This document shows positions 1 to 64,000 of a DNA stretch of 64,000 bases, piece by piece. Origin of the DNA: Candidatus Woesearchaeota archaeon. GTDB lineage: Archaea; Nanobdellota; Nanobdellia; Woesearchaeales; GW2011-AR4. Positions within the stretch are counted from its first letter, which is position 1. Each line of letters begins with the position of its first letter. The notes under the pieces are model-generated. The model searched no databases. It saw only the letters and a list, made by a program, of their open reading frames with translations, and was not told where the DNA came from. Location: positions 17,031 through 81,030 of the forward strand of contig JACPJP010000012.1 in the NCBI GenBank assembly GCA_016187495.1, given 5' to 3'. Position numbers and translations under genes: made by a program.

Positions 1-59
1 TTAGAGTTCCTTTTTCCAATGGGGATAAATAACAAATCCACAACTGTAGAAATTTTTAA

Positions 60-548
60 TTGTGGAAACCCACAAAAGTGTATGCAGATTTTTTGGCTAT
101 TTCTTCAAATCGTACTACATTAAGACTATCTCAATTTTCAAGAGAGTTAAATAAGGATGAAAATATAAAAATAGCCATTAAATTTAAAATGAATATTCAA
201 CCTAGTGGAATTTTTGCATTTCGTCATTATGAAAACAAAATAATATCTGATAGGTATACATTGAACCTAAAGTTTGGAGATAATTATGCCTGTTCATTTA
301 ATTGTTTTGAACCTATAAAGGCAATTGACCTTTATTGGAATAGTACACTTGATAGAAATATTTTACTAAAATTTAATGATGCGGAACAAAGCCATATATT
401 TAAACTACAGTCAATTAATAGTGATAACATATTCAAAAAAGATAGAGATTTAGCATTAGGTGTTTCATTACTTGTTTCATTTATTACATTATTAATTCAG
501 CAAATAATTAAAGATATTGAGGAGTGCATTAAAAATAAATCACCCTAA
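60..548 (+). CDS. hypothetical protein (162 aa), no recognisable motifs
   Basis: Intact ORF in six-frame track; Lys/Asn-rich; no conserved motif recognised. Confidence 0.35.
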   Translation: MWKPTKVYADFLAISSNRTTLRLSQFSRELNKDENIKIAIKFKMNIQPSGIFAFRHYENKIISDRYTLNLKFGDNYACSFNCFEPIKAIDLYWNSTLDRNILLKFNDAEQSHIFKLQSINSDNIFKKDRDLALGVSLLVSFITLLIQQIIKDIEECIKNKSP

Positions 549-772
549 TATTTGTCTATACCTATCTAAGAGAGTTTACTCTTTCAGCCTCTCCTTCAGC
601 CCCCTATGCTCCTCTGCTATCTCCAAAGCAGCCTATCCCCAAAATTTCTTAATGTCATTCTTCAGCAGGCGTCTTAATCTGCACTAAACTTCCAAAACAT
701 CCGTAGAAATAGTATCGGAAATCAAAAGTTTTATATATGTGTATTCACATAGTACGCATAGGGTGATGAAAA

Positions 773-991
773 ATGCCGAACATGACATTGTCTATTCCGG
801 AAGAATTGCATACTATAGTAAAGAAGCATGCTGAAATCAAGTGGAGCGAGATAGCAAGAAGAGCAATGTGGATGCAAGCCAGAAAGCTTCAGCTAATGGA
901 TACATTAGCCAGCAAAAGCAAATTTACCGAAAAGGATGTTGAAGAGCTGGACCACAAAATAAAAGCGGGGCTGCTAAAGAGGTTTGCTTAA
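773..991 (+). CDS. ribbon-helix-helix antitoxin (VapB-like)
   Basis: 72-aa ORF; N-terminal beta-strand 'MTLSIP' followed by two helices (EELHTIVKKHAE / SEIARRAMW) typical of RHH/CopG antitoxins; its stop overlaps the downstream PIN gene start (ATGA at 988-991). Confidence 0.55.
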   Translation: MPNMTLSIPEELHTIVKKHAEIKWSEIARRAMWMQARKLQLMDTLASKSKFTEKDVEELDHKIKAGLLKRFA

Positions 992-1374
992 TGAGGCTGG
1001 TTGTTGACTCAAATAGAATTATCTCTGCGCTGATAAAAGAAGGTGTAAGCAGGAAAATACTTAGCTCCAAAAACATAGAATTTTTTACTGTTGGTTATAT
1101 AAAAGAAGAAATCAGCAAATACAAAGCAGTGATTATTGAGAAATCTGCTATGTCTGCCGAGGCAATTGACGCATTATTCAGTTTGGTAATGGAAAACATA
1201 AATGTTGTTCCAGAAGAAGATGTTAAATTGAAGATGAAAGAGGCTCTTAATATCATGAAAGGCATCGATGCAAAAGATGCTCCGTTTATAGCGGCTGCTT
1301 TGGCAATGCCCAATGATGGAATATGGTCGCATGACAGGCATTTTGAAATGCAAAACAAAAGTATGGTTAGCTAA
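991..1374 (+). CDS. PIN-domain ribonuclease toxin (VapC-like)
   Basis: 127 aa; N-terminal 'LVVDSN' acidic motif plus later conserved D/E residues typical of the PIN fold; translationally coupled to the upstream small RHH ORF. Confidence 0.65.
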   Translation: MRLVVDSNRIISALIKEGVSRKILSSKNIEFFTVGYIKEEISKYKAVIIEKSAMSAEAIDALFSLVMENINVVPEEDVKLKMKEALNIMKGIDAKDAPFIAAALAMPNDGIWSHDRHFEMQNKSMVS

Positions 1375-1392
1375 AGACCTAATTAAATATAT

Positions 1393-3183
1393 TTAATTCA
1401 ACCTTTCTTTCAAGCCAGCATGCTCCTCTAAAATCTCCTTGGGCATCTTATCCCCAAACTTCTTAAAGAATTCTTCCTGTTTTTTTACTTCTTCATTCCA
1501 CTCTTCTTTGTCTATGCTCAACAGCTCTTCAATGTTATTCTCAGTCAGATTTATGCCCCCCATATGCATATCTTTTGCATGAGGCACATACCCAATCGCA
1601 GTTTTATTAGCATCTACTTCTTCCTTTACGCGCTGGATTATCCACTTTATTACCCTCAAATTCTCTCTAAAGCCCGGCCATAAGAAGTTTCCATTGTTAT
1701 CCGTCCTAAACCAGTTGACATGGAAAATTTTTGGCTGCTTATGGAGATTCTTTCCCATCTCTAGCCAGTGCTTAAAATAGTCCCCCATGTGATAGCCGCA
1801 GAAAGGCAGCATTGCCATTGGGTCATGCCTTATTTCCCCCACTTTTCCTTCGGCAGCGGCTGTTTTCTCTGATGCCATTGTTGCTCCAATAAAAGTCCCG
1901 TGCTGCCAGTCAAAAGACTCGTAAATCAATGGAGCAACTTTAGCTCTCCTCCCCCCAAACACTATCGCGCTTATTGGGACTCCATTTGGATTATCCCATT
2001 CGGCTGATGCGGAAGGGCATTGGCTTACATGTGCAGTAAATCTTGAGTTAGGGTGCGCTCCTTTTTCCATAGAGTCTGATTGCCAAATTTCGCCTCTCCA
2101 GTCTATGGCTTTTTTTGGCCTTTCTTCTCCACAGCCTTCCCACCAAACTGTTCCGTCTTCTTTAAGAACAACATTCGTAAAAATAGTGTTGCTTTGTAGT
2201 GTTTTCATCGCATTTGGATTTGTTTTCATGCTTGTCCCAGGCACAACTCCAAAAAATCCCGCTTCAGGATTTACTGCATATAATCTGCCGTCTTTTCCAA
2301 TGTGTATCCATGCTATATCATCCCCTACAGTCCATACCTCCCATCCTGGCATAGAATCTGGAGGTATTAGCATAGCCAAATTTGTCTTTCCGCATGCGCT
2401 TGGAAATGCTGCTGCTATGTAATAAGTTTCATTTTCGGGGGTTTTAACTCCCATTATTAGCATATGTTCCGCTAACCATCCCTCTTTCTTTCCCAAAAAG
2501 CTTGCTATCCTCAAAGCAAGGCATTTTTTGCCTAACAAAGCATTGCCTCCATAACCTGAGCCAACTGACCAAACAGCATTGTCTTCCGGGAAATGGCATA
2601 TGAATCTTCTTTTTATGTCTAAATCAGATTTGCTATGCAAACATCTCGTAAAATTATTAGTATTGCCTAGTTCTTCCCACGCTATCTTGCCCATCCTCGT
2701 CATCTTTTTCATATTTAATGCAACATAAACGCTGTCGGTCAATTGCGCCCCAACCTTACAGAACATAGAGCCTTTTGGCCCCATTAGGAATGGCACGACA
2801 TACATCGTTCTTTCTCTCATAGAGCCGTTAAATATGCCAGAAAGCTTTTCATAAGCCTCTTTCGGTGCCATCCAGTTATTTGTCGGGCCTGCATCTTCCT
2901 TGTTTTCAGTGCAGATAAATGTTAATTCCTCGGTCCTAGCAACATCATTAAGCGCTGACCTATGCAAATAGCAGCCAGGCATTTTTTTCTGGTTAAGCTC
3001 TATTAAATCCCCAACTCTTAATGCTTCCTTTACCAGCTCTTTTTCTTCCTTTTCAGAGCCGTTAAGCCATTGTATTTTATCCGGCTTGCACATGGCAGCC
3101 ATCTCATTTACCCATTTGATGACGTGCTCATTAGAAGGCATGTTTTCTTTTTCAATAAATTTTCCATTACGGATTTGTTCCAT
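1393..3183 (-). CDS. pckG: phosphoenolpyruvate carboxykinase (GTP)
   Basis: 596 aa; strong full-length similarity to GTP-dependent PEPCK (P-loop 'GSGYGGNALLGKKC', 'CGKTN' kinase-1a motif, C-terminal nucleotide-binding region). Confidence 0.93.
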   Translation of the reverse strand: MEQIRNGKFIEKENMPSNEHVIKWVNEMAAMCKPDKIQWLNGSEKEEKELVKEALRVGDLIELNQKKMPGCYLHRSALNDVARTEELTFICTENKEDAGPTNNWMAPKEAYEKLSGIFNGSMRERTMYVVPFLMGPKGSMFCKVGAQLTDSVYVALNMKKMTRMGKIAWEELGNTNNFTRCLHSKSDLDIKRRFICHFPEDNAVWSVGSGYGGNALLGKKCLALRIASFLGKKEGWLAEHMLIMGVKTPENETYYIAAAFPSACGKTNLAMLIPPDSMPGWEVWTVGDDIAWIHIGKDGRLYAVNPEAGFFGVVPGTSMKTNPNAMKTLQSNTIFTNVVLKEDGTVWWEGCGEERPKKAIDWRGEIWQSDSMEKGAHPNSRFTAHVSQCPSASAEWDNPNGVPISAIVFGGRRAKVAPLIYESFDWQHGTFIGATMASEKTAAAEGKVGEIRHDPMAMLPFCGYHMGDYFKHWLEMGKNLHKQPKIFHVNWFRTDNNGNFLWPGFRENLRVIKWIIQRVKEEVDANKTAIGYVPHAKDMHMGGINLTENNIEELLSIDKEEWNEEVKKQEEFFKKFGDKMPKEILEEHAGLKERLN

Positions 3184-3227
3184 TTTATTGATATGTTTTA
3201 TTAGTTTTAAATTATAATGAAATAAAA

Positions 3228-4418
3228 TTATAGTAATCTCCCCTTAACCCATCTTTCCATCCTGTCCATTCCTTGCTCTATGTCTTCCATAGAAGAGGCA
3301 TAGCTCAGTCTTATATGCTTGTCAGAACCGAAAGCGCTGCCAGGAACTACCGCAACCAAAGCCTCTTCCAGCAGCTTGGAAGCAAATTCCATTGAGCTCA
3401 TTTTTGTTTCGCTTATATCTGGAAAAGCATAGAAAGCCCCTTCAGGCTCTACACAACTTACCCCATTCATCTCATTTAGCCTTTTATGCATGAATTTTCT
3501 CCTTTCGTCAAATGCCATTATCATTTCCTTGACGCTGTCTTGCGGCCCATTCAAAGCCTCTAAAGCAGCCATCTGCGCTATATTGGAGATATTGCTTGTT
3601 GAATGGCTCTGCAAATTCTCTGTGCCCTTGATTATTTCCTTATTTGCGCCGCAATATCCTACCCTCCAACCAGTCATGGCATATGTCTTTGAAAAGGAAT
3701 TTGCAGTCACTGTCAGATTTTTAATTTTATCATTCAATGATGCTATGCTTACTCTATCTTTTTTGCCGTAAACGAAATACTCATAAACCTCATCAGCCAC
3801 AACGTAAAAATTATGCTCGACAGCGAGTTTTGCAATCTTCTCAATTTCATTTTTGTCTACTATCGCTCCGCTTGGATTGCTTGGGCTGTTTAAAATCAGC
3901 ATTTTTGTCTTAGGAGTTATTTTTTCCTCAACATCTTTGGCTGTTAATTTAAAGTGGCTATCGGTATTGCAGAAAACAGCCTTTGCCCCAGTCAGCTTGA
4001 TTATTTCCTCAAAGCTTACCCAATACGGCACTGGCAGAATAGCTTCATCATCTTCGTTAAGTATCGCCATTGCGATGTTATACAGCACATGTTTTCCACC
4101 GGCGCATACAACAACTTCAGAAGCGTCATATTTTATTTTGTTTACTTCCCTAAATTTTTTTGCAATGGCTTCCCTCAGCTCTGGAATTCCCCCTATAGGG
4201 GTGTATCTTGTGATATTTTTGTCAATTGCTTTCTTTGCGGCCTCTTTTATGTTCTCGGGTGTATTAAAATCCGGCTCCCCAGCCCCGAAATTAAGCACAT
4301 TTTTGCCTTCTTTCTTGAGTTGCTTGGCTTTTGCATCTACAGCCAGCGTAGCGCTTGGCGCAATATTACCTACCCTTTCAGATATCAATCGAACCACCTG
4401 TTTTTCGGGAAATTTCAC
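3228..4418 (-). CDS. aspartate/aromatic aminotransferase (PLP fold type I)
   Basis: 396 aa; 'SFSKTYAMTGWRVGY' PLP-lysine motif and overall AAT class I architecture. Confidence 0.88.
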   Translation of the reverse strand: MKFPEKQVVRLISERVGNIAPSATLAVDAKAKQLKKEGKNVLNFGAGEPDFNTPENIKEAAKKAIDKNITRYTPIGGIPELREAIAKKFREVNKIKYDASEVVVCAGGKHVLYNIAMAILNEDDEAILPVPYWVSFEEIIKLTGAKAVFCNTDSHFKLTAKDVEEKITPKTKMLILNSPSNPSGAIVDKNEIEKIAKLAVEHNFYVVADEVYEYFVYGKKDRVSIASLNDKIKNLTVTANSFSKTYAMTGWRVGYCGANKEIIKGTENLQSHSTSNISNIAQMAALEALNGPQDSVKEMIMAFDERRKFMHKRLNEMNGVSCVEPEGAFYAFPDISETKMSSMEFASKLLEEALVAVVPGSAFGSDKHIRLSYASSMEDIEQGMDRMERWVKGRLL

Positions 4419-4980
4419 CTATATTAATACCTTTTGTCGTATTTATAACAATTGCCCTATGCACCCTTTCCTTAGCCTCATTTAAGCAGATGTCAAATAT
4501 CTCAGCATCAAGGTTTTCCCTTATTTTTTGTTTAGAATAATTTTTCTTCTTTAGTCTCCTTTCAAGCTCCTTTAGGTCGCACTTCGTTATAATGCATAGA
4601 TTGACATACTTTTTCGGCAAATAATGGGAAAGGTGGGAGTCAATAATTATGCCATTTTTTACATTTTTGTTATTTTTAACAGATTTAGTTTTATTGTTCT
4701 TTTTTATTGGTTTTTTAATATTGTAAAAGATTTTTATTGGATCGCCTTTAATTGAATTCTTATTTTTTTTAATATTGCTTATTTCTTTAATCAATGCCCT
4801 ATTCAGCTTTTTAACATCAACAATCTTCGTCTTTCTTTTTTTGTCATAGCCCTCGGACAATCTGTATTTTTTAATTGTCTCGTTGACATCTAAATAGTAA
4901 AAGTTGAGTTTTTTTGCCAGTTTTTTTGATAATGTTGTTTTTCCAGTTCCAGGTGTTCCACTAACAATTACGACTTTCAT
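4378..4980 (-). CDS. P-loop nucleoside/adenylate kinase, Fap7/AK6-like, with ~45-aa Lys/Asn-rich insertion
   Basis: Walker A 'GTPGTGKTT' at N-terminus and a short kinase core; large low-complexity K/N-rich internal insert; overlaps the aspartate aminotransferase 3' end by 41 nt. Confidence 0.55.
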   Translation of the reverse strand: MKVVIVSGTPGTGKTTLSKKLAKKLNFYYLDVNETIKKYRLSEGYDKKRKTKIVDVKKLNRALIKEISNIKKNKNSIKGDPIKIFYNIKKPIKKNNKTKSVKNNKNVKNGIIIDSHLSHYLPKKYVNLCIITKCDLKELERRLKKKNYSKQKIRENLDAEIFDICLNEAKERVHRAIVINTTKGINIGEISRKTGGSIDI

Positions 4981-5073
4981 AATATAAGGTTAATACTGGC
5001 AATTTTTAAGTGTTGCTCATTTTTAAGCCAAAAACAAAAATATTTTTAAATCAAATAATATTAAGTTTCCCTG

Positions 5074-5475
5074 ATGCAGGAAGTAATCTCTATATCTACG
5101 TCTAAAAGGCAGGAATTGATTGACATAACCAACAAGGTTGAGGCAGTAGTAAAAAAATCTAAGGTAAAAGAAGGTTTATGCAGTATCTTTGCAATGCACG
5201 CTACCGCTGCAATAATAATAAATGAGAATGCCGACCCTAATATATGCCTTGATCTCATAGACTCCTTAAATGGGCTTATTCCAAGAGGGAAATGGATGCA
5301 TGATAAATTGGATGGAAATGCAGATGCACACATAAAATCGTCAATATTAGGCCCTTCTGAAACTGTACCAATAAAAGATAATCGGCTGCAATTGGGAACG
5401 TGGCAAGCTATCATGTTTTGCGAGAATGACGGACCGAGAGACAGGAAAGTTATTGTAAGCATAATCGGTGATTAA
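5074..5475 (+). CDS. YjbQ/UPF0047 family protein (secondary thiamine-phosphate synthase-like)
   Basis: 133 aa; characteristic YjbQ length and motifs (CSIFAMHATAAIIINENADP...HIKSSILGPS). Confidence 0.75.
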   Translation: MQEVISISTSKRQELIDITNKVEAVVKKSKVKEGLCSIFAMHATAAIIINENADPNICLDLIDSLNGLIPRGKWMHDKLDGNADAHIKSSILGPSETVPIKDNRLQLGTWQAIMFCENDGPRDRKVIVSIIGD

Positions 5476-5931
5476 ATGCTGTGCGACATGTGCGGAAATC
5501 CGGGAAAGCTGTTTAAGACAATAGTTGAAGGTACAGAGTTAAGTGTGTGCCAAGAATGCAGCAGATTTGGCAAGGTTATCAGTGTCATAGAGCCTAGTGC
5601 TGCCAAGCCATCAGCAAAAACCGAAAGTGAAGAGCCTGAAACTGAGATTATGGACATTTTGGTTGAGGATTACGCTGAAAAAATAAGGAAAAAAAGGGAA
5701 AGCTTAGGCCTTAACCAGGAAGAATTTGCAAAAAAGCTAAACGAGAAAGAGTCTGTCGTGCAGAAGATAGAATCAGGCCATTTTGAGCCCCCCATAGGCC
5801 TTGCAAAAAAAATTTCAAGGATACTGCAGATTAAGCTTGTTGAGGAGTATGAAGAAAGGCATGAGAAGCAGCCTAGGCCCAAAGTTGAGGGCTTTACATT
5901 AGGGGACTTCATCAAAATAAAGGAAAAATAA
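5476..5931 (+). CDS. MBF1-type transcription factor (N-terminal Zn ribbon + HTH_XRE)
   Basis: CxxC...CxxC ribbon (CDMCG...CQEC) followed by an HTH 'LGLNQEEFAKKLNEKESVVQKIESG'; archaeal MBF1 architecture; start overlaps the YjbQ stop. Confidence 0.78.
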   Translation: MLCDMCGNPGKLFKTIVEGTELSVCQECSRFGKVISVIEPSAAKPSAKTESEEPETEIMDILVEDYAEKIRKKRESLGLNQEEFAKKLNEKESVVQKIESGHFEPPIGLAKKISRILQIKLVEEYEERHEKQPRPKVEGFTLGDFIKIKEK

Positions 5932-5975
5932 TATAAAGCTTTAAATATGCTTATTTCTTAAAGAAAGTTAGGAAA

Positions 5976-7214
5976 ATGATGCTTGGGTACTCTATACTGG
6001 TGCATATAGTATGGTTTCTTTCAACCTATTTTATTGTAGTTTTCTTGCTAACATTGCTGAAAAACAAGAGCAATCTTTACAAATCCCCGGAATTCAGCAA
6101 AAATGATGCGCTACCAAAGGTAAGCATAGTTATTTCAGCATACAATGAGGAGGAGAAGATAGCAGAGTCCATAGAATCCCTGAAGACCATAGACTACCCT
6201 AAAGAGATGTATGAGGTAATTATCGTAAATGACGGCAGCGAAGACAATACAAAGAATATTGTACTTAAATATGCAGATGGGAAAAACATCACATTTATTG
6301 ATAACACGGAAAATAAGGGAAAGGCCGCGTGCCTTAATCAGGGCATTAAAATAGCAAAAGGGGACTATGTTGCATGCATGGATGCCGATTCCACAGTTTC
6401 AAAAGATATCCTTAGGAAAACAACCCCATATTTCAAAGACAGTAAAACAGGCGCAGTCACAGTGTCTGTGGAAGTTAAGAATGCGAATAATTTCTTGCAG
6501 AGAATAATACAGATGGAATACATGCTGGGCCTTTCGCTTTTTTTAAAGGTCTTTTCGTCTTTTAACTGCGTGCACGTTACCCCAGGGCCGTTTTCCATAT
6601 ACAGGAAATCCGTGCTTGAGAAGATAGGCTATTTTGATAAAGGCAATATAACTGAGGACCTTGAGATAGCATATAGAATTCATAAATCTGGGTTTAATAT
6701 AAGGAATTGCATGAGCACGCACGTTAAGACTGTAACCCCGGACAACGTAAAATCGCTCTACAGGCAGAGAAGAAGATGGTATTCTGGGGCTTTAATTACG
6801 CTATGGCAGCACAAGGATATTTTGCTTAAGAGAAATGCTGGCTTGTTTGGATACTTTATCCCTTATAACTATTCCTTGATAACGTTTGGGTTAGGGCTTT
6901 TTTTATTATCCACTTACCTTACTATTTCCAATGCAATAAAAAACATATCATTATATGCTTTTACAAACTATAATTTCTTTTCTAACCTTAGCCTGAATTT
7001 TGATCTGCTTTCATTAAGCATATTTGGAATTTTCGGCTTGTCAGGGATAATAGGTATGATTATGTTGGTTACAGTCGGACTAAAGACCATAAGAAACAGC
7101 CCAAGAAAAAACCCTTCATTATACTTTGGATATTTTCTGCTTTTCTTCATGTATCAGGCTTTCTGGCTTGCCTCATTTTTCCTTGTCCTGTTCAGGAGAA
7201 AGGTAAAATGGTGA
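5976..7214 (+). CDS. processive family-2 glycosyltransferase (synthase type, QxxRW motif)
   Basis: N-terminal TM helix, GT-A core (VSIVISAYNEE, NDGSEDNT, DADS), 'QRRRW' processivity motif and C-terminal multi-TM region, as in chitin/cellulose/NodC-type synthases. Confidence 0.8.
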   Translation: MMLGYSILVHIVWFLSTYFIVVFLLTLLKNKSNLYKSPEFSKNDALPKVSIVISAYNEEEKIAESIESLKTIDYPKEMYEVIIVNDGSEDNTKNIVLKYADGKNITFIDNTENKGKAACLNQGIKIAKGDYVACMDADSTVSKDILRKTTPYFKDSKTGAVTVSVEVKNANNFLQRIIQMEYMLGLSLFLKVFSSFNCVHVTPGPFSIYRKSVLEKIGYFDKGNITEDLEIAYRIHKSGFNIRNCMSTHVKTVTPDNVKSLYRQRRRWYSGALITLWQHKDILLKRNAGLFGYFIPYNYSLITFGLGLFLLSTYLTISNAIKNISLYAFTNYNFFSNLSLNFDLLSLSIFGIFGLSGIIGMIMLVTVGLKTIRNSPRKNPSLYFGYFLLFFMYQAFWLASFFLVLFRRKVKW

Positions 7215-7888
7215 CTAACAAGGGAATTTTTATCATAGCCGCTGTCATTACTGTAATGCTTTTTATCTCCATTTATTCGTTCAACCTATTTCTTAACACA
7301 CAAAGAGAGCGCGTTGTTGTAGAGAGAATGAAAGACGTGCTTGAGGAATACCAGGAGATACAAGCCCTTTCACTTATGTCAGATGTTTTTGGAAAAGATA
7401 TGACGTGCCTGTCTCTGGAAAGCAGGCTAGCCCAGATGGACAAGACATTATGGGATACGGGAGTAAAGATAGACCGCTATAGGGAAGCAACGGAGAAATT
7501 CATAACAGACCCGTTCTATCTCGACCAAAAAAGGAAGTTCAACAGGAATGAAATAATATATTTTTCATTATTGCAAAACATGAAGCAGTGGTGCACCTTC
7601 AACCAGACAACTATACTCTATTTTTACAAGAAGAAGGAAGAATGCCCTTGGTGTGATGCGCAAGCATTTGTTTTGACTGACTTAAACAAGGAAATTGACT
7701 CTGAGATAGCTATATTCTCCTTTGATTCTGATTTAGGGCTTCCTTCCATAAGGACCCTTGAGCTGTTTTATAAGATAGATTCCTACCCATGCACAGTCAT
7801 AGAAGACAGCACTTACTGCGGCTTACACGACAAGAATGAAATGATTGACCTTCTTTGCAAGCATGAGGATATTTCGTTATGCTCCTAG
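7208..7888 (+). CDS. hypothetical membrane-anchored protein with Cys-rich C-terminal region
   Basis: 226 aa; single N-terminal TM helix; translationally coupled to the upstream GT2 synthase; several conserved-looking Cys residues (CPWCD, CGLHD, CKHEDISLC). Confidence 0.45.
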   Translation: MVTNKGIFIIAAVITVMLFISIYSFNLFLNTQRERVVVERMKDVLEEYQEIQALSLMSDVFGKDMTCLSLESRLAQMDKTLWDTGVKIDRYREATEKFITDPFYLDQKRKFNRNEIIYFSLLQNMKQWCTFNQTTILYFYKKKEECPWCDAQAFVLTDLNKEIDSEIAIFSFDSDLGLPSIRTLELFYKIDSYPCTVIEDSTYCGLHDKNEMIDLLCKHEDISLCS

Positions 7889-7924
7889 AAACAATTAAAA
7901 AAGAATGTTCTTTCATATTATGAT

Positions 7925-9301
7925 ATGGTATCTTTACTGAAAAACCATAATGCATTCCTATTCCTTTTCTTTATCTTCCTTATCATAAAATTATTTTCTC
8001 TTTTTGTTGTTGCCGACGTATGGTGGGACTCTGCCGTTTATCTTGGCATGGGAAAATATATCTATTCCCTTGGAGAAATTGGTTTGTGGGAAGACTCAAG
8101 GCCATTAATATGGCCATTGATTTTGGGCTTTTTCTGGAAAATTGGATTAGATGCGATATTTTTTGGCAAATTATTGGTTGTATTGTTCAGCCTTGGAATA
8201 TTGACCATTACATACCTCATTGCTCTTGACGTTTTTAACAAAAAAGTTGCGATTATTTCTGCATTATTTCTTGCTTTTTCCCAAACATTCTTTTTGTTTA
8301 GCAATATCTTGCATGCGGAAATTCCTTCCACATTCTTCATTCTGTTAGGATTCTATTGTTTTTTAAGGAAAAAATACAGCTTATCAGGATTGTTTTTGGG
8401 TATAGCCTTCATGGCAAGGTTTTTCCAGCTATTTGCCTTTATCCCCCTTGCTTTGATTTTATTTTATTTGTTTATCAGAAAGAAAATGTCTTATAAGGGA
8501 TTATTTTATTTCTCATTGTTCTTTCTTATTCCAACTATTCCTTATTTTATCTTAAACCAGTTCCTTTACGGGAATATATTACATCCATTTTTGTTGCAGT
8601 CTTTCATGACTAAATATACTGGGTGGGTATTCTACCAGCCGTTTTATTTTTATTTCGTTAGCCTAGTCAAGGAAAACGTTTTGGTTTTGTTCTCGATAAT
8701 CGCATTAGTATTTATTTTTAAGAGGCCTTCATTAAAGTCGTTTTCATTGGCATTGTTGTTTTTATTCCTTTTCGTTCCATATAATTTAGTTGCCCACAAG
8801 GAAATGAGGCTGTTGATACCTGCACTACCTTTTTTGTATATTTTAACCGGTTACGGCTTATTTTATTTCATAAATGCGTTTAAGAAAAATAAAAATTTGC
8901 TATTGTCGTTGTTATTGGTTATTTTTTTAGTGCTGAGCATCCCTAATGTAAAATTTGATAAATATGAAGATAACCTTGATTTGTTTTATAATTATATGAA
9001 TAATGAAGAAATAAAAGATGGCCTTTGGATATCAAATCCCTCTTTCATAGCTTACTCCAACAAAAAGGCAGAGCTAATTTATTATCCGTTGTATAATTCG
9101 GAGAAAATTGATGATTTGGCTACTGATTTAAATAATGCGAATCGCGTTTTGATAAATACCTGCGACATTCCATGCCCCCCGTATGATTTATCTTGCGAAC
9201 AAAAACATATGGGTTTTCTTAATCTCCTCAAAAAAGAGTTTATGTTAATATTGCAAGAAAAACACGGTTCCTGCGAGTATTACATTTTTGGACAAAATTA
9301 A
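7925..9301 (+). CDS. GT-C family membrane glycosyltransferase (ArnT/PMT-like)
   Basis: 458 aa; >10 predicted TM helices with an N-terminal acidic 'DSAVY' loop motif typical of GT-C enzymes; soluble C-terminal domain. Confidence 0.55.
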   Translation: MVSLLKNHNAFLFLFFIFLIIKLFSLFVVADVWWDSAVYLGMGKYIYSLGEIGLWEDSRPLIWPLILGFFWKIGLDAIFFGKLLVVLFSLGILTITYLIALDVFNKKVAIISALFLAFSQTFFLFSNILHAEIPSTFFILLGFYCFLRKKYSLSGLFLGIAFMARFFQLFAFIPLALILFYLFIRKKMSYKGLFYFSLFFLIPTIPYFILNQFLYGNILHPFLLQSFMTKYTGWVFYQPFYFYFVSLVKENVLVLFSIIALVFIFKRPSLKSFSLALLFLFLFVPYNLVAHKEMRLLIPALPFLYILTGYGLFYFINAFKKNKNLLLSLLLVIFLVLSIPNVKFDKYEDNLDLFYNYMNNEEIKDGLWISNPSFIAYSNKKAELIYYPLYNSEKIDDLATDLNNANRVLINTCDIPCPPYDLSCEQKHMGFLNLLKKEFMLILQEKHGSCEYYIFGQN

Positions 9302-9327
9302 TAAATTGTTCTTTATTTCCTTGGAAT

Positions 9328-10041
9328 ATGGAAAAGCTACCTACTGGCAGCAGAATACTGGACAATTTACTCGATGGAGGCTATGAAAATGATATAGTCA
9401 CTACAATTTATGGTCCTGCCGGCAGTGGAAAGACAAATTTGTGCCTTCTTTGCGCTATGAATACAGCAAGGGGAAGAAAAAAAGTTATATATATTGACAC
9501 TGAAAACAATTTTTCAATTGAGAGGTTTAAGCAGATTTGCGAGTCTATAAGCCAAAATTATGCCAAATTGCTTAATAACATTGTTTTTTTAAGGCCTGCG
9601 ACTTTTGACGAGCAAAAAAAGACATTTGAGAAGCTGAAGGATATAGTAAATGACAAAATAGGATTGATTATATTTGATTCTGTTGCAATGCTTTATCGCT
9701 TGGAGATTGGAAAAAATGAGGATGTCTATGAAGTAAACAAAGCTTTGGGGATGCAGCTTGCTTACTTGAAAGAAATAGCCTCAAAAAAGCACATTCCTAT
9801 CTTAATAACCAACCAGGTCTATGCGGATTTCGAGAATAAGGACAAGGTAAATATTGTTGGAGGGGATTTATTGAAATACAGCAGCAAATGCTTATTGGAA
9901 TTGCAAATAACCCCTTCTGGAAACAGGCGCTGCATAATTAAAAAACACAGGCATTTGCCAGAAAACAGTGAGATAACATTCAAGATTGTTGAAGGAGGCA
10001 TTATAGGCACAAAGGAAGGGAAAGGGTTTAGGCTGTTCTAA
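9328..10041 (+). CDS. radB: DNA repair and recombination protein RadB
   Basis: 237 aa RecA-core-only protein with Walker A 'GPAGSGKTNLCL'; size and architecture match the archaeal RadB paralog rather than RadA. Confidence 0.82.
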   Translation: MEKLPTGSRILDNLLDGGYENDIVTTIYGPAGSGKTNLCLLCAMNTARGRKKVIYIDTENNFSIERFKQICESISQNYAKLLNNIVFLRPATFDEQKKTFEKLKDIVNDKIGLIIFDSVAMLYRLEIGKNEDVYEVNKALGMQLAYLKEIASKKHIPILITNQVYADFENKDKVNIVGGDLLKYSSKCLLELQITPSGNRRCIIKKHRHLPENSEITFKIVEGGIIGTKEGKGFRLF

Positions 10042-10117
10042 ACCATATATAACCTATTATGAATTATACACCGTTTTTCACTCCCCATCAGCATAATAAA
10101 CCGATTTTCCATAATCT

Positions 10118-10160
10118 TTTTAAAGCAGTATAGCTAACTCAAAGGCAGCGAGGGTGGTTA
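10118..10160 (+). promoter_or_regulatory. putative archaeal TATA-like box plus Shine-Dalgarno upstream of the carboxyltransferase gene
   Basis: 'ttttaaag' A/T box ~45 nt upstream of the ATG, and 'gagggtgg' 7-14 nt upstream of the ATG at 10167. Confidence 0.3.
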
Positions 10161-10166
10161 TATAAT

Positions 10167-11669
10167 ATGCCAAATGACTATAAAATAGACAAGGAAGCAA
10201 TAAAAACCCAGCATGCTAAGGGCAAGTTAACGGCAAGGGAAAGATTGGAAGTTCTATTGGATAAAGGCTCTTTTACAGAGGTTAATGCAGACATGGAGCT
10301 TACAAGCACTAATTTTGACCTGCAGCAAAAGAAAGTGCCTGGAGATGGCGTCATAACAGGCTACGGAAGGATAAATGGAAAGTCAGTATGCGTATTTGCC
10401 CAGGATTTTATCTTCATGGGCGGCTCTATGGGAGAATCTCATAATAAAAAAATAGTTTCTATACAGGAACATGCATTAAAAATTGGCTGTCCAATAGTAG
10501 GATTATTTGATAGCGGTGGAGCAAGAATCCAGGAAGGCGTTAATTCCCTTGATTCTGGGGGCAGAATATTCAAGAACAACACTTTGGCCTCTGGAGTTAT
10601 ACCTCAAATTTCTGTTATTTTGGGGCCATGTGCTGGTATTGCAGTGTACAGCCCAGCTTTAACTGATTTTATTTTCATGACAAAAAAAATCAGCTATATG
10701 TTCATTACAGGTCCTGACGTGATTAAGACAATAACTGGCGAAAATATTGATTTTGAGGGATTAGGCGGGGCAATGCCCCATAATGAAAAGAGTGGTGTTG
10801 CAAGCTTCATAGAGGAAAGTGAAAAATCATGCTTTGAAACGCTAAAATTATTGCTAAGCTATTTGCCGCAAAACAATATGGAAAATCCTCCTTATATAAA
10901 CACAAATGACCGCCCAAACAGGTTAAACAACCTGAAAAATATTGTCCCTAAGGAAGACAAGAAAACCTATGATGTAAAAAATGTGATAGAGGAAATAGCC
11001 GATAAAAACACCTTCCTTGAAATCCAGCCATTATACGCGCAAAATGCAGTCATAGGATTAGCAAGATTAAATAGCTATACGGTCGGCATAGTGGCAAACC
11101 AGCCAAAAATACTTGCTGGCTGCCTCGACATAAACAGCTCTGATAAGATTGCAAAATTTGTAAGGTTTTGTGATGCCTTCAACATACCAATAATAAACCT
11201 TGTTGATGTTACAGGCTATCTTCCTGGCGTAAACCAAGAGCATAACGGAATAATAAGGCACGGGGCAAAAATACTTTATGCTTACTCTGAAGCTACTGTC
11301 CCAAAAATAAGCCTGGTAATGAGAAAAGCTTACGGTGGAGCTTACATTGCTTTAGCTTCCAAAGAAATGGGCTATGACAAAGTGATTGCATGGCCTTCTT
11401 CAGAGATAGCAGTCATGGGCGCTGAGCAAGCAGTCAATATAATACATAGGAAAGAGCTTGCAGGTAAAAATTCTGAAAGAATAAAGCAGCAAAAAATAAA
11501 TGAATACAAAGAGAAATTCATGAATCCCTATGAGGCAGCGAAACACGGAAAAGTGGATATAATAACAGAGCCGAAAAACACAAGAAAGGCCTTAATCAGT
11601 TGTTTAGAGATGCTATTAAGCAAAAGGGAGAGAAGGCCTGCAAAAAAGCATGGCAATATTCCATTATAA
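10167..11669 (+). CDS. acyl-CoA carboxylase carboxyltransferase subunit (PccB/methylmalonyl-CoA carboxyltransferase family)
   Basis: 500 aa; tandem crotonase-like CT domains with conserved motifs (GGARIQEG..., AYGGAY); adjacent to BCCP and biotin genes. Confidence 0.9.
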   Translation: MPNDYKIDKEAIKTQHAKGKLTARERLEVLLDKGSFTEVNADMELTSTNFDLQQKKVPGDGVITGYGRINGKSVCVFAQDFIFMGGSMGESHNKKIVSIQEHALKIGCPIVGLFDSGGARIQEGVNSLDSGGRIFKNNTLASGVIPQISVILGPCAGIAVYSPALTDFIFMTKKISYMFITGPDVIKTITGENIDFEGLGGAMPHNEKSGVASFIEESEKSCFETLKLLLSYLPQNNMENPPYINTNDRPNRLNNLKNIVPKEDKKTYDVKNVIEEIADKNTFLEIQPLYAQNAVIGLARLNSYTVGIVANQPKILAGCLDINSSDKIAKFVRFCDAFNIPIINLVDVTGYLPGVNQEHNGIIRHGAKILYAYSEATVPKISLVMRKAYGGAYIALASKEMGYDKVIAWPSSEIAVMGAEQAVNIIHRKELAGKNSERIKQQKINEYKEKFMNPYEAAKHGKVDIITEPKNTRKALISCLEMLLSKRERRPAKKHGNIPL

Positions 11670-11697
11670 GTGATAGGCATTACAAGTTTAATGAATA

Positions 11698-11768
11698 GAT
11701 AGGCGAGGCAAAAATTCGATGGCAGAAGAATTTTTGCCGAGCAGTAAAATTTGTCGCGAAGCGACGGA
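11698..11768 (+). ncRNA. conserved structured intergenic element, copy A (candidate small RNA/regulatory repeat)
   Basis: Hairpin ggcaaaaattc/gaatttttgcc (11707-11738), then 'gagcagtaaaatt' and a GCGAAGC mini-hairpin; ~85% identical over ~58 nt to the element at 25681-25738. Confidence 0.4.
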
Positions 11769-11801
11769 ATAAAAATCAACTTACTCAAAATTTTATCACA
11801 A

Positions 11802-12191
11802 ATGGAAGATATAACCATTAAAGTCGATGGCAAAGAATATGATGTCAAGGTTGAGGAAACAGAAGACGGAAAAATACTTGTTCATTGCAACGGGGATGTT
11901 TATGAGGTAGAAAGCCCTTATGACAAGAAGGCTGCTATCTTCAGCCGAGCAAAAAAAGAGGAGATAGAGCAAAAAGGAAAAGCTGCTGTTACCGCTCCAT
12001 TGCCGGGAATAATATATGACATAAAAGTTAAAAAGAGGGATAAGGTAAAAGAAGGCCAGTCTTTAATCAAGCTCATAGCAATGAAGATGGAAAATGACAT
12101 TGTTGCTCCTCGCTCAGGTACAGTAAAGGAGATAAAGGCAAAAAAGAATGCTCAGGTAAACAAGGATGATATTTTGATTGTCATAGAATAA
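11802..12191 (+). CDS. biotin carboxyl carrier protein (biotin/lipoyl attachment domain)
   Basis: 'AMKMEN' biotinylation motif near the C-terminus. The six-frame ORF starts at 11751 with TTG, inside the conserved intergenic element. ATG at 11802 (MEDITIKVDG...) is the more plausible start. Confidence 0.8.
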   Translation: MEDITIKVDGKEYDVKVEETEDGKILVHCNGDVYEVESPYDKKAAIFSRAKKEEIEQKGKAAVTAPLPGIIYDIKVKKRDKVKEGQSLIKLIAMKMENDIVAPRSGTVKEIKAKKNAQVNKDDILIVIE

Positions 12192-12221
12192 ATGTAGCAA
12201 ATATAGAACAAAGGTGGCAAC

Positions 12222-12851
12222 ATGGCAAAAAAAACAACAAGAAAATCCGGGAAAAAAACCATCAAATCAGATAAAAAATCTGAAAGTATTGCTGAAACAA
12301 AAAACATTGAGAAAGCAAATAACTTAAAGCCTTTGGTTTTTGCAGCGTTGTTTGCAGCTTTGACTGCAGCAGTCTCTCCATTAAAGATACCTTTAGGATT
12401 TACACCAGTCCCAATTACATTGCAAACCTTAGTCGTGTTAATGTCAGGCGCAATGCTTGGCCCTATTTATGGAGCTTTAGCCATGATTTTATATGTAGTT
12501 GTCGGAACTTTAGGGCTTCCAGTATTTGCCGGCGGTGGTTCAGGAATAGGAGCAGTTCTAGGCCCAACCGGAGGTTATCTAATAAGCTATTTCATAGCGG
12601 CATTTGCTATAGGAAAAACGTTGCAATTGAGAAAGCGGCCAAAATACCTGGATTATGTAGTCGCAATGATAATAGGCACAATAATAATCTATGTGCTGGG
12701 AGCTGGCTGGGCATTAGTAGTTGTTCCGAACCTTACATTCTTAACAGTTATGGTAGGATGGGTATTACCTTTCATAATAGGCGACACGATAAAGCTGTTG
12801 ATAGCTGCTTATATAGCAAAAACGGCAAATATCAAAAGATACCTGAAATGA
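12222..12851 (+). CDS. bioY: biotin transporter BioY (ECF S component) with Lys-rich N-terminal extension
   Basis: 209 aa; multi-TM with the BioY-type fold, preceded by a ~35-aa K-rich leader. Confidence 0.82.
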   Translation: MAKKTTRKSGKKTIKSDKKSESIAETKNIEKANNLKPLVFAALFAALTAAVSPLKIPLGFTPVPITLQTLVVLMSGAMLGPIYGALAMILYVVVGTLGLPVFAGGGSGIGAVLGPTGGYLISYFIAAFAIGKTLQLRKRPKYLDYVVAMIIGTIIIYVLGAGWALVVVPNLTFLTVMVGWVLPFIIGDTIKLLIAAYIAKTANIKRYLK

Positions 12852-13606
12852 CTGCAAAAGAACTTTTTTTATTTGACATTTTTTCTTATTCTTGCATGAA
12901 TTGCTTGAGATCATTAGATTATATTAAAAAATTAGACAATAAATATAAGAGATATGGGTTAAAAACAGTTTTAATACATCCTTCTGAATGGGATTTTGAG
13001 AAAGACAGCAATAATATAATCAGAGCAGCAAAAAAATATAGGATAAGGATGCCTATACTCCTCGATAAAAACAAAAAAATTATAAAAAACCTGAAAATAA
13101 ATTTCTGGCCGACTCAGATATTAATTAAGAACAAAAAAACTGTATACAAGCACATTGGAGAAGGGGATTACAAAGCATTGGAAAATAGTATAATCGAGGC
13201 ATTAAAAATCAAAACCAAGAAGATATTTAATAAAGAGCCGAAATACACAAAATTCCCAACAGTCTATGCAGGCAAGAGAAAAAAGGATAAGCTCTCAGAA
13301 CTAAAAGGCAAATTAAAGTGTGGTATCATATACAAAAAAGGGGCTTGGAAGCAGAATAACGAGTCCTTAATTGGAAAAGGCTTGTTGGTAATAAAAACGA
13401 AAGGGAAGGTAGTAAGTATGGTGGCAAGCTCAATTAAGAAAAAACCAGTAAAAATCAATATAATGTTAAATAATAAAACCAGTAAGAATATGATTATTAA
13501 TGAGCCTCAGTTATATGATATCATGAGATTAAAAACCGATAAAACAAACATACTAAATTTAAAAACAAAAAGTGCCATATCGATCTACTCTTTTGCATTC
13601 CAATGA
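12848..13606 (+). CDS. thioredoxin-fold (redoxin/TlpA-like) protein with Lys-rich C-terminal tail
   Basis: 'SYSCMNC' CxxC motif in the thioredoxin-fold position. Likely start is ATG at 12848; the long ORF from 12758 would overlap bioY. Translationally coupled to ecfA (ATGA at 13603). Confidence 0.55.
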   Translation: MTAKELFLFDIFSYSCMNCLRSLDYIKKLDNKYKRYGLKTVLIHPSEWDFEKDSNNIIRAAKKYRIRMPILLDKNKKIIKNLKINFWPTQILIKNKKTVYKHIGEGDYKALENSIIEALKIKTKKIFNKEPKYTKFPTVYAGKRKKDKLSELKGKLKCGIIYKKGAWKQNNESLIGKGLLVIKTKGKVVSMVASSIKKKPVKINIMLNNKTSKNMIINEPQLYDIMRLKTDKTNILNLKTKSAISIYSFAFQ

Positions 13607-14301
13607 TACAAATAAAAAACCTTGATTTTAAGTACGAAGATGAGCTTATTCTCAAAAATATAAATCTAGAGCTAAAAGATGGCTGCTATACTGCTATAAT
13701 TGGGGCAAACGGCTCAGGGAAAACAACGCTTGCGAAGCACCTTAATGCATTGCTTATGCCAACAAAAGGGTCTGTAACCATTGATGAGATTGATACGAAA
13801 AAGGACCAGATTAGCGTAAGAAAAAAAGTTGGTTTTGTGTTCCAGAATCCTGAAGATCAGTTGGTATATTCGATTGTCGAGGAGGACATTGCATTTGGGC
13901 TGGAAAATCTTGGGATGAGAACAGAAGAAATGAAGACTAAGGTCAATAGTACAATTAAAGGGTTAGACATCGAATACCTTGCAAAGAAGAATGTAAACAT
14001 ACTCTCTGCTGGGCAGAAACAGCTAACTGCTTTGGCTGGAATCCTTGCAATGAGCCCGAAATACATCGTCTTTGACGAACCAACCACGTTATTGGACAAC
14101 AAAAACAAGAAAAATATAATGGATGTAGTAAACACGTTAAACAAGGAAAATAAAATTGGAATTATATTGGTGACTAATCTCCTAAATGATATAAAATATG
14201 CCAAAAATGTCATTGTAATCTGCAATGGAAGAATAATATTCAACGATAAAAAATCAAAATTGAATAACAAAATACTGAAAAAGGCTGGTTTGGATGCTTA
14301 A
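13603..14301 (+). CDS. ecfA: ECF transporter ATPase component (EcfA-like ABC ATPase)
   Basis: Walker A 'GANGSGKTT', ABC signature 'LSAGQKQ', Walker B 'IVFDEPT'; a single ATPase gene only. Confidence 0.85.
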   Translation: MIQIKNLDFKYEDELILKNINLELKDGCYTAIIGANGSGKTTLAKHLNALLMPTKGSVTIDEIDTKKDQISVRKKVGFVFQNPEDQLVYSIVEEDIAFGLENLGMRTEEMKTKVNSTIKGLDIEYLAKKNVNILSAGQKQLTALAGILAMSPKYIVFDEPTTLLDNKNKKNIMDVVNTLNKENKIGIILVTNLLNDIKYAKNVIVICNGRIIFNDKKSKLNNKILKKAGLDA

Positions 14302-15019
14302 GAAGCTGACTTTTGGGCAATATGCGCACAAAGATTCCATAACGCACAAATTAGACCCAAGAATAAAGATTCTTGCCGTTATTTTGCTGAGCGCAACGGC
14401 ATTTTTACTGGAAACTTACTATAAGTTTGCTATATTCTCATTATTTGTTTTTTTATTAATAATGCTGTCAAAAATAAATTTCTCTTCGTTGATAAGGAAC
14501 TTAAGGCCTTTCTTTTTTATTTTTGCATTTATACTAATGATGTATATTTTGTTCTCTAGAAATGAGCTTGACAAAGGCATACAGGCGATATGGAAATTTG
14601 TTTTGTTAATAATAATAGCCTCGATACTTACATTTACAACTACAATAACTAATTTAGTAACAGGAATAGAAAAGTTATCAGCTCCATTAAAATTAATAAA
14701 AATTAATTCTAGGACAATTGCACTGTTAATAGCTTTGACAATAAGGTTCGTCCCAGCATTATTCCTGTATGCCGAGAGAATAAAAGATGCAAGGCTTGCA
14801 AGATTAGGAAGCTTAAAGAGTCCAAAGCACGTTAAATTATTATTTTTGCCATTGCTTGACAGGATATTCAAAAGCGCATCAACACTAAGCGATGCAATGC
14901 TTGCAAGGAACTACACAGAAAAAAGAATTTCTTATTTCAGTGCCATTGGATTAAAAAATTATGACTATATTTCCTTTACTGTACTGTTGGCGTTTATATT
15001 CTTAGTTCTATTGATGTAG
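14294..15019 (+). CDS. ecfT: ECF transporter transmembrane component (EcfT/CbiQ family)
   Basis: 241 aa, ~5 TM helices; overlaps the ecfA stop; position after BioY and EcfA. Confidence 0.8.
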   Translation: MLKKLTFGQYAHKDSITHKLDPRIKILAVILLSATAFLLETYYKFAIFSLFVFLLIMLSKINFSSLIRNLRPFFFIFAFILMMYILFSRNELDKGIQAIWKFVLLIIIASILTFTTTITNLVTGIEKLSAPLKLIKINSRTIALLIALTIRFVPALFLYAERIKDARLARLGSLKSPKHVKLLFLPLLDRIFKSASTLSDAMLARNYTEKRISYFSAIGLKNYDYISFTVLLAFIFLVLLM

Positions 15020-15066
15020 AAATGAGTTTTTGTATTGGATACCTGTTATATTCTTCCTTAATGAGT

Positions 15067-15300
15067 TTACTTACTCCCTGTTGGAGTCTTCTGCCCGAAC
15101 AAAATTCCAGCTAAAACATTCAAAGCCCATGCCTGCCATACATTTATGCTATGAATACTGCCAAACACAAAGTTCCATAAAATCTTTACTGGAAATGCCA
15201 ATATCAAGCCGACAATGCCGCTTATTAATACAACCAAGGCTATAGTATAACCCATCTCTAGCATCCTTTTCAAAAAAGGCACATCATCTAAAAATCCCAT
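15067..15300 (-). CDS. small predicted two-TM membrane protein (77 aa)
   Basis: Two clear hydrophobic helices; it is the more plausible of two mutually exclusive ORFs in this 300-bp gap. Confidence 0.3.
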   Translation of the reverse strand: MGFLDDVPFLKRMLEMGYTIALVVLISGIVGLILAFPVKILWNFVFGSIHSINVWQAWALNVLAGILFGQKTPTGSK

Positions 15301-15321
15301 GTTAATCAGGAAGAATATAGC

Positions 15322-16032
15322 ATGTTGTTTTTAAAGATTTTGCATTTCAATAACTTTATATATAAAATACTAATGAATTGTATTATGAAACAGAAACTCA
15401 ATTACAGTGCCATAAAGAAGCGCTTTAGGGTTGCTATTTTTGGTTCTGCGCGCATAAAAAGAAATGATGCGAGATACAAGCTCATCTACACACTAGCAAA
15501 GATGCTGGCTAAGGAAGGCATCGATATAGTTACTGGCGGGGGTCCTGGACTGATGGATGCTGCCTCTCGCGGTCATCATGCAGGAAGGCACAAAAAAAAT
15601 CATGCTTACACTTTAGGCCTTACAATACACCTCCCAAAAGAGCAAAAGGAAAGCTACCATCTTGACTTGAAAAAAGATTTCCACAAGTTCTCAAACAGGC
15701 TGGATAATTTTATCCACCTCTCAAATGTTGTTATTGTAGCACCTGGCGGCGTAGGCACCACTTTGGAGCTTATGTATGTCTGGCAGCTTGTGCAGGTAAA
15801 GCATTCCTGCGAAATACCGATAATACTATTCGGGGATGTGTGGGGAGGTTTTGTAAAGTGGATAAAAGGCGGACCCTTAAAAAACGAATTTTTGGAGGAA
15901 GATGACCTTGAGCTGTTATACCATGCAAGAACCTGCACTCAGGCAATGAAGATAATAAATCTTGCATACGAAGAATACAAAAAAGGCAGAAAGAATATAT
16001 GTCTAAACATTGATAAATACAAAGTCAAATGA
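15322..16032 (+). CDS. LOG-family Rossmann-fold protein (cytokinin riboside 5'-monophosphate phosphoribohydrolase / nucleotide N-glycosidase family)
   Basis: 'GGGPGLMDAASRG' and 'PGGVGTTLEL' LOG signature motifs. The true start may be the internal ATG at 15373 or 15385. Confidence 0.75.
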   Translation: MLFLKILHFNNFIYKILMNCIMKQKLNYSAIKKRFRVAIFGSARIKRNDARYKLIYTLAKMLAKEGIDIVTGGGPGLMDAASRGHHAGRHKKNHAYTLGLTIHLPKEQKESYHLDLKKDFHKFSNRLDNFIHLSNVVIVAPGGVGTTLELMYVWQLVQVKHSCEIPIILFGDVWGGFVKWIKGGPLKNEFLEEDDLELLYHARTCTQAMKIINLAYEEYKKGRKNICLNIDKYKVK

Positions 16033-16048
16033 AAAATAATTACAATCC

Positions 16049-16771
16049 CTAAATAACAAATATATCTGCTTCCACTATCTTCTTAATGCTCCCGTCATTT
16101 AATTTCAATATAAGATTGCATTCTTCGTCAACATCAACAGCTTTTCCAGTATAATTCCCGCTAAGCGTCTTTGCTTTTGTCATCTTCCCCAAGGTATGCG
16201 AATATTCTTTCCATATATCAACTATTTTTTTATAATTTTTTTTATTATAATAATCATATAATCTATTGAATTCGTTTATTATTGTTTTTGCTATTTTTTC
16301 TATGTCGTAGTTACTATTGGACTCTATCATTATTGACGTTGAGTTTCTCATAATGGACCTTGGAAATTTCTTCTGATTTACATTTAGCCCTATTCCAACT
16401 AGTGCGTAATTTACATTTGTGCATACATTTTCAGTCAATATTCCACATACTTTTTTATGATTAATTAAGATGTCATTCGGCCATTTTACTTTTGCGTCCA
16501 AACCAGCAATCTTGCGAATAGCTTTTGCAACTGACACTGCAGCAATAAAAGTAAGATACTTTGCTTTATCCAAACCCTTTTCCTTCAAGATTATAGTCAT
16601 ATACAATCCTCCTGGGCTAGAACTCCATTTACGCCCAAATCTTCCCCTACCTTTTTCTTGTTTCTTAGCAACTACAACAAGGTTTGCTTTTCGTTCTTTT
16701 GCAAATTCCCTAGCCTTGTCATTAGTAGAGCTAAGAACATCAAAATTATAAAAAGAAAAGTCAGGTTTCAT
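16049..16771 (-). CDS. birA: biotin--[acetyl-CoA-carboxylase] ligase BirA (no N-terminal HTH)
   Basis: 240 aa; 'GRGRFGRKWSSSPGG' biotin-binding loop motif typical of BirA/BPL catalytic domains. Confidence 0.85.
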   Translation of the reverse strand: MKPDFSFYNFDVLSSTNDKAREFAKERKANLVVVAKKQEKGRGRFGRKWSSSPGGLYMTIILKEKGLDKAKYLTFIAAVSVAKAIRKIAGLDAKVKWPNDILINHKKVCGILTENVCTNVNYALVGIGLNVNQKKFPRSIMRNSTSIMIESNSNYDIEKIAKTIINEFNRLYDYYNKKNYKKIVDIWKEYSHTLGKMTKAKTLSGNYTGKAVDVDEECNLILKLNDGSIKKIVEADIFVI

Positions 16772-18656
16772 TCTCCATTAATTCCTGTCTTCCGGACAGG
16801 ACCCAAGGGTTTGCTTTATTGTTGCCGTTCTTCTTTTCCATGTATTTAGCAACTGCCGTGCTCACTATAATGACTTTCTTTTCGTTCGTAAGCTCTTGTT
16901 TTTTATGCTCGTAATATTTCTTTACCTCATCCAGTATGTTATTCTTTTCTATAAAGTTAGTAGTGACTCTTCCCCTGTAGAAGTTCTTGTTGTGCAAAAC
17001 AGCTAAATGAAAAGGTATTGTGGTTTTTACTCCGCCAATAATGTATTCGTGCAGTGCTCTCATCATCCTCACTATAGCTTCCTGCCTGTTGCTGCCATGG
17101 CATATTAGTAGTGATAATAATGAGTCATAATCTGGCAAGACTTTATAGCCCTGGTGGCATATGCTGTTTATTCTTATTCCAGGCCCTCCTGGCGGCAAGT
17201 AGCTAGTTATTGTTCCTATGGAAGGGGCAAAGTTATTACTTGGGTCTTCTGCATTTATCCTGCATTCAATTGCCCATCCATCCACTTTGATGTCTTCTTG
17301 CTTAAACGCAAGCTTTGCCCCTGATGCCAGATTTATCTGCTCCTTAACCAGGTCAACACCTGTAACCATCTCAGTAACTCCATGCTCTACCTGTATTCTC
17401 GTATTCATTTCAATGAAATAGAAATTCTTGCTCTTGTCCAAAAGAAATTCGACAGTTCCAGCGCCCTCATATTTTGCAGCCGATACAGCTTTTACCGCAG
17501 CTTCCCCCATCTTTTCCCTCAACTCTTCGTTTAAAGCGGGGCTTGGGCTTTCCTCGACAAGCTTCTGGTGCTTCCTCTGTATGCTGCAGTCTCTTTCCCC
17601 AAGATGGACAACATTTTTGTATTGATCCGCTAATATTTGAAACTCTATATGCCTGGGCTCCTCAACATATTTCTCCATAAATAGCCTTTTATCATTAAAA
17701 GACAGAAATGCTTCTGCCTGTGCGCCTTCATATGCCTTTTCCAGTTCATCAATATCCCTTACGATCCTCATTCCCTTACCCCCACCGCCTGCAGCAGCTT
17801 TCAATATAACCGGAAATCCTATCTTTCTCGCAAACTTAAGTGCCTCTTTTCTGTTCTTCAGGGGCTTTGCAGTTCCCTCTAGTATAGGGACACCTGCCTT
17901 TTTTACAGTCTTTTTTGCTTTTATCTTGTCCCCTAAAAGCCCTATTGTCATGGAAGACGGCCCTATGAACTTGATTTTATTTTTCTCGCATAGCTTTGCA
18001 AATTTCGGGTTTTCCGCAAGAAATCCGTAACCGGGATGTATTCCATCAGCTTTTATCTTTTTTGCAATATTAATGATTTTCTTGATATCAAGGTAGCTTG
18101 CGCTAGGACCTATACAATAAGCCTTGTTGGCAAACTTAACTGCAAGCGTATCCTTATCCTGCCTTGAATAAACCAGGGCAGTTTCTATGCCTAACTCACG
18201 GCATGCTCTAATTACCCTTAAAGCTATTTCCCCCCTATTGGCTATCAAAACCTTGTTAAGCTTCTTTTCTTTTGATAGGACAGTATATTCTTTCTCATTA
18301 AAACTGCCTAACCCTTTTGCGAGCATGCCAATAAAAGATTGTGAGGATCTTGCCTTCACTATTTTCCTTAGCTCAGTTTCATGAATGCTCGGTATTTTCT
18401 TCATAAGATTGAAGGTTATCACATCTCCAAGCTTTGCTAAATTGTCTTTCTTAAAACCTCTTTTTTCAATCTGTATAACATTGCTCTTAATCAACCTGTC
18501 TATTTCCCCATAAACCAGCGGAGCTGCTTTTTTCATCTCGTTAAATGCCTTCTTTAAGGCTTTGTATGAATATTCCGCTGGAATTAAGCCTTTGTTTAGT
18601 ACCGAGACTATGCCATTCTTAATCCTTTTTGAGATGCTGTTTTTTCTCTTTCCCAT
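16761..18656 (-). CDS. biotin carboxylase (AccC/PccA-type ATP-grasp) with ~125-aa N-terminal extension of unknown function
   Basis: The core from 'KVLIANRGEIALRVIRACRELGIE' onward is canonical biotin carboxylase (ATP-grasp, BC C-terminal domain). The upstream 125 aa (Lys-rich, no match) may be real or due to a late internal start at Met 18326. Confidence 0.85.
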   Translation of the reverse strand: MGKRKNSISKRIKNGIVSVLNKGLIPAEYSYKALKKAFNEMKKAAPLVYGEIDRLIKSNVIQIEKRGFKKDNLAKLGDVITFNLMKKIPSIHETELRKIVKARSSQSFIGMLAKGLGSFNEKEYTVLSKEKKLNKVLIANRGEIALRVIRACRELGIETALVYSRQDKDTLAVKFANKAYCIGPSASYLDIKKIINIAKKIKADGIHPGYGFLAENPKFAKLCEKNKIKFIGPSSMTIGLLGDKIKAKKTVKKAGVPILEGTAKPLKNRKEALKFARKIGFPVILKAAAGGGGKGMRIVRDIDELEKAYEGAQAEAFLSFNDKRLFMEKYVEEPRHIEFQILADQYKNVVHLGERDCSIQRKHQKLVEESPSPALNEELREKMGEAAVKAVSAAKYEGAGTVEFLLDKSKNFYFIEMNTRIQVEHGVTEMVTGVDLVKEQINLASGAKLAFKQEDIKVDGWAIECRINAEDPSNNFAPSIGTITSYLPPGGPGIRINSICHQGYKVLPDYDSLLSLLICHGSNRQEAIVRMMRALHEYIIGGVKTTIPFHLAVLHNKNFYRGRVTTNFIEKNNILDEVKKYYEHKKQELTNEKKVIIVSTAVAKYMEKKNGNNKANPWVLSGRQELMENET

Positions 18657-18731
18657 AACTCTAATGTATTGATTTTCGGTTTATAAAAGTTACTGAAATC
18701 CTAAAAACCCGCACTAACTTAGCAGCACAAA

Positions 18732-18748
18732 AAAGAAAGGTATATAAA
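18732..18748 (+). promoter_or_regulatory. putative archaeal BRE/TATA promoter
   Basis: 'aaagaaagg' + 'tatataaa' ~47 nt upstream of the ATG at 18795. Confidence 0.35.
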
Positions 18749-18788
18749 CTAGAATATAGGCATAAGATATACACCCATAAAAAAGAGT

Positions 18789-19589
18789 GTGAAAATGAAG
18801 AAAGAAACAAATATAAAAAAGGTTAAACAAAATAAATCTAACTATATTTTTCTCATTTTGCTTATTTTAGCAGCTATCATAGTTGTAACTAACAATGCCT
18901 TTTTTTCAGGAACTGGGGCTGCAGTGCGTGGGGAAGGAACAAAAAAATCTAGCTTACCTGATTTGATAGCTTCAGGAGCAACTTTGCAAAATGTACAAAA
19001 AAAATTAATAGAGGGTAAACTACTTTTTCATATACAAGAAGGTGTGGGTGTTGCAAATATTGGCGGTGCAAGATCAAAAGCATCTGTTCTTCGTGCTGGT
19101 ATAATAGGTAATTCACTACAGAACGTTAGAGCAACGGTGTTTTATGTAGATTCGACTGGAAGACTTGTTACAAGCGCTACAACACAATACTTCACCTTAA
19201 CTAATAACGGTGCATATATTGATATTCCTGTGGATCCTCTAATGCCATATGATAAATATAAATGGGGCGACAATTACGCTGTCCTTTTCTTAGACGTTCC
19301 TATAAACATGCCGCCTACTAATGGAACAGTTGTTGAAACAAAATATGCTCTTTTCAGTGACGCTGATGTAACTAAACTTGTAACTGAATCAGATGAAATT
19401 AATAACTATATGGAAAAAGGTTATATTTTCCGCTGTGCTTTTCAGGATGACGATCTTTCTGTTTATCCTTATGCCCCTACTTGTTGCTTGCACAGAGTTG
19501 ATCCTTCATCACCTAGGTATATCATGTATGGAACATATTACTGCGAAGATTTTCCTCCTTATAATCCATTATACTTACCTGCTGGATGA
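18789..19589 (+). CDS. hypothetical exported/membrane-anchored protein with Cys-rich C-terminus
   Basis: 266 aa; N-terminal TM/signal anchor (IFLILLILAAIIVVT); C-terminal CC...C...C cluster; probable ATG start at 18795. Confidence 0.5.
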   Translation: MKMKKETNIKKVKQNKSNYIFLILLILAAIIVVTNNAFFSGTGAAVRGEGTKKSSLPDLIASGATLQNVQKKLIEGKLLFHIQEGVGVANIGGARSKASVLRAGIIGNSLQNVRATVFYVDSTGRLVTSATTQYFTLTNNGAYIDIPVDPLMPYDKYKWGDNYAVLFLDVPINMPPTNGTVVETKYALFSDADVTKLVTESDEINNYMEKGYIFRCAFQDDDLSVYPYAPTCCLHRVDPSSPRYIMYGTYYCEDFPPYNPLYLPAG

Positions 19590-19673
19590 TTTACTTCCAT
19601 ATATTTTCTCAACTGAAAATTCCCATTTACCTTCTAACGAAAGTTTTTTAAAAGCCCAGACATTAGTTTAGAC

Positions 19674-20168
19674 ATGGATTTGATAGACCAATTTAAGGAC
19701 CCCAATGGAGAAATAAGCAGGGAAAACATCAAGCAGATAATACCTTATGACGATGATTTTTTGTTTATTGATCGGGTTTTAAAGCTGGATAAAAAAAATA
19801 TCGTTGCTGTAAAAGAAGTCAAGGCTGATGAGCCGTATTTTAAGGGACATTTCAAGGGTTTCCCAATAATGCCAGGAGCCTTAATAGTAGAGGGCTTGGG
19901 CCAGGCAGCTACATTGCTTGTGAGGTACAACATACATAACCATGAAGAAAAAGATATACTTGCGTATAAGATAAGGGGCGCTAAATTTTTCAGGCCCACT
20001 TTCCCAGGCCAGACCTTGAGGTTTGAAGCCAGACTTTTTTTCATGTTCAAAAAAATAGCATTTGTAAATGGCAGTGTTTTCAGAAATGACAAGCTCACTG
20101 CAAAGGTAAATATGGTCTTGGCCATAGTTGATAAAAAATCGTTTAGGGAAAAGTACACAAAAAAATAA
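19674..20168 (+). CDS. FabZ-like beta-hydroxyacyl dehydratase (hotdog fold)
   Basis: 'FLFIDRV' and 'HFKGFPIMPGALIVEGLGQAA' match the FabZ/FabA catalytic His and hotdog motifs. Confidence 0.78.
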   Translation: MDLIDQFKDPNGEISRENIKQIIPYDDDFLFIDRVLKLDKKNIVAVKEVKADEPYFKGHFKGFPIMPGALIVEGLGQAATLLVRYNIHNHEEKDILAYKIRGAKFFRPTFPGQTLRFEARLFFMFKKIAFVNGSVFRNDKLTAKVNMVLAIVDKKSFREKYTKK

Positions 20169-20180
20169 TGGAGAGGAAGA

Positions 20181-21238
20181 ATGTACATCAAAGGCGCTGG
20201 AATGACGAAGTTCGGGATACGTGCAGAAACAACACATGAGCTGTGTTATGAGGCTATTATGGAAGCTCTGGAAGATGCAGATATGCCCTTATCAGAAATA
20301 GATGAAATAATAATCTCAAAAGGGGGTTCAAGAAATGATGGGGAGAGGCAAAAGCTCTTTCCGGGTATGTTGAGCAGCATGCTCCAGGACCAGGATATAC
20401 CTATCATAAGGGTCATGGCTGCTTGCAGCGGGGGAGGAGCGGCAATATGGGATGCGGTGAATTCCAAAGATGGAAATATCCTTGTAGTTGGTGTTGATAA
20501 GCTCTCAACTGAGCCAACCAGCCTCATGACGGACGATTTGATGATGGCTTCAGAAAGGATTCACGAGCAGACGGAAGGCCTAAACTTTCCGGCCCAGAAC
20601 GCGCTCATTGCGCAGCAATATATGCTCAAGTATGGGGTATCAACTGATGACCTCGCATTAGTCGCACTAAAAAACCATGAGAATGCCTTCCTTAACCCCA
20701 AAGCAAGATTTTATGGAAAGAAAGTTACATTGGATATGATACCGCCATATTAAGCAATGAAAAAAGCGACATAGAGATAATAGGCTCCTCATTATACACT
20801 GACAGGCTCTCAGTATTTGAATCAAAAGATATGACGTCATGGGCAGCCACAAGACTGGCAGCTCAGTCCGCTTACCAGCAAGCTGGAATAACCCAGAAAG
20901 ATATTGATTTTGTTGAGCTGCATGATGCTTTTACGTCCGTTGAATTGATGGCTTACGAGGATCTGGGTTTCGCTGAAAGAGGGGAAGGCAAGAAGCTGAT
21001 AAAGAAAGGCATAACAAAAATGAATGGAAAACTCCCGGTAAACGCCTCAGGAGGATTAAAAGCAAAGGGGCATCCCATCAGTGCTACAGGGGTGAGCCAG
21101 ATATATGAGATAGTGAGGCAAATGAGAAAGCAAGCTGGCAAAAGGCAACTTGATAATATTGGAATAGGCTTAGCCCACAATGTAGGGGGAGTAGGCAGCA
21201 CTGTTACGGTACATATAATAAAGCATGTTGGTGGTTAA
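20181..21238 (+). pseudogene. thiolase (acetyl-CoA C-acetyltransferase family) paralog 1, interrupted by an out-of-frame ~67-nt deletion
   Basis: The N-terminal part (20181-20753, active-site 'AACSGGG') ends 'LDMIPPY*'. The C-terminal part continues in another frame (…TAILSNEKSDIEIIG…, ORF 20831-21238). About 22 codons present in paralog 2 (RKSPVVASPLRLFDCSIPCNGA) are missing. The break lies exactly at the end of the 141-bp tract shared with paralog 2. Confidence 0.6.
20601..20741 (+). repeat. 141-bp perfect direct repeat, copy 1 (inside thiolase paralog 1)
   Basis: Identical to 23144-23284 by direct comparison, whereas flanking coding sequence of the two paralogs diverges at synonymous sites. 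Confidence 0.85.
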
Positions 21239-21240
21239 TA

Positions 21241-22692
21241 ATGATAATAAGATGGGTTTGTGAAAAAGACAACAAAAAATGGATGTATCCCATCCAAAAA
21301 TGCATTTACTGCAAAGGACCCGTAAAGAAACAGGTAAGCAGAAAAGCAAGAGTTATAGGTATAACGAAAGTAAACATACCTTCCCCAATGCATCCGATTA
21401 TACCCTACAATGTTATTCTGCTTGAGGACGAGCATGGCAACAAGATGCCAAAAAAGACTATGAAGGACTATAAGATAGGGGATGAATACAAAATTGAAAA
21501 GGCGAAATCTGACAGTGGCGTTATTGCAACAAAAATAAAGTATGACTTGTACGAGGCTTTAAAATCATCCTTGGAGTTACTAAACTCTTTTGATGTAATG
21601 GAAAATGATAAAGTGCTGATAAAGCCGAGCATAATAGAGCCAGCTTACAGCTATTCAGCAGTAAATACTAACCCAAAAATACTTGATGCCCTAATAACTT
21701 TCCTGAAAGAAAAGAATGTAAATGATATAATTGTAGCTGAGCAGGCAATGGTTGGCAATGATACCTTAGACTCTGCAAAAAAATCTGGAATGTTAGAAGT
21801 ATGTGAAAAGCATAATGTGGGTTTCGTTGACCTTAAAAAGGCAGAGTATGCAGAAAAAGAAGCTGAAGGGTTTAAATTTGAGGTTGCCAAATATTTCTTC
21901 GAAAGAAAAGTTATAAATATTCCTGTTATGAAAACCAACTCCCAGATTGGTATTTCTGGAGCAGTTGAAAATATGGTAAGATGCGCGCATAAGGATACGC
22001 AAAAAAATATGTTTAAGCACGATATAGAAAAGACCTTGCCCAAGCTGATTAAAACCCTGCCTCATTTCATAACCATAGGGGATGCTACAATAGGCATGCA
22101 TGGCCAAGGCCCGACCTCTCTGGGAGAGCCTGCATTTTTGAATATGCTTTTTGCGAGCAAGGATCCTGTTGCTTTAGATGCAGTTTTCGTGGAAATGGGA
22201 ATGATGGAGATGCCTCAATACCTAAAAGAATGCGGTTCTTTAGGATTAGGGAACTGCGACTCAAAAACAATCGAAGTAGTAGGAGACGAATTGGAGGCTA
22301 TAAAGTTCTCTCTCAAGCCTGCTAAAAAAAATGAAAGCGCGCACCCAAAAATAAAGCTTATCGATGGTAAAGCAGATCCTTATATTTTTAATTCGGCAAT
22401 AAAATCAACAGCTAAGCTTATTGGATTATCAGGACAGGAGATTAACCTTGCCATAGGCTCGCAACTGACAAAAGATATGATAGCAGATAAAAACCGCTTG
22501 GTTGCATATGGAAATGATGCGATTGAAAAAATAAAATCGTTAGGAATAACTCCAATTGCAGAAATACCTGAAGGTATAGACGATCTTGAAAAGATTATAT
22601 TGCTAAAAAGTATCCTGGAGAACCCTGAAAAGGAAGGCATTACTATTGCAGATAAAATAAAATCAAAATTTTTAAGTTGGGTGCAAAAATAA
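21241..22692 (+). CDS. fusion protein: N-terminal DUF35-like Zn-ribbon/OB-fold domain (thiolase/HMGCS scaffold family) + large C-terminal domain of uncertain family (possibly DUF362-like)
   Basis: N-terminus 'CEKDNKKWMYPIQKCIYCKG' is a rubredoxin-like ribbon followed by an OB-like segment as in archaeal DUF35 proteins. The remaining ~380 aa are conserved-looking but unassigned. The gene sits between two thiolase paralogs. Confidence 0.65.
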   Translation: MIIRWVCEKDNKKWMYPIQKCIYCKGPVKKQVSRKARVIGITKVNIPSPMHPIIPYNVILLEDEHGNKMPKKTMKDYKIGDEYKIEKAKSDSGVIATKIKYDLYEALKSSLELLNSFDVMENDKVLIKPSIIEPAYSYSAVNTNPKILDALITFLKEKNVNDIIVAEQAMVGNDTLDSAKKSGMLEVCEKHNVGFVDLKKAEYAEKEAEGFKFEVAKYFFERKVINIPVMKTNSQIGISGAVENMVRCAHKDTQKNMFKHDIEKTLPKLIKTLPHFITIGDATIGMHGQGPTSLGEPAFLNMLFASKDPVALDAVFVEMGMMEMPQYLKECGSLGLGNCDSKTIEVVGDELEAIKFSLKPAKKNESAHPKIKLIDGKADPYIFNSAIKSTAKLIGLSGQEINLAIGSQLTKDMIADKNRLVAYGNDAIEKIKSLGITPIAEIPEGIDDLEKIILLKSILENPEKEGITIADKIKSKFLSWVQK

Positions 22693-23143
22693 AAAAATAG
22701 ATTCTAAGATGGCCATTTACATAAAAGGTGCAGGAATGACGAAATTTGATGTTGACCAGAGAAATTCTTACGAGCGCATATATGAATGTGTAAACGAGGC
22801 TCTTGATTCAGGGAATGTGAGTATGAAAGATATAGAGGCCGTTTTCGTCTCAAACTGCGAGCCTGAAACCAATGGCGAAAGGCAAAGGCATACTGGCCCA
22901 ATGATAAGCAGCATGTTCCAGAAAAAAATGCCCATAATAACAGTCCCTGCCGGATGCGGTGGTGGAGGAACAGCATTATGGAATGCTGCAGAATTCCAAA
23001 AAAAAAATAATATGAAAAACATACTTGTTATTGGGTTTGAGAAACTTGTTGCAAATTTATCAGAAAACATAACTGATGAGATGTTCATGGGCGGTGAGCG
23101 TATTTATGAGCAAGCAGAAGGTGTCATTTTTCCTGCCCAAAAT

Positions 23144-23284
23144 GCGCTCATTGCGCAGCAATATATGCTCAAGTATGGGGTATCAACTGATGACCTCGCA
23201 TTAGTCGCACTAAAAAACCATGAGAATGCCTTCCTTAACCCCAAAGCAAGATTTTATGGAAAGAAAGTTACATTGGATATGATA
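23144..23284 (+). repeat. 141-bp perfect direct repeat, copy 2 (inside thiolase paralog 2)
   Basis: Identical to 20601-20741. Confidence 0.85.
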
Positions 23285-23298
23285 ATTGGATATGATAA
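23273..23298 (+). repeat. 13-bp tandem duplication (ttggatatgataa x2) that frameshifts thiolase paralog 2
   Basis: Read directly from the sequence; the first unit is the last 13 nt of the 141-bp shared tract. Confidence 0.85.
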
Positions 23299-24127
23299 GA
23301 AAATCTCCTGTAGTTGCTTCTCCGTTAAGGCTGTTTGACTGTAGCATACCATGCAACGGCGCGGCTGCTGTTATAATAGGCAGGGGCAAAACGGAGGTTG
23401 AGCTTGCTGGCTCTGGGTTAAGCACGAGCAAGTTGGCGAGCTTTGAAAGGGAAGACATGACCTCTTGGGACTCAACAATAAATGCTGCAAAAATAGCATA
23501 CAAAGAAGCAAATATAACTCCAAATGATATAGACATAGCAGAGGTTCATGACGCATTTACCCCTGTTGAGCTTATTTCTTATGAAGATTTGGGATTCTGC
23601 AAAAAAGGCGAGGGTCCTTACCTTATCAGGCAAGGGGCAACAAAAATTAATGGCAAGCTTCCTGTAAATACCTCTGGAGGATTGAAAGCAAAGGGTCATC
23701 CTATCAGCGCTACCGGAGTAAGCCAGATATATGAGCTTTTTCTGCAGCTGACAGGAAATGCAAAAGGCAGGCAGGTGGATAATGCCAATTATGGCTTGGC
23801 GCACAATACTGGTGGCGCAGGCAGCATGACCAGCGTGCATATACTAAAGAAAGCTATGTGATGGTTAGAGTATGTCTAAAAATCGCTTCGCGGGTTAGCC
23901 CACGATAATTGGAATGATGTTCTTGTTTGACATTTTCATTGTTTGACTGACCATAAAAACCAACCTTACGATGCTCGTCCATTTTGACTTTCATTTGTTT
24001 ATTTAATCATATTTCCTTTTTCATTAAAAATTCATATGGATAAAACCCTATTATTATTAATTTTTATTGAATAAATACTATGTTGCAATTAATGCTAACC
24101 TTTGTTTTTTAGACACGCCCGTGATGG

Positions 24128-25531
24128 CTATTTTGGATTCAATATATGTATAGCCTTTCCCATTGTCGCTTCCGCAGCTTCCATTAAGCTTTCGCTCAAT
24201 GTAGGATGAGGGTGTATTGTCAAAGCTAAATCATCCAAAGTAGCATTCATCTTTATTGCCAAAGCTGCTTCGCTTATAAGATCAGAAGCTTCGCTTCCGA
24301 CAATTTGAACACCAAGAAGTTTATTGCTTTTTTCGTCTGCAATTACCTTGACAAATCCGTCTGTCGCATTTCTTGTCATTGCCCTGCTTGACGCCCTAAA
24401 AGGGAACTTTCCAGTTTTTATCTTAATCCCATTATCTTTAGCTTCTTTCTCATCCATTCCGACTGTAGCAATCTCTAGATCTGTAAATATTACTGCAGGC
24501 ACGACAATATTTTCATATGCGCCTTTATTTCCTGCTATTGCCTCTGCAACAAATTTTCCTTGGCTTGAAGCCTTGTGCGCTAGCATTGGTCCTGTAGAAA
24601 CGTCCCCAATAGCATAAATATTCCCATCAGTTGTCCTCAAAGTTTGGTCTACTTTTATAAACCCCTTATCATTTAACTTTACTTTTGTATTTTCAAGCCC
24701 TATACTATTTGTCGCTGGGATTCTTCCAACAGCTACAAGCAAGGTATCGGCATTAATTGCCAGATTGCCTTTGTCTTTTGATTCTATTGTTACTTTTCCA
24801 TTCTCAAACTTGCTGGCTTTTGAATTGAGGAATATATTAATACCTAGCTTATCCAAATTTTTTTGCAGCACATTAACTATTTCATTATCAAAACCAGGAA
24901 GAATCTGGCTTTCCATCTCTATAACATTGACTTTGCTTCCGAGTTTTGCATACACAATGCCCAATTCCATGCCTATATAACCTCCACCTATAACTGCAAG
25001 ATTTTTTGGAATTTGGTTAAGGTATAATGCTTCTGTTGAACTTATTATCCTCTTTCCATCAAACTTAAATCCTGGCAATTCAACAGGCTTTGAGCCGACT
25101 GCAATTATTGCCTTTTCGAATTCAATATGATTAATATTCTTGCCATCTGCAACTTTTAATTTATTCGAGCCTTCAAAATATGCTTCTCCCCTAACAACCC
25201 TTATTTTGTTCTGTTTGCATAATAATTCAATGCCGTTATTTAACTTGGATATTATCCCATCCTTCCACTCTTGCATTTTATTGAAGTTCATTGTAACCTT
25301 GCCAACACTAATGCCCATATTTTCTGATTTTTTTATCTTGTCAAGAAATTCAGCTGCGTAGATCATTGCCTTTGATGGAATGCATCCGTAATTAAGGCAT
25401 ATCCCACCTAATTTATCCTTGTCAACTAAAACTACATTTTTCCCGAGCTGCGCCAGCCTTATTGCTGCTACATAGCCTCCTGGCCCTGCGCCTATTACAG
25501 CTACTTCCGTGCTTAATATGTTCGAATCCAT
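24128..25531 (-). CDS. lpdA: dihydrolipoyl dehydrogenase (E3, pyridine nucleotide-disulfide oxidoreductase)
   Basis: FAD motif 'VIGAGPGGY', redox-active 'CLNYGCIPSK' disulfide, NAD motif and C-terminal dimerisation His-Pro; likely start 'MDSNILSTEVAVIGAGPGG' at 25531. The six-frame ORF extends to 25594. Confidence 0.9.
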   Translation of the reverse strand: MDSNILSTEVAVIGAGPGGYVAAIRLAQLGKNVVLVDKDKLGGICLNYGCIPSKAMIYAAEFLDKIKKSENMGISVGKVTMNFNKMQEWKDGIISKLNNGIELLCKQNKIRVVRGEAYFEGSNKLKVADGKNINHIEFEKAIIAVGSKPVELPGFKFDGKRIISSTEALYLNQIPKNLAVIGGGYIGMELGIVYAKLGSKVNVIEMESQILPGFDNEIVNVLQKNLDKLGINIFLNSKASKFENGKVTIESKDKGNLAINADTLLVAVGRIPATNSIGLENTKVKLNDKGFIKVDQTLRTTDGNIYAIGDVSTGPMLAHKASSQGKFVAEAIAGNKGAYENIVVPAVIFTDLEIATVGMDEKEAKDNGIKIKTGKFPFRASSRAMTRNATDGFVKVIADEKSNKLLGVQIVGSEASDLISEAALAIKMNATLDDLALTIHPHPTLSESLMEAAEATMGKAIHILNPK

Positions 25532-25628
25532 GATATATAGATGAGGTATACCATTAATAAATCTAACGCTTATTTGCAATAATTCTAGCTTCATGAATTG
25601 AAACCATTTGATTTTATTATTATGCTCC

Positions 25629-25760
25629 CGGCAATTTTACTGCTCGCTTAATAATCATAATAAAACTATTGTTATGATTAGGCGAGGCAAAATTTATTGG
25701 CAGGAAAAATTTTGCCGAGCAGTAAAATTCGGCTGAGCGTAGCGAAGCCAAATTGAAATT
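25629..25760 (+). ncRNA. conserved structured intergenic element, copy B (nested hairpins)
   Basis: Outer 14-bp stem aattttactgctcg (25633-25646) / cgagcagtaaaatt (25716-25729) encloses an inner hairpin ggcaaaattt/aaaattttgcc (25687-25715). The core 25681-25738 is ~85% identical to 11701-11752. Confidence 0.4.
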
Positions 25761-25873
25761 TAATAAAAAATCAATTTCAAAAGGCAGAATAAATTTAATT
25801 AATTTCCCCTTACTAAATAGCCCTTTAAAAAGACAAGATTTAAAAAGTTCTTGCTCATTCTTGATAGTGTAAA

Positions 25874-26851
25874 ATGTCTATTGCGGTGATTATAAAAGAG
25901 CCAGAATCGTGGAAGCCTGACAGGCCTGCCTCTAGCGGTGCGATTGCATTTCATAATGCGGTTATTAACGCTTCTTGGCTGCATGATTGTGTAGATAAGT
26001 TGACAGAATTTGCTGCTCCGAGAATCAAGGAAAATGACATCGTAGTTGATTTCGGGGCAGGAACTGGAACGTCTTCTGCCAGGATACTAAAAAGATTTGA
26101 TAACAGGATAAGGTTGTGGCTTGTAGACAATTCTCCAGCATGGCTCGGTAAAGCTTACGAGTACTTACATTCTAGGCAAAATGTAAAATTCTTTGTCTTG
26201 GAAAAGAAAAATGATCATTACTCGACTTTATCTGAAACCGTTGGCAAAGAGTCCGTTAACCAAGTATTATCTGCCAATACCATCCATTTGATTCCAAACC
26301 TCAAGGAAACTTTTAGGGGTATTTTTGATTCCTTAAAGCCGAATGGCTCTTTTATTTTCAACAGTGGGAATATTGAGAGAGAAGGTAAGCCGAAAGGTGC
26401 TTTGATGCTGGATTCCACTGTTTATAGAGTACATGACATTGCAATAGACTTAATAAAAAAAATGCCAAAATTCAAAGAATATAGGGAAGGCCTTGACAAG
26501 CGGATAAAAGAATTTTTGCCCCAAAGAAAATTTATTTTTCCTTACCCTAAGGACATTAAAGATTATTTAGGGGCTGTTAAGGATGCTGGATTCCGGCAAA
26601 TAAAGGAATATTATTCATGCTTCAGAGTAAAATATTCTGATTATCTTGACTTTTTGAAGGTAAAAAGGTTGCAGGCAGGAATGCTGCCAGAAGTAGGCGG
26701 TTTAGAGCCAAATAAGAAGGAAATTCAGGATAGGGATGAATTAATAACCCTAGCTTCGTTGCAGCTTTTTGACGAGCTTAGGAAAAATAATCCCTTGGCA
26801 GACGATAAAGCCTGGCAATGTGAATGGGCATATATTGCTGGAGTTAAATAA
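25874..26851 (+). CDS. class I SAM-dependent methyltransferase family protein
   Basis: 'IVVDFGAGTGTSS' glycine-rich SAM-binding motif I followed by an acidic motif II (LWLVDNS). Confidence 0.55.
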   Translation: MSIAVIIKEPESWKPDRPASSGAIAFHNAVINASWLHDCVDKLTEFAAPRIKENDIVVDFGAGTGTSSARILKRFDNRIRLWLVDNSPAWLGKAYEYLHSRQNVKFFVLEKKNDHYSTLSETVGKESVNQVLSANTIHLIPNLKETFRGIFDSLKPNGSFIFNSGNIEREGKPKGALMLDSTVYRVHDIAIDLIKKMPKFKEYREGLDKRIKEFLPQRKFIFPYPKDIKDYLGAVKDAGFRQIKEYYSCFRVKYSDYLDFLKVKRLQAGMLPEVGGLEPNKKEIQDRDELITLASLQLFDELRKNNPLADDKAWQCEWAYIAGVK

Positions 26852-26852
26852 T

Positions 26853-27587
26853 ATGCTGAAGGGAAAAGTAGCGTTAGTTACCGGAGCTTCTAGAGGCATT
26901 GGAAGCTCCATAGCTTTTGAGATGGCAAAGGAGGGTGCAGATATTATTGTTAATTATGCCAGCAGCAGCAAAAATGCCGAAGAAGTGGTCGATAAAATAA
27001 AAAAAATGGGGAATAAGGCTATATCTATAAAAGCCGATGTTTCTAATTATAATGAAGTGGCTAAAATGTTTGAACTCGTTAAATCAGAATTTAAAAAAAT
27101 TGACATACTGGTAAATAATGCAGGCATTGTCAGGGACAGGACATTAAGGAATATGTCGCAGGAAGAATGGAACAATGTCCTAAATACCAATTTAAGCAGT
27201 GTATTTAATGTTACCAAGCAAGCCCTCCAGTTAATGGGAGACGGTGGCAGGATAATTAACATATCCTCTATTGTAGGGCAGTATGGCAATTTTGGCCAGA
27301 CCAACTACGCGGCTGCAAAGGCAGGAATAATAGGGCTTACTAAATCACTAGCAAAAGAGCTTGGCAAGAGGAAGATAACGGTAAATGCTATTGCTCCTGG
27401 ATTCATAAAAACGGATATAATAAAAGATATGCCTTTTTTCAAAAGGAAGATTATCAGGTATATGATACCATTGAAGGAAGAAGGCAATCCAGAGGATGTG
27501 GCAAATGCTGTTGTTTTCCTTGCATCAGAAAAATCACGCTATATCACTGGTTCTGTAATTAATGTTGATGGCGGCTTAGCTTTTTGA
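26853..27587 (+). CDS. FabG-like short-chain dehydrogenase/reductase (3-oxoacyl reductase family)
   Basis: 'GKVALVTGASRGIGSSIA' TGxxxGxG, 'NNAG', catalytic 'YAAAKAG' YxxxK; classical SDR of ~245 aa from the ATG at 26853. The long ORF from 26769 overlaps the upstream gene. Confidence 0.85.
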   Translation: MLKGKVALVTGASRGIGSSIAFEMAKEGADIIVNYASSSKNAEEVVDKIKKMGNKAISIKADVSNYNEVAKMFELVKSEFKKIDILVNNAGIVRDRTLRNMSQEEWNNVLNTNLSSVFNVTKQALQLMGDGGRIINISSIVGQYGNFGQTNYAAAKAGIIGLTKSLAKELGKRKITVNAIAPGFIKTDIIKDMPFFKRKIIRYMIPLKEEGNPEDVANAVVFLASEKSRYITGSVINVDGGLAF

Positions 27588-27645
27588 CACAATAAGCATG
27601 GTTAGTGCGAAGCAATTCTGAGAAGTCAAGTCAGCAAGCAGAAAA

Positions 27646-28539
27646 TCAATCAAATTTTTCTTGTGCGTCTACTATTTCTTTTTTAAATTCGGCGTTAGGA
27701 TAATCAGAAGGGTTTATCTCAAATTCAGAATCTGCTATATCCTCATCAAAATAGAATCCTTCATAAACCCTTTCTATTTTATTTTCAATTTCTATACAAT
27801 TCCCTTGTGAACTTTCACCGCCAATTTCCGCAGAAACCTCACATTGAGTCGAGTAACTTTGAGATTCTTCTTTTAAAATTGCAAAATTATCGGTATCAAA
27901 CCAATAAGTAACAACTGTTTCTCTTGGCGTTTTCCCAATAGCTGTTTGTTTCTGCTTTGCTTCCTCGCTCATCAAAATTGTGACAACCGCTTTTATTGCA
28001 TCTTTTCCATTGTAATTCACTTTGGATGTTTCAACCTTGTATTTTGTCTCGTCAGTTATTTCCATAGGAACTTTCCATTTTTCTGCGCCTTTATTTATGA
28101 AATAACCACAATAAGTTGTCATTTCTGGAGGAAGATCAACATACTCGTATACACTCATTAAATCCGGGGTTATTTGAGAGTATGCTATATATCCATTACA
28201 TATATAGAAATTTTGTGAATTTTGACCATAAGCAAGACCAAAAACCTGCTTTATTTTATCTGGCTTTTTGAACATTTCAGTATATTCTTGTTTTTGATTC
28301 ATTGTTCCGTCTTCGTAACGCAATTCGGTTATAGTATATTTCAAGGTTGAAAAGGAGTTATATCTATCTTCGATTTTTTGATTGATTTCTTTCACAGATT
28401 CTTCTGTTACCGCACATCCGCTTACAAAAATAACCAAAGTTAATGTAAGCCCTATCAAAATTATTGGATTTGACAAGAATTTCGCACCAACCCCCGAACA
28501 AAAACCGTATGTGTTTAGCAGCCTTGAGGTCGAGCCCAT
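27646..28539 (-). CDS. hypothetical lipoprotein-like secreted protein
   Basis: Signal peptide ending 'VIFVSGC' (lipobox-like). The annotated N-terminal 20 codons fall in a palindromic region. An internal TTG start (~28475) giving 'MSNPIILIGL…' is plausible. Confidence 0.5.
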   Translation of the reverse strand: MGSTSRLLNTYGFCSGVGAKFLSNPIILIGLTLTLVIFVSGCAVTEESVKEINQKIEDRYNSFSTLKYTITELRYEDGTMNQKQEYTEMFKKPDKIKQVFGLAYGQNSQNFYICNGYIAYSQITPDLMSVYEYVDLPPEMTTYCGYFINKGAEKWKVPMEITDETKYKVETSKVNYNGKDAIKAVVTILMSEEAKQKQTAIGKTPRETVVTYWFDTDNFAILKEESQSYSTQCEVSAEIGGESSQGNCIEIENKIERVYEGFYFDEDIADSEFEINPSDYPNAEFKKEIVDAQEKFD

Positions 28540-28637
28540 TTGCTAAACACATTGAAGGAGGTCAGAGGGTTGGCTCCTACGGAGCATGACCGATACTTTT
28601 AGTAAACATGTACTGGGCTCGAAGCTGCTAAACACAT
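28509..28637. promoter_or_regulatory. 129-bp imperfect palindrome with three copies of GCTAAACACAT in a divergent intergenic region
   Basis: Left arm atgtgtttagcagccttgaggtcgagccc (28509-28537) is the reverse complement of the right arm gggctcgaa--gctgctaaacacat (28615-28637) apart from a short indel. A third copy of 'gctaaacacat' lies at 28542-28552. Confidence 0.4.
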
Positions 28638-28685
28638 ACATTTTTAGTAATGCTTTTTAAATAATGGCATTTTTCCTAAGGTGGG

Positions 28686-30563
28686 ATGAAGGTTAAAGAC
28701 AATATAAAACTTGCAGCATTTGCCGGATTATCGGTAGGAATATTACATGGCCTAGTTGATATTACAGCCAGGCTTTCTGTCTGGAGCTTTGAATGGTTTG
28801 AGTTTTATCAGGCATTGCTACTGTCAATAACTGCTTTTACAGTTGGCTTTGTCATATTGGGAATTATAACTCAAATTGCTGTTAAATTATTGAAGCTGAA
28901 GTTCAACAAAGGAGCATACCTATCTTTTTACTTCAGCATAGCTATTATTGTCTTAGCACTATTTTATGTTGGCGTTATTGTTAATCGCATCCTACTTGTA
29001 GAGTATAGTATATTGAGCCCAATTAAACTTGCAGTCAACATACTTATTATAACCATTATGGGATTGATATTTACTCTTTCTTTAACTAAGGGGAGGAGTT
29101 TAGTTAATAACTTTATTTCCTTTTTCGGAAGGAAAAAAATTAGAACAGTAGTAAATGAACTGGTGTTCGGCGTGATTATTTTTATCGCCGTTTCATTATT
29201 CCTGGACATCTATTTGTTGAATTACATGCCTATAGGAAAAGATAACAATCAGTTGATGGAGCAGCCCAACATCGTGCTGGTCTCGCTAGATGCAGTAAGG
29301 GCAGACCATCTAAATATCTATGGCTACGAAGCAAATACCTCTCCAAACATAGACGCACTTGCGCAAAATTCCATAGTTTTTGAGAATGCAATAACTGTGA
29401 ATGTATGGTCCCTTTTATCCCATGCATCAATGTTAACGGGGAAATACGTATCTAATATTGATCCAGAGCATACGAACCAGGGCATAAATCCTGGGGAAAA
29501 TTCGCTTTCTGAAATATTAAGGAATAATGGCTATAATACTGCGGCCTTCGTATCCATTGGATGGATCAAGGCAAAATACGGATTTGGCCAGGGCTTTGAT
29601 ATATATAATGACAGAATGGATTTCTTTGAATATGTGCAGACATTTGACAGGTTTAGCATCAGAGAAGTAATCTTTGCCTTTTTCCCCCCGTATAAAAAGT
29701 TTTTTGATACTGATAAGGAAAGGACTGCAGAATCCACCAACAAATTAGCGTTTAAGTGGCTCGAAAAAAATAAGGACAAGCGTTTTTTTATGTTTTTGCA
29801 TTATGCTGATGCCCATTCGCTTTATGCTCCTATTGAAAAATTCAGAAAATTATTCACAAATGACTCACGCACTCATGAGGAGCTACAAGGCGAGATGGAG
29901 GGGGCAATCAAAAAAGTTGGGTACGGCCAAGTTGATAGAAATTTAGTTGATTCCGTGATAAAACTTTATGATGCTGAGATTTATAACGCTGATTTTGAAT
30001 TAAATAGGTTTATTAACAAGCTGGAAGAATTGGGTATTCAGGATAATACTATTGTTATTATTGTTGCAGATCATGGCGAAGAGTTTTATGAGCATGGATT
30101 ATTTAAGAAGCATGGAAGCACCTTGTATCAGGCAGCTGTGAATGTACCCTTAATAATCTATTACCCCAAGGAATTCGAGCCGAAGAGAGTTTCTGAGACT
30201 GTTGGGACTATTGATATTGTCCCTACAATTTTAGACATCTTAAATATTGATATTCCAGAGGACTTGGATGGTGTTAGCTTGCTGCCCTTAATTACCAATG
30301 AGGGGCAGTATAAAAGAGAATTCATTAAATCAGAGATCTTTGAAGCGCCAGGCACAGCATCAAAGGAACAAACAGCAGTTTATTATGGGACTTGGAAGCT
30401 GATAGAAGTCGAGGAAGAGTCAGAGGCATTGCCTTCCGGATTATATAACCTAAGGACAGACCCAAATGAGCAGAAAAATATGTATGATGTTTTTCCAAAT
30501 AAGAGGAAGGAATTGCAAAAATTTTTATATGAAAATCAGAATGGTCGGGAGGATATAAAATAA
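28686..30563 (+). CDS. membrane-anchored sulfatase/alkaline-phosphatase-superfamily protein (LtaS/EptA-like phosphotransferase candidate)
   Basis: Five N-terminal TM helices, then a sulfatase-fold domain (IVLVSLDAVRADHL…, …IVADHGEEF). The canonical C/S-x-P-x-R formylglycine motif is absent (sequence SLLSHASMLTG). Confidence 0.7.
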   Translation: MKVKDNIKLAAFAGLSVGILHGLVDITARLSVWSFEWFEFYQALLLSITAFTVGFVILGIITQIAVKLLKLKFNKGAYLSFYFSIAIIVLALFYVGVIVNRILLVEYSILSPIKLAVNILIITIMGLIFTLSLTKGRSLVNNFISFFGRKKIRTVVNELVFGVIIFIAVSLFLDIYLLNYMPIGKDNNQLMEQPNIVLVSLDAVRADHLNIYGYEANTSPNIDALAQNSIVFENAITVNVWSLLSHASMLTGKYVSNIDPEHTNQGINPGENSLSEILRNNGYNTAAFVSIGWIKAKYGFGQGFDIYNDRMDFFEYVQTFDRFSIREVIFAFFPPYKKFFDTDKERTAESTNKLAFKWLEKNKDKRFFMFLHYADAHSLYAPIEKFRKLFTNDSRTHEELQGEMEGAIKKVGYGQVDRNLVDSVIKLYDAEIYNADFELNRFINKLEELGIQDNTIVIIVADHGEEFYEHGLFKKHGSTLYQAAVNVPLIIYYPKEFEPKRVSETVGTIDIVPTILDILNIDIPEDLDGVSLLPLITNEGQYKREFIKSEIFEAPGTASKEQTAVYYGTWKLIEVEEESEALPSGLYNLRTDPNEQKNMYDVFPNKRKELQKFLYENQNGREDIK

Positions 30564-30584
30564 TTATAAACTCCCTTTTTATAC

Positions 30585-31529
30585 TTATTTAATGTTGCTT
30601 ATTATATAAAAATCATCTGGAACGTTTCCATCTATATCTTTGAAGTAGCAATAAGCTTTGTTTTTGGTTTTATTTATGTCGAATATACAAAACAACGCGC
30701 CATAATTTACATCCTGCTCAGAGGTATAAACAGCCGCCCACCATGGTTTGGAAGCAATCTCATCAACTTGGTTGCGTATGCTTTTGCCCCCTAGGCCGGA
30801 TACAAATGCAAAGGTCTTGCCTTTTTCAATTTCCAAAGTATTTGAGGTAGAAGCAACAATTTGCTCCTCAAAATTTTCCATTAAATACGTTCTTGAGTAG
30901 GAATGCTCATGGCCTGTGGCTATTATTGCACCCCCTTTTCTGCATTCCTCATAAACATTCCATCCGGTCCCGTCAAGCTTACCTCCAACCTGCATTAATC
31001 TCTGGTTTTTATGCCAAGAGCATATTCTCCAACTAGAGTTATCTTTGGCAAGTTGCCTTTTGATGTAGAGGCTATGAAGAAACTGGGAAGGCAATACATT
31101 GAACCAATACCTCAATCTCCATGGAATAACCTCTGAAAGATTTTTTGGATACCCATATCTTTTAGTGCCAACACCGGATAAAATAAAAAACAAGCCCTTG
31201 TAAGTGCATGCAGAACTTACGCCCAAATCATCAAAGCATTCTGCGCCTTCTATTTTATCTAGCCTGTCCAATAATTTTTTTTGATATTGAGGCCAAGCAG
31301 CGAAATCATGATTCCCTATTGAGGCAAAATATGGAAAATTCGGGCCTAGAATCTCGTTAATCTGCTGATTCCATTTTTCCGGGTTATCTTCATAATCAAA
31401 ATCGCCTTGATGCATGACCATATCCACATTTTCATCTTTAATCAAATTAAGAACGGCTCTAGCATCGTTTCCTAATCCTTGGTCCCCTATGAAAGCAACT
31501 TTGAAGTTTGGCGATTTTTTTATTTCTCA
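30585..31529 (-). CDS. calcineurin-like metallophosphoesterase; N-terminus restored only by assuming a +1 frameshift in an A8 run
   Basis: Motifs GDFDY and GNHDF are in the ORF 30585-31445 (TTG start). Motif I (KVAFIGDQGLG) is encoded in-frame just upstream but is separated from the only ATG (31527-31529, MRNKK…) by a frame change at the homopolymer at 31513-31520. Confidence 0.7.
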
Positions 31530-31546
31530 TTTCATCCTGATATTCT

Positions 31547-33034
31547 TCATCTCGATATTCTATTGTATATTATTTTTAACTCATCAATATCAACCACTTT
31601 CAATAGAAATAATAAGGCGAGATATGCAAGACCAGCTATGGCTAATACAAGGACGGCCTCGATCCAGGCATTTAACGCCAAAACCCACTTTAAGAATAAT
31701 ATTACAAAGACGAAAATTACCCCAGCTATTGATGTCTTTACCCATATTTTTACTGGAAATTTTATTTTAATATATTTTCTTATTTTAGCCACTCCAATGG
31801 CCATCATAATGAAATAGCTTACTGTCGTGGATATTGCAGCGCCCATGATGCCCCATACCGGTATCATAATAAAGTTAGCCACTAAATTGAATAATGCTGC
31901 TGAGTACACTATTAGGCTATTTACTTCAGGCTTTCCTATGCCCAAAAAGAAATCAATATTTACCGCATAGAGGACTGCAAATATCATGCCTATGCTCAAT
32001 ACCTTTAAGGCATTACTTGCAAGCACATACTCCTCTCCAAAAAGAATGTTTATAATCAAGTCTGAAAATGACAGAATCATGAAAACAAGAGGTATTATGA
32101 TAATTATTGTATACTTATAGAGAGACTCTATGCCTTCCCTGATTAATGCCTTTTCCTTCTTTGCCCAGAGTTCAGAGATCAATGGAAGCAGTATGCCTGT
32201 AATAGACCTTGGAAAATACATGAGGACTTTTGCTGTGGGCAGCGCCACATTATACAAAGCAACAGACGTTAGTCCGGAAAAATAAGTAAGGAGTATGGTG
32301 TCCGTGTATCCCAATATGACCATGCCTACTCCTCCTGACATTGCAAAAATGCTGTATCTTGAAATTTCCTTCATCAGTTTTCCTTCATAAACAAATTTTG
32401 ACTTCAGAAAACTCGGAAAAATTTTTTTTATTAATATGAACCCAAAAACTAATATTATAATTATCGTTGATATGACATACGCTATAACAGGGCCTAATAT
32501 GCCATAATTCATGCCTACCCCTACAAGTGTTATTGCTATTACAAGCAGCATCTTCACAGCATCAATGCCTGCAAAATATGCCATTTTTTTAAAGCCCTGG
32601 AACGCGAATTTCAGCACCAAAGCAAAGCTGTCCAAGAAAAAAGCTATTGCCATCAGCTTAAGGACAATGCCTGCCTGCGGGCTGCGGAAAAAATTTTGGC
32701 TTAAATAAGCAGAAAATAGATATATGCCAATTATTACTATTGTGTTTGTTAGCAGCTGTATGGCAGATACGTAAATAATCGAGCTTTTTATCTGGTCATA
32801 ATTTTTTTTATGCACAAATTCTGGAATAAACTTTGCCAGAGCCCTGTCAAACCCTAAGCTTTTGAAGACGCCAAACATACCAAGGAATGCGAAAACAGAA
32901 TAAAACAGCCCAAACTCTTCTAAAGTGAGGTTTCTGGCCAGAATGAATCTTGCAACATAGCCTAAAAATGCAGCCAGTATTGATATTATAAATACTGTTG
33001 CCGCCCCCTTGACTGCTAATTTTGTGTAGCTCAT
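31547..33034 (-). CDS. MOP-superfamily polysaccharide flippase (Wzx-like)
   Basis: 495 aa, ~14 TM helices, typical 'polysaccharide biosynthesis protein' topology. Confidence 0.78.
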   Translation of the reverse strand: MSYTKLAVKGAATVFIISILAAFLGYVARFILARNLTLEEFGLFYSVFAFLGMFGVFKSLGFDRALAKFIPEFVHKKNYDQIKSSIIYVSAIQLLTNTIVIIGIYLFSAYLSQNFFRSPQAGIVLKLMAIAFFLDSFALVLKFAFQGFKKMAYFAGIDAVKMLLVIAITLVGVGMNYGILGPVIAYVISTIIIILVFGFILIKKIFPSFLKSKFVYEGKLMKEISRYSIFAMSGGVGMVILGYTDTILLTYFSGLTSVALYNVALPTAKVLMYFPRSITGILLPLISELWAKKEKALIREGIESLYKYTIIIIIPLVFMILSFSDLIINILFGEEYVLASNALKVLSIGMIFAVLYAVNIDFFLGIGKPEVNSLIVYSAALFNLVANFIMIPVWGIMGAAISTTVSYFIMMAIGVAKIRKYIKIKFPVKIWVKTSIAGVIFVFVILFLKWVLALNAWIEAVLVLAIAGLAYLALLFLLKVVDIDELKIIYNRISR

Positions 33035-33046
33035 TTTAACGGGAAT

Positions 33047-34513
33047 TTACGGGATTTGGTATATTACAATTTTGTCTTTTTCTGAACTTCCAAGCTCTTT
33101 TATTACTTCCCATTCTTTGGGTATACTCTTAATTTCATCGGGAAATTTTATATTTTTATTCGCTTCTTTCAGGTTCCTTATCATGTGTCGGTTTACCATA
33201 ACATATGAATCTTCAATTGCATCAAAATTTTCCGGGAATTCTTTCAGGCCCAGCAAATTTTTGAATCCTGAAATATAATTTAAGGCTTGTATCGACCTCG
33301 AGTCCGTATAAACCGTTTTGTTTAGGCTTTCCAATTCAGGATATGCCTGCCTTAAATTTGCCAATAGATTCCTGTCTTCCCTTAAATAAACAGTAACGAT
33401 GGATATTGACAGTAGCAATATCACAAGTATCGGGGCTAATCTTTTTACCATTGGCTTTTTCTCAGAAAGCAAAAATGACAACAGTAGTATTGCAGGCGTG
33501 GTTATGATTGAAGTGTACCGGTCCTTTGCGATGAATGGAATATAGTGAGCAAGGCTTGTTGAGCCGAAGCTTATATACGATAAAAGGGGTATTATCCACA
33601 TGATAGTTATGTATGCATCCCTTTTCTTTTTTATAATAGCATAAATTAGGGCTATGAAAATTGGGATGTAAAAATAAACAAGCAGGCTATTTGTCAAAAA
33701 CAGCCATGGGTAATGGAATAATCCTGTCGGAAAATCCAGCCTTCCGAAATAGTTATATTTGGCAACTGCATCTGCAAGGTATTGCTGGGAAGCGTGGAAC
33801 CTGAATAATTGGTTGCCAGTCAGGTTCAGAAATATTAAAGATTCCGTAATGATGACAGCCAAGACGCCTAATGGAACCAGAAGATGCGCTTTTCTTATTT
33901 TTCCTTTATAGAAAACAAGATATACAATAAAAAACAATGCTATCAAAAGTGCGGTTTCTCTTATCAAGTAGCCAATGCCTATAGAGATTCCTGCAAGAAA
34001 ATAGCCAATGCCGTATCTTATCTTCTTTATTTCGGAGTAGAGGAAAGCATAGACTCCTAAAGCCATGAAAAACGCTGAAGGAATGTCGGAATTCAGTTTT
34101 GTGGCATAAACAACATCCAGCGGGAAAAATGACAATAGGAAAGCTGCCATCAATCCTGTTTTTTCATTAAACAATAATTTCCCGAAATAGAATATTAGCA
34201 CAATATTTCCAATGGATGCCATTAAGACAAATAAAACCGAAGAAAAGTTATTTATTCCGAATAATTTGTAGGAAAATATTATAGGGTATATTAAGCCAAG
34301 CCTTGTTGATAAGGTTAAAGTGCTGTTTGGATCAATCCCTCTTCCTTCCAGAATGCTATATGCCGCTTTGCTATAAGCCAAGTCATCGGAGATTCCCATG
34401 CCTGAGAAAAATATTAAGCGCAAAATTAACCCAAAAATTACTATAAAGAAGAGCATAAGCTTGGCATTTTCCAATAATTTGCCTATTTTTTCATTTAACC
34501 CCATTTTCATCAA
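33047..34513 (-). CDS. GT-C family membrane glycosyltransferase (ArnT/PMT-like)
   Basis: 488 aa, polytopic; N-terminal acidic loop 'GISDDLAY' like the GT-C DxD/ExD motif. Confidence 0.55.
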   Translation of the reverse strand: MMKMGLNEKIGKLLENAKLMLFFIVIFGLILRLIFFSGMGISDDLAYSKAAYSILEGRGIDPNSTLTLSTRLGLIYPIIFSYKLFGINNFSSVLFVLMASIGNIVLIFYFGKLLFNEKTGLMAAFLLSFFPLDVVYATKLNSDIPSAFFMALGVYAFLYSEIKKIRYGIGYFLAGISIGIGYLIRETALLIALFFIVYLVFYKGKIRKAHLLVPLGVLAVIITESLIFLNLTGNQLFRFHASQQYLADAVAKYNYFGRLDFPTGLFHYPWLFLTNSLLVYFYIPIFIALIYAIIKKKRDAYITIMWIIPLLSYISFGSTSLAHYIPFIAKDRYTSIITTPAILLLSFLLSEKKPMVKRLAPILVILLLSISIVTVYLREDRNLLANLRQAYPELESLNKTVYTDSRSIQALNYISGFKNLLGLKEFPENFDAIEDSYVMVNRHMIRNLKEANKNIKFPDEIKSIPKEWEVIKELGSSEKDKIVIYQIP

Positions 34514-35484
34514 ACTCTAAATAGGTATTTTTCACTAAACAATTTAAATAATGCTTTATCTTCAACTTTTCTTATTTTTTGGACTGCCTTCCTTTTTTTA
34601 ATTATTAAATTAAAATTAAAAATTACCCATAATATTGAATATATTCTTGCAAATGCTTCCATAAACTTTAAAGTTAATGTATCCCTTACTATGGCAATAA
34701 ACCGCATTAATAAAGCATACGGAAGCAGTAAAACTATATCCTTTATTTCCAATGTTGTAAAAAATGTCCTTAACAGGTTCCTTTCCATCAAGAATGTAAG
34801 GTAATAAGGCTTGTGTATGCTTCTTGACGCTGATCCTAAATGGTACGCAATTGAGTCTGGAATGTAAAACACCTTATAGCCCAGCATCCTGAGCCTAAGC
34901 CCAAGATCAACATCCTCCCCATAGAAAAAATAGTCGTTGTCAAACAAATAGCCAAATTTGTCTATGACGTTTTTCCTTATAAGCCCTGTTCCAATATATG
35001 GAATCTCTATGTTCTTATTGCCTAATGCATCATCCTTGAAAGTTCCGGAATAAAAGGATCTTGAGAGCCATGTGCCGCCCAAATCTGCCTTATTTCTTTT
35101 GTAAAAATTTATATATTTGGGAGTAGCTTGCGCTACTTCTAAATTTGTGTCGAGAAAATCTACAAGCTTGTCGAGCATGTCTTTTTTTAATTCAACATCA
35201 CCGCCAGTAAAGAATATATATTCTGCTTTTGACTGCTTTATTGCGTGGTCATAGGCCGCAGTTCCAACATTCTTTTTTAGCTTAATTACTTTGATATTTT
35301 TGAATTTTTTCTTAACTTTTTCAGGGCTTCCATCTGTGGAGCCATTATCCACCAGAAATATGTCAAATTTATATTTTGTTTTTAGGCTTTTTATAGATCC
35401 AACTGTTTTAACAACAATATCGCCCCCATTAAGGGAAATAATGACAAAGGACACTTTAATTGTCATTTTTAAGTTCCTTTCCAA
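34510..35484 (-). CDS. family-2 glycosyltransferase
   Basis: GT-A N-terminus (SFVIISLNGG…DNGSTDGS), DxD-like 'GED'. Confidence 0.8.
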   Translation of the reverse strand: MERNLKMTIKVSFVIISLNGGDIVVKTVGSIKSLKTKYKFDIFLVDNGSTDGSPEKVKKKFKNIKVIKLKKNVGTAAYDHAIKQSKAEYIFFTGGDVELKKDMLDKLVDFLDTNLEVAQATPKYINFYKRNKADLGGTWLSRSFYSGTFKDDALGNKNIEIPYIGTGLIRKNVIDKFGYLFDNDYFFYGEDVDLGLRLRMLGYKVFYIPDSIAYHLGSASRSIHKPYYLTFLMERNLLRTFFTTLEIKDIVLLLPYALLMRFIAIVRDTLTLKFMEAFARIYSILWVIFNFNLIIKKRKAVQKIRKVEDKALFKLFSEKYLFRV

Positions 35485-36376
35485 ATTCCTTTATGCCCTG
35501 CTCAAAAGAATAATCTGGCTTAAAGCCAAAAATTTTATTGAAATCCGGGTCGTATGTAAACGTTATGTATTTCTGCTCCTTAAGCTTAGGCAGGTGCCTT
35601 ATTTTTACTTTTTTCCCAAACACCTTAGATACCCTTTCCACTGCTTCTTTTATGGTCATGTTTTCGAGCGCCAGATTGCATACAATATTGGATTTTTTTG
35701 ATTTTAAGCATGCAATCAGGGCTTTTATTGTATCTTTTATATACATCACATTAATGAGGTTGGTCCCATCGCCATATATTTCAATTTCTTTCTTGTGGTA
35801 CATGCAGACATCCTTTACCAGCTTTGTCATGAACTTGTTTTTAGAATATTTCCCAAAAGCGCCCCCGAACCTCAGGATTGCATAATCATCCACTCTGCCT
35901 ATTGAACGGTAGAACTTGACATACTGCTCTGCCATGAGCTTTGAAATGCAGTATGGAACAATAGGATGGAGCTTTGCATTTGCATCAACCTTCCCTTTCA
36001 ACCCATCATAAACGCCTGCAGTAGACATATACACAAGCCTTTTTATTTTACAGTTTTGCAGGGTGTTGAGTAAAGAGCCTATAGTAATTTCTATATCTTT
36101 CATAGGGTCTTTTTTTGATAATGGCACGTTAACATTTCCAGCCAGGAAAATGCAATACTCAAAATTATTTCCAATATTTTTGAATAATTCTTTTGCTTCA
36201 TTTCCATTAGTCAGATCACATTTATACAACTTTACATTTTCCAGCTTTTTCTCTTTGGCAAAATTTATTATATCCTTGGAGTTATTATAACTGCCAATTA
36301 TTTCAACGTCTTTTGGCGCGAGTTCAAGAAAATTTTTTCCAATAAATCCGGAAGCACCTGTAAGCAAAAGTTTCAT
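35456..36376 (-). CDS. NAD-dependent epimerase/dehydratase family protein
   Basis: 'LLTGASGFIGKNF' Rossmann motif; ~306-aa SDR-extended fold. Confidence 0.8.
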   Translation of the reverse strand: MKLLLTGASGFIGKNFLELAPKDVEIIGSYNNSKDIINFAKEKKLENVKLYKCDLTNGNEAKELFKNIGNNFEYCIFLAGNVNVPLSKKDPMKDIEITIGSLLNTLQNCKIKRLVYMSTAGVYDGLKGKVDANAKLHPIVPYCISKLMAEQYVKFYRSIGRVDDYAILRFGGAFGKYSKNKFMTKLVKDVCMYHKKEIEIYGDGTNLINVMYIKDTIKALIACLKSKKSNIVCNLALENMTIKEAVERVSKVFGKKVKIRHLPKLKEQKYITFTYDPDFNKIFGFKPDYSFEQGIKEFGKELKNDN

Positions 36377-36389
36377 TTTGATGATTATT

Positions 36390-37340
36390 CTAATGAGTCT
36401 TATACCAGTCTATAGTTTTTCCTATTCCCAGTTCCAGGGAAACTTTAGGGCTAAAGCCAAGAATTCTTTTTGCCTTTTCTATGCTTGGAACCCTTATGTT
36501 GACTTCAGGATACTTTAACTCCTTGAATTCTATTTTTGACTTTGAATTTGATATCCTTTTTACAGTTTCAGCAGTCTGCAGGGTAGTGGACGTCGCTTCA
36601 GGATTGCCTATATTAAAGACTTCGCCTTCTGACTTATCAGTTTCGAGTATTTTTTCAACAGCGTCAACAGCATCATCAACATAGCACCAAGACCTTATCT
36701 GGCTTCCAGGTTCGTGTATTATAATGGGCTCGTTTTTCAATGCCCTGACAATAAAGTTATGTATTGCGCCTTCTCCTATCTGCCTGGGTCCATAGACATT
36801 AAACGGCCTTACAGAAGTAAAATTGATGCCATATTCCCTTGAATAGCTGTCAGCAAGAAACTCAGAAGCAAGCTTTGACATCGCATATACCCATCTTGGC
36901 TTTCCTATCGGACCTAAAGTGGTCATGCCCGCTTCGTCTGCTTGGTAGACATTTGGACCATAGACTTCACTTGTTGAGAATACAATAAACCTTTTGATAT
37001 CTTTTTTCCTGCATGCTTCCAATGCATTGTAGCTCCCAAATAAGTTTATCTTTAATGTCGTAGAGGGCTTGCTTACAACAGTGGAAACCCCAGCTATCGC
37101 AGCCATATGGATGAAAACGTCTATCTCATCTATGCCTTTTTCCAGCGCATCAATATCAAGCACATCCCCCTTAATTAATTTAAGGTTTTTATTGTCCTTG
37201 TTTTTGCTGTATTCAAGGGCATTCCTGCTTAATGTATCAAATACTATAACCTCATTCTTGTCTATTATCTTGTCTATAAGATGGCTTCCTATAAAACCGG
37301 CTCCTCCGGTTATGAAAATTTTCTTTCCTTTAAGGGTCAT
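36390..37340 (-). CDS. NAD-dependent nucleotide-sugar epimerase/dehydratase (UDP-glucuronate decarboxylase/UXS-like)
   Basis: 'IFITGGAGFIGSHL', catalytic YxxxK (YAMSKLASE); sits immediately downstream of a UDP-sugar 6-dehydrogenase. Confidence 0.78.
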   Translation of the reverse strand: MTLKGKKIFITGGAGFIGSHLIDKIIDKNEVIVFDTLSRNALEYSKNKDNKNLKLIKGDVLDIDALEKGIDEIDVFIHMAAIAGVSTVVSKPSTTLKINLFGSYNALEACRKKDIKRFIVFSTSEVYGPNVYQADEAGMTTLGPIGKPRWVYAMSKLASEFLADSYSREYGINFTSVRPFNVYGPRQIGEGAIHNFIVRALKNEPIIIHEPGSQIRSWCYVDDAVDAVEKILETDKSEGEVFNIGNPEATSTTLQTAETVKRISNSKSKIEFKELKYPEVNIRVPSIEKAKRILGFSPKVSLELGIGKTIDWYKTH

Positions 37341-38527
37341 TTTAGCATGTTTTTTACATCAACAACCTTATTTTTAATTTTCATTAATTTGCTTTTGTAT
37401 TCTGGCAATTTGTTCATAACCATTATAGCATCCATTTTTCCGAAATCGTTTAAATACTTTACATTAAAATTATTCTCAATTTCTTCTTTTGAATACAATG
37501 GATCTAGTCCATAGACATCATATCCATTCTTCTTCAGCAAGCTTATCATTGCAATTGACCTTGAATACGCCTTTTCCTTTACCCCTTCCCTATAGCTTAG
37601 GCCAATAACCCCTATTTTTGCATTCACTTTTTTTCCAACAATATTTTTTATCTTTTTAAAATAATAATTAATCATATCGTCATTTAATTCCCTTGCAGTT
37701 TTTATTAATGGAACGTCAAGTTCATTGATTAAAAACCATGGATAAACACCAATGCAATGCCCACCGACATTTCCAGGCTCTAAAATATTGCAGTACTGGT
37801 GCTTTGCAGCCTCTTTCATCTCCCAGAAATTGACATTATAATGCTCTGCAACCTTGTGCAATTCATTAGCCAAGGCTATATTGGCATCCCTATAGACGCC
37901 TTCTGCAACTTTTGCAAGTTCTGCAGTCCTTGCGTTGCTTACCTTTACTGGCTTTGAAAATTTTTTATAAACTTCAAATGCCTTTTCCGTGCTTTCCTTG
38001 TTTATTCCGCCTACAAGCTTCGGGAATTCTTTGTAGCGGGAGATTGAATAGCCAGTCATAATGCGTTCAGGGCTGTAGGCAAGGTAAAAGTCAATTCCTG
38101 CTTTCAATTTAGAGTTTCTTTCAAGCGTATTTTTTACTAGGTTTTCCGTGGTTCCTACAGGAACTGTAGTTTCAAGAACAACTATATCCTTTTTCTTCAA
38201 TCCTTTTGACAGCGATTCCAGGGCTTTTTTAATTATGGAAAAATCTGGCTTTTTGTTTTCGTCAATGAACAACGGCACAATGACAATATGGACATTACAC
38301 TGCTTTGCAGCACCGATTGCATCACTAGTTGCCTTAAGTTTTTTGTTTCCATGCTTTTTTATAAGCTCTTTAAGCCCGGGCTCTTCTTCTATTGGGTTAA
38401 TGCCATTGTCTATCATATCAACTTTATTTTTATCTAAATCAACTCCAAGTACACCAATTCCTTTGTCTGCTATTACTGCTGCAAGAGGCAAACCTGCTTT
38501 TCCAAGGCCTATAACACTTATTTTCAT
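37337..38527 (-). CDS. nucleotide-sugar 6-dehydrogenase (UDP-glucose/UDP-ManNAc dehydrogenase family)
   Basis: 'MKISVIGLGKAGLPLA' NAD motif, catalytic Cys region 'GGHCIGVYP'. Confidence 0.85.
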   Translation of the reverse strand: MKISVIGLGKAGLPLAAVIADKGIGVLGVDLDKNKVDMIDNGINPIEEEPGLKELIKKHGNKKLKATSDAIGAAKQCNVHIVIVPLFIDENKKPDFSIIKKALESLSKGLKKKDIVVLETTVPVGTTENLVKNTLERNSKLKAGIDFYLAYSPERIMTGYSISRYKEFPKLVGGINKESTEKAFEVYKKFSKPVKVSNARTAELAKVAEGVYRDANIALANELHKVAEHYNVNFWEMKEAAKHQYCNILEPGNVGGHCIGVYPWFLINELDVPLIKTARELNDDMINYYFKKIKNIVGKKVNAKIGVIGLSYREGVKEKAYSRSIAMISLLKKNGYDVYGLDPLYSKEEIENNFNVKYLNDFGKMDAIMVMNKLPEYKSKLMKIKNKVVDVKNMLK

Positions 38528-39519
38528 AGGTTCATTACCTCATTCTTTCTTGAGGATTCCAAAAACTTCTGGGCTATTTTAAGAGTTTCTAAACCATCCT
38601 CGCCTCTAACAGGAGGTTCTTTATTCTTTTTAATGCATTCAACAAAAGCTTCCAGCTCGTTTTTCAGAGGTTCGCTTTTCTTTATTTCTATCTTTATTTT
38701 TTTTCCCTCCTTGCCTTTTATGAATGCATCATTGTAATTAACAGATTTTGCTGCAAATTCCTTCTCGTAGAAATAAAGCTCCTGCGTAAGGTAATTGGCA
38801 AGAAACATACCCCTTTCCCCTGTCACTTTTATCTGTCTAACTTTTTTTGGAGTAAGCCAGTTAGCGCTTATAACCCCTAACACATTGTTATCAAACCTTA
38901 TAGTCCCTATAAGCAGGTCTTCATGCGAGGAGTGGAATCTTTGCGCGGTTTCTGCATATACCCTCTTGACTTTCGAATCTATCAGATATTCAAGCACATA
39001 GATTTCATGTATTGCTAAATCTATTATCACCCCTACATCTATTATGCGCTGCGGAAAGAGGCTTAGGCGCTGGCAGTGCACCTGCAGTATGTTCCCAAGC
39101 TCATTGTTTTTTATCCTTTTTTTCAGCTCAACGACAACAGGATTAAACTGCTCTATATGGCCCACCATTAATTTTACCTCGTTTTTTTGAGCTGCGTCTA
39201 TAACTTCTCCAGCTTCTTGCGTTGTTGTTGCAATAGGTTTTTCCATCAAAATGTTTATTTTGTTTTTTATTATGTCCAAAGCTACACTTTTGTGCAATTT
39301 AGTTGGAACACATATAGAGACAGCATCAAGCTTTTCTTTATTTAACATTTCTTTATAGCTTTTGTAGTATTTTGCATTGAAATCGTCAGCAACTTCTTTT
39401 GATTCGTTACTGACATCACATACTGCTACTAATTCTACACCTTTAATGCTGGAATATATCCTTGCGTGGTTCTTTCCCATTGAGCCGGCGCCTATTACAG
39501 CGACATTAAGATTTTCCAT
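38524..39519 (-). CDS. Gfo/Idh/MocA-family NAD-dependent oxidoreductase (sugar 3-dehydrogenase, WbpB-like)
   Basis: 'VAVIGAGSMGKNHAR' N-terminal Rossmann fold and MocA-type C-terminal domain. Confidence 0.82.
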   Translation of the reverse strand: MENLNVAVIGAGSMGKNHARIYSSIKGVELVAVCDVSNESKEVADDFNAKYYKSYKEMLNKEKLDAVSICVPTKLHKSVALDIIKNKINILMEKPIATTTQEAGEVIDAAQKNEVKLMVGHIEQFNPVVVELKKRIKNNELGNILQVHCQRLSLFPQRIIDVGVIIDLAIHEIYVLEYLIDSKVKRVYAETAQRFHSSHEDLLIGTIRFDNNVLGVISANWLTPKKVRQIKVTGERGMFLANYLTQELYFYEKEFAAKSVNYNDAFIKGKEGKKIKIEIKKSEPLKNELEAFVECIKKNKEPPVRGEDGLETLKIAQKFLESSRKNEVMNL

Positions 39520-39534
39520 TTTAGCCCATTACTT

Positions 39535-40635
39535 TTATTCCAATTCCTCGAATGCATTAATTATATAATCCAACTGCTCTTTTGTAAGGTTGGGGTGAAC
39601 TGGTAACGATATTACCTCATTGCTTAATTTCTCTGCTATTGGAAAATCACCTTCCTTGTAGCCGAATTTTTTAAAGTGGGGCAATAAATGCAGAGGTTTT
39701 GGATAATAGATTCCAGTCCCTATGCCCTTTTTGTTCAAGTGTTCATTTAACTCGTCCCTGCTCAGCTTGAAATCTTCCAAAACCCTCATTGTATACTGAT
39801 GGAATACATGGCTCCCATCCTTTTTAACATCCGGGACTTTTATACCACTTATTTTACCAAGGTTTTCGCTCAAATAAGAGGCATTCTCAATTCTTTTTTT
39901 TGTTATAACACTTATTTTCTTTAATTGCTCTAATAGGATTGCGGCGCTTATGTCTGTTGCCCTGTAGTTGTATCCTAATCCTCTATACTCATAAGAAGTC
40001 ATTTTTGAGCGGCCATGCTGCCTGAAGAGCTTGGCATTCTCAGCATACTCTTCGCTATTTGTTGTGAGCATGCCACCTTCTCCTGATGTGATGTTTTTTG
40101 TCCCGTAGAACGAGAACGCAGATATATTTCCAAAATTCCCTGCTTTTTTCCCATTTAGTTCTGCATCAACAGATTGACATGCATCTTCTACAACTATCAG
40201 GTTATTATCCTCAGCAATTTTACCGATCTTATCATATTTACATAGTTTTCCATACAAATCAACTGTAACTATAGCTTTAGTTTTTTTATTTATCCTTTCC
40301 TGTATTTTTTCCGGGTCTATATTGAACATTTCCTCGTCAATGTCTACAAAACCAGGTTTAGCCTGCTGCATAAGTATTGTGTTAGCGGTTGCTATAAATG
40401 TAAATGGGGTTGTAACGACTTCATCATTTTTTTTTATTCCAGCAACATGCAATGAGGTATGCAATGCTGCTGTACCGCTGTTTACAGCTACAGCATATTT
40501 TGTTCCGCATAATCTAGCAAATTTCTCTTCCAGTTCCCTTACTTTCGGCCCTTGTGCAATTGTCCCTGACTTTAGCACTTCAGAAACGGCTTTTATTTCA
40601 TTATCATCAAGAAAAGGCTTTGCTATCGGTATCAT
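39535..40635 (-). CDS. DegT/DnrJ/EryC1/StrS-family PLP-dependent sugar aminotransferase
   Basis: 366 aa; conserved 'SFYGTKNITSGEGG' PLP-lysine region. Confidence 0.88.
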   Translation of the reverse strand: MIPIAKPFLDDNEIKAVSEVLKSGTIAQGPKVRELEEKFARLCGTKYAVAVNSGTAALHTSLHVAGIKKNDEVVTTPFTFIATANTILMQQAKPGFVDIDEEMFNIDPEKIQERINKKTKAIVTVDLYGKLCKYDKIGKIAEDNNLIVVEDACQSVDAELNGKKAGNFGNISAFSFYGTKNITSGEGGMLTTNSEEYAENAKLFRQHGRSKMTSYEYRGLGYNYRATDISAAILLEQLKKISVITKKRIENASYLSENLGKISGIKVPDVKKDGSHVFHQYTMRVLEDFKLSRDELNEHLNKKGIGTGIYYPKPLHLLPHFKKFGYKEGDFPIAEKLSNEVISLPVHPNLTKEQLDYIINAFEELE

Positions 40636-40636
40636 T

Positions 40637-41338
40637 TTACTTTAATTTTGAATAGTTTCTTTTATATTCTCCAAATTTTTTAAACAAATCTTTTTCCAGA
40701 TCAGGTGGAACAGCCTTAAAATAATTTCCTTCCTCAACTTCCTCAAAATCCCTTTTTCCGCTTCCAAGTATTTTCAACGATTCAATCATCAGGTCTTGCT
40801 CTTTGTTCTGGATTCTTAGAAAGATATCGAGGAGCGTATCGTCCTCATATACATCTATCTCTTCTTTTACTATCAGCCGTCCTTTATCCACCTCCCTGCT
40901 TATTAGGTGACATGATACGCCCTGCTTGAAGTCCTTTAAAATGGCCCATTTGATGTTGTCCAAGCCGCGATTTTGCGGCAATATAGCGGGGTGCAAATTA
41001 AGCACCCCAATTTTGAACTGTTTTATTATATTCTCTTTCAATATTCTCGCTCCTGCTATAATCCCGACGTCAAGACTATACTTTTTAATTAAGTCTTCAC
41101 ATTCACTGCCGTTGTGCTTGACAACATAGTAAGGTATGCCTAGATTTTTCGCTATTTCCATTGGATGCATATAGTTCAAGCCTTTAGGCGCTATCCTTAT
41201 CTTAGACTGGTAAAAATGAAGTTCAACTGGGTCTGCTGCAAAGATACATGAGATTTTATAACCATGCATAAACAAATTCAGCAGCGTTTCCTGAGTCTTT
41301 TTGTGCTTGAAGTTATAAGCAAAAACCCCTATTTTCAT
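40637..41338 (-). CDS. sugar N-formyltransferase (formyl_trans_N family)
   Basis: 'NLHPAILPQNRGLD' catalytic HxSLLPxxRG-type motif; 233 aa; adjacent to the aminotransferase. Confidence 0.78.
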   Translation of the reverse strand: MKIGVFAYNFKHKKTQETLLNLFMHGYKISCIFAADPVELHFYQSKIRIAPKGLNYMHPMEIAKNLGIPYYVVKHNGSECEDLIKKYSLDVGIIAGARILKENIIKQFKIGVLNLHPAILPQNRGLDNIKWAILKDFKQGVSCHLISREVDKGRLIVKEEIDVYEDDTLLDIFLRIQNKEQDLMIESLKILGSGKRDFEEVEEGNYFKAVPPDLEKDLFKKFGEYKRNYSKLK

Positions 41339-41418
41339 TGCTATTTTTCATCCCCCTAATTAAAGGCTTTTAGAATATATAATCATTTATAAAGGTATCT
41401 GATGCATATTCTCTCACT

Positions 41419-42546
41419 TTATTGCGTAAAAGCCTTGTAAAATTTCTCTGCTACAACTTTTATTGAGAAATTGCCTAGGACCCTCTTCCTTCCATTTTCA
41501 GCTATTTTAGCAGCTAATTTTTGGTTTTTTATGAGAAGTACAATTTTTTCAGCCATATCTTCCATGTCAAATTTTCTTGATACAAGACCGTAGTTTTCAT
41601 TTGGTATTACCAAATCCCTTCCACCGCATTCCATCACAACAACGGGTTTTTCGCATGCTAAAGCTTCGTTTACTGCAGGCGTTATTTCCTGATAGTTGGC
41701 TAAAACAAAGATATCAGACATATTATATATTTTTGCAAGCTCATCATGGCCTTTGCTTCCAAGGAATTTAACATTTTTTTCTATACCTAGTTTATTTGCT
41801 AGATTTTTCAAATAATCTTCATAATATCCTTTTCCAACAATCCACAGCTCAATATTTTTATGGCCTTTATCTATGATACTTTTAAATGCCTTGATTATTA
41901 TACCATGCCCTTTTATCTTGTATAAGCCGCCGACAGACAGCAAAACTGTCTTTTTAGATTTTTTAATTTTTATTGGTTTAAATGTTTTAGTATCCGTAGC
42001 ATGGCCAGTTATGATGCTTTTTTTCTTGTTGTCTATAAGGCATAGCTTTAAACACCTTTCCTCTGCCTGGGGGTTTGTGAAAATCAGATAAGAGGCATAG
42101 CCATAGGCTTTTTTTACAATTGGATTTATGAGGTATTTTGTCAGCTTATACAGGAAAAATCCTTCTACTGTTTGCGATGTTCTAAGCACAAACCTTATGT
42201 TGTATTTTTTCGCTGCTTTGTAAGCTTGGTAGGCATAAGCATAGAATTCCGGGTTATTTGCAGTTATAACATCATAACCCTTTAATCTTTCTGCAAGACC
42301 TTTGTAATAAAATCTTGGAATCCCCAATATAAACAATATTTTTTCGAAAATGGTATTATAATCTAAACCATTGATTTTTTGTATTTTGAAGCTTTTGACC
42401 TTTACATCATTTTTCATATCAGTAAATAAAGTTACCTCTACATTTTTGCTTTTTATGAGGTATTGGTAGGTCTTGATGAAATTATTCAATGACGAGTTTA
42501 TGTCAAAATGATTAGGCATTACCAGCGCTACTTTCAGGGCTTTCAT
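41419..42546 (-). CDS. family-4 (GT-B) glycosyltransferase
   Basis: 375 aa; C-terminal GT-B donor-binding region (…EITPAVNEALACEKPVV…). Confidence 0.8.
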   Translation of the reverse strand: MKALKVALVMPNHFDINSSLNNFIKTYQYLIKSKNVEVTLFTDMKNDVKVKSFKIQKINGLDYNTIFEKILFILGIPRFYYKGLAERLKGYDVITANNPEFYAYAYQAYKAAKKYNIRFVLRTSQTVEGFFLYKLTKYLINPIVKKAYGYASYLIFTNPQAEERCLKLCLIDNKKKSIITGHATDTKTFKPIKIKKSKKTVLLSVGGLYKIKGHGIIIKAFKSIIDKGHKNIELWIVGKGYYEDYLKNLANKLGIEKNVKFLGSKGHDELAKIYNMSDIFVLANYQEITPAVNEALACEKPVVVMECGGRDLVIPNENYGLVSRKFDMEDMAEKIVLLIKNQKLAAKIAENGRKRVLGNFSIKVVAEKFYKAFTQ

Positions 42547-42551
42547 GTGTT

Positions 42552-43685
42552 TTGGCTATAGGAAACTATTTAAATAAATTTGGGTTTCTTGAAGGCATGA
42601 AAATTTTAAGTGTAGTTGGGACAAGACCTAATTTCATGAAGATTGCTCCACTGGTAAACGAGTTCAAGAAGCATAATGTAGACCATGTACTTGTACATAC
42701 AGGCCAGCATTATGATAAGGAAATGTATAAACTGTTTTTTGACGACCTTAAGATACCTAAACCGGATTTTGACCTTGGAGTTGGCTCTGGAACAAGAGAA
42801 CAGCAGATTAAATCGATAAAGGCAAAGTTAACACCTATACTCAAAAAAGAGGAGCCAGACGCGGTTATGGTGGTTGGCGATGTAAATTCAACTCTTGCCG
42901 CTGCGCAAACTGCAAGTAACCTTGGCATTAAGGTAGCGCATGTCGAAGCAGGTTTAAGGAGCTTTGACAATACAATGCCTGAAGAGCTTAACAGAATCGA
43001 AACGGATAAAATAAGCGATTTTTTGTTTACTACGGAAAAAAGTGGAGACATCAATCTGGAAAAAGAAGGAATTAGTAAAGATAATATTTTTTTTGTCGGC
43101 AATGTAATGATAGACACCTTATTAGACCACAAAGAAAAAGCCGAGCAATCAAAAATACTGAAAAAATTAATTTTAGAAAAAAAAGATTACTGCACTTTGA
43201 CGTTGCATAGGCCAAGCAACGTAGACAACAAGGTAGATTTTGAAAATATTCTTTCTATTTTAGTGGAAATCCAAGAAAAAATAAGAGTAGTCTTCCCAGT
43301 CCATCCGAGAGCAAGAAAAAACATGCACTCCTTTAATCTTGACGGTAAAATAAAAAATATGAAAAATTTGATAATTACTGAGCCGCTGGGCTACCTGGAT
43401 TTTTTATGCTTAATGTCAAACAGCAAATTTGTGCTTACCGACTCTGGTGGCATTCAGGAGGAAACCACTGTTTTAGGAATTCCTTGCATTACACTGAGGA
43501 AAAATACGGAGAGGCCTGTAACTGTCGAACAGGGGACTAATTTATTGGTAAGCATTGACAATGGAAAGGTTGTGAGCAAAGCCATGGAAGTTATAGGCAA
43601 TAAAATTAAATTGAAAAACAAAATACCTGAGCTGTGGGATGGCATGGCTGCTGAAAGAATAGTTAAAATATTGCTAAATAACTGA
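42552..43685 (+). CDS. wecB: UDP-N-acetylglucosamine 2-epimerase (non-hydrolysing, WecB family)
   Basis: 377 aa; 'GTRPNFMKIAPL', 'VVGDVNSTLAAA', 'DSGGIQEE' motifs. Confidence 0.88.
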   Translation: MAIGNYLNKFGFLEGMKILSVVGTRPNFMKIAPLVNEFKKHNVDHVLVHTGQHYDKEMYKLFFDDLKIPKPDFDLGVGSGTREQQIKSIKAKLTPILKKEEPDAVMVVGDVNSTLAAAQTASNLGIKVAHVEAGLRSFDNTMPEELNRIETDKISDFLFTTEKSGDINLEKEGISKDNIFFVGNVMIDTLLDHKEKAEQSKILKKLILEKKDYCTLTLHRPSNVDNKVDFENILSILVEIQEKIRVVFPVHPRARKNMHSFNLDGKIKNMKNLIITEPLGYLDFLCLMSNSKFVLTDSGGIQEETTVLGIPCITLRKNTERPVTVEQGTNLLVSIDNGKVVSKAMEVIGNKIKLKNKIPELWDGMAAERIVKILLNN

Positions 43686-43691
43686 TTAACA

Positions 43692-44066
43692 ATGCAAGAA
43701 CTCAAAAATTTAGGAGTCGGGACTGACATAGAAGATATAGGAAGGTTTAGGCGTTTAGATAAGAATAACGACAACATTTTTTTGAATAAAATATTTACCG
43801 AAAAAGAGCTCGACTACAGCTTTTCAAAAGCAAAGCCTTACCAGCATCTGGCTGCAAGATACGCTGGCAAAGAGGCTATTATAAAGGCATTGAGTAGCAT
43901 TGGAAAAAATGGAATAGATTACAAAGAAATTGAAATATTAAATGATGATAATGGAATTCCAAAAGTGAATTTGAATTATGATGGCAGCTTAAAGGTTTGC
44001 ATCAGCCTGTCGCATTCCAACGACAGGGCTTTGGCATTTGCTCTAATATTAAGGCAAAATGAGTAA
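43692..44066 (+). CDS. acpS: holo-[acyl-carrier-protein] synthase (AcpS-type 4'-phosphopantetheinyl transferase)
   Basis: 124 aa; 'GVGTDIEDIGRF' and 'AARYAGKEAIIKAL' AcpS motifs. Confidence 0.8.
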   Translation: MQELKNLGVGTDIEDIGRFRRLDKNNDNIFLNKIFTEKELDYSFSKAKPYQHLAARYAGKEAIIKALSSIGKNGIDYKEIEILNDDNGIPKVNLNYDGSLKVCISLSHSNDRALAFALILRQNE

Positions 44067-45882
44067 AATAAATGAAAAGGAAAAATTAAGCATATCTGAC
44101 TATTTTAATCTGTATAGAAAATTGAAGAATTCTAAGAATTTTGGAAAAAATAAAAAATCCATAAAAATAGCACTGCTCTCCAGCTTCACTGCCAATGGAA
44201 TAAAAGAGGTTTTATTTGTAAAATGCCATGAATTAGGCATATATTGCGATTTCTATGTCGGCAAATATAGCCGGTATTCCCAGGAGATATTGGATAAAAA
44301 TAGTGGATTGCATAAATTTGAGCCTGATTTAATAATCTGGTTTGTAGATATCATGTCAATTTTTGGCAGTAATTACTTTCTTCCTTATAGTCTCAATGAA
44401 AACCAGAGGAAAAAACTTATTGAAGAAAAACTAAATGAAATAAGATCCTTGGCAGAGAAACTAAAATCAGACTCCGATGCAAAAATACTGCTGCACAATT
44501 TTGAAGTCCCGCTATTTTCGCCATTAGGGATACTTGAAAGTAAGCAGAAATTCGGCTTCATCGAGTCTGTAGAAGCACTAAACTCTAAGTTAAGGGATAC
44601 TTTCAAAAATGATGATCAGGTTTTTGTTTTTGATTATAATGCTTTCTGCTCTAAAATCGGGAAGGATAATGCAATGGACTACAAGATGTATTATTTGGGT
44701 GATATAAAATTTGACCTTCAGTATCTCCCGGAGCTTTGCAGCGAGTATATGGTTTATATAAAGCCCATGGTGTCCATTACGAAAAAATGCATCGTCTTAG
44801 ATTTAGACAATACCTTATGGGGCGGCATAATAGGGGAAGATGGTTTAGAGGGCATAAAGCTTGGACCTACACCAGAAGGAAGACCTTTTATGGAGTTTCA
44901 GCAATATTTGCTTTCTCTCTTCAATCGTGGGGTAATACTGGCAATAAATAGCAGGAACAATTACGATGATGCTATGGAAGTTTTTAAGAAGCACCCTAAT
45001 ATGGTCCTAAAAGAGAACAATTTTGCTGCTATGCAGATAAACTGGAATGACAAGATAGCAAACATGAAGGCTATTGCAGAGGAGTTAAATATAGGCACAG
45101 ATAGCTTAGTGTTTATTGACGATGATAAATCCAACAGGCAGATGATAAGGGAGGCTTTTCCTGAGATTAATGTTGTTGAGATGCCAGAAGATCCATCTCT
45201 TTATCTGAAGACCTTAATGGACATGAATGACTTTAATATATTGCAGATAACTGAAGAGGACAAGAAAAGGGGGCGTATGTATGTACAGCAAAGGAAGCGC
45301 ACAGAATTCCAGAAAAGCACTTCAAACCTAACAGAGTTCCTTAAGAGCCTTAATATGGTTGTTACCGCGGAAAGAGCTAATAAGTTCAACATTCCAAGAA
45401 TAGCCCAGCTTACGCAGAAAACAAACCAGTTCAACATGACAACTAAAAGATATATGGAGGAAGACATTAAGAAATTTTCTGAAGACAAAAATTACCATGT
45501 TTTTTCCGTCAGAGTGGAAGACAAGTTTGGGGATAACGGAATTACCGGAGCGGCAATAATAAAAAAAGGCAAGGACATATGGAGCATAGGCACTTTTTTG
45601 TTGAGCTGCAGGATCGTAGGGAGAAAAGTTGAAGAAACGCTGCTTGCTTACATAGCAAAAGAAGCGAAAAAAGCAGGAGCGAAGAGGATAACAGCAGACT
45701 TTATTCCAACCGAGAAAAATTCAGTTGCTAATGATTTTTACAAAAACAGCGGGTTTAGCTTGGTAAAAAAAGAGAAGAGCAAGGAAGTTTGGGAATATAG
45801 CCTTAAGAATGATTACAAATTTCCGAATTTTATTAAGTTTGTCGAAAAGCAGATGAATTCGCTTAAAAATGCAAAATCTTAA
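44059..45882 (+). CDS. FkbH-like protein (HAD-IIIC phosphatase domain + C-terminal GNAT-like domain; candidate glyceryl-ACP loader)
   Basis: 'CIVLDLDNTLWGGIIGEDG' HAD motif I and 'VFIDDD' motif; C-terminal GNAT-like fold; N-terminal ~230-aa domain common in FkbH-family proteins. Confidence 0.7.
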   Translation: MSKINEKEKLSISDYFNLYRKLKNSKNFGKNKKSIKIALLSSFTANGIKEVLFVKCHELGIYCDFYVGKYSRYSQEILDKNSGLHKFEPDLIIWFVDIMSIFGSNYFLPYSLNENQRKKLIEEKLNEIRSLAEKLKSDSDAKILLHNFEVPLFSPLGILESKQKFGFIESVEALNSKLRDTFKNDDQVFVFDYNAFCSKIGKDNAMDYKMYYLGDIKFDLQYLPELCSEYMVYIKPMVSITKKCIVLDLDNTLWGGIIGEDGLEGIKLGPTPEGRPFMEFQQYLLSLFNRGVILAINSRNNYDDAMEVFKKHPNMVLKENNFAAMQINWNDKIANMKAIAEELNIGTDSLVFIDDDKSNRQMIREAFPEINVVEMPEDPSLYLKTLMDMNDFNILQITEEDKKRGRMYVQQRKRTEFQKSTSNLTEFLKSLNMVVTAERANKFNIPRIAQLTQKTNQFNMTTKRYMEEDIKKFSEDKNYHVFSVRVEDKFGDNGITGAAIIKKGKDIWSIGTFLLSCRIVGRKVEETLLAYIAKEAKKAGAKRITADFIPTEKNSVANDFYKNSGFSLVKKEKSKEVWEYSLKNDYKFPNFIKFVEKQMNSLKNAKS

Positions 45883-46093
45883 AAAAATTGTGGCAAAGGT
45901 ATTGGATATTGATGAAATCAAGGTAAATGACAGCCTTACCATGAGCAATGCGGAGCAGTGGGACTCTTTTAACCACTTGCTTCTCATAAGCGAGATTGAA
46001 AAAGAACTTGGAATAACATTTTTCATACAGGAAGTTGAGAAGATAAAATCTTTTAAGGATTTAAGAGAAATAGTTTTAAGCAAGGGCAGATAA
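45869..46093 (+). CDS. acyl carrier protein (PP-binding)
   Basis: 74 aa, acidic four-helix profile, Ser in 'EQWDSFNHL' at the phosphopantetheine attachment position. Confidence 0.7.
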   Translation: MQNLKKIVAKVLDIDEIKVNDSLTMSNAEQWDSFNHLLLISEIEKELGITFFIQEVEKIKSFKDLREIVLSKGR

Positions 46094-46094
46094 A

Positions 46095-46523
46095 ATGAAG
46101 CATAGAAACAAGGCAAAATCATTTTCAGATGTAAACATAGGGGAAAGGGCTGAATTTGAGATTATTATAGATGAAAATGTGCATAATAACTTCTCAAAAA
46201 TATCCGGAGATTATAGCCCTATACATTGCGATGATGCATTTTCGGAAAAAACAAAATTCGGCAAGAGGATAGGGTACGCATTTTTGCTTACATCATTTCT
46301 TTCCAGGCTTTATGGCGAGTATTTGCCGGGAGGAAGCTCTGTGTGCATAAAGCAGGAAGCAAATTTTTTAAGACCATATTTCATAGGCGACAAAATAAAG
46401 GTCGTAGGGGAAGTTGTAAACAAAATAAAATCAACAAAATTTATTGAAATTAAATCGGAAATGTACAGAAATAGCAAAGAATGCATTTTTAGAGGCAATG
46501 GAACAGTCCAAATACTATACTGA
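46095..46523 (+). CDS. MaoC-like (R)-specific hydratase/dehydratase (hotdog fold)
   Basis: 'DYSPIHCDDAFSEKTKFGKRIGYAF' MaoC catalytic motif. Confidence 0.75.
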   Translation: MKHRNKAKSFSDVNIGERAEFEIIIDENVHNNFSKISGDYSPIHCDDAFSEKTKFGKRIGYAFLLTSFLSRLYGEYLPGGSSVCIKQEANFLRPYFIGDKIKVVGEVVNKIKSTKFIEIKSEMYRNSKECIFRGNGTVQILY

Positions 46524-47418
46524 AAAAAAGGCATACGAACCTTTATACGAGCATGAAGACCAAAAGATTTACCCTTCTCATTTTGTTAAGGCACTAAAAG
46601 ACGCAGGCATAAATGAGGGGGATACAGTTTTTGTGCATTCAAGAGTTTCCGCTTTTGGCAAGCTGCTTGCACTAGATAAACATTTTCTTATGCAGTCTTT
46701 AATAGGCTCAATTAAAGATGCTGTAGGAATAGATGGAACGATAATCATGCCCACTTTTTCCTACAGCTTCGACAAGAATGAGGCTTTTGATGCTGATAAG
46801 ACTCAATCCACGGTGGGTTCTTTGACGGAGTTTTTCAGAAAGCAAGATGACGTAGTTCGTACAAGGCATCCGAACCATTCAGTTGCCATATGGGGCGCAA
46901 ATAAATATGATTTATCAAATATAGGGGAAGATACATTTGACGAGAACTCCATTTTTGGAAAATTGCATAAGCTTAATAGCAAAATAATATTTTTTGGAGC
47001 ACCTTTTCAGTCATGCACCTTTATCCATTATATCGAGCAGATGCATCAGGTTCCGTATAGACATATGAAGAAGTTTAGTGGAAAGATTACAGTTAATGGC
47101 AATGAGCATGATGAAGAAATAACCTTCTACAACAAGTATAGCGTTTTTTTCAGCTCATTTTCAAGGCTTGAAAAGCATCTGCTAGAAAAAGGAATTATGA
47201 AAAATGCAAAAGTCGGCGCGGGCAATATCATGGCAGTAAAGTGCAAGGACTTGTTTGACGAAGGCTACAATCTTCTGGATAAGGACATTTTTTTCTTCTT
47301 GAAGAACAAGCCAATAATATTTGATCTGTTCAATAAACTTTCTTATCCGTTTTTGAGATATTTTCCTTTGCCTATTAAAATTCTAGATAAATTAGTCTCA
47401 AAATTCTTATTAAGATAG
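46498..47418 (+). CDS. AAC(3)-family N-acyltransferase-like protein (candidate aminosugar N-acyltransferase)
   Basis: 'GDTVFVHSRVSAFGKL…GTIIMPTFS' matches the aminoglycoside 3-N-acetyltransferase fold signature. Start chosen at ATG 46498; the longer ORF from 46444 overlaps maoC. Confidence 0.65.
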   Translation: MEQSKYYTEKKAYEPLYEHEDQKIYPSHFVKALKDAGINEGDTVFVHSRVSAFGKLLALDKHFLMQSLIGSIKDAVGIDGTIIMPTFSYSFDKNEAFDADKTQSTVGSLTEFFRKQDDVVRTRHPNHSVAIWGANKYDLSNIGEDTFDENSIFGKLHKLNSKIIFFGAPFQSCTFIHYIEQMHQVPYRHMKKFSGKITVNGNEHDEEITFYNKYSVFFSSFSRLEKHLLEKGIMKNAKVGAGNIMAVKCKDLFDEGYNLLDKDIFFFLKNKPIIFDLFNKLSYPFLRYFPLPIKILDKLVSKFLLR

Positions 47419-48585
47419 CTTGTCTGCTATTCCCCAATCATCTTCCAGCATTAAAGAATCTATAAAGAATTTTGCAGCCCAGTTCGGATAGCAGAAGGGA
47501 GCGTACCAGCCATATATCGGGAAAGCGCCCTTTATGCCACCCCTTATGCCTTTATTTAAGGATTTTATGTCTTGAGCAGATTTCATATATTGATTTGTTT
47601 TTTTTGCAGCATCAAAATAGGTTTTTTCTTTGGTAAGATAATATAACCTGAGCCATATTATCGAGGTTTGCGAGTTTCCGGTCAGGCAGCTCCACGATAC
47701 AGAACTTTTCCAGTCTTTGTCAAAGCTTCCTGGCAATGAACTATTTTTTCTTTGCTTTTTTAATAAGGTATCTGCAGCTCTTTTTGCAGCGTTAATATAT
47801 TTTTTATTTTTTAGATTTATACCTACTTCAAGAATTCCTTGCATTGAATATGCGATTGTATGCAGCAAAGGCTCTTGCTTTTCATGGAATGCATTATGCT
47901 TAAACCAGCCATTCTCCTGCTGCTTTAATGCCCATTCTATGTTTTTTATTGCAGCTTTTTTGTATTTGATGTTTTTTGTTATTTCATTCACTTTTAATAA
48001 TGCCCATGCAGTCCTTGTATTGTATGTGTGCACTTGGTTAAGGTAGGTAAATTTGTCCCAGCAGCCGTTCTTGTTTTGTATTTTTACAAGCCAGTTTGCG
48101 GCCTTAATTGAGGCATTTTTGTATTTTTCATTTTTTGTTTCCTGATATGCCCTAACCATTCCAAATATTACTTGGCCAGTGTTGAATACTATTGGCAGTT
48201 CTTTTCCATTTTTTTCTCCGCCTGGGAAAGCACCTTCTTCTAATTGCTTTGTAAGCTCCCAGTCTGCCATCCTAATTGCGCTTTCTTTGATTTTTTCGCC
48301 TTTAGCCTTATGATAATAATTGAACATAGTCGGGATTATGTAGCCGGTGGTTTCAGAATAAGATGAATGCCAGCCCTGATACAGTGAATACATTGCAGAA
48401 ACTCCACCATCATTGTTGGCTTTTTGGGCATTGAGTAGCCAATTAATAGCTGCCTTTATGTGCATCTCATTGCTGTAATCCTTATTTTTAAAATTTAGCG
48501 AGTCTTTTATTGCTTCTTTTAATAGGTAATAAGGAGAGCCTTTTGTTATTAATGATACAAAATACTTTAGATATTTTGATGCCAT
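47410..48585 (-). CDS. Trp-rich alpha/alpha-toroid repeat protein (prenyltransferase/terpene-cyclase-like or glycoside-hydrolase-like)
   Basis: 391 aa; periodic aromatic-rich repeats (…QNKNGCWDKF…, …QQENGWFKHN…) resembling (alpha/alpha)6 barrel repeats. Confidence 0.4.
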   Translation of the reverse strand: MASKYLKYFVSLITKGSPYYLLKEAIKDSLNFKNKDYSNEMHIKAAINWLLNAQKANNDGGVSAMYSLYQGWHSSYSETTGYIIPTMFNYYHKAKGEKIKESAIRMADWELTKQLEEGAFPGGEKNGKELPIVFNTGQVIFGMVRAYQETKNEKYKNASIKAANWLVKIQNKNGCWDKFTYLNQVHTYNTRTAWALLKVNEITKNIKYKKAAIKNIEWALKQQENGWFKHNAFHEKQEPLLHTIAYSMQGILEVGINLKNKKYINAAKRAADTLLKKQRKNSSLPGSFDKDWKSSVSWSCLTGNSQTSIIWLRLYYLTKEKTYFDAAKKTNQYMKSAQDIKSLNKGIRGGIKGAFPIYGWYAPFCYPNWAAKFFIDSLMLEDDWGIADKLS

Positions 48586-48586
48586 G

Positions 48587-49447
48587 CTAATTACCTTTCT
48601 TTTTGGCTAAAACTATAATCCTTTCACCTTTTTCTCCCGAAAACGGTTTATAGTTATTCATGCCGAAAAGCATGAGGAAAAACATCATAAGGTAACTTTT
48701 ATGAATCTCGGAATAAGAGCCTAATTTCAATATATTGTAGCCGCTTCTTTCGAACAATTTTCGCATCGAATCTAATGTAAAACTATAAATATGGGGGTGA
48801 TAATTCAAAGAATTATGTAAAATTTTCTTATTCTCGCAGTTAGGAACTTCCAGAAATATTATACCGCCTCTGTTCAAGTTATTTTTTATTTTTTTTAGAA
48901 ATAAGTCTGGCCTTATAAGATGCTCAAAGACGTGGCACAGGTAGATCACACCGAATTTTTCCGTTATCTTTACCTTTTCAACCAAACCGTTAATGCACAC
49001 TTCTTTTTTGAATAATTTGTTGACAATTTTTGTGTTGTTCTTGTCTGGCTCGATGCCTCTAACATCAAACCCCATTTTCGAGAAAAACAGCATGAAATCT
49101 CCCTTTGCGCATCCTATATCCAGCAACTTTTCCGATTTTGATGGAGAGGCACATTTCTTTATCACATTATAGTGCCACACCTGCTGCAACGGCTCTGTTT
49201 TAACCTTTCTTAAGATTTTTATTATTATGTTCAGGAACTTTCTTTTCTCATCCCACCTTCTCCTTATTGTGTTCCAATAGGTTTTTTTATAATACTCATC
49301 GCATTTTCTTTCCATTCCTTTATCATCGGAGTAGAAGAAGCATAATCCGCATTTATTGCACCTGTAAACTGGGCACTCAAGGAAAGATTTTTTCTGATAT
49401 ATCCTTATATTCTTATCTGAGCCGCATGAAATGCAGGTTTTTGCCAT
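48587..49447 (-). CDS. class I SAM-dependent methyltransferase with N-terminal Zn ribbon
   Basis: 'CISCG…CNKCG' ribbon; 'LLDIGCAKGDFM' motif I. Confidence 0.75.
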   Translation of the reverse strand: MAKTCISCGSDKNIRIYQKKSFLECPVYRCNKCGLCFFYSDDKGMERKCDEYYKKTYWNTIRRRWDEKRKFLNIIIKILRKVKTEPLQQVWHYNVIKKCASPSKSEKLLDIGCAKGDFMLFFSKMGFDVRGIEPDKNNTKIVNKLFKKEVCINGLVEKVKITEKFGVIYLCHVFEHLIRPDLFLKKIKNNLNRGGIIFLEVPNCENKKILHNSLNYHPHIYSFTLDSMRKLFERSGYNILKLGSYSEIHKSYLMMFFLMLFGMNNYKPFSGEKGERIIVLAKKKGN

Positions 49448-49486
49448 TTCCAGAAGTACTGAAATTATTTTTATAAATCTTTGTGT

Positions 49487-50758
49487 TTAATGTCTTCCTA
49501 CGCCATGGTATAAAATTCCCATGTTTTTTATCTTTTCCTTATCCAGGCGATTCCTTCCATCTATCACAATCTTAATATCGTTTTCTTTTAATTTACTTAG
49601 GTCCATATTTCTGAATTCATTATGGTCTGTTGCAAGAATTAGATAATCAGATTTTTCCAAAAGCTCATTCAAATCCTTAACATTTGATTGTTTTTTAACA
49701 TAAGGATCAAAAACAAAGATGTCAGCTTTCATGCTTTTAAGTATGTCAATTATCTTTAATGCGGGACTTTCCCTTACATCATCGACATTTGCTTTGTATG
49801 CCAATCCAAGCACCCCAACTTTCGCATTTTCAATCTTTTTATTGATTTTTTTCAATTCCTGCTCAAGAAGCTCTATTGTATATGATGGCATGCTTTCATT
49901 TATTTCCCTGGCCAATGACAGGAATCTATGATTAAAACCCAATTGTTTTGCTTTAGATATAAGGTAATAAGGATCTACGGCGATGCAGTGCCCACCCACC
50001 CCAGCACCAGGATAATGAGGCATAAAAGAAAATGGCTTTGTGGATGCTGCCTTAATCACTTCAGTTATATCTATCCCAGCCTTGTCAAAGCTCTTTGCCA
50101 TCTCATTTACAAACGCTATGTTTATGTCCCTAAATGTGTTTTCCATTATTTTAGTGGCTTCCGCAGCTTTAACTGAGCCAAGCTCTGTTATTTCAGCATC
50201 AATAATATCCCTATAGAATTCTGCTGCCTTTTTTGTTGATTCCTTGTCTATGCCTGCGACAACCCTAGGAATGTTTTTTATTGTAAATTTTTTATTTCCC
50301 GGGTCTATCCTTTCTGGGCAGTGGGCAAGATAGAAACTTACATTTGATTTTTTCAGTATCGGAACGACGATTTCTTCTACTGTTCCGGGAAATATTGTTG
50401 ACTCTACGACTACAATCGCGTCCTTTTGAAGACCTTTTGAAATGCCCTCGCATGCACTTTTCAGGGCACTCAGCTCAGGCATGTGATTTTTGTCTACTGG
50501 CGTAGGGACGCACACTATTATGGCTGAAGATTTTTTTGCGGCGTCTGCTATGCTATTTGTGAGATTTATCTTCCCCTTTATATTACTGATTTCCTTATTT
50601 AGATAGGGGTCATCAATCGGGCTTATGCCCTTACCTATTAATTCCAGCTTTTTGCCATCTGCATCTGCCCCATAAACATCCATGCCTTTTTCTATGCACA
50701 AGCAGGCTACTGGCAGGCCCACATACCCCAGACCTATAACTGCAACAGTTCTTTTCAT
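49487..50758 (-). CDS. nucleotide-sugar dehydrogenase (UDP-N-acetyl-D-mannosamine dehydrogenase WecC-like)
   Basis: 'VAVIGLGYVGLPVA', 'GGHCIAVDPYY'; partner WecB at 42552. Confidence 0.85.
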   Translation of the reverse strand: MKRTVAVIGLGYVGLPVACLCIEKGMDVYGADADGKKLELIGKGISPIDDPYLNKEISNIKGKINLTNSIADAAKKSSAIIVCVPTPVDKNHMPELSALKSACEGISKGLQKDAIVVVESTIFPGTVEEIVVPILKKSNVSFYLAHCPERIDPGNKKFTIKNIPRVVAGIDKESTKKAAEFYRDIIDAEITELGSVKAAEATKIMENTFRDINIAFVNEMAKSFDKAGIDITEVIKAASTKPFSFMPHYPGAGVGGHCIAVDPYYLISKAKQLGFNHRFLSLAREINESMPSYTIELLEQELKKINKKIENAKVGVLGLAYKANVDDVRESPALKIIDILKSMKADIFVFDPYVKKQSNVKDLNELLEKSDYLILATDHNEFRNMDLSKLKENDIKIVIDGRNRLDKEKIKNMGILYHGVGRH

Positions 50759-50889
50759 ACCATGCTAAAAGATTATACCTCTGATTAAAAGCCTTTCGCC
50801 TCTATTTATAAAATCAGTAAACTTTTTAAACCTGCTAGCATGAGCTATGATGATAAAAACCAGATAAAAAGTAGGTTTAGGGGCGGATA

Positions 50890-52083
50890 ATGGGGAATAA
50901 TACAAATTATGAATTTGATGTGGCTATAGTTGGCGGACTGGGTCATGTCGGACTACCTTTGGGAGTAGTTTTTGCAAATAAAGGGCTTAAAGTCTGTTTA
51001 TGCGATATTGATAAGAAAACAGCAGATATTGTCAAAAAAGGCAAAATGCCTTTTATTGAGTATGGTGCTGAGCCTATACTGAAGAAAGTTTTGCAAAACG
51101 GCAATTTAACAATTTCGCTTGATGACCATTTTATTTCAAAAGCAAAAAATGTCATTGTGGCTATAGGGACGCCTGTTGATGAGTATTTAAACCCAAAGAC
51201 AAGGCAATTTCTTGAGTTCTTTGGAGGCATCAAGAAAAATTTGCGTAAGGACCAGCTTATTGTAATAAGAAGCACAGTTTATCCGCATACATGCAAACAG
51301 GTGCTTAATTTGCTGGGAGAAGGATGGAAAGTTGCTTATTGTCCTGAGCGCATTGTACAGGGTTATGCAATAAAGGAATTAAAAGAGCTGCCACAGATTG
51401 CGGCGGGCTTAAGCGACAAAGCGGTTGAGGAAGCTTCTGAACTGTTTAGCAAAATAGCACCAAACATAATAAAGACAGCAATGGGAGAAGCAGAGCTTGT
51501 AAAGCTTTTTTCCAATGCGTGGCGATACATACAGTTTGCTGTAGCAAACCAGTTCTACATGATAGCCAATAATTTTGATGTTGATTACGAAAAGGTAAGG
51601 CATGTCATGAGAGAAGGCTACGAGAGAGCACATTCATTGCCCAGCGCAGGCTTTGCAGCTGGTCCGTGCCTGCTTAAGGATACTATGCAGCTAAGCGCTT
51701 TCAACAGCAACAATTTTCTTCTAGGTCATGCTGCAATGATGATTAATGAAGGATTACCAAATTTTATTGTGGATCGCTTAAGGAAGAAATACGATTTAGG
51801 AAAGACAAAAGTAGGAATTTTGGGCATGGCTTTTAAGGCAGATATAGATGATGTCCGAGACTCTTTATCATTCAAACTTGGGAAAATACTCAGGTTTCAT
51901 GGAGCTGGGGTTTATTACTCAGATGAGTATTCAAAAAACCCGAATTTTGTCTCAAAGGAGGAATTAATCAGGCAAAGTGAGGTCATTATTGTTGCTGTAC
52001 CGCATTCTGCATATAAGGGCATGAAAATTCCCAATAACAAGGAAGTTGTTGACCTTTGGAATGTAACCAAGAAAAAAAAATAA
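50890..52083 (+). CDS. nucleotide-sugar dehydrogenase (third paralog in window)
   Basis: 'VAIVGGLGHVGLPLG', catalytic 'AAGPCLLKD'. Confidence 0.83.
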   Translation: MGNNTNYEFDVAIVGGLGHVGLPLGVVFANKGLKVCLCDIDKKTADIVKKGKMPFIEYGAEPILKKVLQNGNLTISLDDHFISKAKNVIVAIGTPVDEYLNPKTRQFLEFFGGIKKNLRKDQLIVIRSTVYPHTCKQVLNLLGEGWKVAYCPERIVQGYAIKELKELPQIAAGLSDKAVEEASELFSKIAPNIIKTAMGEAELVKLFSNAWRYIQFAVANQFYMIANNFDVDYEKVRHVMREGYERAHSLPSAGFAAGPCLLKDTMQLSAFNSNNFLLGHAAMMINEGLPNFIVDRLRKKYDLGKTKVGILGMAFKADIDDVRDSLSFKLGKILRFHGAGVYYSDEYSKNPNFVSKEELIRQSEVIIVAVPHSAYKGMKIPNNKEVVDLWNVTKKKK

Positions 52084-52104
52084 TTTTATCTTTATCTTGC
52101 TCAT

Positions 52105-52872
52105 ATGAAATACAAAAACATACTTTTGACCGGAGCATCCGGTAAACTAGGGAAAGCAATAGCAACTTTCCATATTTTTCCTTCTCTCTTGACTCCATCA
52201 AGGGAAATACTTGATATAACTCAACAGGATACAATCAAGAAGTTCTTTGATAATAACAATTTTGATGCAGTTGTTCATTGCGCGGCCCTGGCGAGGATGA
52301 GGGAATGTGAGGAAAACCCTACAAAAGCGATAGAGACAAATATTATTGGGACGAGTAATCTAGTTAATGCAGTTATTAGCAAGGAAAGGAAATCAGGAAA
52401 AAAAATAAGGTTTGTACATATATCCACGGATGGCGTTTACCCGGGAATAAAAGGGAATTACTCTGAAAAAGATGAAACCGTGCCTTACAACACCTACGGC
52501 TGGACAAAGCTCGGCGCTGAATGTGCTGCGAATTCGCTTTCAAATTTTTGCATAATAAGGACGAGCTTTTTTGATCCTGAGAACATAAAGTTTGATGATG
52601 CATCTACTGATGCTTATTCTTCTAAAGCTCCAATTAGTTATGTTGTCAAAGCGATCTTAACATTACTAAATAGCAGTTTTATAGGCACAATAAATGTCGG
52701 AAGGGAAAGAAGGACTGATTATGAGCACTACAAGGAATTTAAGCCTAAAATTAAGAAATGCAAGCTATTAGATATAAAAAAAACAATATCATTTAGGATG
52801 TACAAAGACGCTTCAATGGATATAAGCCTGTGGAAGAAAATAGAAAAGAAAAATGAAACAAACAAAAAATAA
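52105..52872 (+). CDS. short NAD(P)-dependent sugar reductase/epimerase (RmlD-like)
   Basis: 'ILLTGASGKLGKAI'; YxxxK (YGWTKLGAE). Confidence 0.7.
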   Translation: MKYKNILLTGASGKLGKAIATFHIFPSLLTPSREILDITQQDTIKKFFDNNNFDAVVHCAALARMRECEENPTKAIETNIIGTSNLVNAVISKERKSGKKIRFVHISTDGVYPGIKGNYSEKDETVPYNTYGWTKLGAECAANSLSNFCIIRTSFFDPENIKFDDASTDAYSSKAPISYVVKAILTLLNSSFIGTINVGRERRTDYEHYKEFKPKIKKCKLLDIKKTISFRMYKDASMDISLWKKIEKKNETNKK

Positions 52873-53632
52873 AATAAAGTTATCTGTCATAGTCCCTGTG
52901 CTTAATGAGGGCACTAATCTTAGGATGCTCTTACCCATACTAAATGGGGTGATCCATGTCGCGCATGAAGTTCTTATTGTTCACGACATTCCAAATGATG
53001 ATAGCATTCCTGTAGTAAAGACTATGCAGAGGGACTACCCAAGGCTAAGATTAGTTCATAACCGATTAGGGAGAGGCGTTATAAACGCCATTAAGTCTGG
53101 TGCAAATAATGCCATGGGCGATTACGCCCTCATAATAGCAGCAGACGACTTCGGCTCCATATTTGCCATAAACGATATGGTCTCTTTAATGGATGACGGT
53201 TGCGATTTAGTTAATGGAACAAGGTATGCTTATGGAGGTAAGAATATAACTGGTTCTTTGACCAGTAAACTTCTTTCTATAATTGCAAATAAATTATTCT
53301 ACACATTATCCGGGTCGGCATTAACAGACCCTACCCTCGGCGTTAAGATATTCAAGCATTCGAAATTTAATGAGATAAATCTTGAGTCAAAGCCGGTTGG
53401 GTGGGCAGTATCCTTCGAATTTGCTATCAAGGCCCAACTTGCTGGATGGAAGCTTGGTGAAGTACCGTTAATCTCTTTAAATAGGATTTACGGGGGGAAA
53501 TCCAGCTTTAAGCTAGGATCATGGTTAGCAGAGTACACAAAATGGTTTTTGTGGGGTTTGACAAGACTCCCCCACCTAAAAATGAAAAAGAAAGTGTCAC
53601 TTAGGATACCATTCAACATAAAACAAAAATAA
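52853..53632 (+). CDS. family-2 glycosyltransferase (dolichyl-phosphate sugar synthase-like)
   Basis: 'LSVIVPVLNEGTNL', 'AADDFG' DxD. Confidence 0.8.
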   Translation: MKQTKNKIKLSVIVPVLNEGTNLRMLLPILNGVIHVAHEVLIVHDIPNDDSIPVVKTMQRDYPRLRLVHNRLGRGVINAIKSGANNAMGDYALIIAADDFGSIFAINDMVSLMDDGCDLVNGTRYAYGGKNITGSLTSKLLSIIANKLFYTLSGSALTDPTLGVKIFKHSKFNEINLESKPVGWAVSFEFAIKAQLAGWKLGEVPLISLNRIYGGKSSFKLGSWLAEYTKWFLWGLTRLPHLKMKKKVSLRIPFNIKQK

Positions 53633-53659
53633 GATGAAAATAACATAATTAACCAACAA

Positions 53660-54397
53660 TTATTTTTCCCCTTTTGATATAAGAAATGACCCGTAGTATC
53701 TTGCAAAAGGAGTTTTGTCTATTGCCCATTCAATGATATTATAAGCAGGCAAAAAAAGTTTCCCTATATTGCTTTTGACATATTTAAACCCTACATCCGA
53801 AATGCCGCGTACAATCACATCATGAAACCCAGCTTTTATTAATACCTTGTGAATCTCCTCTACAGTCAACAATCTTTCATTCTTGGTTTTGCCCTTTGTA
53901 GAATGTATTGGGGACTTTCTATCCCGGTACATCCACATTATAGGGTTCTTTTTATTTGGATCATAGGCAAAGACCCTTCCACCCTTCCTTAAAACCCTAT
54001 ATGCTTCTTTAACAGTAACTGAAAAATCCTGAAAATGATGTAAAACACCGGAGAAAACGACTATATCTACGCTATTGCTTCTTAAGCCGGTTTTTTCAAT
54101 ATCCCTTATCCCGAATTTTATACCTTTATACTTTTTTCTTGCATACTCTATACATCCTTTAGATATATCGATACCCCTTATTTTAAGCCTGAACCTCCTG
54201 AGCTTACTGGTAAAAGCTCCCGTGCCACAACCAAAATCAATTGCAATCTCCCCTGGCATGGGATTAACAAGCGTTTGAAACTCATGTAATATCCTATTGT
54301 AACCCCTCTTAGCGAATACGTCATAGCCATCGCTTTCAAAGCTGTCAAAAAAACTTATTTCCTCCCGTTTATCCTGCATTTTATAGATGGCCAACAA
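53660..54397 (-). CDS. class I SAM-dependent methyltransferase
   Basis: 'AIDFGCGTGAFTS' motif I, 'VFSGVLHH' motif. Confidence 0.8.
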   Translation of the reverse strand: MLAIYKMQDKREEISFFDSFESDGYDVFAKRGYNRILHEFQTLVNPMPGEIAIDFGCGTGAFTSKLRRFRLKIRGIDISKGCIEYARKKYKGIKFGIRDIEKTGLRSNSVDIVVFSGVLHHFQDFSVTVKEAYRVLRKGGRVFAYDPNKKNPIMWMYRDRKSPIHSTKGKTKNERLLTVEEIHKVLIKAGFHDVIVRGISDVGFKYVKSNIGKLFLPAYNIIEWAIDKTPFARYYGSFLISKGEK

Positions 54398-54506
54398 AGG
54401 GATAATATTTAAATATTGTGTCAGATTCTATCGAAAGCATGGACGTTTTAAGTTGGGGTAAAGTACATTCTTTATTGTATTTTATAGGTTATTATTATAA
54501 TAAAAA

Positions 54507-55496
54507 ATGAAAAATAAAAAATATTTGATTACTGGCGGAACAGGATTCATAGGCTCTGCACTGGTAAAGCGATTGGTTAAAGATGGATATGCCATTAGGG
54601 TTTTGGACAATGATATTAGGGGAGCTAAAGATCGCTTGAAAGATGTTTATGATAAAATCGAATTTATAGGGGCAGATATAAGAGATGCCAATGCAGTAAG
54701 AAAGGCATGTGCTGGCATGGATAGTGTAACACATCTTGCTTATATAAACGGTACGGAGTATTTCTATAAAATGCCAGAGCTGGTATTGGAAGTCGGTGTT
54801 AAGGGAATTATGAATGTTATAGATGGCTGCATCAAGGAGAATGTAAAAGAGCTGATATTGGCATCAAGCTCAGAAGTTTATCAGACAGCCGAAAAAATAC
54901 CAACTGATGAAACTGCTTCCTTGGCAATTCCAGATCCTGTAAATCCAAGATATTCCTACGGCGCTGGAAAGATAATAAGTGAGCTATTGGCCTTAAATTA
55001 TGGCAGGAAACATTTTAACCGCGTGCTTATATTCAGGCCGCATAATATTTACGGTCCTGATATGGGGTGGGAGCATGTAGTACCTCAGTTTGTTTTAAGA
55101 ATGAAAGAACTGAGCAAAAGCAAGGACAGAAATATAAAATTCCCGATACAAGGCACTGGAAAGCAGACGAGGGCTTTTTGCTTTATCGATGATTTTATCA
55201 ATGGATTGATGCTTGTGCTGGAAAGAGGAGAGCATATGAACATTTATAACATAGGAACAATGGAGGAAATGTCTATAGAAAAGGTTGCTGAAGAAGTAGG
55301 AAAATATTTTGGCAAAAAAGTTGAGATAGCTCCAGAAAAGCCTGCAGAAGGAAGCACATTGAGGAGATGCCCAGACATAGCAAAATTAGAAAAGCTCGGC
55401 TACAAGCCAAAAATCTCGTTTAAAGAAGGTTTGAGGGTTACAGCAGAATGGTATGATAAAAATTCAGATAAAATCAAAAAAATAAAGGTAAAATAA
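54507..55496 (+). CDS. NAD-dependent nucleotide-sugar epimerase/dehydratase
   Basis: 'YLITGGTGFIGSAL', 'YGAGKIISE' YxxxK. Confidence 0.85.
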   Translation: MKNKKYLITGGTGFIGSALVKRLVKDGYAIRVLDNDIRGAKDRLKDVYDKIEFIGADIRDANAVRKACAGMDSVTHLAYINGTEYFYKMPELVLEVGVKGIMNVIDGCIKENVKELILASSSEVYQTAEKIPTDETASLAIPDPVNPRYSYGAGKIISELLALNYGRKHFNRVLIFRPHNIYGPDMGWEHVVPQFVLRMKELSKSKDRNIKFPIQGTGKQTRAFCFIDDFINGLMLVLERGEHMNIYNIGTMEEMSIEKVAEEVGKYFGKKVEIAPEKPAEGSTLRRCPDIAKLEKLGYKPKISFKEGLRVTAEWYDKNSDKIKKIKVK

Positions 55497-55566
55497 ACAG
55501 AACAATGAAAGAAACAATAAAAATCTCTGATTTTCATGAAATCCCTAACATCAATTATATTTTAAA

Positions 55567-56799
55567 ATGAAAACAAGCAAAGTTGTGGAAAAATGTCAAA
55601 TATGCGGCAATGAAAAGCTGGAGCCAATACTATTTCTAGGGTATCTCCCCCCAGTAAACCAAATGCATAAGGTGGGGGAGAAACCGCATGAGCAACCCAG
55701 CTATCCTGCGCAATTGCTATATTGCGAAAAATGCCATCTCGTCCAATTGGGGTTAATTGTAAATCCAAAGATATTATTTCCTCCAGAATACCCGTACACG
55801 AGCAGCACGACAAAAATATTGAGGGAGAATTTCGCAGAGCTTTATAAGGAATGCAAAACTATCATTAATTTGGGCAAAGACGACTTGGTCATTGATATTG
55901 GCAGTAATGACGGCAATTTGTTGAGCAATTATAAGGATAACCATAAAGTGCTTGGCATTACGCCAGAAGAGATAGGAAAAATAGCTATAGAAAGAGGCAT
56001 ACAGACAATAATTGATTATTTCAGCAAAGATGTTGTTGAAAAAGTGAAAAAAGAGCATGGAAAGGCTAAAATTATTACAGCTACAAATGTTTTTGCCCAC
56101 ATAGATAATATAAATGAAATCACAAAATTAATTTTGGAATTATTGGAAAATGACGGGGTTTTTATTTCAGAATCGCATTATTTATTGAAACTTATAGAGA
56201 CATTGCAGTATGATACAATATACCATGAGCATTTGAGATATTATTCTTTACATAGCCTTAAGTACTTGCTAGAAATGCATGGCTTTGAGATAATACATGC
56301 AAAAGAAATTCCAACTCATGGGGGCTCAATAAGGGTTTATGCTGCCAGGAAAGGCAAGTATAAAGTAAAGGATACTGTCGGGAAACAGCTTGATAGGGAA
56401 AAAAATACTGTCTTGAGCAAGGAAAAGCTTTTGGAATTTAAGAACGGGGTTGTTATTTCAAAATTGGAGCTGTATTCCTTAATGAAAGATATTATAAAGC
56501 AAAACAAAAAAATTTATGGCATAGGAGCGCCGTCAAGAGCAAGCACATTGATTAATTATGCTGGCATTGATGAAGGCATAATGAATTATGTTATGGAAGC
56601 CAAGGGATCGCATAAGATTGGGAGATATATGCCGGGCACATTGATTCCTATTGTTGATGAGTCAAGATTGTATGAGGACCAGCCGGATTACGCATTATTG
56701 CTGTCATGGCATATTGCAGAAGAGCTCGCGCCTAAGATTAGGGAAAAAGGATTTAAAGGGGATTTTATCGTGCCTTTGCCAAAGCCACGCATATTATGA
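55567..56799 (+). CDS. NDP-hexose C-methyltransferase (TylCIII-like: Zn ribbon + Methyltransf_13/14)
   Basis: 'CQICGNEKL…CEKCHLVQL' ribbon, SAM motif 'VIDIGSNDGNLL', conserved C-terminal C-methyltransferase domain. Confidence 0.78.
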   Translation: MKTSKVVEKCQICGNEKLEPILFLGYLPPVNQMHKVGEKPHEQPSYPAQLLYCEKCHLVQLGLIVNPKILFPPEYPYTSSTTKILRENFAELYKECKTIINLGKDDLVIDIGSNDGNLLSNYKDNHKVLGITPEEIGKIAIERGIQTIIDYFSKDVVEKVKKEHGKAKIITATNVFAHIDNINEITKLILELLENDGVFISESHYLLKLIETLQYDTIYHEHLRYYSLHSLKYLLEMHGFEIIHAKEIPTHGGSIRVYAARKGKYKVKDTVGKQLDREKNTVLSKEKLLEFKNGVVISKLELYSLMKDIIKQNKKIYGIGAPSRASTLINYAGIDEGIMNYVMEAKGSHKIGRYMPGTLIPIVDESRLYEDQPDYALLLSWHIAEELAPKIREKGFKGDFIVPLPKPRIL

Positions 56800-56838
56800 T
56801 ATTATAATATCCTAATATACATGTAAGAATAAATTAAA

Positions 56839-57909
56839 ATGAAAATTGCAGTTGTTGGAGGAGGAATTTTTGGAGTGTCAGTAGCATGGCTGCTAGCAAA
56901 AAATAACTACTCTGTAGATTTGTATGAAAAAGAAAGAGACATCCTTTTGGCTGCTTCCGGAATAAACCAATACAGGCTACATCGGGGATACCATTACCCC
57001 AGAAGCAAAGAAACAGCCTTGCTGTCCATTGAAGGCGAAAAAAGTTTTAGGAGAGAATACAATAAGGCGTTATTTGGAGACAAACTTGAGCATTACTATA
57101 GCATTGCAAAAAGGAACAGCTTTGTCACTGCAGATCAATGCCTGAAATTCTGGGACAGCTGTAATCTTAAATACGAGAAGGTCAATCTGGACCTAATTAA
57201 TAAGGAAAAAGTTGAAGTGAATGTTAAAGTAGAAGAAGATATTTTTGATCCTGAAGCTTTAAGGAAAATATGCTGGGACAAGCTTAAGATGTATAAGGTT
57301 AACGTTATGTTGAATACTAAGGCAAAAGAAAGCGATCTGGAGAATTATGATTTAACTATTATTGCAACTTATTCCTTAAATAACTCCTTATTGCATAACT
57401 ATCCTTATGCCCAGCGAGAGTATCAATTTGAATTATGCGAAAAACCAGTTTTAAAGCTACCAGAGAAATTCAATAACAAAAGCTTTGTTGTGATAGATGG
57501 ACCATTTATGTGCATTGCCCCTTTTGGGAGATCTGGGATGTTTGTGATGGGCCATGTTGTTCACGCACTGCACCACATATCGGTAGGGAAATTGCCCGAG
57601 GTACCACAAGAATATAGGGGATTAATGAATAAGGGCGTAGTGAAAAACCCCACGATAACAAATATAGAAAAATTTATTGAATCCGGCAGTGAATTCTTCC
57701 CAGATTTAAAGTTCGCAGAACATGTAGGATCTATGTTTACAGTTAGAACTGTCCCCCCTTACAGGGAATATGATGATGCACGCCCGACTTTTGTTGAAAA
57801 AGTAAGCGAGAAGGTGGTATCTGTATTTTCGGGGAAAATCGGTACATGCATTGATGTTGCAGAGCAGGTTATTAGAATAGCCAACAACATCAACAAAGGG
57901 GGTAATTGA
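56839..57909 (+). CDS. FAD/NAD(P)-binding oxidoreductase
   Basis: 'KIAVVGGGIFGVSVAWLLAK' dinucleotide-binding motif followed by E (YEKE). Confidence 0.6.
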   Translation: MKIAVVGGGIFGVSVAWLLAKNNYSVDLYEKERDILLAASGINQYRLHRGYHYPRSKETALLSIEGEKSFRREYNKALFGDKLEHYYSIAKRNSFVTADQCLKFWDSCNLKYEKVNLDLINKEKVEVNVKVEEDIFDPEALRKICWDKLKMYKVNVMLNTKAKESDLENYDLTIIATYSLNNSLLHNYPYAQREYQFELCEKPVLKLPEKFNNKSFVVIDGPFMCIAPFGRSGMFVMGHVVHALHHISVGKLPEVPQEYRGLMNKGVVKNPTITNIEKFIESGSEFFPDLKFAEHVGSMFTVRTVPPYREYDDARPTFVEKVSEKVVSVFSGKIGTCIDVAEQVIRIANNINKGGN

Positions 57910-57954
57910 TGCGCTTGATTATTATGCTAAAGGTATGGAGGTTTTTGAAGCGAA

Positions 57955-59064
57955 ATGAACGAAATCCAATTAGTGAATCTAAAAAAGCAATATGAATTGC
58001 TGAGGGAGGAAATAAACACTGCAATTTCTAGCACGCTAGAAAATTCAAAATTCATTTTAGGCCCTGAGACATGCAAATTTGAAAAGGATTTTGCTGCTTT
58101 TTGCGACGCAAAATATAGCGTCGCCCTTAGTTCTGGTACAGACGCTTTAAAACTCGCATTAAGCACATTGGGCGTAAAGCGGGGTGATGAGGTTATTACA
58201 GTCCCAAATACTTTTATTGCCACAGTTGAGGCAATTATCGGGGTGGGGGCAAAACCCGTTTTTTGCGAAATTGAGGAGCAGACATTTACCCTCGATGTCA
58301 AAAAGTTAAATGGGTTGATCACAGAGAAGACCAAGGCCATTTTGCCCGTTGACTTATACGGGCACCCTTGCGATTTGTCCCCAATAATGGATTTGGCCGA
58401 AAAGCATGACTTTAGTGTGGTAGAAGATGCTTGTCAGGCTCACGGTGCAAAGTATGGGGGCAAAATGATTGGGGGGATTGCACACGCAACAGTATTCAGC
58501 TTTTACCCCAGCAAAAATTTGGGATCTTATGGCGATGGGGGGGCTATTACCACTAATGATGAAGAATTGGCTGGAAAGATTTCGGCATTGCGCGACCATG
58601 GAAGGCTTACCCATGAAAAATATAAGCACGACTACATTGGTGGCAATTATCGTATGGACGAGCTGCAAGCTGCAATTCTCAATGTAAAATTAAAATATCT
58701 GGAAAAATGGATTGAGGCAAGAAGAAATTTGGCTTCGTTATATAGCAAGCTGATCGATTCAAAACATGTAAGGCATCCTGAGGAAGCAAGCTATGCGAGA
58801 CATGCCTATTACCTATATGTCATAAGATCAAAAAAAAGAGACATGTTAAAAAAATTTTTGCTTTCTGAAAAAATATGCTGCGAGGTCCATTATCCGCTAC
58901 CACTCCATTTGCAGCCCGCACTTAAATTTCTGGGCCGTAAAAAAGGAGATTTTGAAATCACCGAGCAATGTTCCGATACTGTATTGTCGCTACCCCTATA
59001 TCCTGAGCTGGAAGAGAAAGAAATAATGTACATATCAGACAAAATAAATAAGTTTTTTAAATGA
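57955..59064 (+). CDS. DegT/DnrJ/EryC1/StrS-family sugar aminotransferase (second copy)
   Basis: 'SFYPSKNLGSYGDGG' PLP-lysine region; 369 aa. Confidence 0.88.
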   Translation: MNEIQLVNLKKQYELLREEINTAISSTLENSKFILGPETCKFEKDFAAFCDAKYSVALSSGTDALKLALSTLGVKRGDEVITVPNTFIATVEAIIGVGAKPVFCEIEEQTFTLDVKKLNGLITEKTKAILPVDLYGHPCDLSPIMDLAEKHDFSVVEDACQAHGAKYGGKMIGGIAHATVFSFYPSKNLGSYGDGGAITTNDEELAGKISALRDHGRLTHEKYKHDYIGGNYRMDELQAAILNVKLKYLEKWIEARRNLASLYSKLIDSKHVRHPEEASYARHAYYLYVIRSKKRDMLKKFLLSEKICCEVHYPLPLHLQPALKFLGRKKGDFEITEQCSDTVLSLPLYPELEEKEIMYISDKINKFFK

Positions 59065-59088
59065 AATTCAGATACTTACAATCTTAAA

Positions 59089-59520
59089 ATGAATAAAATT
59101 GTAAAAGACTGCAAAATAGGGGATAACACAAAGATCTGGGATTATACTAACCTCTATGGGTGTGAAATTGGAAAAAATTGCATGATAGGGGCTTTTGTCG
59201 AGATACAAAAAGGAGTAAAGATTGGAAATAATGTAAGGATTCAAAGCCATACCTTTATATGCGAGGGGGTGACCATCGGAGATGATGTTTTTATTGGCCA
59301 TGGCGTTATTTTTACAAATATTAAAAAACCTTCTATGAAAACGTACCCCCATAAATCCCTGCTGAAAACCAATGTAGGGAAAGGTGCTATTATAGGCTCG
59401 AATGCCACAATATTGCCGGTTAAAATAGGGGAGAACTCAATTGTCGGCGCTGGCGCTGTTGTAACAAAAGATGTCCCTCCAAATTCAACTGTTGCGGGGA
59501 ATCCTGCGATAATAATCTGA
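59089..59520 (+). CDS. left-handed beta-helix (hexapeptide) sugar N-acetyltransferase (WbpD/PglD-like)
   Basis: Tandem hexapeptide repeats ([LIV]GxxxxI); 143 aa. Confidence 0.8.
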   Translation: MNKIVKDCKIGDNTKIWDYTNLYGCEIGKNCMIGAFVEIQKGVKIGNNVRIQSHTFICEGVTIGDDVFIGHGVIFTNIKKPSMKTYPHKSLLKTNVGKGAIIGSNATILPVKIGENSIVGAGAVVTKDVPPNSTVAGNPAIII

Positions 59521-59521
59521 A

Positions 59522-60469
59522 ATGGCAAATAATAAAAGAGTGAAAAGGGTTTCTGTAGTAAGCCCTGCACGCAATGAGGAAGGGAATATTAAAGAGTTTG
59601 TAGCAAGAACAGCAGCAGCTTTAGAAAAATTAAATTGCGAATACCAGATAATAGTCGTGGATGATGCCAGCACAGACAAAACGCCCGCTATACTTGAAAA
59701 ACTGAAATCAAGGTACAAGGAGCTTAAGGTCGTACACAATAAAAAGGCTAAGGGCATTACCAACTCGCTTAACGTCGGCTTTAAATATACCTCTTACCCA
59801 ACTATAATATTTTTGCCTTCTGATTTGGAATCAAATCCTAGTGAAGACATACCAGACCTATTAGAATCATATGAACAGGGCAATGATTTTGTTATCGGGT
59901 GGAGGTATAATAAAAGGGACAATAGGATAAAGAGAGCTACCACATTCCTATTCAATAAACTGGTCGGTGCCTTGTTTAAGGACGTTAAATTGCATGATTT
60001 GGGATGGGTCAAATGCTTTGACAGGGAGATATTGGATAATATAGAGCCCCTGCGATCGGATTGGCACCGCTTTTTGGCTGTTTTGGCAATAACAGAGGGT
60101 TATAGGGTAAAAGAGATAAAAACCAAGTATTATCCAAGAAAAAGAGGGGTATCAAAATTCGGAAAATTTGGATTAGGGAGGATACAAGGGGCATTTTTTG
60201 ATTTGTTGGCTATAAAATTCTTTTCAATATTTTCAAAGAAGCCTATGCATATGTTTGGACTTATGGGGCTAATTTTTACCCTTATAGGGCTTATTTTTGG
60301 AGTCTATTTGCTGTACCTTCATTTCATATCCTTCTCGGAAGTTGATAAAAAAATACCCTTCGTAATTTTAACATCCTTATTTATTTTGGTCGGTACGGTT
60401 TTTTTCAGCATTGGGATCTTGGCAGAGTACTTAGTTTCTATAATGGAGAAATTGAAAAAAATCAAATAA
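59522..60469 (+). CDS. family-2 glycosyltransferase with C-terminal TM anchor (polyprenyl-phosphate sugar synthase, DPM1/ArnC-like)
   Basis: 'VSVVSPARNEEGNI', 'VDDAS', DxD; two C-terminal TM helices. Confidence 0.8.
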   Translation: MANNKRVKRVSVVSPARNEEGNIKEFVARTAAALEKLNCEYQIIVVDDASTDKTPAILEKLKSRYKELKVVHNKKAKGITNSLNVGFKYTSYPTIIFLPSDLESNPSEDIPDLLESYEQGNDFVIGWRYNKRDNRIKRATTFLFNKLVGALFKDVKLHDLGWVKCFDREILDNIEPLRSDWHRFLAVLAITEGYRVKEIKTKYYPRKRGVSKFGKFGLGRIQGAFFDLLAIKFFSIFSKKPMHMFGLMGLIFTLIGLIFGVYLLYLHFISFSEVDKKIPFVILTSLFILVGTVFFSIGILAEYLVSIMEKLKKIK

Positions 60470-60471
60470 AA

Positions 60472-62217
60472 ATGAAAATATTTGCCCATGCAATGAAAGG
60501 ACTTAAAGATACGGTCATGTGGATACTTACAAAAAAAAATTTAGTAATCATATTGTTCATAGTTTTTCTATATTTAAGGCTATTTATTAGCGATTCTTCA
60601 CTGCTTTTATCCAGCGATTCATTGAAATTCATCGAAACCTCAAAACGATTCCCAAATTATACTCTCTATAATGATGAGATTTACCTGCATCACCCCCCAC
60701 TTTATCCATATACAATCCGCTTTTTTTCCTTGTTTTTTCAGGATCATACCGCGGCAATATTCGTTAGCTTAATCTCGTCTATTGCCTCCTTTTTTGTATT
60801 GTACAACTTCTTGATGCTACTTACAAAAAATTTCGATATTGTTTTCTTCGTTATGGTTTTTTACACCATGTCTGCAACATTCATAGAAGCAGCCGGAGCA
60901 ATTTTAAGGGAAACATTTGTTGTTTTATTAATCCTTTTAGCACTTTATTATTATGTCAAGGGGGTTAAATTCAATAATAAAAAATCGCTTATTGCTGCCA
61001 CAATATTCGGAAGCTTATTGGCGATTACTTCAGATCACGTCGTCTTTATTCTTCCGGCATTCGCCCTTTCCTATATAATTTTTAATAAGGAAAAAATAAA
61101 TTTGAAAGCAGCGGAAGTTCAAAGAACTTCAAGGTTTGCTTTCAGCAAACGGTTAAAGCTGCCAAATTTAAAATACGCAATTATGCCGTTATTAATAACA
61201 TTGATTGTTTATGGCTCTTGGTTAGGAATAAAAGCTTTTCAATACTCAAATAGCTACTACTACCCTATAGGAATCGAAGGCATCCCTATAGATGTCAGAA
61301 ATTTTGGAATTTTTGAACTTTTAAGCCCACAACTTTTTGAGGATTATAGCGATGCCAGGCTGGTTTCTTCAGGCATTCCGGCAGTAAAGAGAGTTGCATT
61401 CAATATTGGATATATGTTTAATATGGCCCCATTTTCAATACCTGATGGCCTGAATTTTACTACTATGAAATATCTCCTATTCACCAGGCATATTATCTAT
61501 ATAATTTTAATCTATGTTCCCCTTGCGATGCTTGCAATTTTTGGCTTGTACACAATAGCTAAGGAATTTATCAGAACAAAAAAAATATACCAAAATGTTA
61601 ATCTTTATATGATAGGCATATTCCTCATCTTTATTTTTCCAATAACCCAAAAATTTGTTTCCCCAAGATACATCTATACATCGTACATTTTCTTATATTT
61701 TATAATGGGTTATGGATTGACAACTTTGCTTAAAAAAAGAGGAGTAGCGCAAATCCGCCCTATAATTTTTCCGCTCATAGCAATCTTGCTTTTGCTATTG
61801 ATCCCCATTTGGTACTATAGCCATCCTTATGTCGTACTTTTCAGCAAAAAAGTCATTTCGTCGCAAAAAACGGGAGATTTTATAGCTAATAACATACCCT
61901 CTGAAGCAGTTATAATGGCCCAGCCAGGATATGGCGTCAAATTAATTTATCTTACCGGCAACAGGGTTGTAGGCTTGCATCCTCAACCGGAGAAATTGCC
62001 TGAGCTGATAGACTATTATAATATCAGCTATATTGTTTTCGGCAGGCGATATACTTCGGATGCCTATTATGTCAGCACAAAATCCGTTGAATTTGTTAGG
62101 GATAATCCTGATAAATTTGAGCTAATTGCAGCTATCCAAGAGGATTATAGGGATTTTTATAATGAAGAGGATCCTGCAAGTACGGATGAAGTGTACATTT
62201 ATAAAATAATAAATTAA
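60472..62217 (+). CDS. large polytopic membrane protein, GT-C-like glycosyltransferase candidate
   Basis: 581 aa, ~12 TM helices, soluble C-terminal domain; organisation like ArnT/oligosaccharyltransferase-type enzymes, but no WWDYG motif seen. Confidence 0.5.
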   Translation: MKIFAHAMKGLKDTVMWILTKKNLVIILFIVFLYLRLFISDSSLLLSSDSLKFIETSKRFPNYTLYNDEIYLHHPPLYPYTIRFFSLFFQDHTAAIFVSLISSIASFFVLYNFLMLLTKNFDIVFFVMVFYTMSATFIEAAGAILRETFVVLLILLALYYYVKGVKFNNKKSLIAATIFGSLLAITSDHVVFILPAFALSYIIFNKEKINLKAAEVQRTSRFAFSKRLKLPNLKYAIMPLLITLIVYGSWLGIKAFQYSNSYYYPIGIEGIPIDVRNFGIFELLSPQLFEDYSDARLVSSGIPAVKRVAFNIGYMFNMAPFSIPDGLNFTTMKYLLFTRHIIYIILIYVPLAMLAIFGLYTIAKEFIRTKKIYQNVNLYMIGIFLIFIFPITQKFVSPRYIYTSYIFLYFIMGYGLTTLLKKRGVAQIRPIIFPLIAILLLLLIPIWYYSHPYVVLFSKKVISSQKTGDFIANNIPSEAVIMAQPGYGVKLIYLTGNRVVGLHPQPEKLPELIDYYNISYIVFGRRYTSDAYYVSTKSVEFVRDNPDKFELIAAIQEDYRDFYNEEDPASTDEVYIYKIIN

Positions 62218-62255
62218 CCTATGGCACTTCCTTAAATATATCTTCCTTAAATAGA

Positions 62256-63161
62256 ATGAAACTTTTAAAATCCAGCGGATTTAAGGTCTTATTAAGTGTT
62301 ATTCTGCTGTTCTTGGTATTTAGGTTAATTGGATTTCAAGAAATTTATGCTGTGCTTTTAAGCGTGAATCTTAGTTATATCCTGATCTCTTTCGTATTTG
62401 TATTATTGCTTATACTGCTTAAGGCTGTAAGATGGAGGAATATTGCTGCGGCGTTTAAGGCTAATATAAGCTTAGCAGACTCTATAAACTACACGCTCAT
62501 ATCGTTTACATTCGGATTTGTAACGCCTGGAAGGGTTGGAGAATTTATTAAAGGCAAATACCTTGCAGATAAGACTAAAGCAGGATATTTCAAGTCTTTC
62601 CTTACAGCAGTGATTGATAAGGCCTTTGATATAGCATCATTGTTTGGATCGGCATTGCTCGGGATTGCTTTTTTGGATATAAACCTGCCCTTTTCTGATC
62701 TGTTTATCTATCTATTTATATCATATATAATCATTTTGATACTAATATTCTTATTTTTCGATAAATCACTCAAGTTTGCTAAGTTTTTCCTTCCTAAGAA
62801 ATACCGGGATGATTTGGAGCCACTTAGCATTACAAGAAAAATTTATCTCTCTTCACTAGGCATATCATTTTTGATATGGATTTTTCTGAGCGCAGCAGCA
62901 TTTTTCATTTTAAAATCTATGGACATTCCAGCAGTATCCTTGCTCATAGTGATGATTGCAGTTCCTTTGATGGCGCTTTCCTCACAACTTCCAATATCCT
63001 TTGGGGGCATAGGTGTTAGGGAATTAGTGGCCGTATATCTCTTCTCTACTATAGGAATCGCTGCTGAGAAGTCCGCAGCCTTTTCATTGATTTATACATT
63101 TGTGAGCTTCATAGTGCCTGCAATTATAGGTGCATTCCTATACCTTAAATTAAAGCGTTAG
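62256..63161 (+). CDS. UPF0104/lysylphosphatidylglycerol-synthase-TM-region-like (flippase-like) membrane protein
   Basis: 301 aa, ~8 TM helices; family commonly found next to polyprenyl-phosphate glycosyltransferases. Confidence 0.55.
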   Translation: MKLLKSSGFKVLLSVILLFLVFRLIGFQEIYAVLLSVNLSYILISFVFVLLLILLKAVRWRNIAAAFKANISLADSINYTLISFTFGFVTPGRVGEFIKGKYLADKTKAGYFKSFLTAVIDKAFDIASLFGSALLGIAFLDINLPFSDLFIYLFISYIIILILIFLFFDKSLKFAKFFLPKKYRDDLEPLSITRKIYLSSLGISFLIWIFLSAAAFFILKSMDIPAVSLLIVMIAVPLMALSSQLPISFGGIGVRELVAVYLFSTIGIAAEKSAAFSLIYTFVSFIVPAIIGAFLYLKLKR

Positions 63162-64000
63162 ACTTATTTTGTTGCTCTTAAACCACTCCGTAAAACTCTT
63201 TATTCCTTGTTTAAAATCGATTTCCGGAGACCATCCCAGCAGTTTTTTGGCTTTGCTTATGTTAGCATAAGTCACTTCCATATCTCCCTGCTGCTTTTCT
63301 GCCATTTTTATTTTTGCCTTTTTATCAAGATTGTTCTCTATTAGGCGGATTACATCTTTTAATATTACTGGATTATTGTCTCCCAGGTTTATTATTTCAA
63401 AGCCCTTATTTTTTTCCAATGCCAGCAAGATGCCTTTAACTATGTCGCTTACGTAAGTATAGTCCCTCTTGGAAGTTCCATTTCCATAAACCTCAATTTT
63501 TTTTTCCTCATTTATCATTTTTGCGAACTTGTAGATCGCCATATCCGGCCTTCCCCTGGGGCCGTAAACTGTAAAGAACCTTAAACATGCTATATTCATG
63601 CCGTAGAGGTTGTGGTATGTGTTGCATAATAATTCACATGACCTCTTGGTAAAGCCGTAAGGCGATATCTGGCTGTTTACTTCGTCATTCTCGCTGAAAG
63701 GTATTTTTTTATTGCCTCCGTAAACAGAGCTTGATGAGCCGAAAACAAAATTTTTTATGCTGTTTTCCCTTGCAAGCTCCAGCAGGTTCAATGTTCCCTG
63801 TATGTTGTCCTGAACATAGGCATCTGGCATGGAAATAGATGGTCTTACGCCAACCCTCGCTGCAAGATGAATTATTTTTTCTATTTTGCTGTTTTTAAAA
63901 ATATTTTTTAATCCATCAATGTTTTTTATATCTTCCCTATACAAAGAAAAATTTTTATTTTTATTTAGGGCTTCAATGTTGCTTTCTTTTATCTTTGGGC
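63150..64000 (-). CDS. NAD-dependent epimerase/dehydratase (UDP-glucose 4-epimerase-like), 5' end beyond window
   Basis: C-terminal two-thirds of the SDR-extended fold (YGFTKRSCE YxxxK). The N-terminal Rossmann GxxGxxG is missing, so the gene must continue past position 64000. Confidence 0.78.
   Translation of the reverse strand, partial: PKIKESNIEALNKNKNFSLYREDIKNIDGLKNIFKNSKIEKIIHLAARVGVRPSISMPDAYVQDNIQGTLNLLELARENSIKNFVFGSSSSVYGGNKKIPFSENDEVNSQISPYGFTKRSCELLCNTYHNLYGMNIACLRFFTVYGPRGRPDMAIYKFAKMINEEKKIEVYGNGTSKRDYTYVSDIVKGILLALEKNKGFEIINLGDNNPVILKDVIRLIENNLDKKAKIKMAEKQQGDMEVTYANISKAKKLLGWSPEIDFKQGIKSFTEWFKSNKISLTL

What the first reader, a model, noticed from the sequence alone, without database searches (positions are those of the whole stretch)
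43692..47418. ACP-dependent acyl-decoration cassette inside an archaeal glycan island (AcpS + FkbH-like + ACP + MaoC + AAC(3)-like acyltransferase)
Five consecutive co-directional genes, translationally coupled or nearly so, encode a holo-ACP synthase, an FkbH-family loader, a discrete acyl carrier protein, a MaoC hotdog dehydratase and an AAC(3)-fold N-acyltransferase. By analogy to polyketide chemistry, FkbH enzymes transfer a glyceryl unit from 1,3-bisphosphoglycerate to a carrier protein. The natural reading is: prime the ACP (AcpS), load glyceryl-S-ACP (FkbH), dehydrate or modify it (MaoC), then transfer the acyl group to the amino group of a sugar made by the flanking DegT aminotransferase pathways (AAC(3)-like). 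Archaea are generally considered to lack ACP/AcpS systems, and a dedicated carrier-protein route for decorating a surface glycan has not, to my knowledge, been described for them.
Basis: partly seen in the sequence, partly recalled or inferred. Interest (0 to 1): 0.85.

Follow-up and report, generated by a model that had tools for sequence, protein, structure and literature searches.

The report
Carrier-protein sugar-acylation cassette in an archaeon
A DPANN archaeon carries a real five-gene cassette (AcpS, FkbH-type loader, acyl carrier protein, MaoC hotdog, AAC(3)-fold acyltransferase) that most likely puts a glycerate-derived three-carbon acyl group on a surface sugar. The same cassette is shared with bacteria and is common in other archaea, so it is an overlooked module rather than a one-off oddity.

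Summary
Five overlapping or abutting co-directional genes at 43692-47418 pass curated profile thresholds for ACPS, FkbH (TIGR01686), PP-binding, MaoC and Antibiotic_NAT, and their catalytic residues are conserved.

The host is archaeal. RadB and aMBF1 equivalogs lie on the same contig, codon usage is uniform, and NCBI assigns the contig to Candidatus Woesearchaeota.

The cassette is not unique:
- GenBank already names all five proteins.
- An Omnitrophota bacterium has the same gene order.
- Of the best 80 FkbH loci among GTDB species genomes, 43 are archaeal (DPANN and many Thaumarchaeota) and 37 bacterial.
- Woesearchaeal sequences interleave with CPR and Omnitrophota sequences, which implies inter-domain transfer.
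- Gene fusions (MaoC::NAT, NAT::DUF4910, NAT::methyltransferase) tie the parts into one pathway.

The closest system with a known product is the Campylobacter jejuni flagellin locus. It has an fkbH-domain gene (cj1302), an N-acetyltransferase (cj1296/7) and cj1295, and it makes N-(2,3-di-O-methylglyceroyl)-pseudaminic acid.

The most likely mechanism is AcpS priming, FkbH loading of glyceryl-S-ACP, MaoC dehydration, and N-acyl transfer. The exact acyl group and the acceptor remain inferred.

The papers I could search still say archaea lack ACPs, so the archaeal spread is under-recognised. This is a new variant of a known kind, of moderate interest.

The parts
42569..42576 (+). TTTAAATA, a candidate archaeal TATA box. 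It lies 21 nt before the ATG (42597) of the first gene of the operon, in the 50-nt divergent intergenic region.
   Evidence: Read directly from the sequence. Weak evidence, because the genome is 63% A+T.
42597..43685 (+). Non-hydrolysing UDP-GlcNAc 2-epimerase (WecB/WbpI type). It is the first gene of the operon and ends 6 nt before AcpS.
   Evidence: Epimerase_2 scores 357 bits and TIGR00236 wecB 348 vs a cut-off of 210. The same position upstream of AcpS is seen in L008, L009, L010, L012 and L016.
43692..44066 (+). Group I 4'-phosphopantetheinyl transferase (AcpS type, 124 aa). It would prime the cassette ACP.
   Evidence: PF01648 scores 62.4 vs 25 and TIGR00556 73.2 vs 45.35. The acpS equivalog TIGR00516 scores 59.2 vs 59.8, just below its cut-off. 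B. subtilis AcpS 1f80 matches at E = 4.5e-11. D12 and K60-E61 are conserved in at least 95% of 44 homologues.
44059..45882 (+). FkbH-family loader (607 aa) with three parts: FkbH_N domain, HAD-IIIC phosphatase domain, and a C-terminal transferase domain.
   Evidence: TIGR01686 scores 319.8 vs 146.65. The N-terminal and HAD parts match PDB 3slr (BF1531) at E = 3.9e-54. D248-x-D250 and the S516-C517-R518 motif are invariant in A1. Some homologues carry precomputed GNAT Pfam hits in the C-terminal part.
45869..46093 (+). Discrete acyl carrier protein (74 aa). The predicted phosphopantetheine site is Ser33 in the W-D-S-F motif.
   Evidence: PP-binding scores 22.3 vs 20.8. W31, S33 and E44 are invariant in 31 homologues. 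The profile hits 48 solved ACPs, best at E = 1.6e-13. It lies directly downstream of FkbH in 75 of 80 loci.
46095..46523 (+). MaoC-type hotdog (R)-hydratase/dehydratase (142 aa).
   Evidence: PF01575 scores 53 vs 27. The best solved matches are human 3-hydroxyacyl-thioester dehydratase 2 (3ir3) and PhaJ (5cpg, 1iq6). G38, D39 and H44 are conserved in at least 95% of 60 homologues. It occurs fused to the NAT in L044, L045, L079 and L083.
46498..47418 (+). AAC(3)-fold N-acyltransferase (306 aa from ATG 46498; the longest ORF starts at TTG 46444). This is the proposed acyl-ACP:amino-sugar N-acyltransferase.
   Evidence: Antibiotic_NAT scores 152.7 vs 25. The AAC_3 equivalog scores 88 vs 270, so it is not a resistance AAC(3). 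PDB matches are YokD 2nyg and FrbF 3sma. Relatives have it fused to MaoC, DUF4910 or a methyltransferase.
47410..48585 (-). Terpene-cyclase-like (alpha/alpha)6 protein, convergent with the NAT with a 9-nt overlap. It is a conserved companion in the DPANN-type cassette only. Its role is unknown.
   Evidence: Weak SQHop_cyclase_C, Pec_lyase and C5-epim_C hits. It is present in 6 DPANN-type loci. No solved sequence relative was found.
48587..49447 (-). SAM-dependent methyltransferase (Methyltransf_23). It could O-methylate the acyl group or the sugar.
   Evidence: PF13489 scores 73.7 bits. It is conserved next to the cyclase-like gene in L008, L009 and L017. A related methyltransferase domain is fused to the NAT in the Omnitrophota cassette.
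39535..40635 (-). DegT-family aminotransferase in a WbpA/B/E-like operon (37337-41338). It is one candidate supplier of the acceptor amine.
   Evidence: DegT scores 421.7 bits, with a UDP-sugar dehydrogenase and a GFO/MocA oxidoreductase upstream and a formyltransferase-like gene downstream. Its link to the cassette is inferred only.

Best explanation
The cassette is a self-contained, carrier-protein-dependent route for decorating a surface glycan in a Woesearchaeota (DPANN) archaeon.

Proposed steps:
1. AcpS transfers 4'-phosphopantetheine from CoA to Ser33 of the 74-aa ACP.
2. The FkbH-family enzyme takes a glycolytic C3 unit (D-1,3-bisphosphoglycerate in every characterised FkbH), dephosphorylates it in its HAD domain, and delivers glyceryl to the ACP thiol through its C-terminal transferase domain.
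3. The MaoC hotdog dehydrates the 2,3-dihydroxyacyl thioester. This gives 2-hydroxyacryloyl-ACP, the enol form of pyruvoyl-ACP. The neighbouring methyltransferase may act before this step.
4. The AAC(3)-fold enzyme transfers the C3 acyl group from the ACP pantetheine arm to an amino group of a nucleotide-activated amino sugar made in the surrounding island.

What is shown: the domain identities, the conserved catalytic residues, the operon structure, the archaeal host, and the conserved synteny and fusions.

What is inferred: the substrate (1,3-BPG), the direction and product of the MaoC step, ACP rather than CoA as the NAT's donor, and the acceptor.

The cassette is a mobile inter-domain module shared with CPR, Omnitrophota and other bacteria. 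It tends to carry its own AcpS in archaea and in CPR, Omnitrophota and some proteobacterial hosts. That archaea and CPR lack a housekeeping PPTase comes from the literature and my inference, not from a test here.
For: - Profile hits are above curated cut-offs for all five proteins, and solved-structure relatives agree.
- Catalytic residues are conserved: AcpS D12/E61; FkbH D248-x-D250 and C517; ACP S33; MaoC D39/H44.
- The genes overlap or abut.
- The same order, AcpS-FkbH-ACP-MaoC-(SDR)-NAT, occurs in Omnitrophota and in other Woesearchaeota/Nanoarchaeota loci.
- ACP follows FkbH in 75 of 80 loci, and MaoC is present in 59.
- Fusions MaoC::NAT, NAT::DUF4910, NAT::methyltransferase and MaoC::SDR occur in relatives.
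- Characterised FkbH enzymes make glyceryl-ACP from 1,3-BPG (PMC7489565; PMC5318452).
- C. jejuni makes 5-N-(2,3-di-O-methylglyceroyl)-pseudaminic acid from a locus holding cj1295, the cj1296/7 N-acetyltransferase and the fkbH-domain gene cj1302. Strains with a defective cj1302 or lacking cj1301 lack the dimethylglyceroyl sugar (PMC3068675; PMC7099621).
- The cassette sits inside a glycan island with glycosyltransferases, a flippase, sugar dehydrogenases, DegT genes and epimerases.
Against: - There is no biochemical evidence for any step in this family outside polyketide FkbH enzymes.
- AAC(3)-fold enzymes characterised so far use acetyl-CoA, not acyl-ACP (my own knowledge).
- Both DegT genes in the window already have an adjacent formyl or hexapeptide acyltransferase, so no spare amine is evident. 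The same holds in L008.
- The window lacks the DUF4910 (Cj1295-like) gene that accompanies the NAT in 12 bacterial loci.
- Without a reductase, the product of dehydration (a pyruvoyl or 2-hydroxyacryloyl amide) has no glycan precedent known to me.
- The Pfam ACP score is marginal on its own (22.3 vs 20.8).
Confidence: 0.6

Rival explanations
1. The priming and loading chemistry is the same, but the acyl group does not end up as an amide on a nucleotide amino sugar. It might instead be O-linked to a polysaccharide, or attached to a lipid, a protein or a small molecule, with the AAC(3)-fold enzyme acting on a non-sugar amine.
For: - Nine bacterial relatives place an MBOAT O-acyltransferase after FkbH-ACP-MaoC-SDR.
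- The thaumarchaeal versions have no AAC(3)-fold gene at all.
- FrbF, one of the closest solved relatives of the NAT, acylates a phosphonate intermediate rather than a sugar (for the match; the substrate is from my own knowledge).
- No unassigned sugar amine is evident in the window.
Against: - The window has no MBOAT.
- The NAT is coupled to the cassette and sits in an operon headed by a UDP-GlcNAc 2-epimerase.
- The only relative with a known product gives an N-acyl sugar.
Confidence: 0.15
2. The FkbH homologue loads something other than a glycerate unit, such as another phosphorylated acid, so the acyl group is not derived from glycerate.
For: - The glycan-associated FkbH proteins are uncharacterised.
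- They carry an extra FkbH_N domain.
- The only solved relative, 3slr, is annotated as an uncharacterised protein.
Against: - The match to TIGR01686 runs end to end at twice the cut-off.
- The HAD and Cys motifs are invariant.
- Every characterised FkbH uses 1,3-BPG.
- The C. jejuni product is a glyceric acid derivative.
Confidence: 0.1
3. The ACP and AcpS serve fatty-acid or polyketide-type chain building, working with the FabZ-like, thiolase, SDR and acetyl-CoA carboxylase genes 17-33 kb upstream, rather than glycan decoration.
For: The window encodes acetyl-CoA carboxylase subunits, a FabZ-like dehydratase (101 bits vs a cut-off of 113), two thiolases and a FabG-like SDR.
Against: - The ACP falls far below every AcpP model (27.5 vs 71).
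- It belongs to the FkbH-linked W-D-S-F subfamily.
- ACP and AcpS overlap FkbH.
- No FabD, FabF/FabB, FabH or ketosynthase gene is in the window.
- Archaeal fatty-acid synthesis is reported to be ACP-independent.
Confidence: 0.05
4. The cassette is a non-functional passenger from a recent bacterial transfer, or an artefact of a chimeric or mis-binned contig.
For: - The FkbH tree interleaves Woesearchaeota with Nealsonbacteria and Omnitrophota.
- Some loci labelled Methanosarcinales sit on short contigs and look mis-binned.
Against: - RadB and aMBF1 lie on the same contig.
- Cassette GC is 0.357 against 0.374 for the housekeeping genes, and codon usage correlates at r = 0.945.
- Identical cassette DNA was assembled independently from at least five sequencing runs.
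- Synteny is conserved across Woesearchaeota/Nanoarchaeota whose FkbH is 61-69% identical, on contigs up to 382 kb.
- All catalytic residues are intact.
Confidence: 0.04

Closest known systems
Campylobacter jejuni NCTC 11168 flagellin glycosylation genes cj1295-cj1302, which make 5-N-(2,3-di-O-methylglyceroyl)-pseudaminic acid
   Same: - It has an fkbH-domain gene (cj1302), an N-acetyltransferase gene (cj1296/7) and, in bacterial relatives of the window cassette, an aminopeptidase-like partner of the NAT (DUF4910/DUF2172, plausibly the Cj1295 type).
- The product is a glycerate-derived N-acyl group on an amino sugar.
- Sources: PMC3068675 and PMC7099621; cassette relatives.
   Different: - The host is bacterial and the acceptor is a nonulosonic acid. 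The window has no NeuB/Pse-type genes.
- The window has no DUF4910 gene. It does have MaoC and an in-cassette AcpS.
- I could not compare the C. jejuni sequences directly. That cj1296/7 has the AAC(3) fold and that cj1299 is an ACP are from my memory only.
- The enzymology of the C. jejuni locus is also uncharacterised.
FkbH/OzmB-type glyceryl-ACP loading in polyketide pathways (methoxymalonyl-ACP, tetronates, FkbH loading modules)
   Same: - An FkbH-family enzyme is paired with a discrete ACP.
- It makes glyceryl-S-ACP from 1,3-bisphosphoglycerate (PMC7489565; PMC5318452).
- FkbH loading modules are listed as giving D-lactyl-ACP (PMC7901079). By my recollection these modules pair FkbH with dehydratase and ketoreductase domains, which would parallel the MaoC(+SDR) genes seen here.
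   Different: - There is no ketosynthase, FabH-like or PKS gene here.
- The output is an AAC(3)-fold transferase inside a glycan island.
- The protein carries the extra FkbH_N domain typical of the polysaccharide-locus subfamily (3slr BF1531).
- The dehydratase is a discrete MaoC hotdog, not a PKS DH domain.
Bacterial relatives of the same cassette (for example Omnitrophota L006/L013: AcpS-FkbH-ACP-MaoC-SDR-NAT::methyltransferase-DUF4910)
   Same: Same genes in the same order. Identity to the window proteins is FkbH 66%, AcpS 54%, ACP 47% and NAT 36%.
   Different: - The bacterial version adds an SDR, a methyltransferase fusion and DUF4910.
- The window MaoC belongs to the SDR-less subtype. 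It is 54% identical to the MaoC half of the Clostridium MaoC::NAT fusion, against 33% to the Omnitrophota MaoC.
- No member of this cassette family has been characterised.
Carrier-protein-dependent decoration of bacterial envelope polymers: Dlt D-alanylation (DltC plus the MBOAT DltB) and the Vibrio cholerae O1 perosamine N-acylation genes (both from my own knowledge)
   Same: A dedicated small carrier protein delivers a short acyl group to a cell-surface glycopolymer. Nine bacterial relatives of this cassette use an MBOAT as the output enzyme.
   Different: - Loading is by an FkbH/HAD enzyme rather than an adenylating ligase.
- The window has no MBOAT.
- The acyl group is derived from glycerate.
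AAC(3) aminoglycoside N-acetyltransferases, YokD and FrbF
   Same: Same fold and family: PF02522 scores 152.7 bits, and 2nyg, 3sma and 7lap are the closest solved relatives.
   Different: - It scores 88 against 270 for the AAC_3 equivalog model, so it is not a resistance enzyme.
- Its context implies an acyl-ACP donor, and relatives have it fused to MaoC, DUF4910 or a methyltransferase.

Membership tests
AcpS-type (group I) phosphopantetheinyl transferase | An ACPS domain of about 120 aa scoring above the curated thresholds | tested here: met
   PF01648 scores 62.4 vs 25 and TIGR00556 73.2 vs 45.35. The equivalog TIGR00516 scores 59.2 vs 59.8, just below, so this is a divergent AcpS.
AcpS-type (group I) phosphopantetheinyl transferase | Conserved Mg2+/CoA-binding acidic residues (N-terminal Asp and the K-E-A motif Glu) | tested here: met
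   D12 and K60-E61 align with B. subtilis AcpS 1f80 and are conserved in at least 95% of 44 cassette AcpS sequences.
Acyl carrier protein (PP-binding) | A PP-binding profile match with a conserved serine in the D-S-(L/F) motif | tested here: met
   PF00550 scores 22.3 vs 20.8. S33 is invariant in 31 homologues. The family profile hits 48 solved ACPs with the serine aligned.
Housekeeping fatty-acid-synthesis AcpP | A score above the AcpP equivalog or subfamily cut-offs | tested here: not met
   The best score is NF002148 at 27.5 vs 71. This is a specialised carrier protein, not AcpP.
Acyl carrier protein (PP-binding) | Actual 4'-phosphopantetheinylation | not testable with these tools
   This needs mass spectrometry of the protein after incubation with AcpS and CoA.
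FkbH family (glyceryl-ACP loaders) | An FkbH domain (HAD-IIIC plus the family-specific C-terminal region) above the curated cut-off | tested here: met
   TIGR01686 scores 319.8 vs 146.65, matching model positions 2-321 of 323.
FkbH family (glyceryl-ACP loaders) | HAD motif I (D-x-D-x-T) and a conserved Cys in the C-terminal transferase domain | tested here: met
   D248-L-D250-N-T and S516-C517-R518 are invariant in A1. That this Cys carries the glyceryl intermediate, as described for OzmB, is from my memory and was not tested.
FkbH family (glyceryl-ACP loaders) | A dedicated discrete ACP partner encoded next to it | tested here: met
   The ACP overlaps the FkbH stop codon. An ACP lies within the scan range of FkbH in 75 of 80 loci, directly downstream in nearly all.
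FkbH family (glyceryl-ACP loaders) | Use of D-1,3-bisphosphoglycerate to form glyceryl-S-ACP | not testable with these tools
   Known for characterised members. It needs in vitro reconstitution here.
MaoC / (R)-specific enoyl hydratase hotdog | A MaoC domain with the catalytic Asp/His dyad in the G-D-x-x-P-x-H motif | tested here: met
   PF01575 scores 53 vs 27. G38, D39 and H44 are conserved in at least 95% of 60 homologues. It aligns with HTD2 3ir3 and PhaJ.
AAC(3) aminoglycoside-resistance acetyltransferase | A score above the NCBIfam AAC_3 equivalog cut-off | tested here: not met
   NF033082 scores 88.2 vs 270 and the subtype models are all far below their cut-offs. The protein shares the fold (PF02522, 152.7 bits) but is not a resistance enzyme.
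C. jejuni-type glyceroyl-nonulosonate decoration locus | An FkbH-domain gene together with an N-acyltransferase | tested here: met
   Both are present in the window. cj1302 is described as an fkbH-domain gene and cj1296/7 as an N-acetyltransferase. The sequences were not compared directly.
C. jejuni-type glyceroyl-nonulosonate decoration locus | An aminopeptidase-like Cj1295-type partner | tested here: not met
   No DUF4910/DUF2172 protein is in the window. One is present in 12 bacterial loci and 1 archaeal locus. That DUF4910 equals the Cj1295 family is an inference.
C. jejuni-type glyceroyl-nonulosonate decoration locus | Pseudaminic or legionaminic acid biosynthesis genes as the source of the acceptor | tested here: not met
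   No NeuB/PseI-type synthase or CMP-transferase was found among the window proteins scanned.
Dlt-like carrier protein plus MBOAT O-acylation | An MBOAT next to the carrier protein | tested here: not met
   The window has no MBOAT. One is present in 9 bacterial relatives.

The most novel reading that the evidence does not exclude
A portable AcpS + ACP + FkbH module gives archaea a true 4'-phosphopantetheine carrier-protein pathway dedicated to glycan decoration. It occurs in DPANN archaea and, as an FkbH-ACP-MaoC-AcpS variant, widely in ammonia-oxidising Thaumarchaeota, as well as in CPR bacteria. In the window's version, an AAC(3)-fold enzyme would use acyl-ACP rather than acyl-CoA as donor. 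A MaoC hotdog that occurs fused to this enzyme in some bacteria would convert glyceryl-ACP into a dehydrated C3 acyl group (2-hydroxyacryloyl/pyruvoyl, possibly methylated), giving an N-acyl sugar not yet described. This would contradict published statements that no ACPs are known in archaea.
Probability: 0.4. Interest if true: 0.7.

Novelty: new variant of a known kind. Interest (0 to 1): 0.55.

Why it matters
[quoted passage not shown] The comparative data here point the other way. A dedicated ACP/AcpS pair, always tied to an FkbH loader inside glycan loci, is common in DPANN archaea and Thaumarchaeota (43 of the best 80 species-level loci).

If the cassette is functional:
- It adds a carrier-protein-dependent acylation route to archaeal surface glycobiology.
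- It gives a concrete case of inter-domain sharing of envelope chemistry between DPANN archaea and CPR or Omnitrophota bacteria from the same habitats.
- It would extend the AAC(3) fold to acyl-ACP donors.
- It gives a testable explanation for the poorly understood dimethylglyceroyl modification genes of C. jejuni.
- It warns against reading ACP genes in archaeal MAGs as evidence for bacterial-type fatty-acid synthesis.

Tried and rejected
- Bacterial, chimeric or mis-binned contig: rejected. RadB and aMBF1 equivalogs are on the contig, composition and codon usage are uniform, and independent assemblies agree.
- Aminoglycoside-resistance gene: rejected. The AAC_3 equivalog scores 88 vs 270 and the context is wrong.
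- Housekeeping fatty-acid ACP: rejected. AcpP models score far below their cut-offs and there are no FabD/F/H genes.
- Polyketide or tetronate cluster: rejected. No ketosynthase or FabH-like gene is present.
- tRNA and Rfam scans of the window found nothing.
- Literature searches found no relevant paper in the held library: 'HAD-IIIC' + ACP + polysaccharide gave 0 papers, and FkbH + archaea gave only incidental co-mentions.
- A PDB sequence search for the terpene-cyclase-like neighbour gave no hit. Structure prediction for it was not attempted, because homologues taken from loci cannot be submitted.
- Assigning the acceptor from gene counts failed. The window has two DegT genes but three N-acyl/formyl transferases, and so does L008.
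- Single-linkage clustering of neighbouring ORFs merged the fused families and produced antisense shadow ORFs. Only families later confirmed by Pfam were used.
- The NJ tree is a rough distance tree with no support values. I use it only to show interleaving, not the direction of transfer.
- I did not retrieve the C. jejuni protein sequences, so homology to Cj1295, Cj1296/7 and Cj1302 rests on published descriptions.

Full report
**1. Observation**

- 43692-44066, 124 aa
- 44059-45882, 607 aa
- 45869-46093, 74 aa
- 46095-46523, 142 aa
- an ORF ending at 47418

For the last ORF, the longest reading starts at TTG 46444. Public gene calls start at ATG 46498 and give 306 aa.

The junctions are an 8-nt overlap, a 14-nt overlap, a 1-nt spacer and a 26-nt overlap. 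A sixth gene belongs to the same unit: a WecB-type UDP-GlcNAc 2-epimerase (42597-43685; TIGR00236 348 bits vs 210). It ends 6 nt before AcpS.

The 50-nt divergent intergenic region upstream contains TTTAAATA, 21 nt before the epimerase ATG. This is an archaeal TATA-like box, but it is weak evidence in an A+T-rich genome. Antisense ORFs in the region are short and match no family.

**2. Domain identities**

Scores against curated cut-offs:

| Protein | Model | Score | Cut-off |
|---|---|---|---|
| AcpS | PF01648 | 62.4 | 25 |
| AcpS | TIGR00556 | 73.2 | 45.35 |
| FkbH-like | TIGR01686 | 319.8 | 146.65 |
| FkbH-like | FkbH_N | 53.5 | 27 |
| ACP | PP-binding | 22.3 | 20.8 |
| MaoC | PF01575 | 53 | 27 |
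| NAT | Antibiotic_NAT | 152.7 | 25 |

The ACP call is marginal alone, so I tested it further. ACP ORFs follow FkbH in nearly every related locus and share an invariant W-(D/T/S)-S motif. A profile of 31 of them hits 48 solved acyl carrier proteins (best 2lml, E = 1.6e-13), with Ser33 aligned to the canonical D-S-L serine.

Solved relatives of the other proteins:
- AcpS aligns with B. subtilis AcpS 1f80.
- MaoC aligns with human 3-hydroxyacyl-thioester dehydratase 2 and PhaJ.
- The NAT aligns with YokD, FrbF and AAC(3) enzymes.
- The N-terminal and HAD parts of the FkbH homologue align with the uncharacterised Bacteroides fragilis protein BF1531, 3slr.

Catalytic residues are conserved across the family: AcpS D12 and K60-E61, FkbH D248-x-D250 and S516-C517-R518, ACP S33, and MaoC G38-D39 and H44.

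Two negative membership results matter. The ACP is far below all AcpP models (27.5 vs 71). The NAT is far below the AAC_3 resistance equivalog (88 vs 270). So this is neither a fatty-acid-synthesis ACP nor a resistance gene.

**3. Host**

The exact FkbH protein is in GenBank as 'HAD-IIIC family phosphatase [Candidatus Woesearchaeota archaeon]', on a contig of 150,162 bp. The neighbouring proteins are MBI2523095-MBI2523100. GenBank names them holo-ACP synthase, acyl carrier protein, enoyl-CoA hydratase, aminoglycoside N(3)-acetyltransferase and terpene cyclase/mutase family protein.

Inside the window, a RadB equivalog (TIGR02237, 220 vs 172) and an archaeal MBF1 equivalog (TIGR00270, 133 vs 110) lie 34-38 kb upstream of the cassette. 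GC content is even across the window. Cassette codon usage correlates at r = 0.945 with the housekeeping genes of the window. Identical cassette DNA was assembled independently from at least five sequencing runs.

The refutation condition 'the contig is bacterial' is therefore not met.

**4. How common the cassette is, and where**

A scan of one genome per GTDB species with an FkbH alignment found 368 relatives. Of the best 80 loci:
- 43 carry archaeal titles. These are Woesearchaeota/Nanoarchaeota, a few short contigs labelled Methanosarcinales that may be mis-binned, and 31 Thaumarchaeota, including contigs of 0.4-1.9 Mb.
- 37 carry bacterial titles. These are CPR/Patescibacteria, Omnitrophota, Nitrospirota, Gammaproteobacteria, Planctomycetia, Clostridia and others.

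I annotated their neighbourhoods by phmmer with the window proteins plus three Omnitrophota proteins. Counts are lower bounds because many contigs are short.

| Gene near FkbH | Archaeal loci (of 43) | Bacterial loci (of 37) |
|---|---|---|
| ACP | 41 | 34 |
| MaoC | 34 | 25 |
| AcpS | 27 | 15 |
| AAC(3)-fold NAT | 8 (all DPANN-type) | 12 |
| DUF4910/DUF2172 | 1 | 12 |
| SDR after MaoC | 3 | 18 |

The bacterial loci that carry AcpS are mostly CPR, Omnitrophota and Gammaproteobacteria. It is absent from the Nitrospirota and Clostridia loci. The NAT is usually followed by a DUF4910/DUF2172 aminopeptidase-like gene in bacteria.

An Omnitrophota bacterium has AcpS-FkbH-ACP-MaoC-SDR-NAT::methyltransferase-DUF4910 in the same order as the window. 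Its FkbH is 66% identical and its AcpS 54%.

Thaumarchaeota have a different variant, FkbH-ACP-MaoC-AcpS. A hexapeptide acyltransferase, a GT1 and a DegT are placed divergently next to it. Nine bacterial loci end in an MBOAT.

A rough NJ tree separates a Thaumarchaeota-dominated clade from a mixed clade. In the mixed clade the window groups with other Woesearchaeota, and Nealsonbacteria and Omnitrophota are nested among them. This implies inter-domain transfer. The direction is not resolved.

**5. Evidence that the genes work together**

Pfam confirms fusions in relatives:
- MaoC::Antibiotic_NAT in Clostridium L044, and also in L045, L079 and L083
- Antibiotic_NAT::DUF4910/DUF2172 in L031 and L018
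- Antibiotic_NAT::Methyltransf_23 in L006/L013
- MaoC::SDR in L055

The window MaoC is 54% identical to the MaoC half of the Clostridium fusion but only 30-36% identical to the SDR-associated MaoC proteins. So 'MaoC plus NAT without a reductase' is a recurrent configuration, not a decayed one.

**6. Mechanism**

Step 1, shown by homology only: AcpS converts the apo-ACP to holo-ACP at Ser33.

Step 2, inferred from family membership: FkbH makes glyceryl-S-ACP from 1,3-bisphosphoglycerate. All characterised FkbH enzymes do this (PMC7489565; PMC5318452, citing Dorrestein et al. 2006).

Step 3, inferred: MaoC removes the 3-hydroxyl. This gives 2-hydroxyacryloyl-ACP, the enol form of pyruvoyl-ACP. 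Where an SDR follows, as in many relatives, reduction would give lactyl-ACP. This matches the FkbH loading-module reaction listed as 1,3-BPG to D-lactyl-ACP (PMC7901079). The window has no SDR in the cassette. It has a methyltransferase two genes away on the other strand (48587-49447), which might act on the acyl group or on the sugar.

Step 4, inferred from context and fusions: the AAC(3)-fold enzyme transfers the acyl group to an amine.

The acceptor is unresolved. The island encodes two amino-sugar routes:
- A WbpA/B/E-like route on the minus strand: dehydrogenase 37337-38527, GFO/MocA oxidoreductase 38524-39519, DegT 39535-40635.
- A second DegT at 57955-59064.

Each DegT has its own adjacent formyl or hexapeptide transferase (40637-41338; 59089-59520). 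The related locus L008 shows the same excess of acyltransferases over aminotransferases.

**7. Comparison with what is known**

The closest system with a known product is in C. jejuni NCTC 11168. There, a pseudaminic acid bearing a 5-N-(2,3-di-O-methylglyceroyl) group depends on cj1295, which has an aminopeptidase-like domain. Next to it lies the phase-variable N-acetyltransferase gene cj1296/7 (PMC3068675). The same locus holds the fkbH-domain gene cj1302. Strains in which cj1302 is a pseudogene, or which lack cj1301, lack the dimethylglyceroyl sugars (PMC7099621). That locus looks like a member of the same cassette family, but I could not compare its sequences directly.

The window differs from it in several ways:
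- The host is archaeal.
- It has MaoC and its own AcpS.
- It lacks a DUF4910 gene.
- It lacks nonulosonic acid genes.

Polyketide FkbH/ACP systems share the loading chemistry but not the output. Dlt-type D-alanylation and the V. cholerae O1 perosamine acylation genes (both from my own knowledge) share the idea of a dedicated carrier protein for envelope decoration, but not the loader.

**8. Novelty and interest**

The individual gene names are already in GenBank, and the cassette is shared with bacteria.

On the other hand, the papers I could search say that ACP and ACP synthase are missing from nearly all archaea, or that only a few unrelated species acquired them by transfer (PMC3533463; bioRxiv 2024.07.05.601840). 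[quoted passage not shown] I found no paper linking FkbH to archaea.

The combination of a self-priming ACP module, an FkbH loader, a MaoC hotdog and an AAC(3)-fold transferase has not been characterised biochemically in any organism. I rate it a new variant of a known kind, with interest 0.55. Confidence in the general mechanism is 0.6. Confidence in the exact acyl group and the acceptor is much lower.

Noticed in passing
window 10167-27587: A fatty-acid-like gene set sits in a DPANN archaeon. It comprises an acetyl-CoA carboxylase carboxyltransferase (10167-11669), a biotin carrier protein (11751-12191), a BioY/ECF biotin transporter (12222-15019), BirA (16049-16771, minus strand), a biotin carboxylase (16761-18656, minus strand), a FabZ-like dehydratase (19674-20168; 101 bits vs a cut-off of 113), a DUF362 protein (21241-22692) and a FabG-like SDR (26769-27587). 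Whether it interacts with the cassette ACP is unknown.
   Followed up: partly
window 20181-21238 and 22709-23861: Two thiolase genes are each split into a Thiolase_N ORF and a Thiolase_C_1 ORF in different reading frames. These could be frameshifts, pseudogenes or sequencing errors.
   Followed up: no
window 47410-48585 (minus strand): A terpene-cyclase-like (alpha/alpha)6 protein is convergent with the NAT, with a 9-nt overlap. It is conserved only in the DPANN-type cassettes (6 loci), where the DUF4910 partner of bacterial cassettes is missing. It has no solved sequence relative.
   Followed up: partly
window 37337-41338 (minus strand): A WbpA/WbpB/WbpE-like operon (sugar dehydrogenase, GFO/MocA oxidoreductase, DegT) ends in a 233-aa formyltransferase-like gene. 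The related loci L008 and L020 have a hexapeptide acetyltransferase at that position. This suggests an N-formyl rather than N-acetyl 3-amino uronic acid.
   Followed up: no
L047-L085 (Thaumarchaeota loci, e.g. L065 10001-12400, L074 9298-12400): The thaumarchaeal variant is FkbH-ACP-MaoC-AcpS with no AAC(3)-fold gene. A family of 186-aa hexapeptide acyltransferases recurs just upstream of FkbH (30 loci in the whole set), divergently oriented together with GT1 and DegT in loci such as L074. It is a candidate acyl-ACP-using transferase.
   Followed up: partly
L029 13186-14655 and 8 other bacterial loci: An MBOAT membrane O-acyltransferase follows FkbH-ACP-MaoC-SDR. This suggests a Dlt-like extracytoplasmic O-acylation output for the same acyl-ACP.
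   Followed up: partly
L009-L088 (census): An AcpS is inside the cassette in 27 of 43 archaeal loci and 15 of 37 bacterial loci. The bacterial cases are mostly CPR, Omnitrophota and Gammaproteobacteria, and it is absent from Nitrospirota and Clostridia loci. This partly fits the idea that the module carries its own PPTase where the host lacks fatty-acid synthesis.
   Followed up: partly
L010, L040, L054, L075; L068, L080, L084: Some short contigs labelled Methanosarcinales carry DPANN-type or Thaumarchaeota-type cassettes. Some marine 'bacterial' MAG contigs (Acidiferrobacteraceae, Nitrospina, Chloroflexota) fall inside the thaumarchaeal FkbH clade. These are either mis-binned or further transfers.
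   Followed up: no
window 7925-9301, 33047-34513 (minus strand), 60472-62217: Three PMT_2-family (dolichyl-phosphate-sugar type) membrane glycosyltransferases lie in one 64-kb window, together with a sulfatase (28686-30563) and a flippase-like protein (62256-63161). This points to an elaborate surface glycan.
   Followed up: no
window 55567-56799: A sugar C-methyltransferase (Methyltransf_13/14 domains) lies next to a 4,6-dehydratase-like gene, an FAD oxidoreductase, the second DegT and a hexapeptide transferase. This looks like a branched-chain amino deoxysugar pathway in an archaeon.
   Followed up: no
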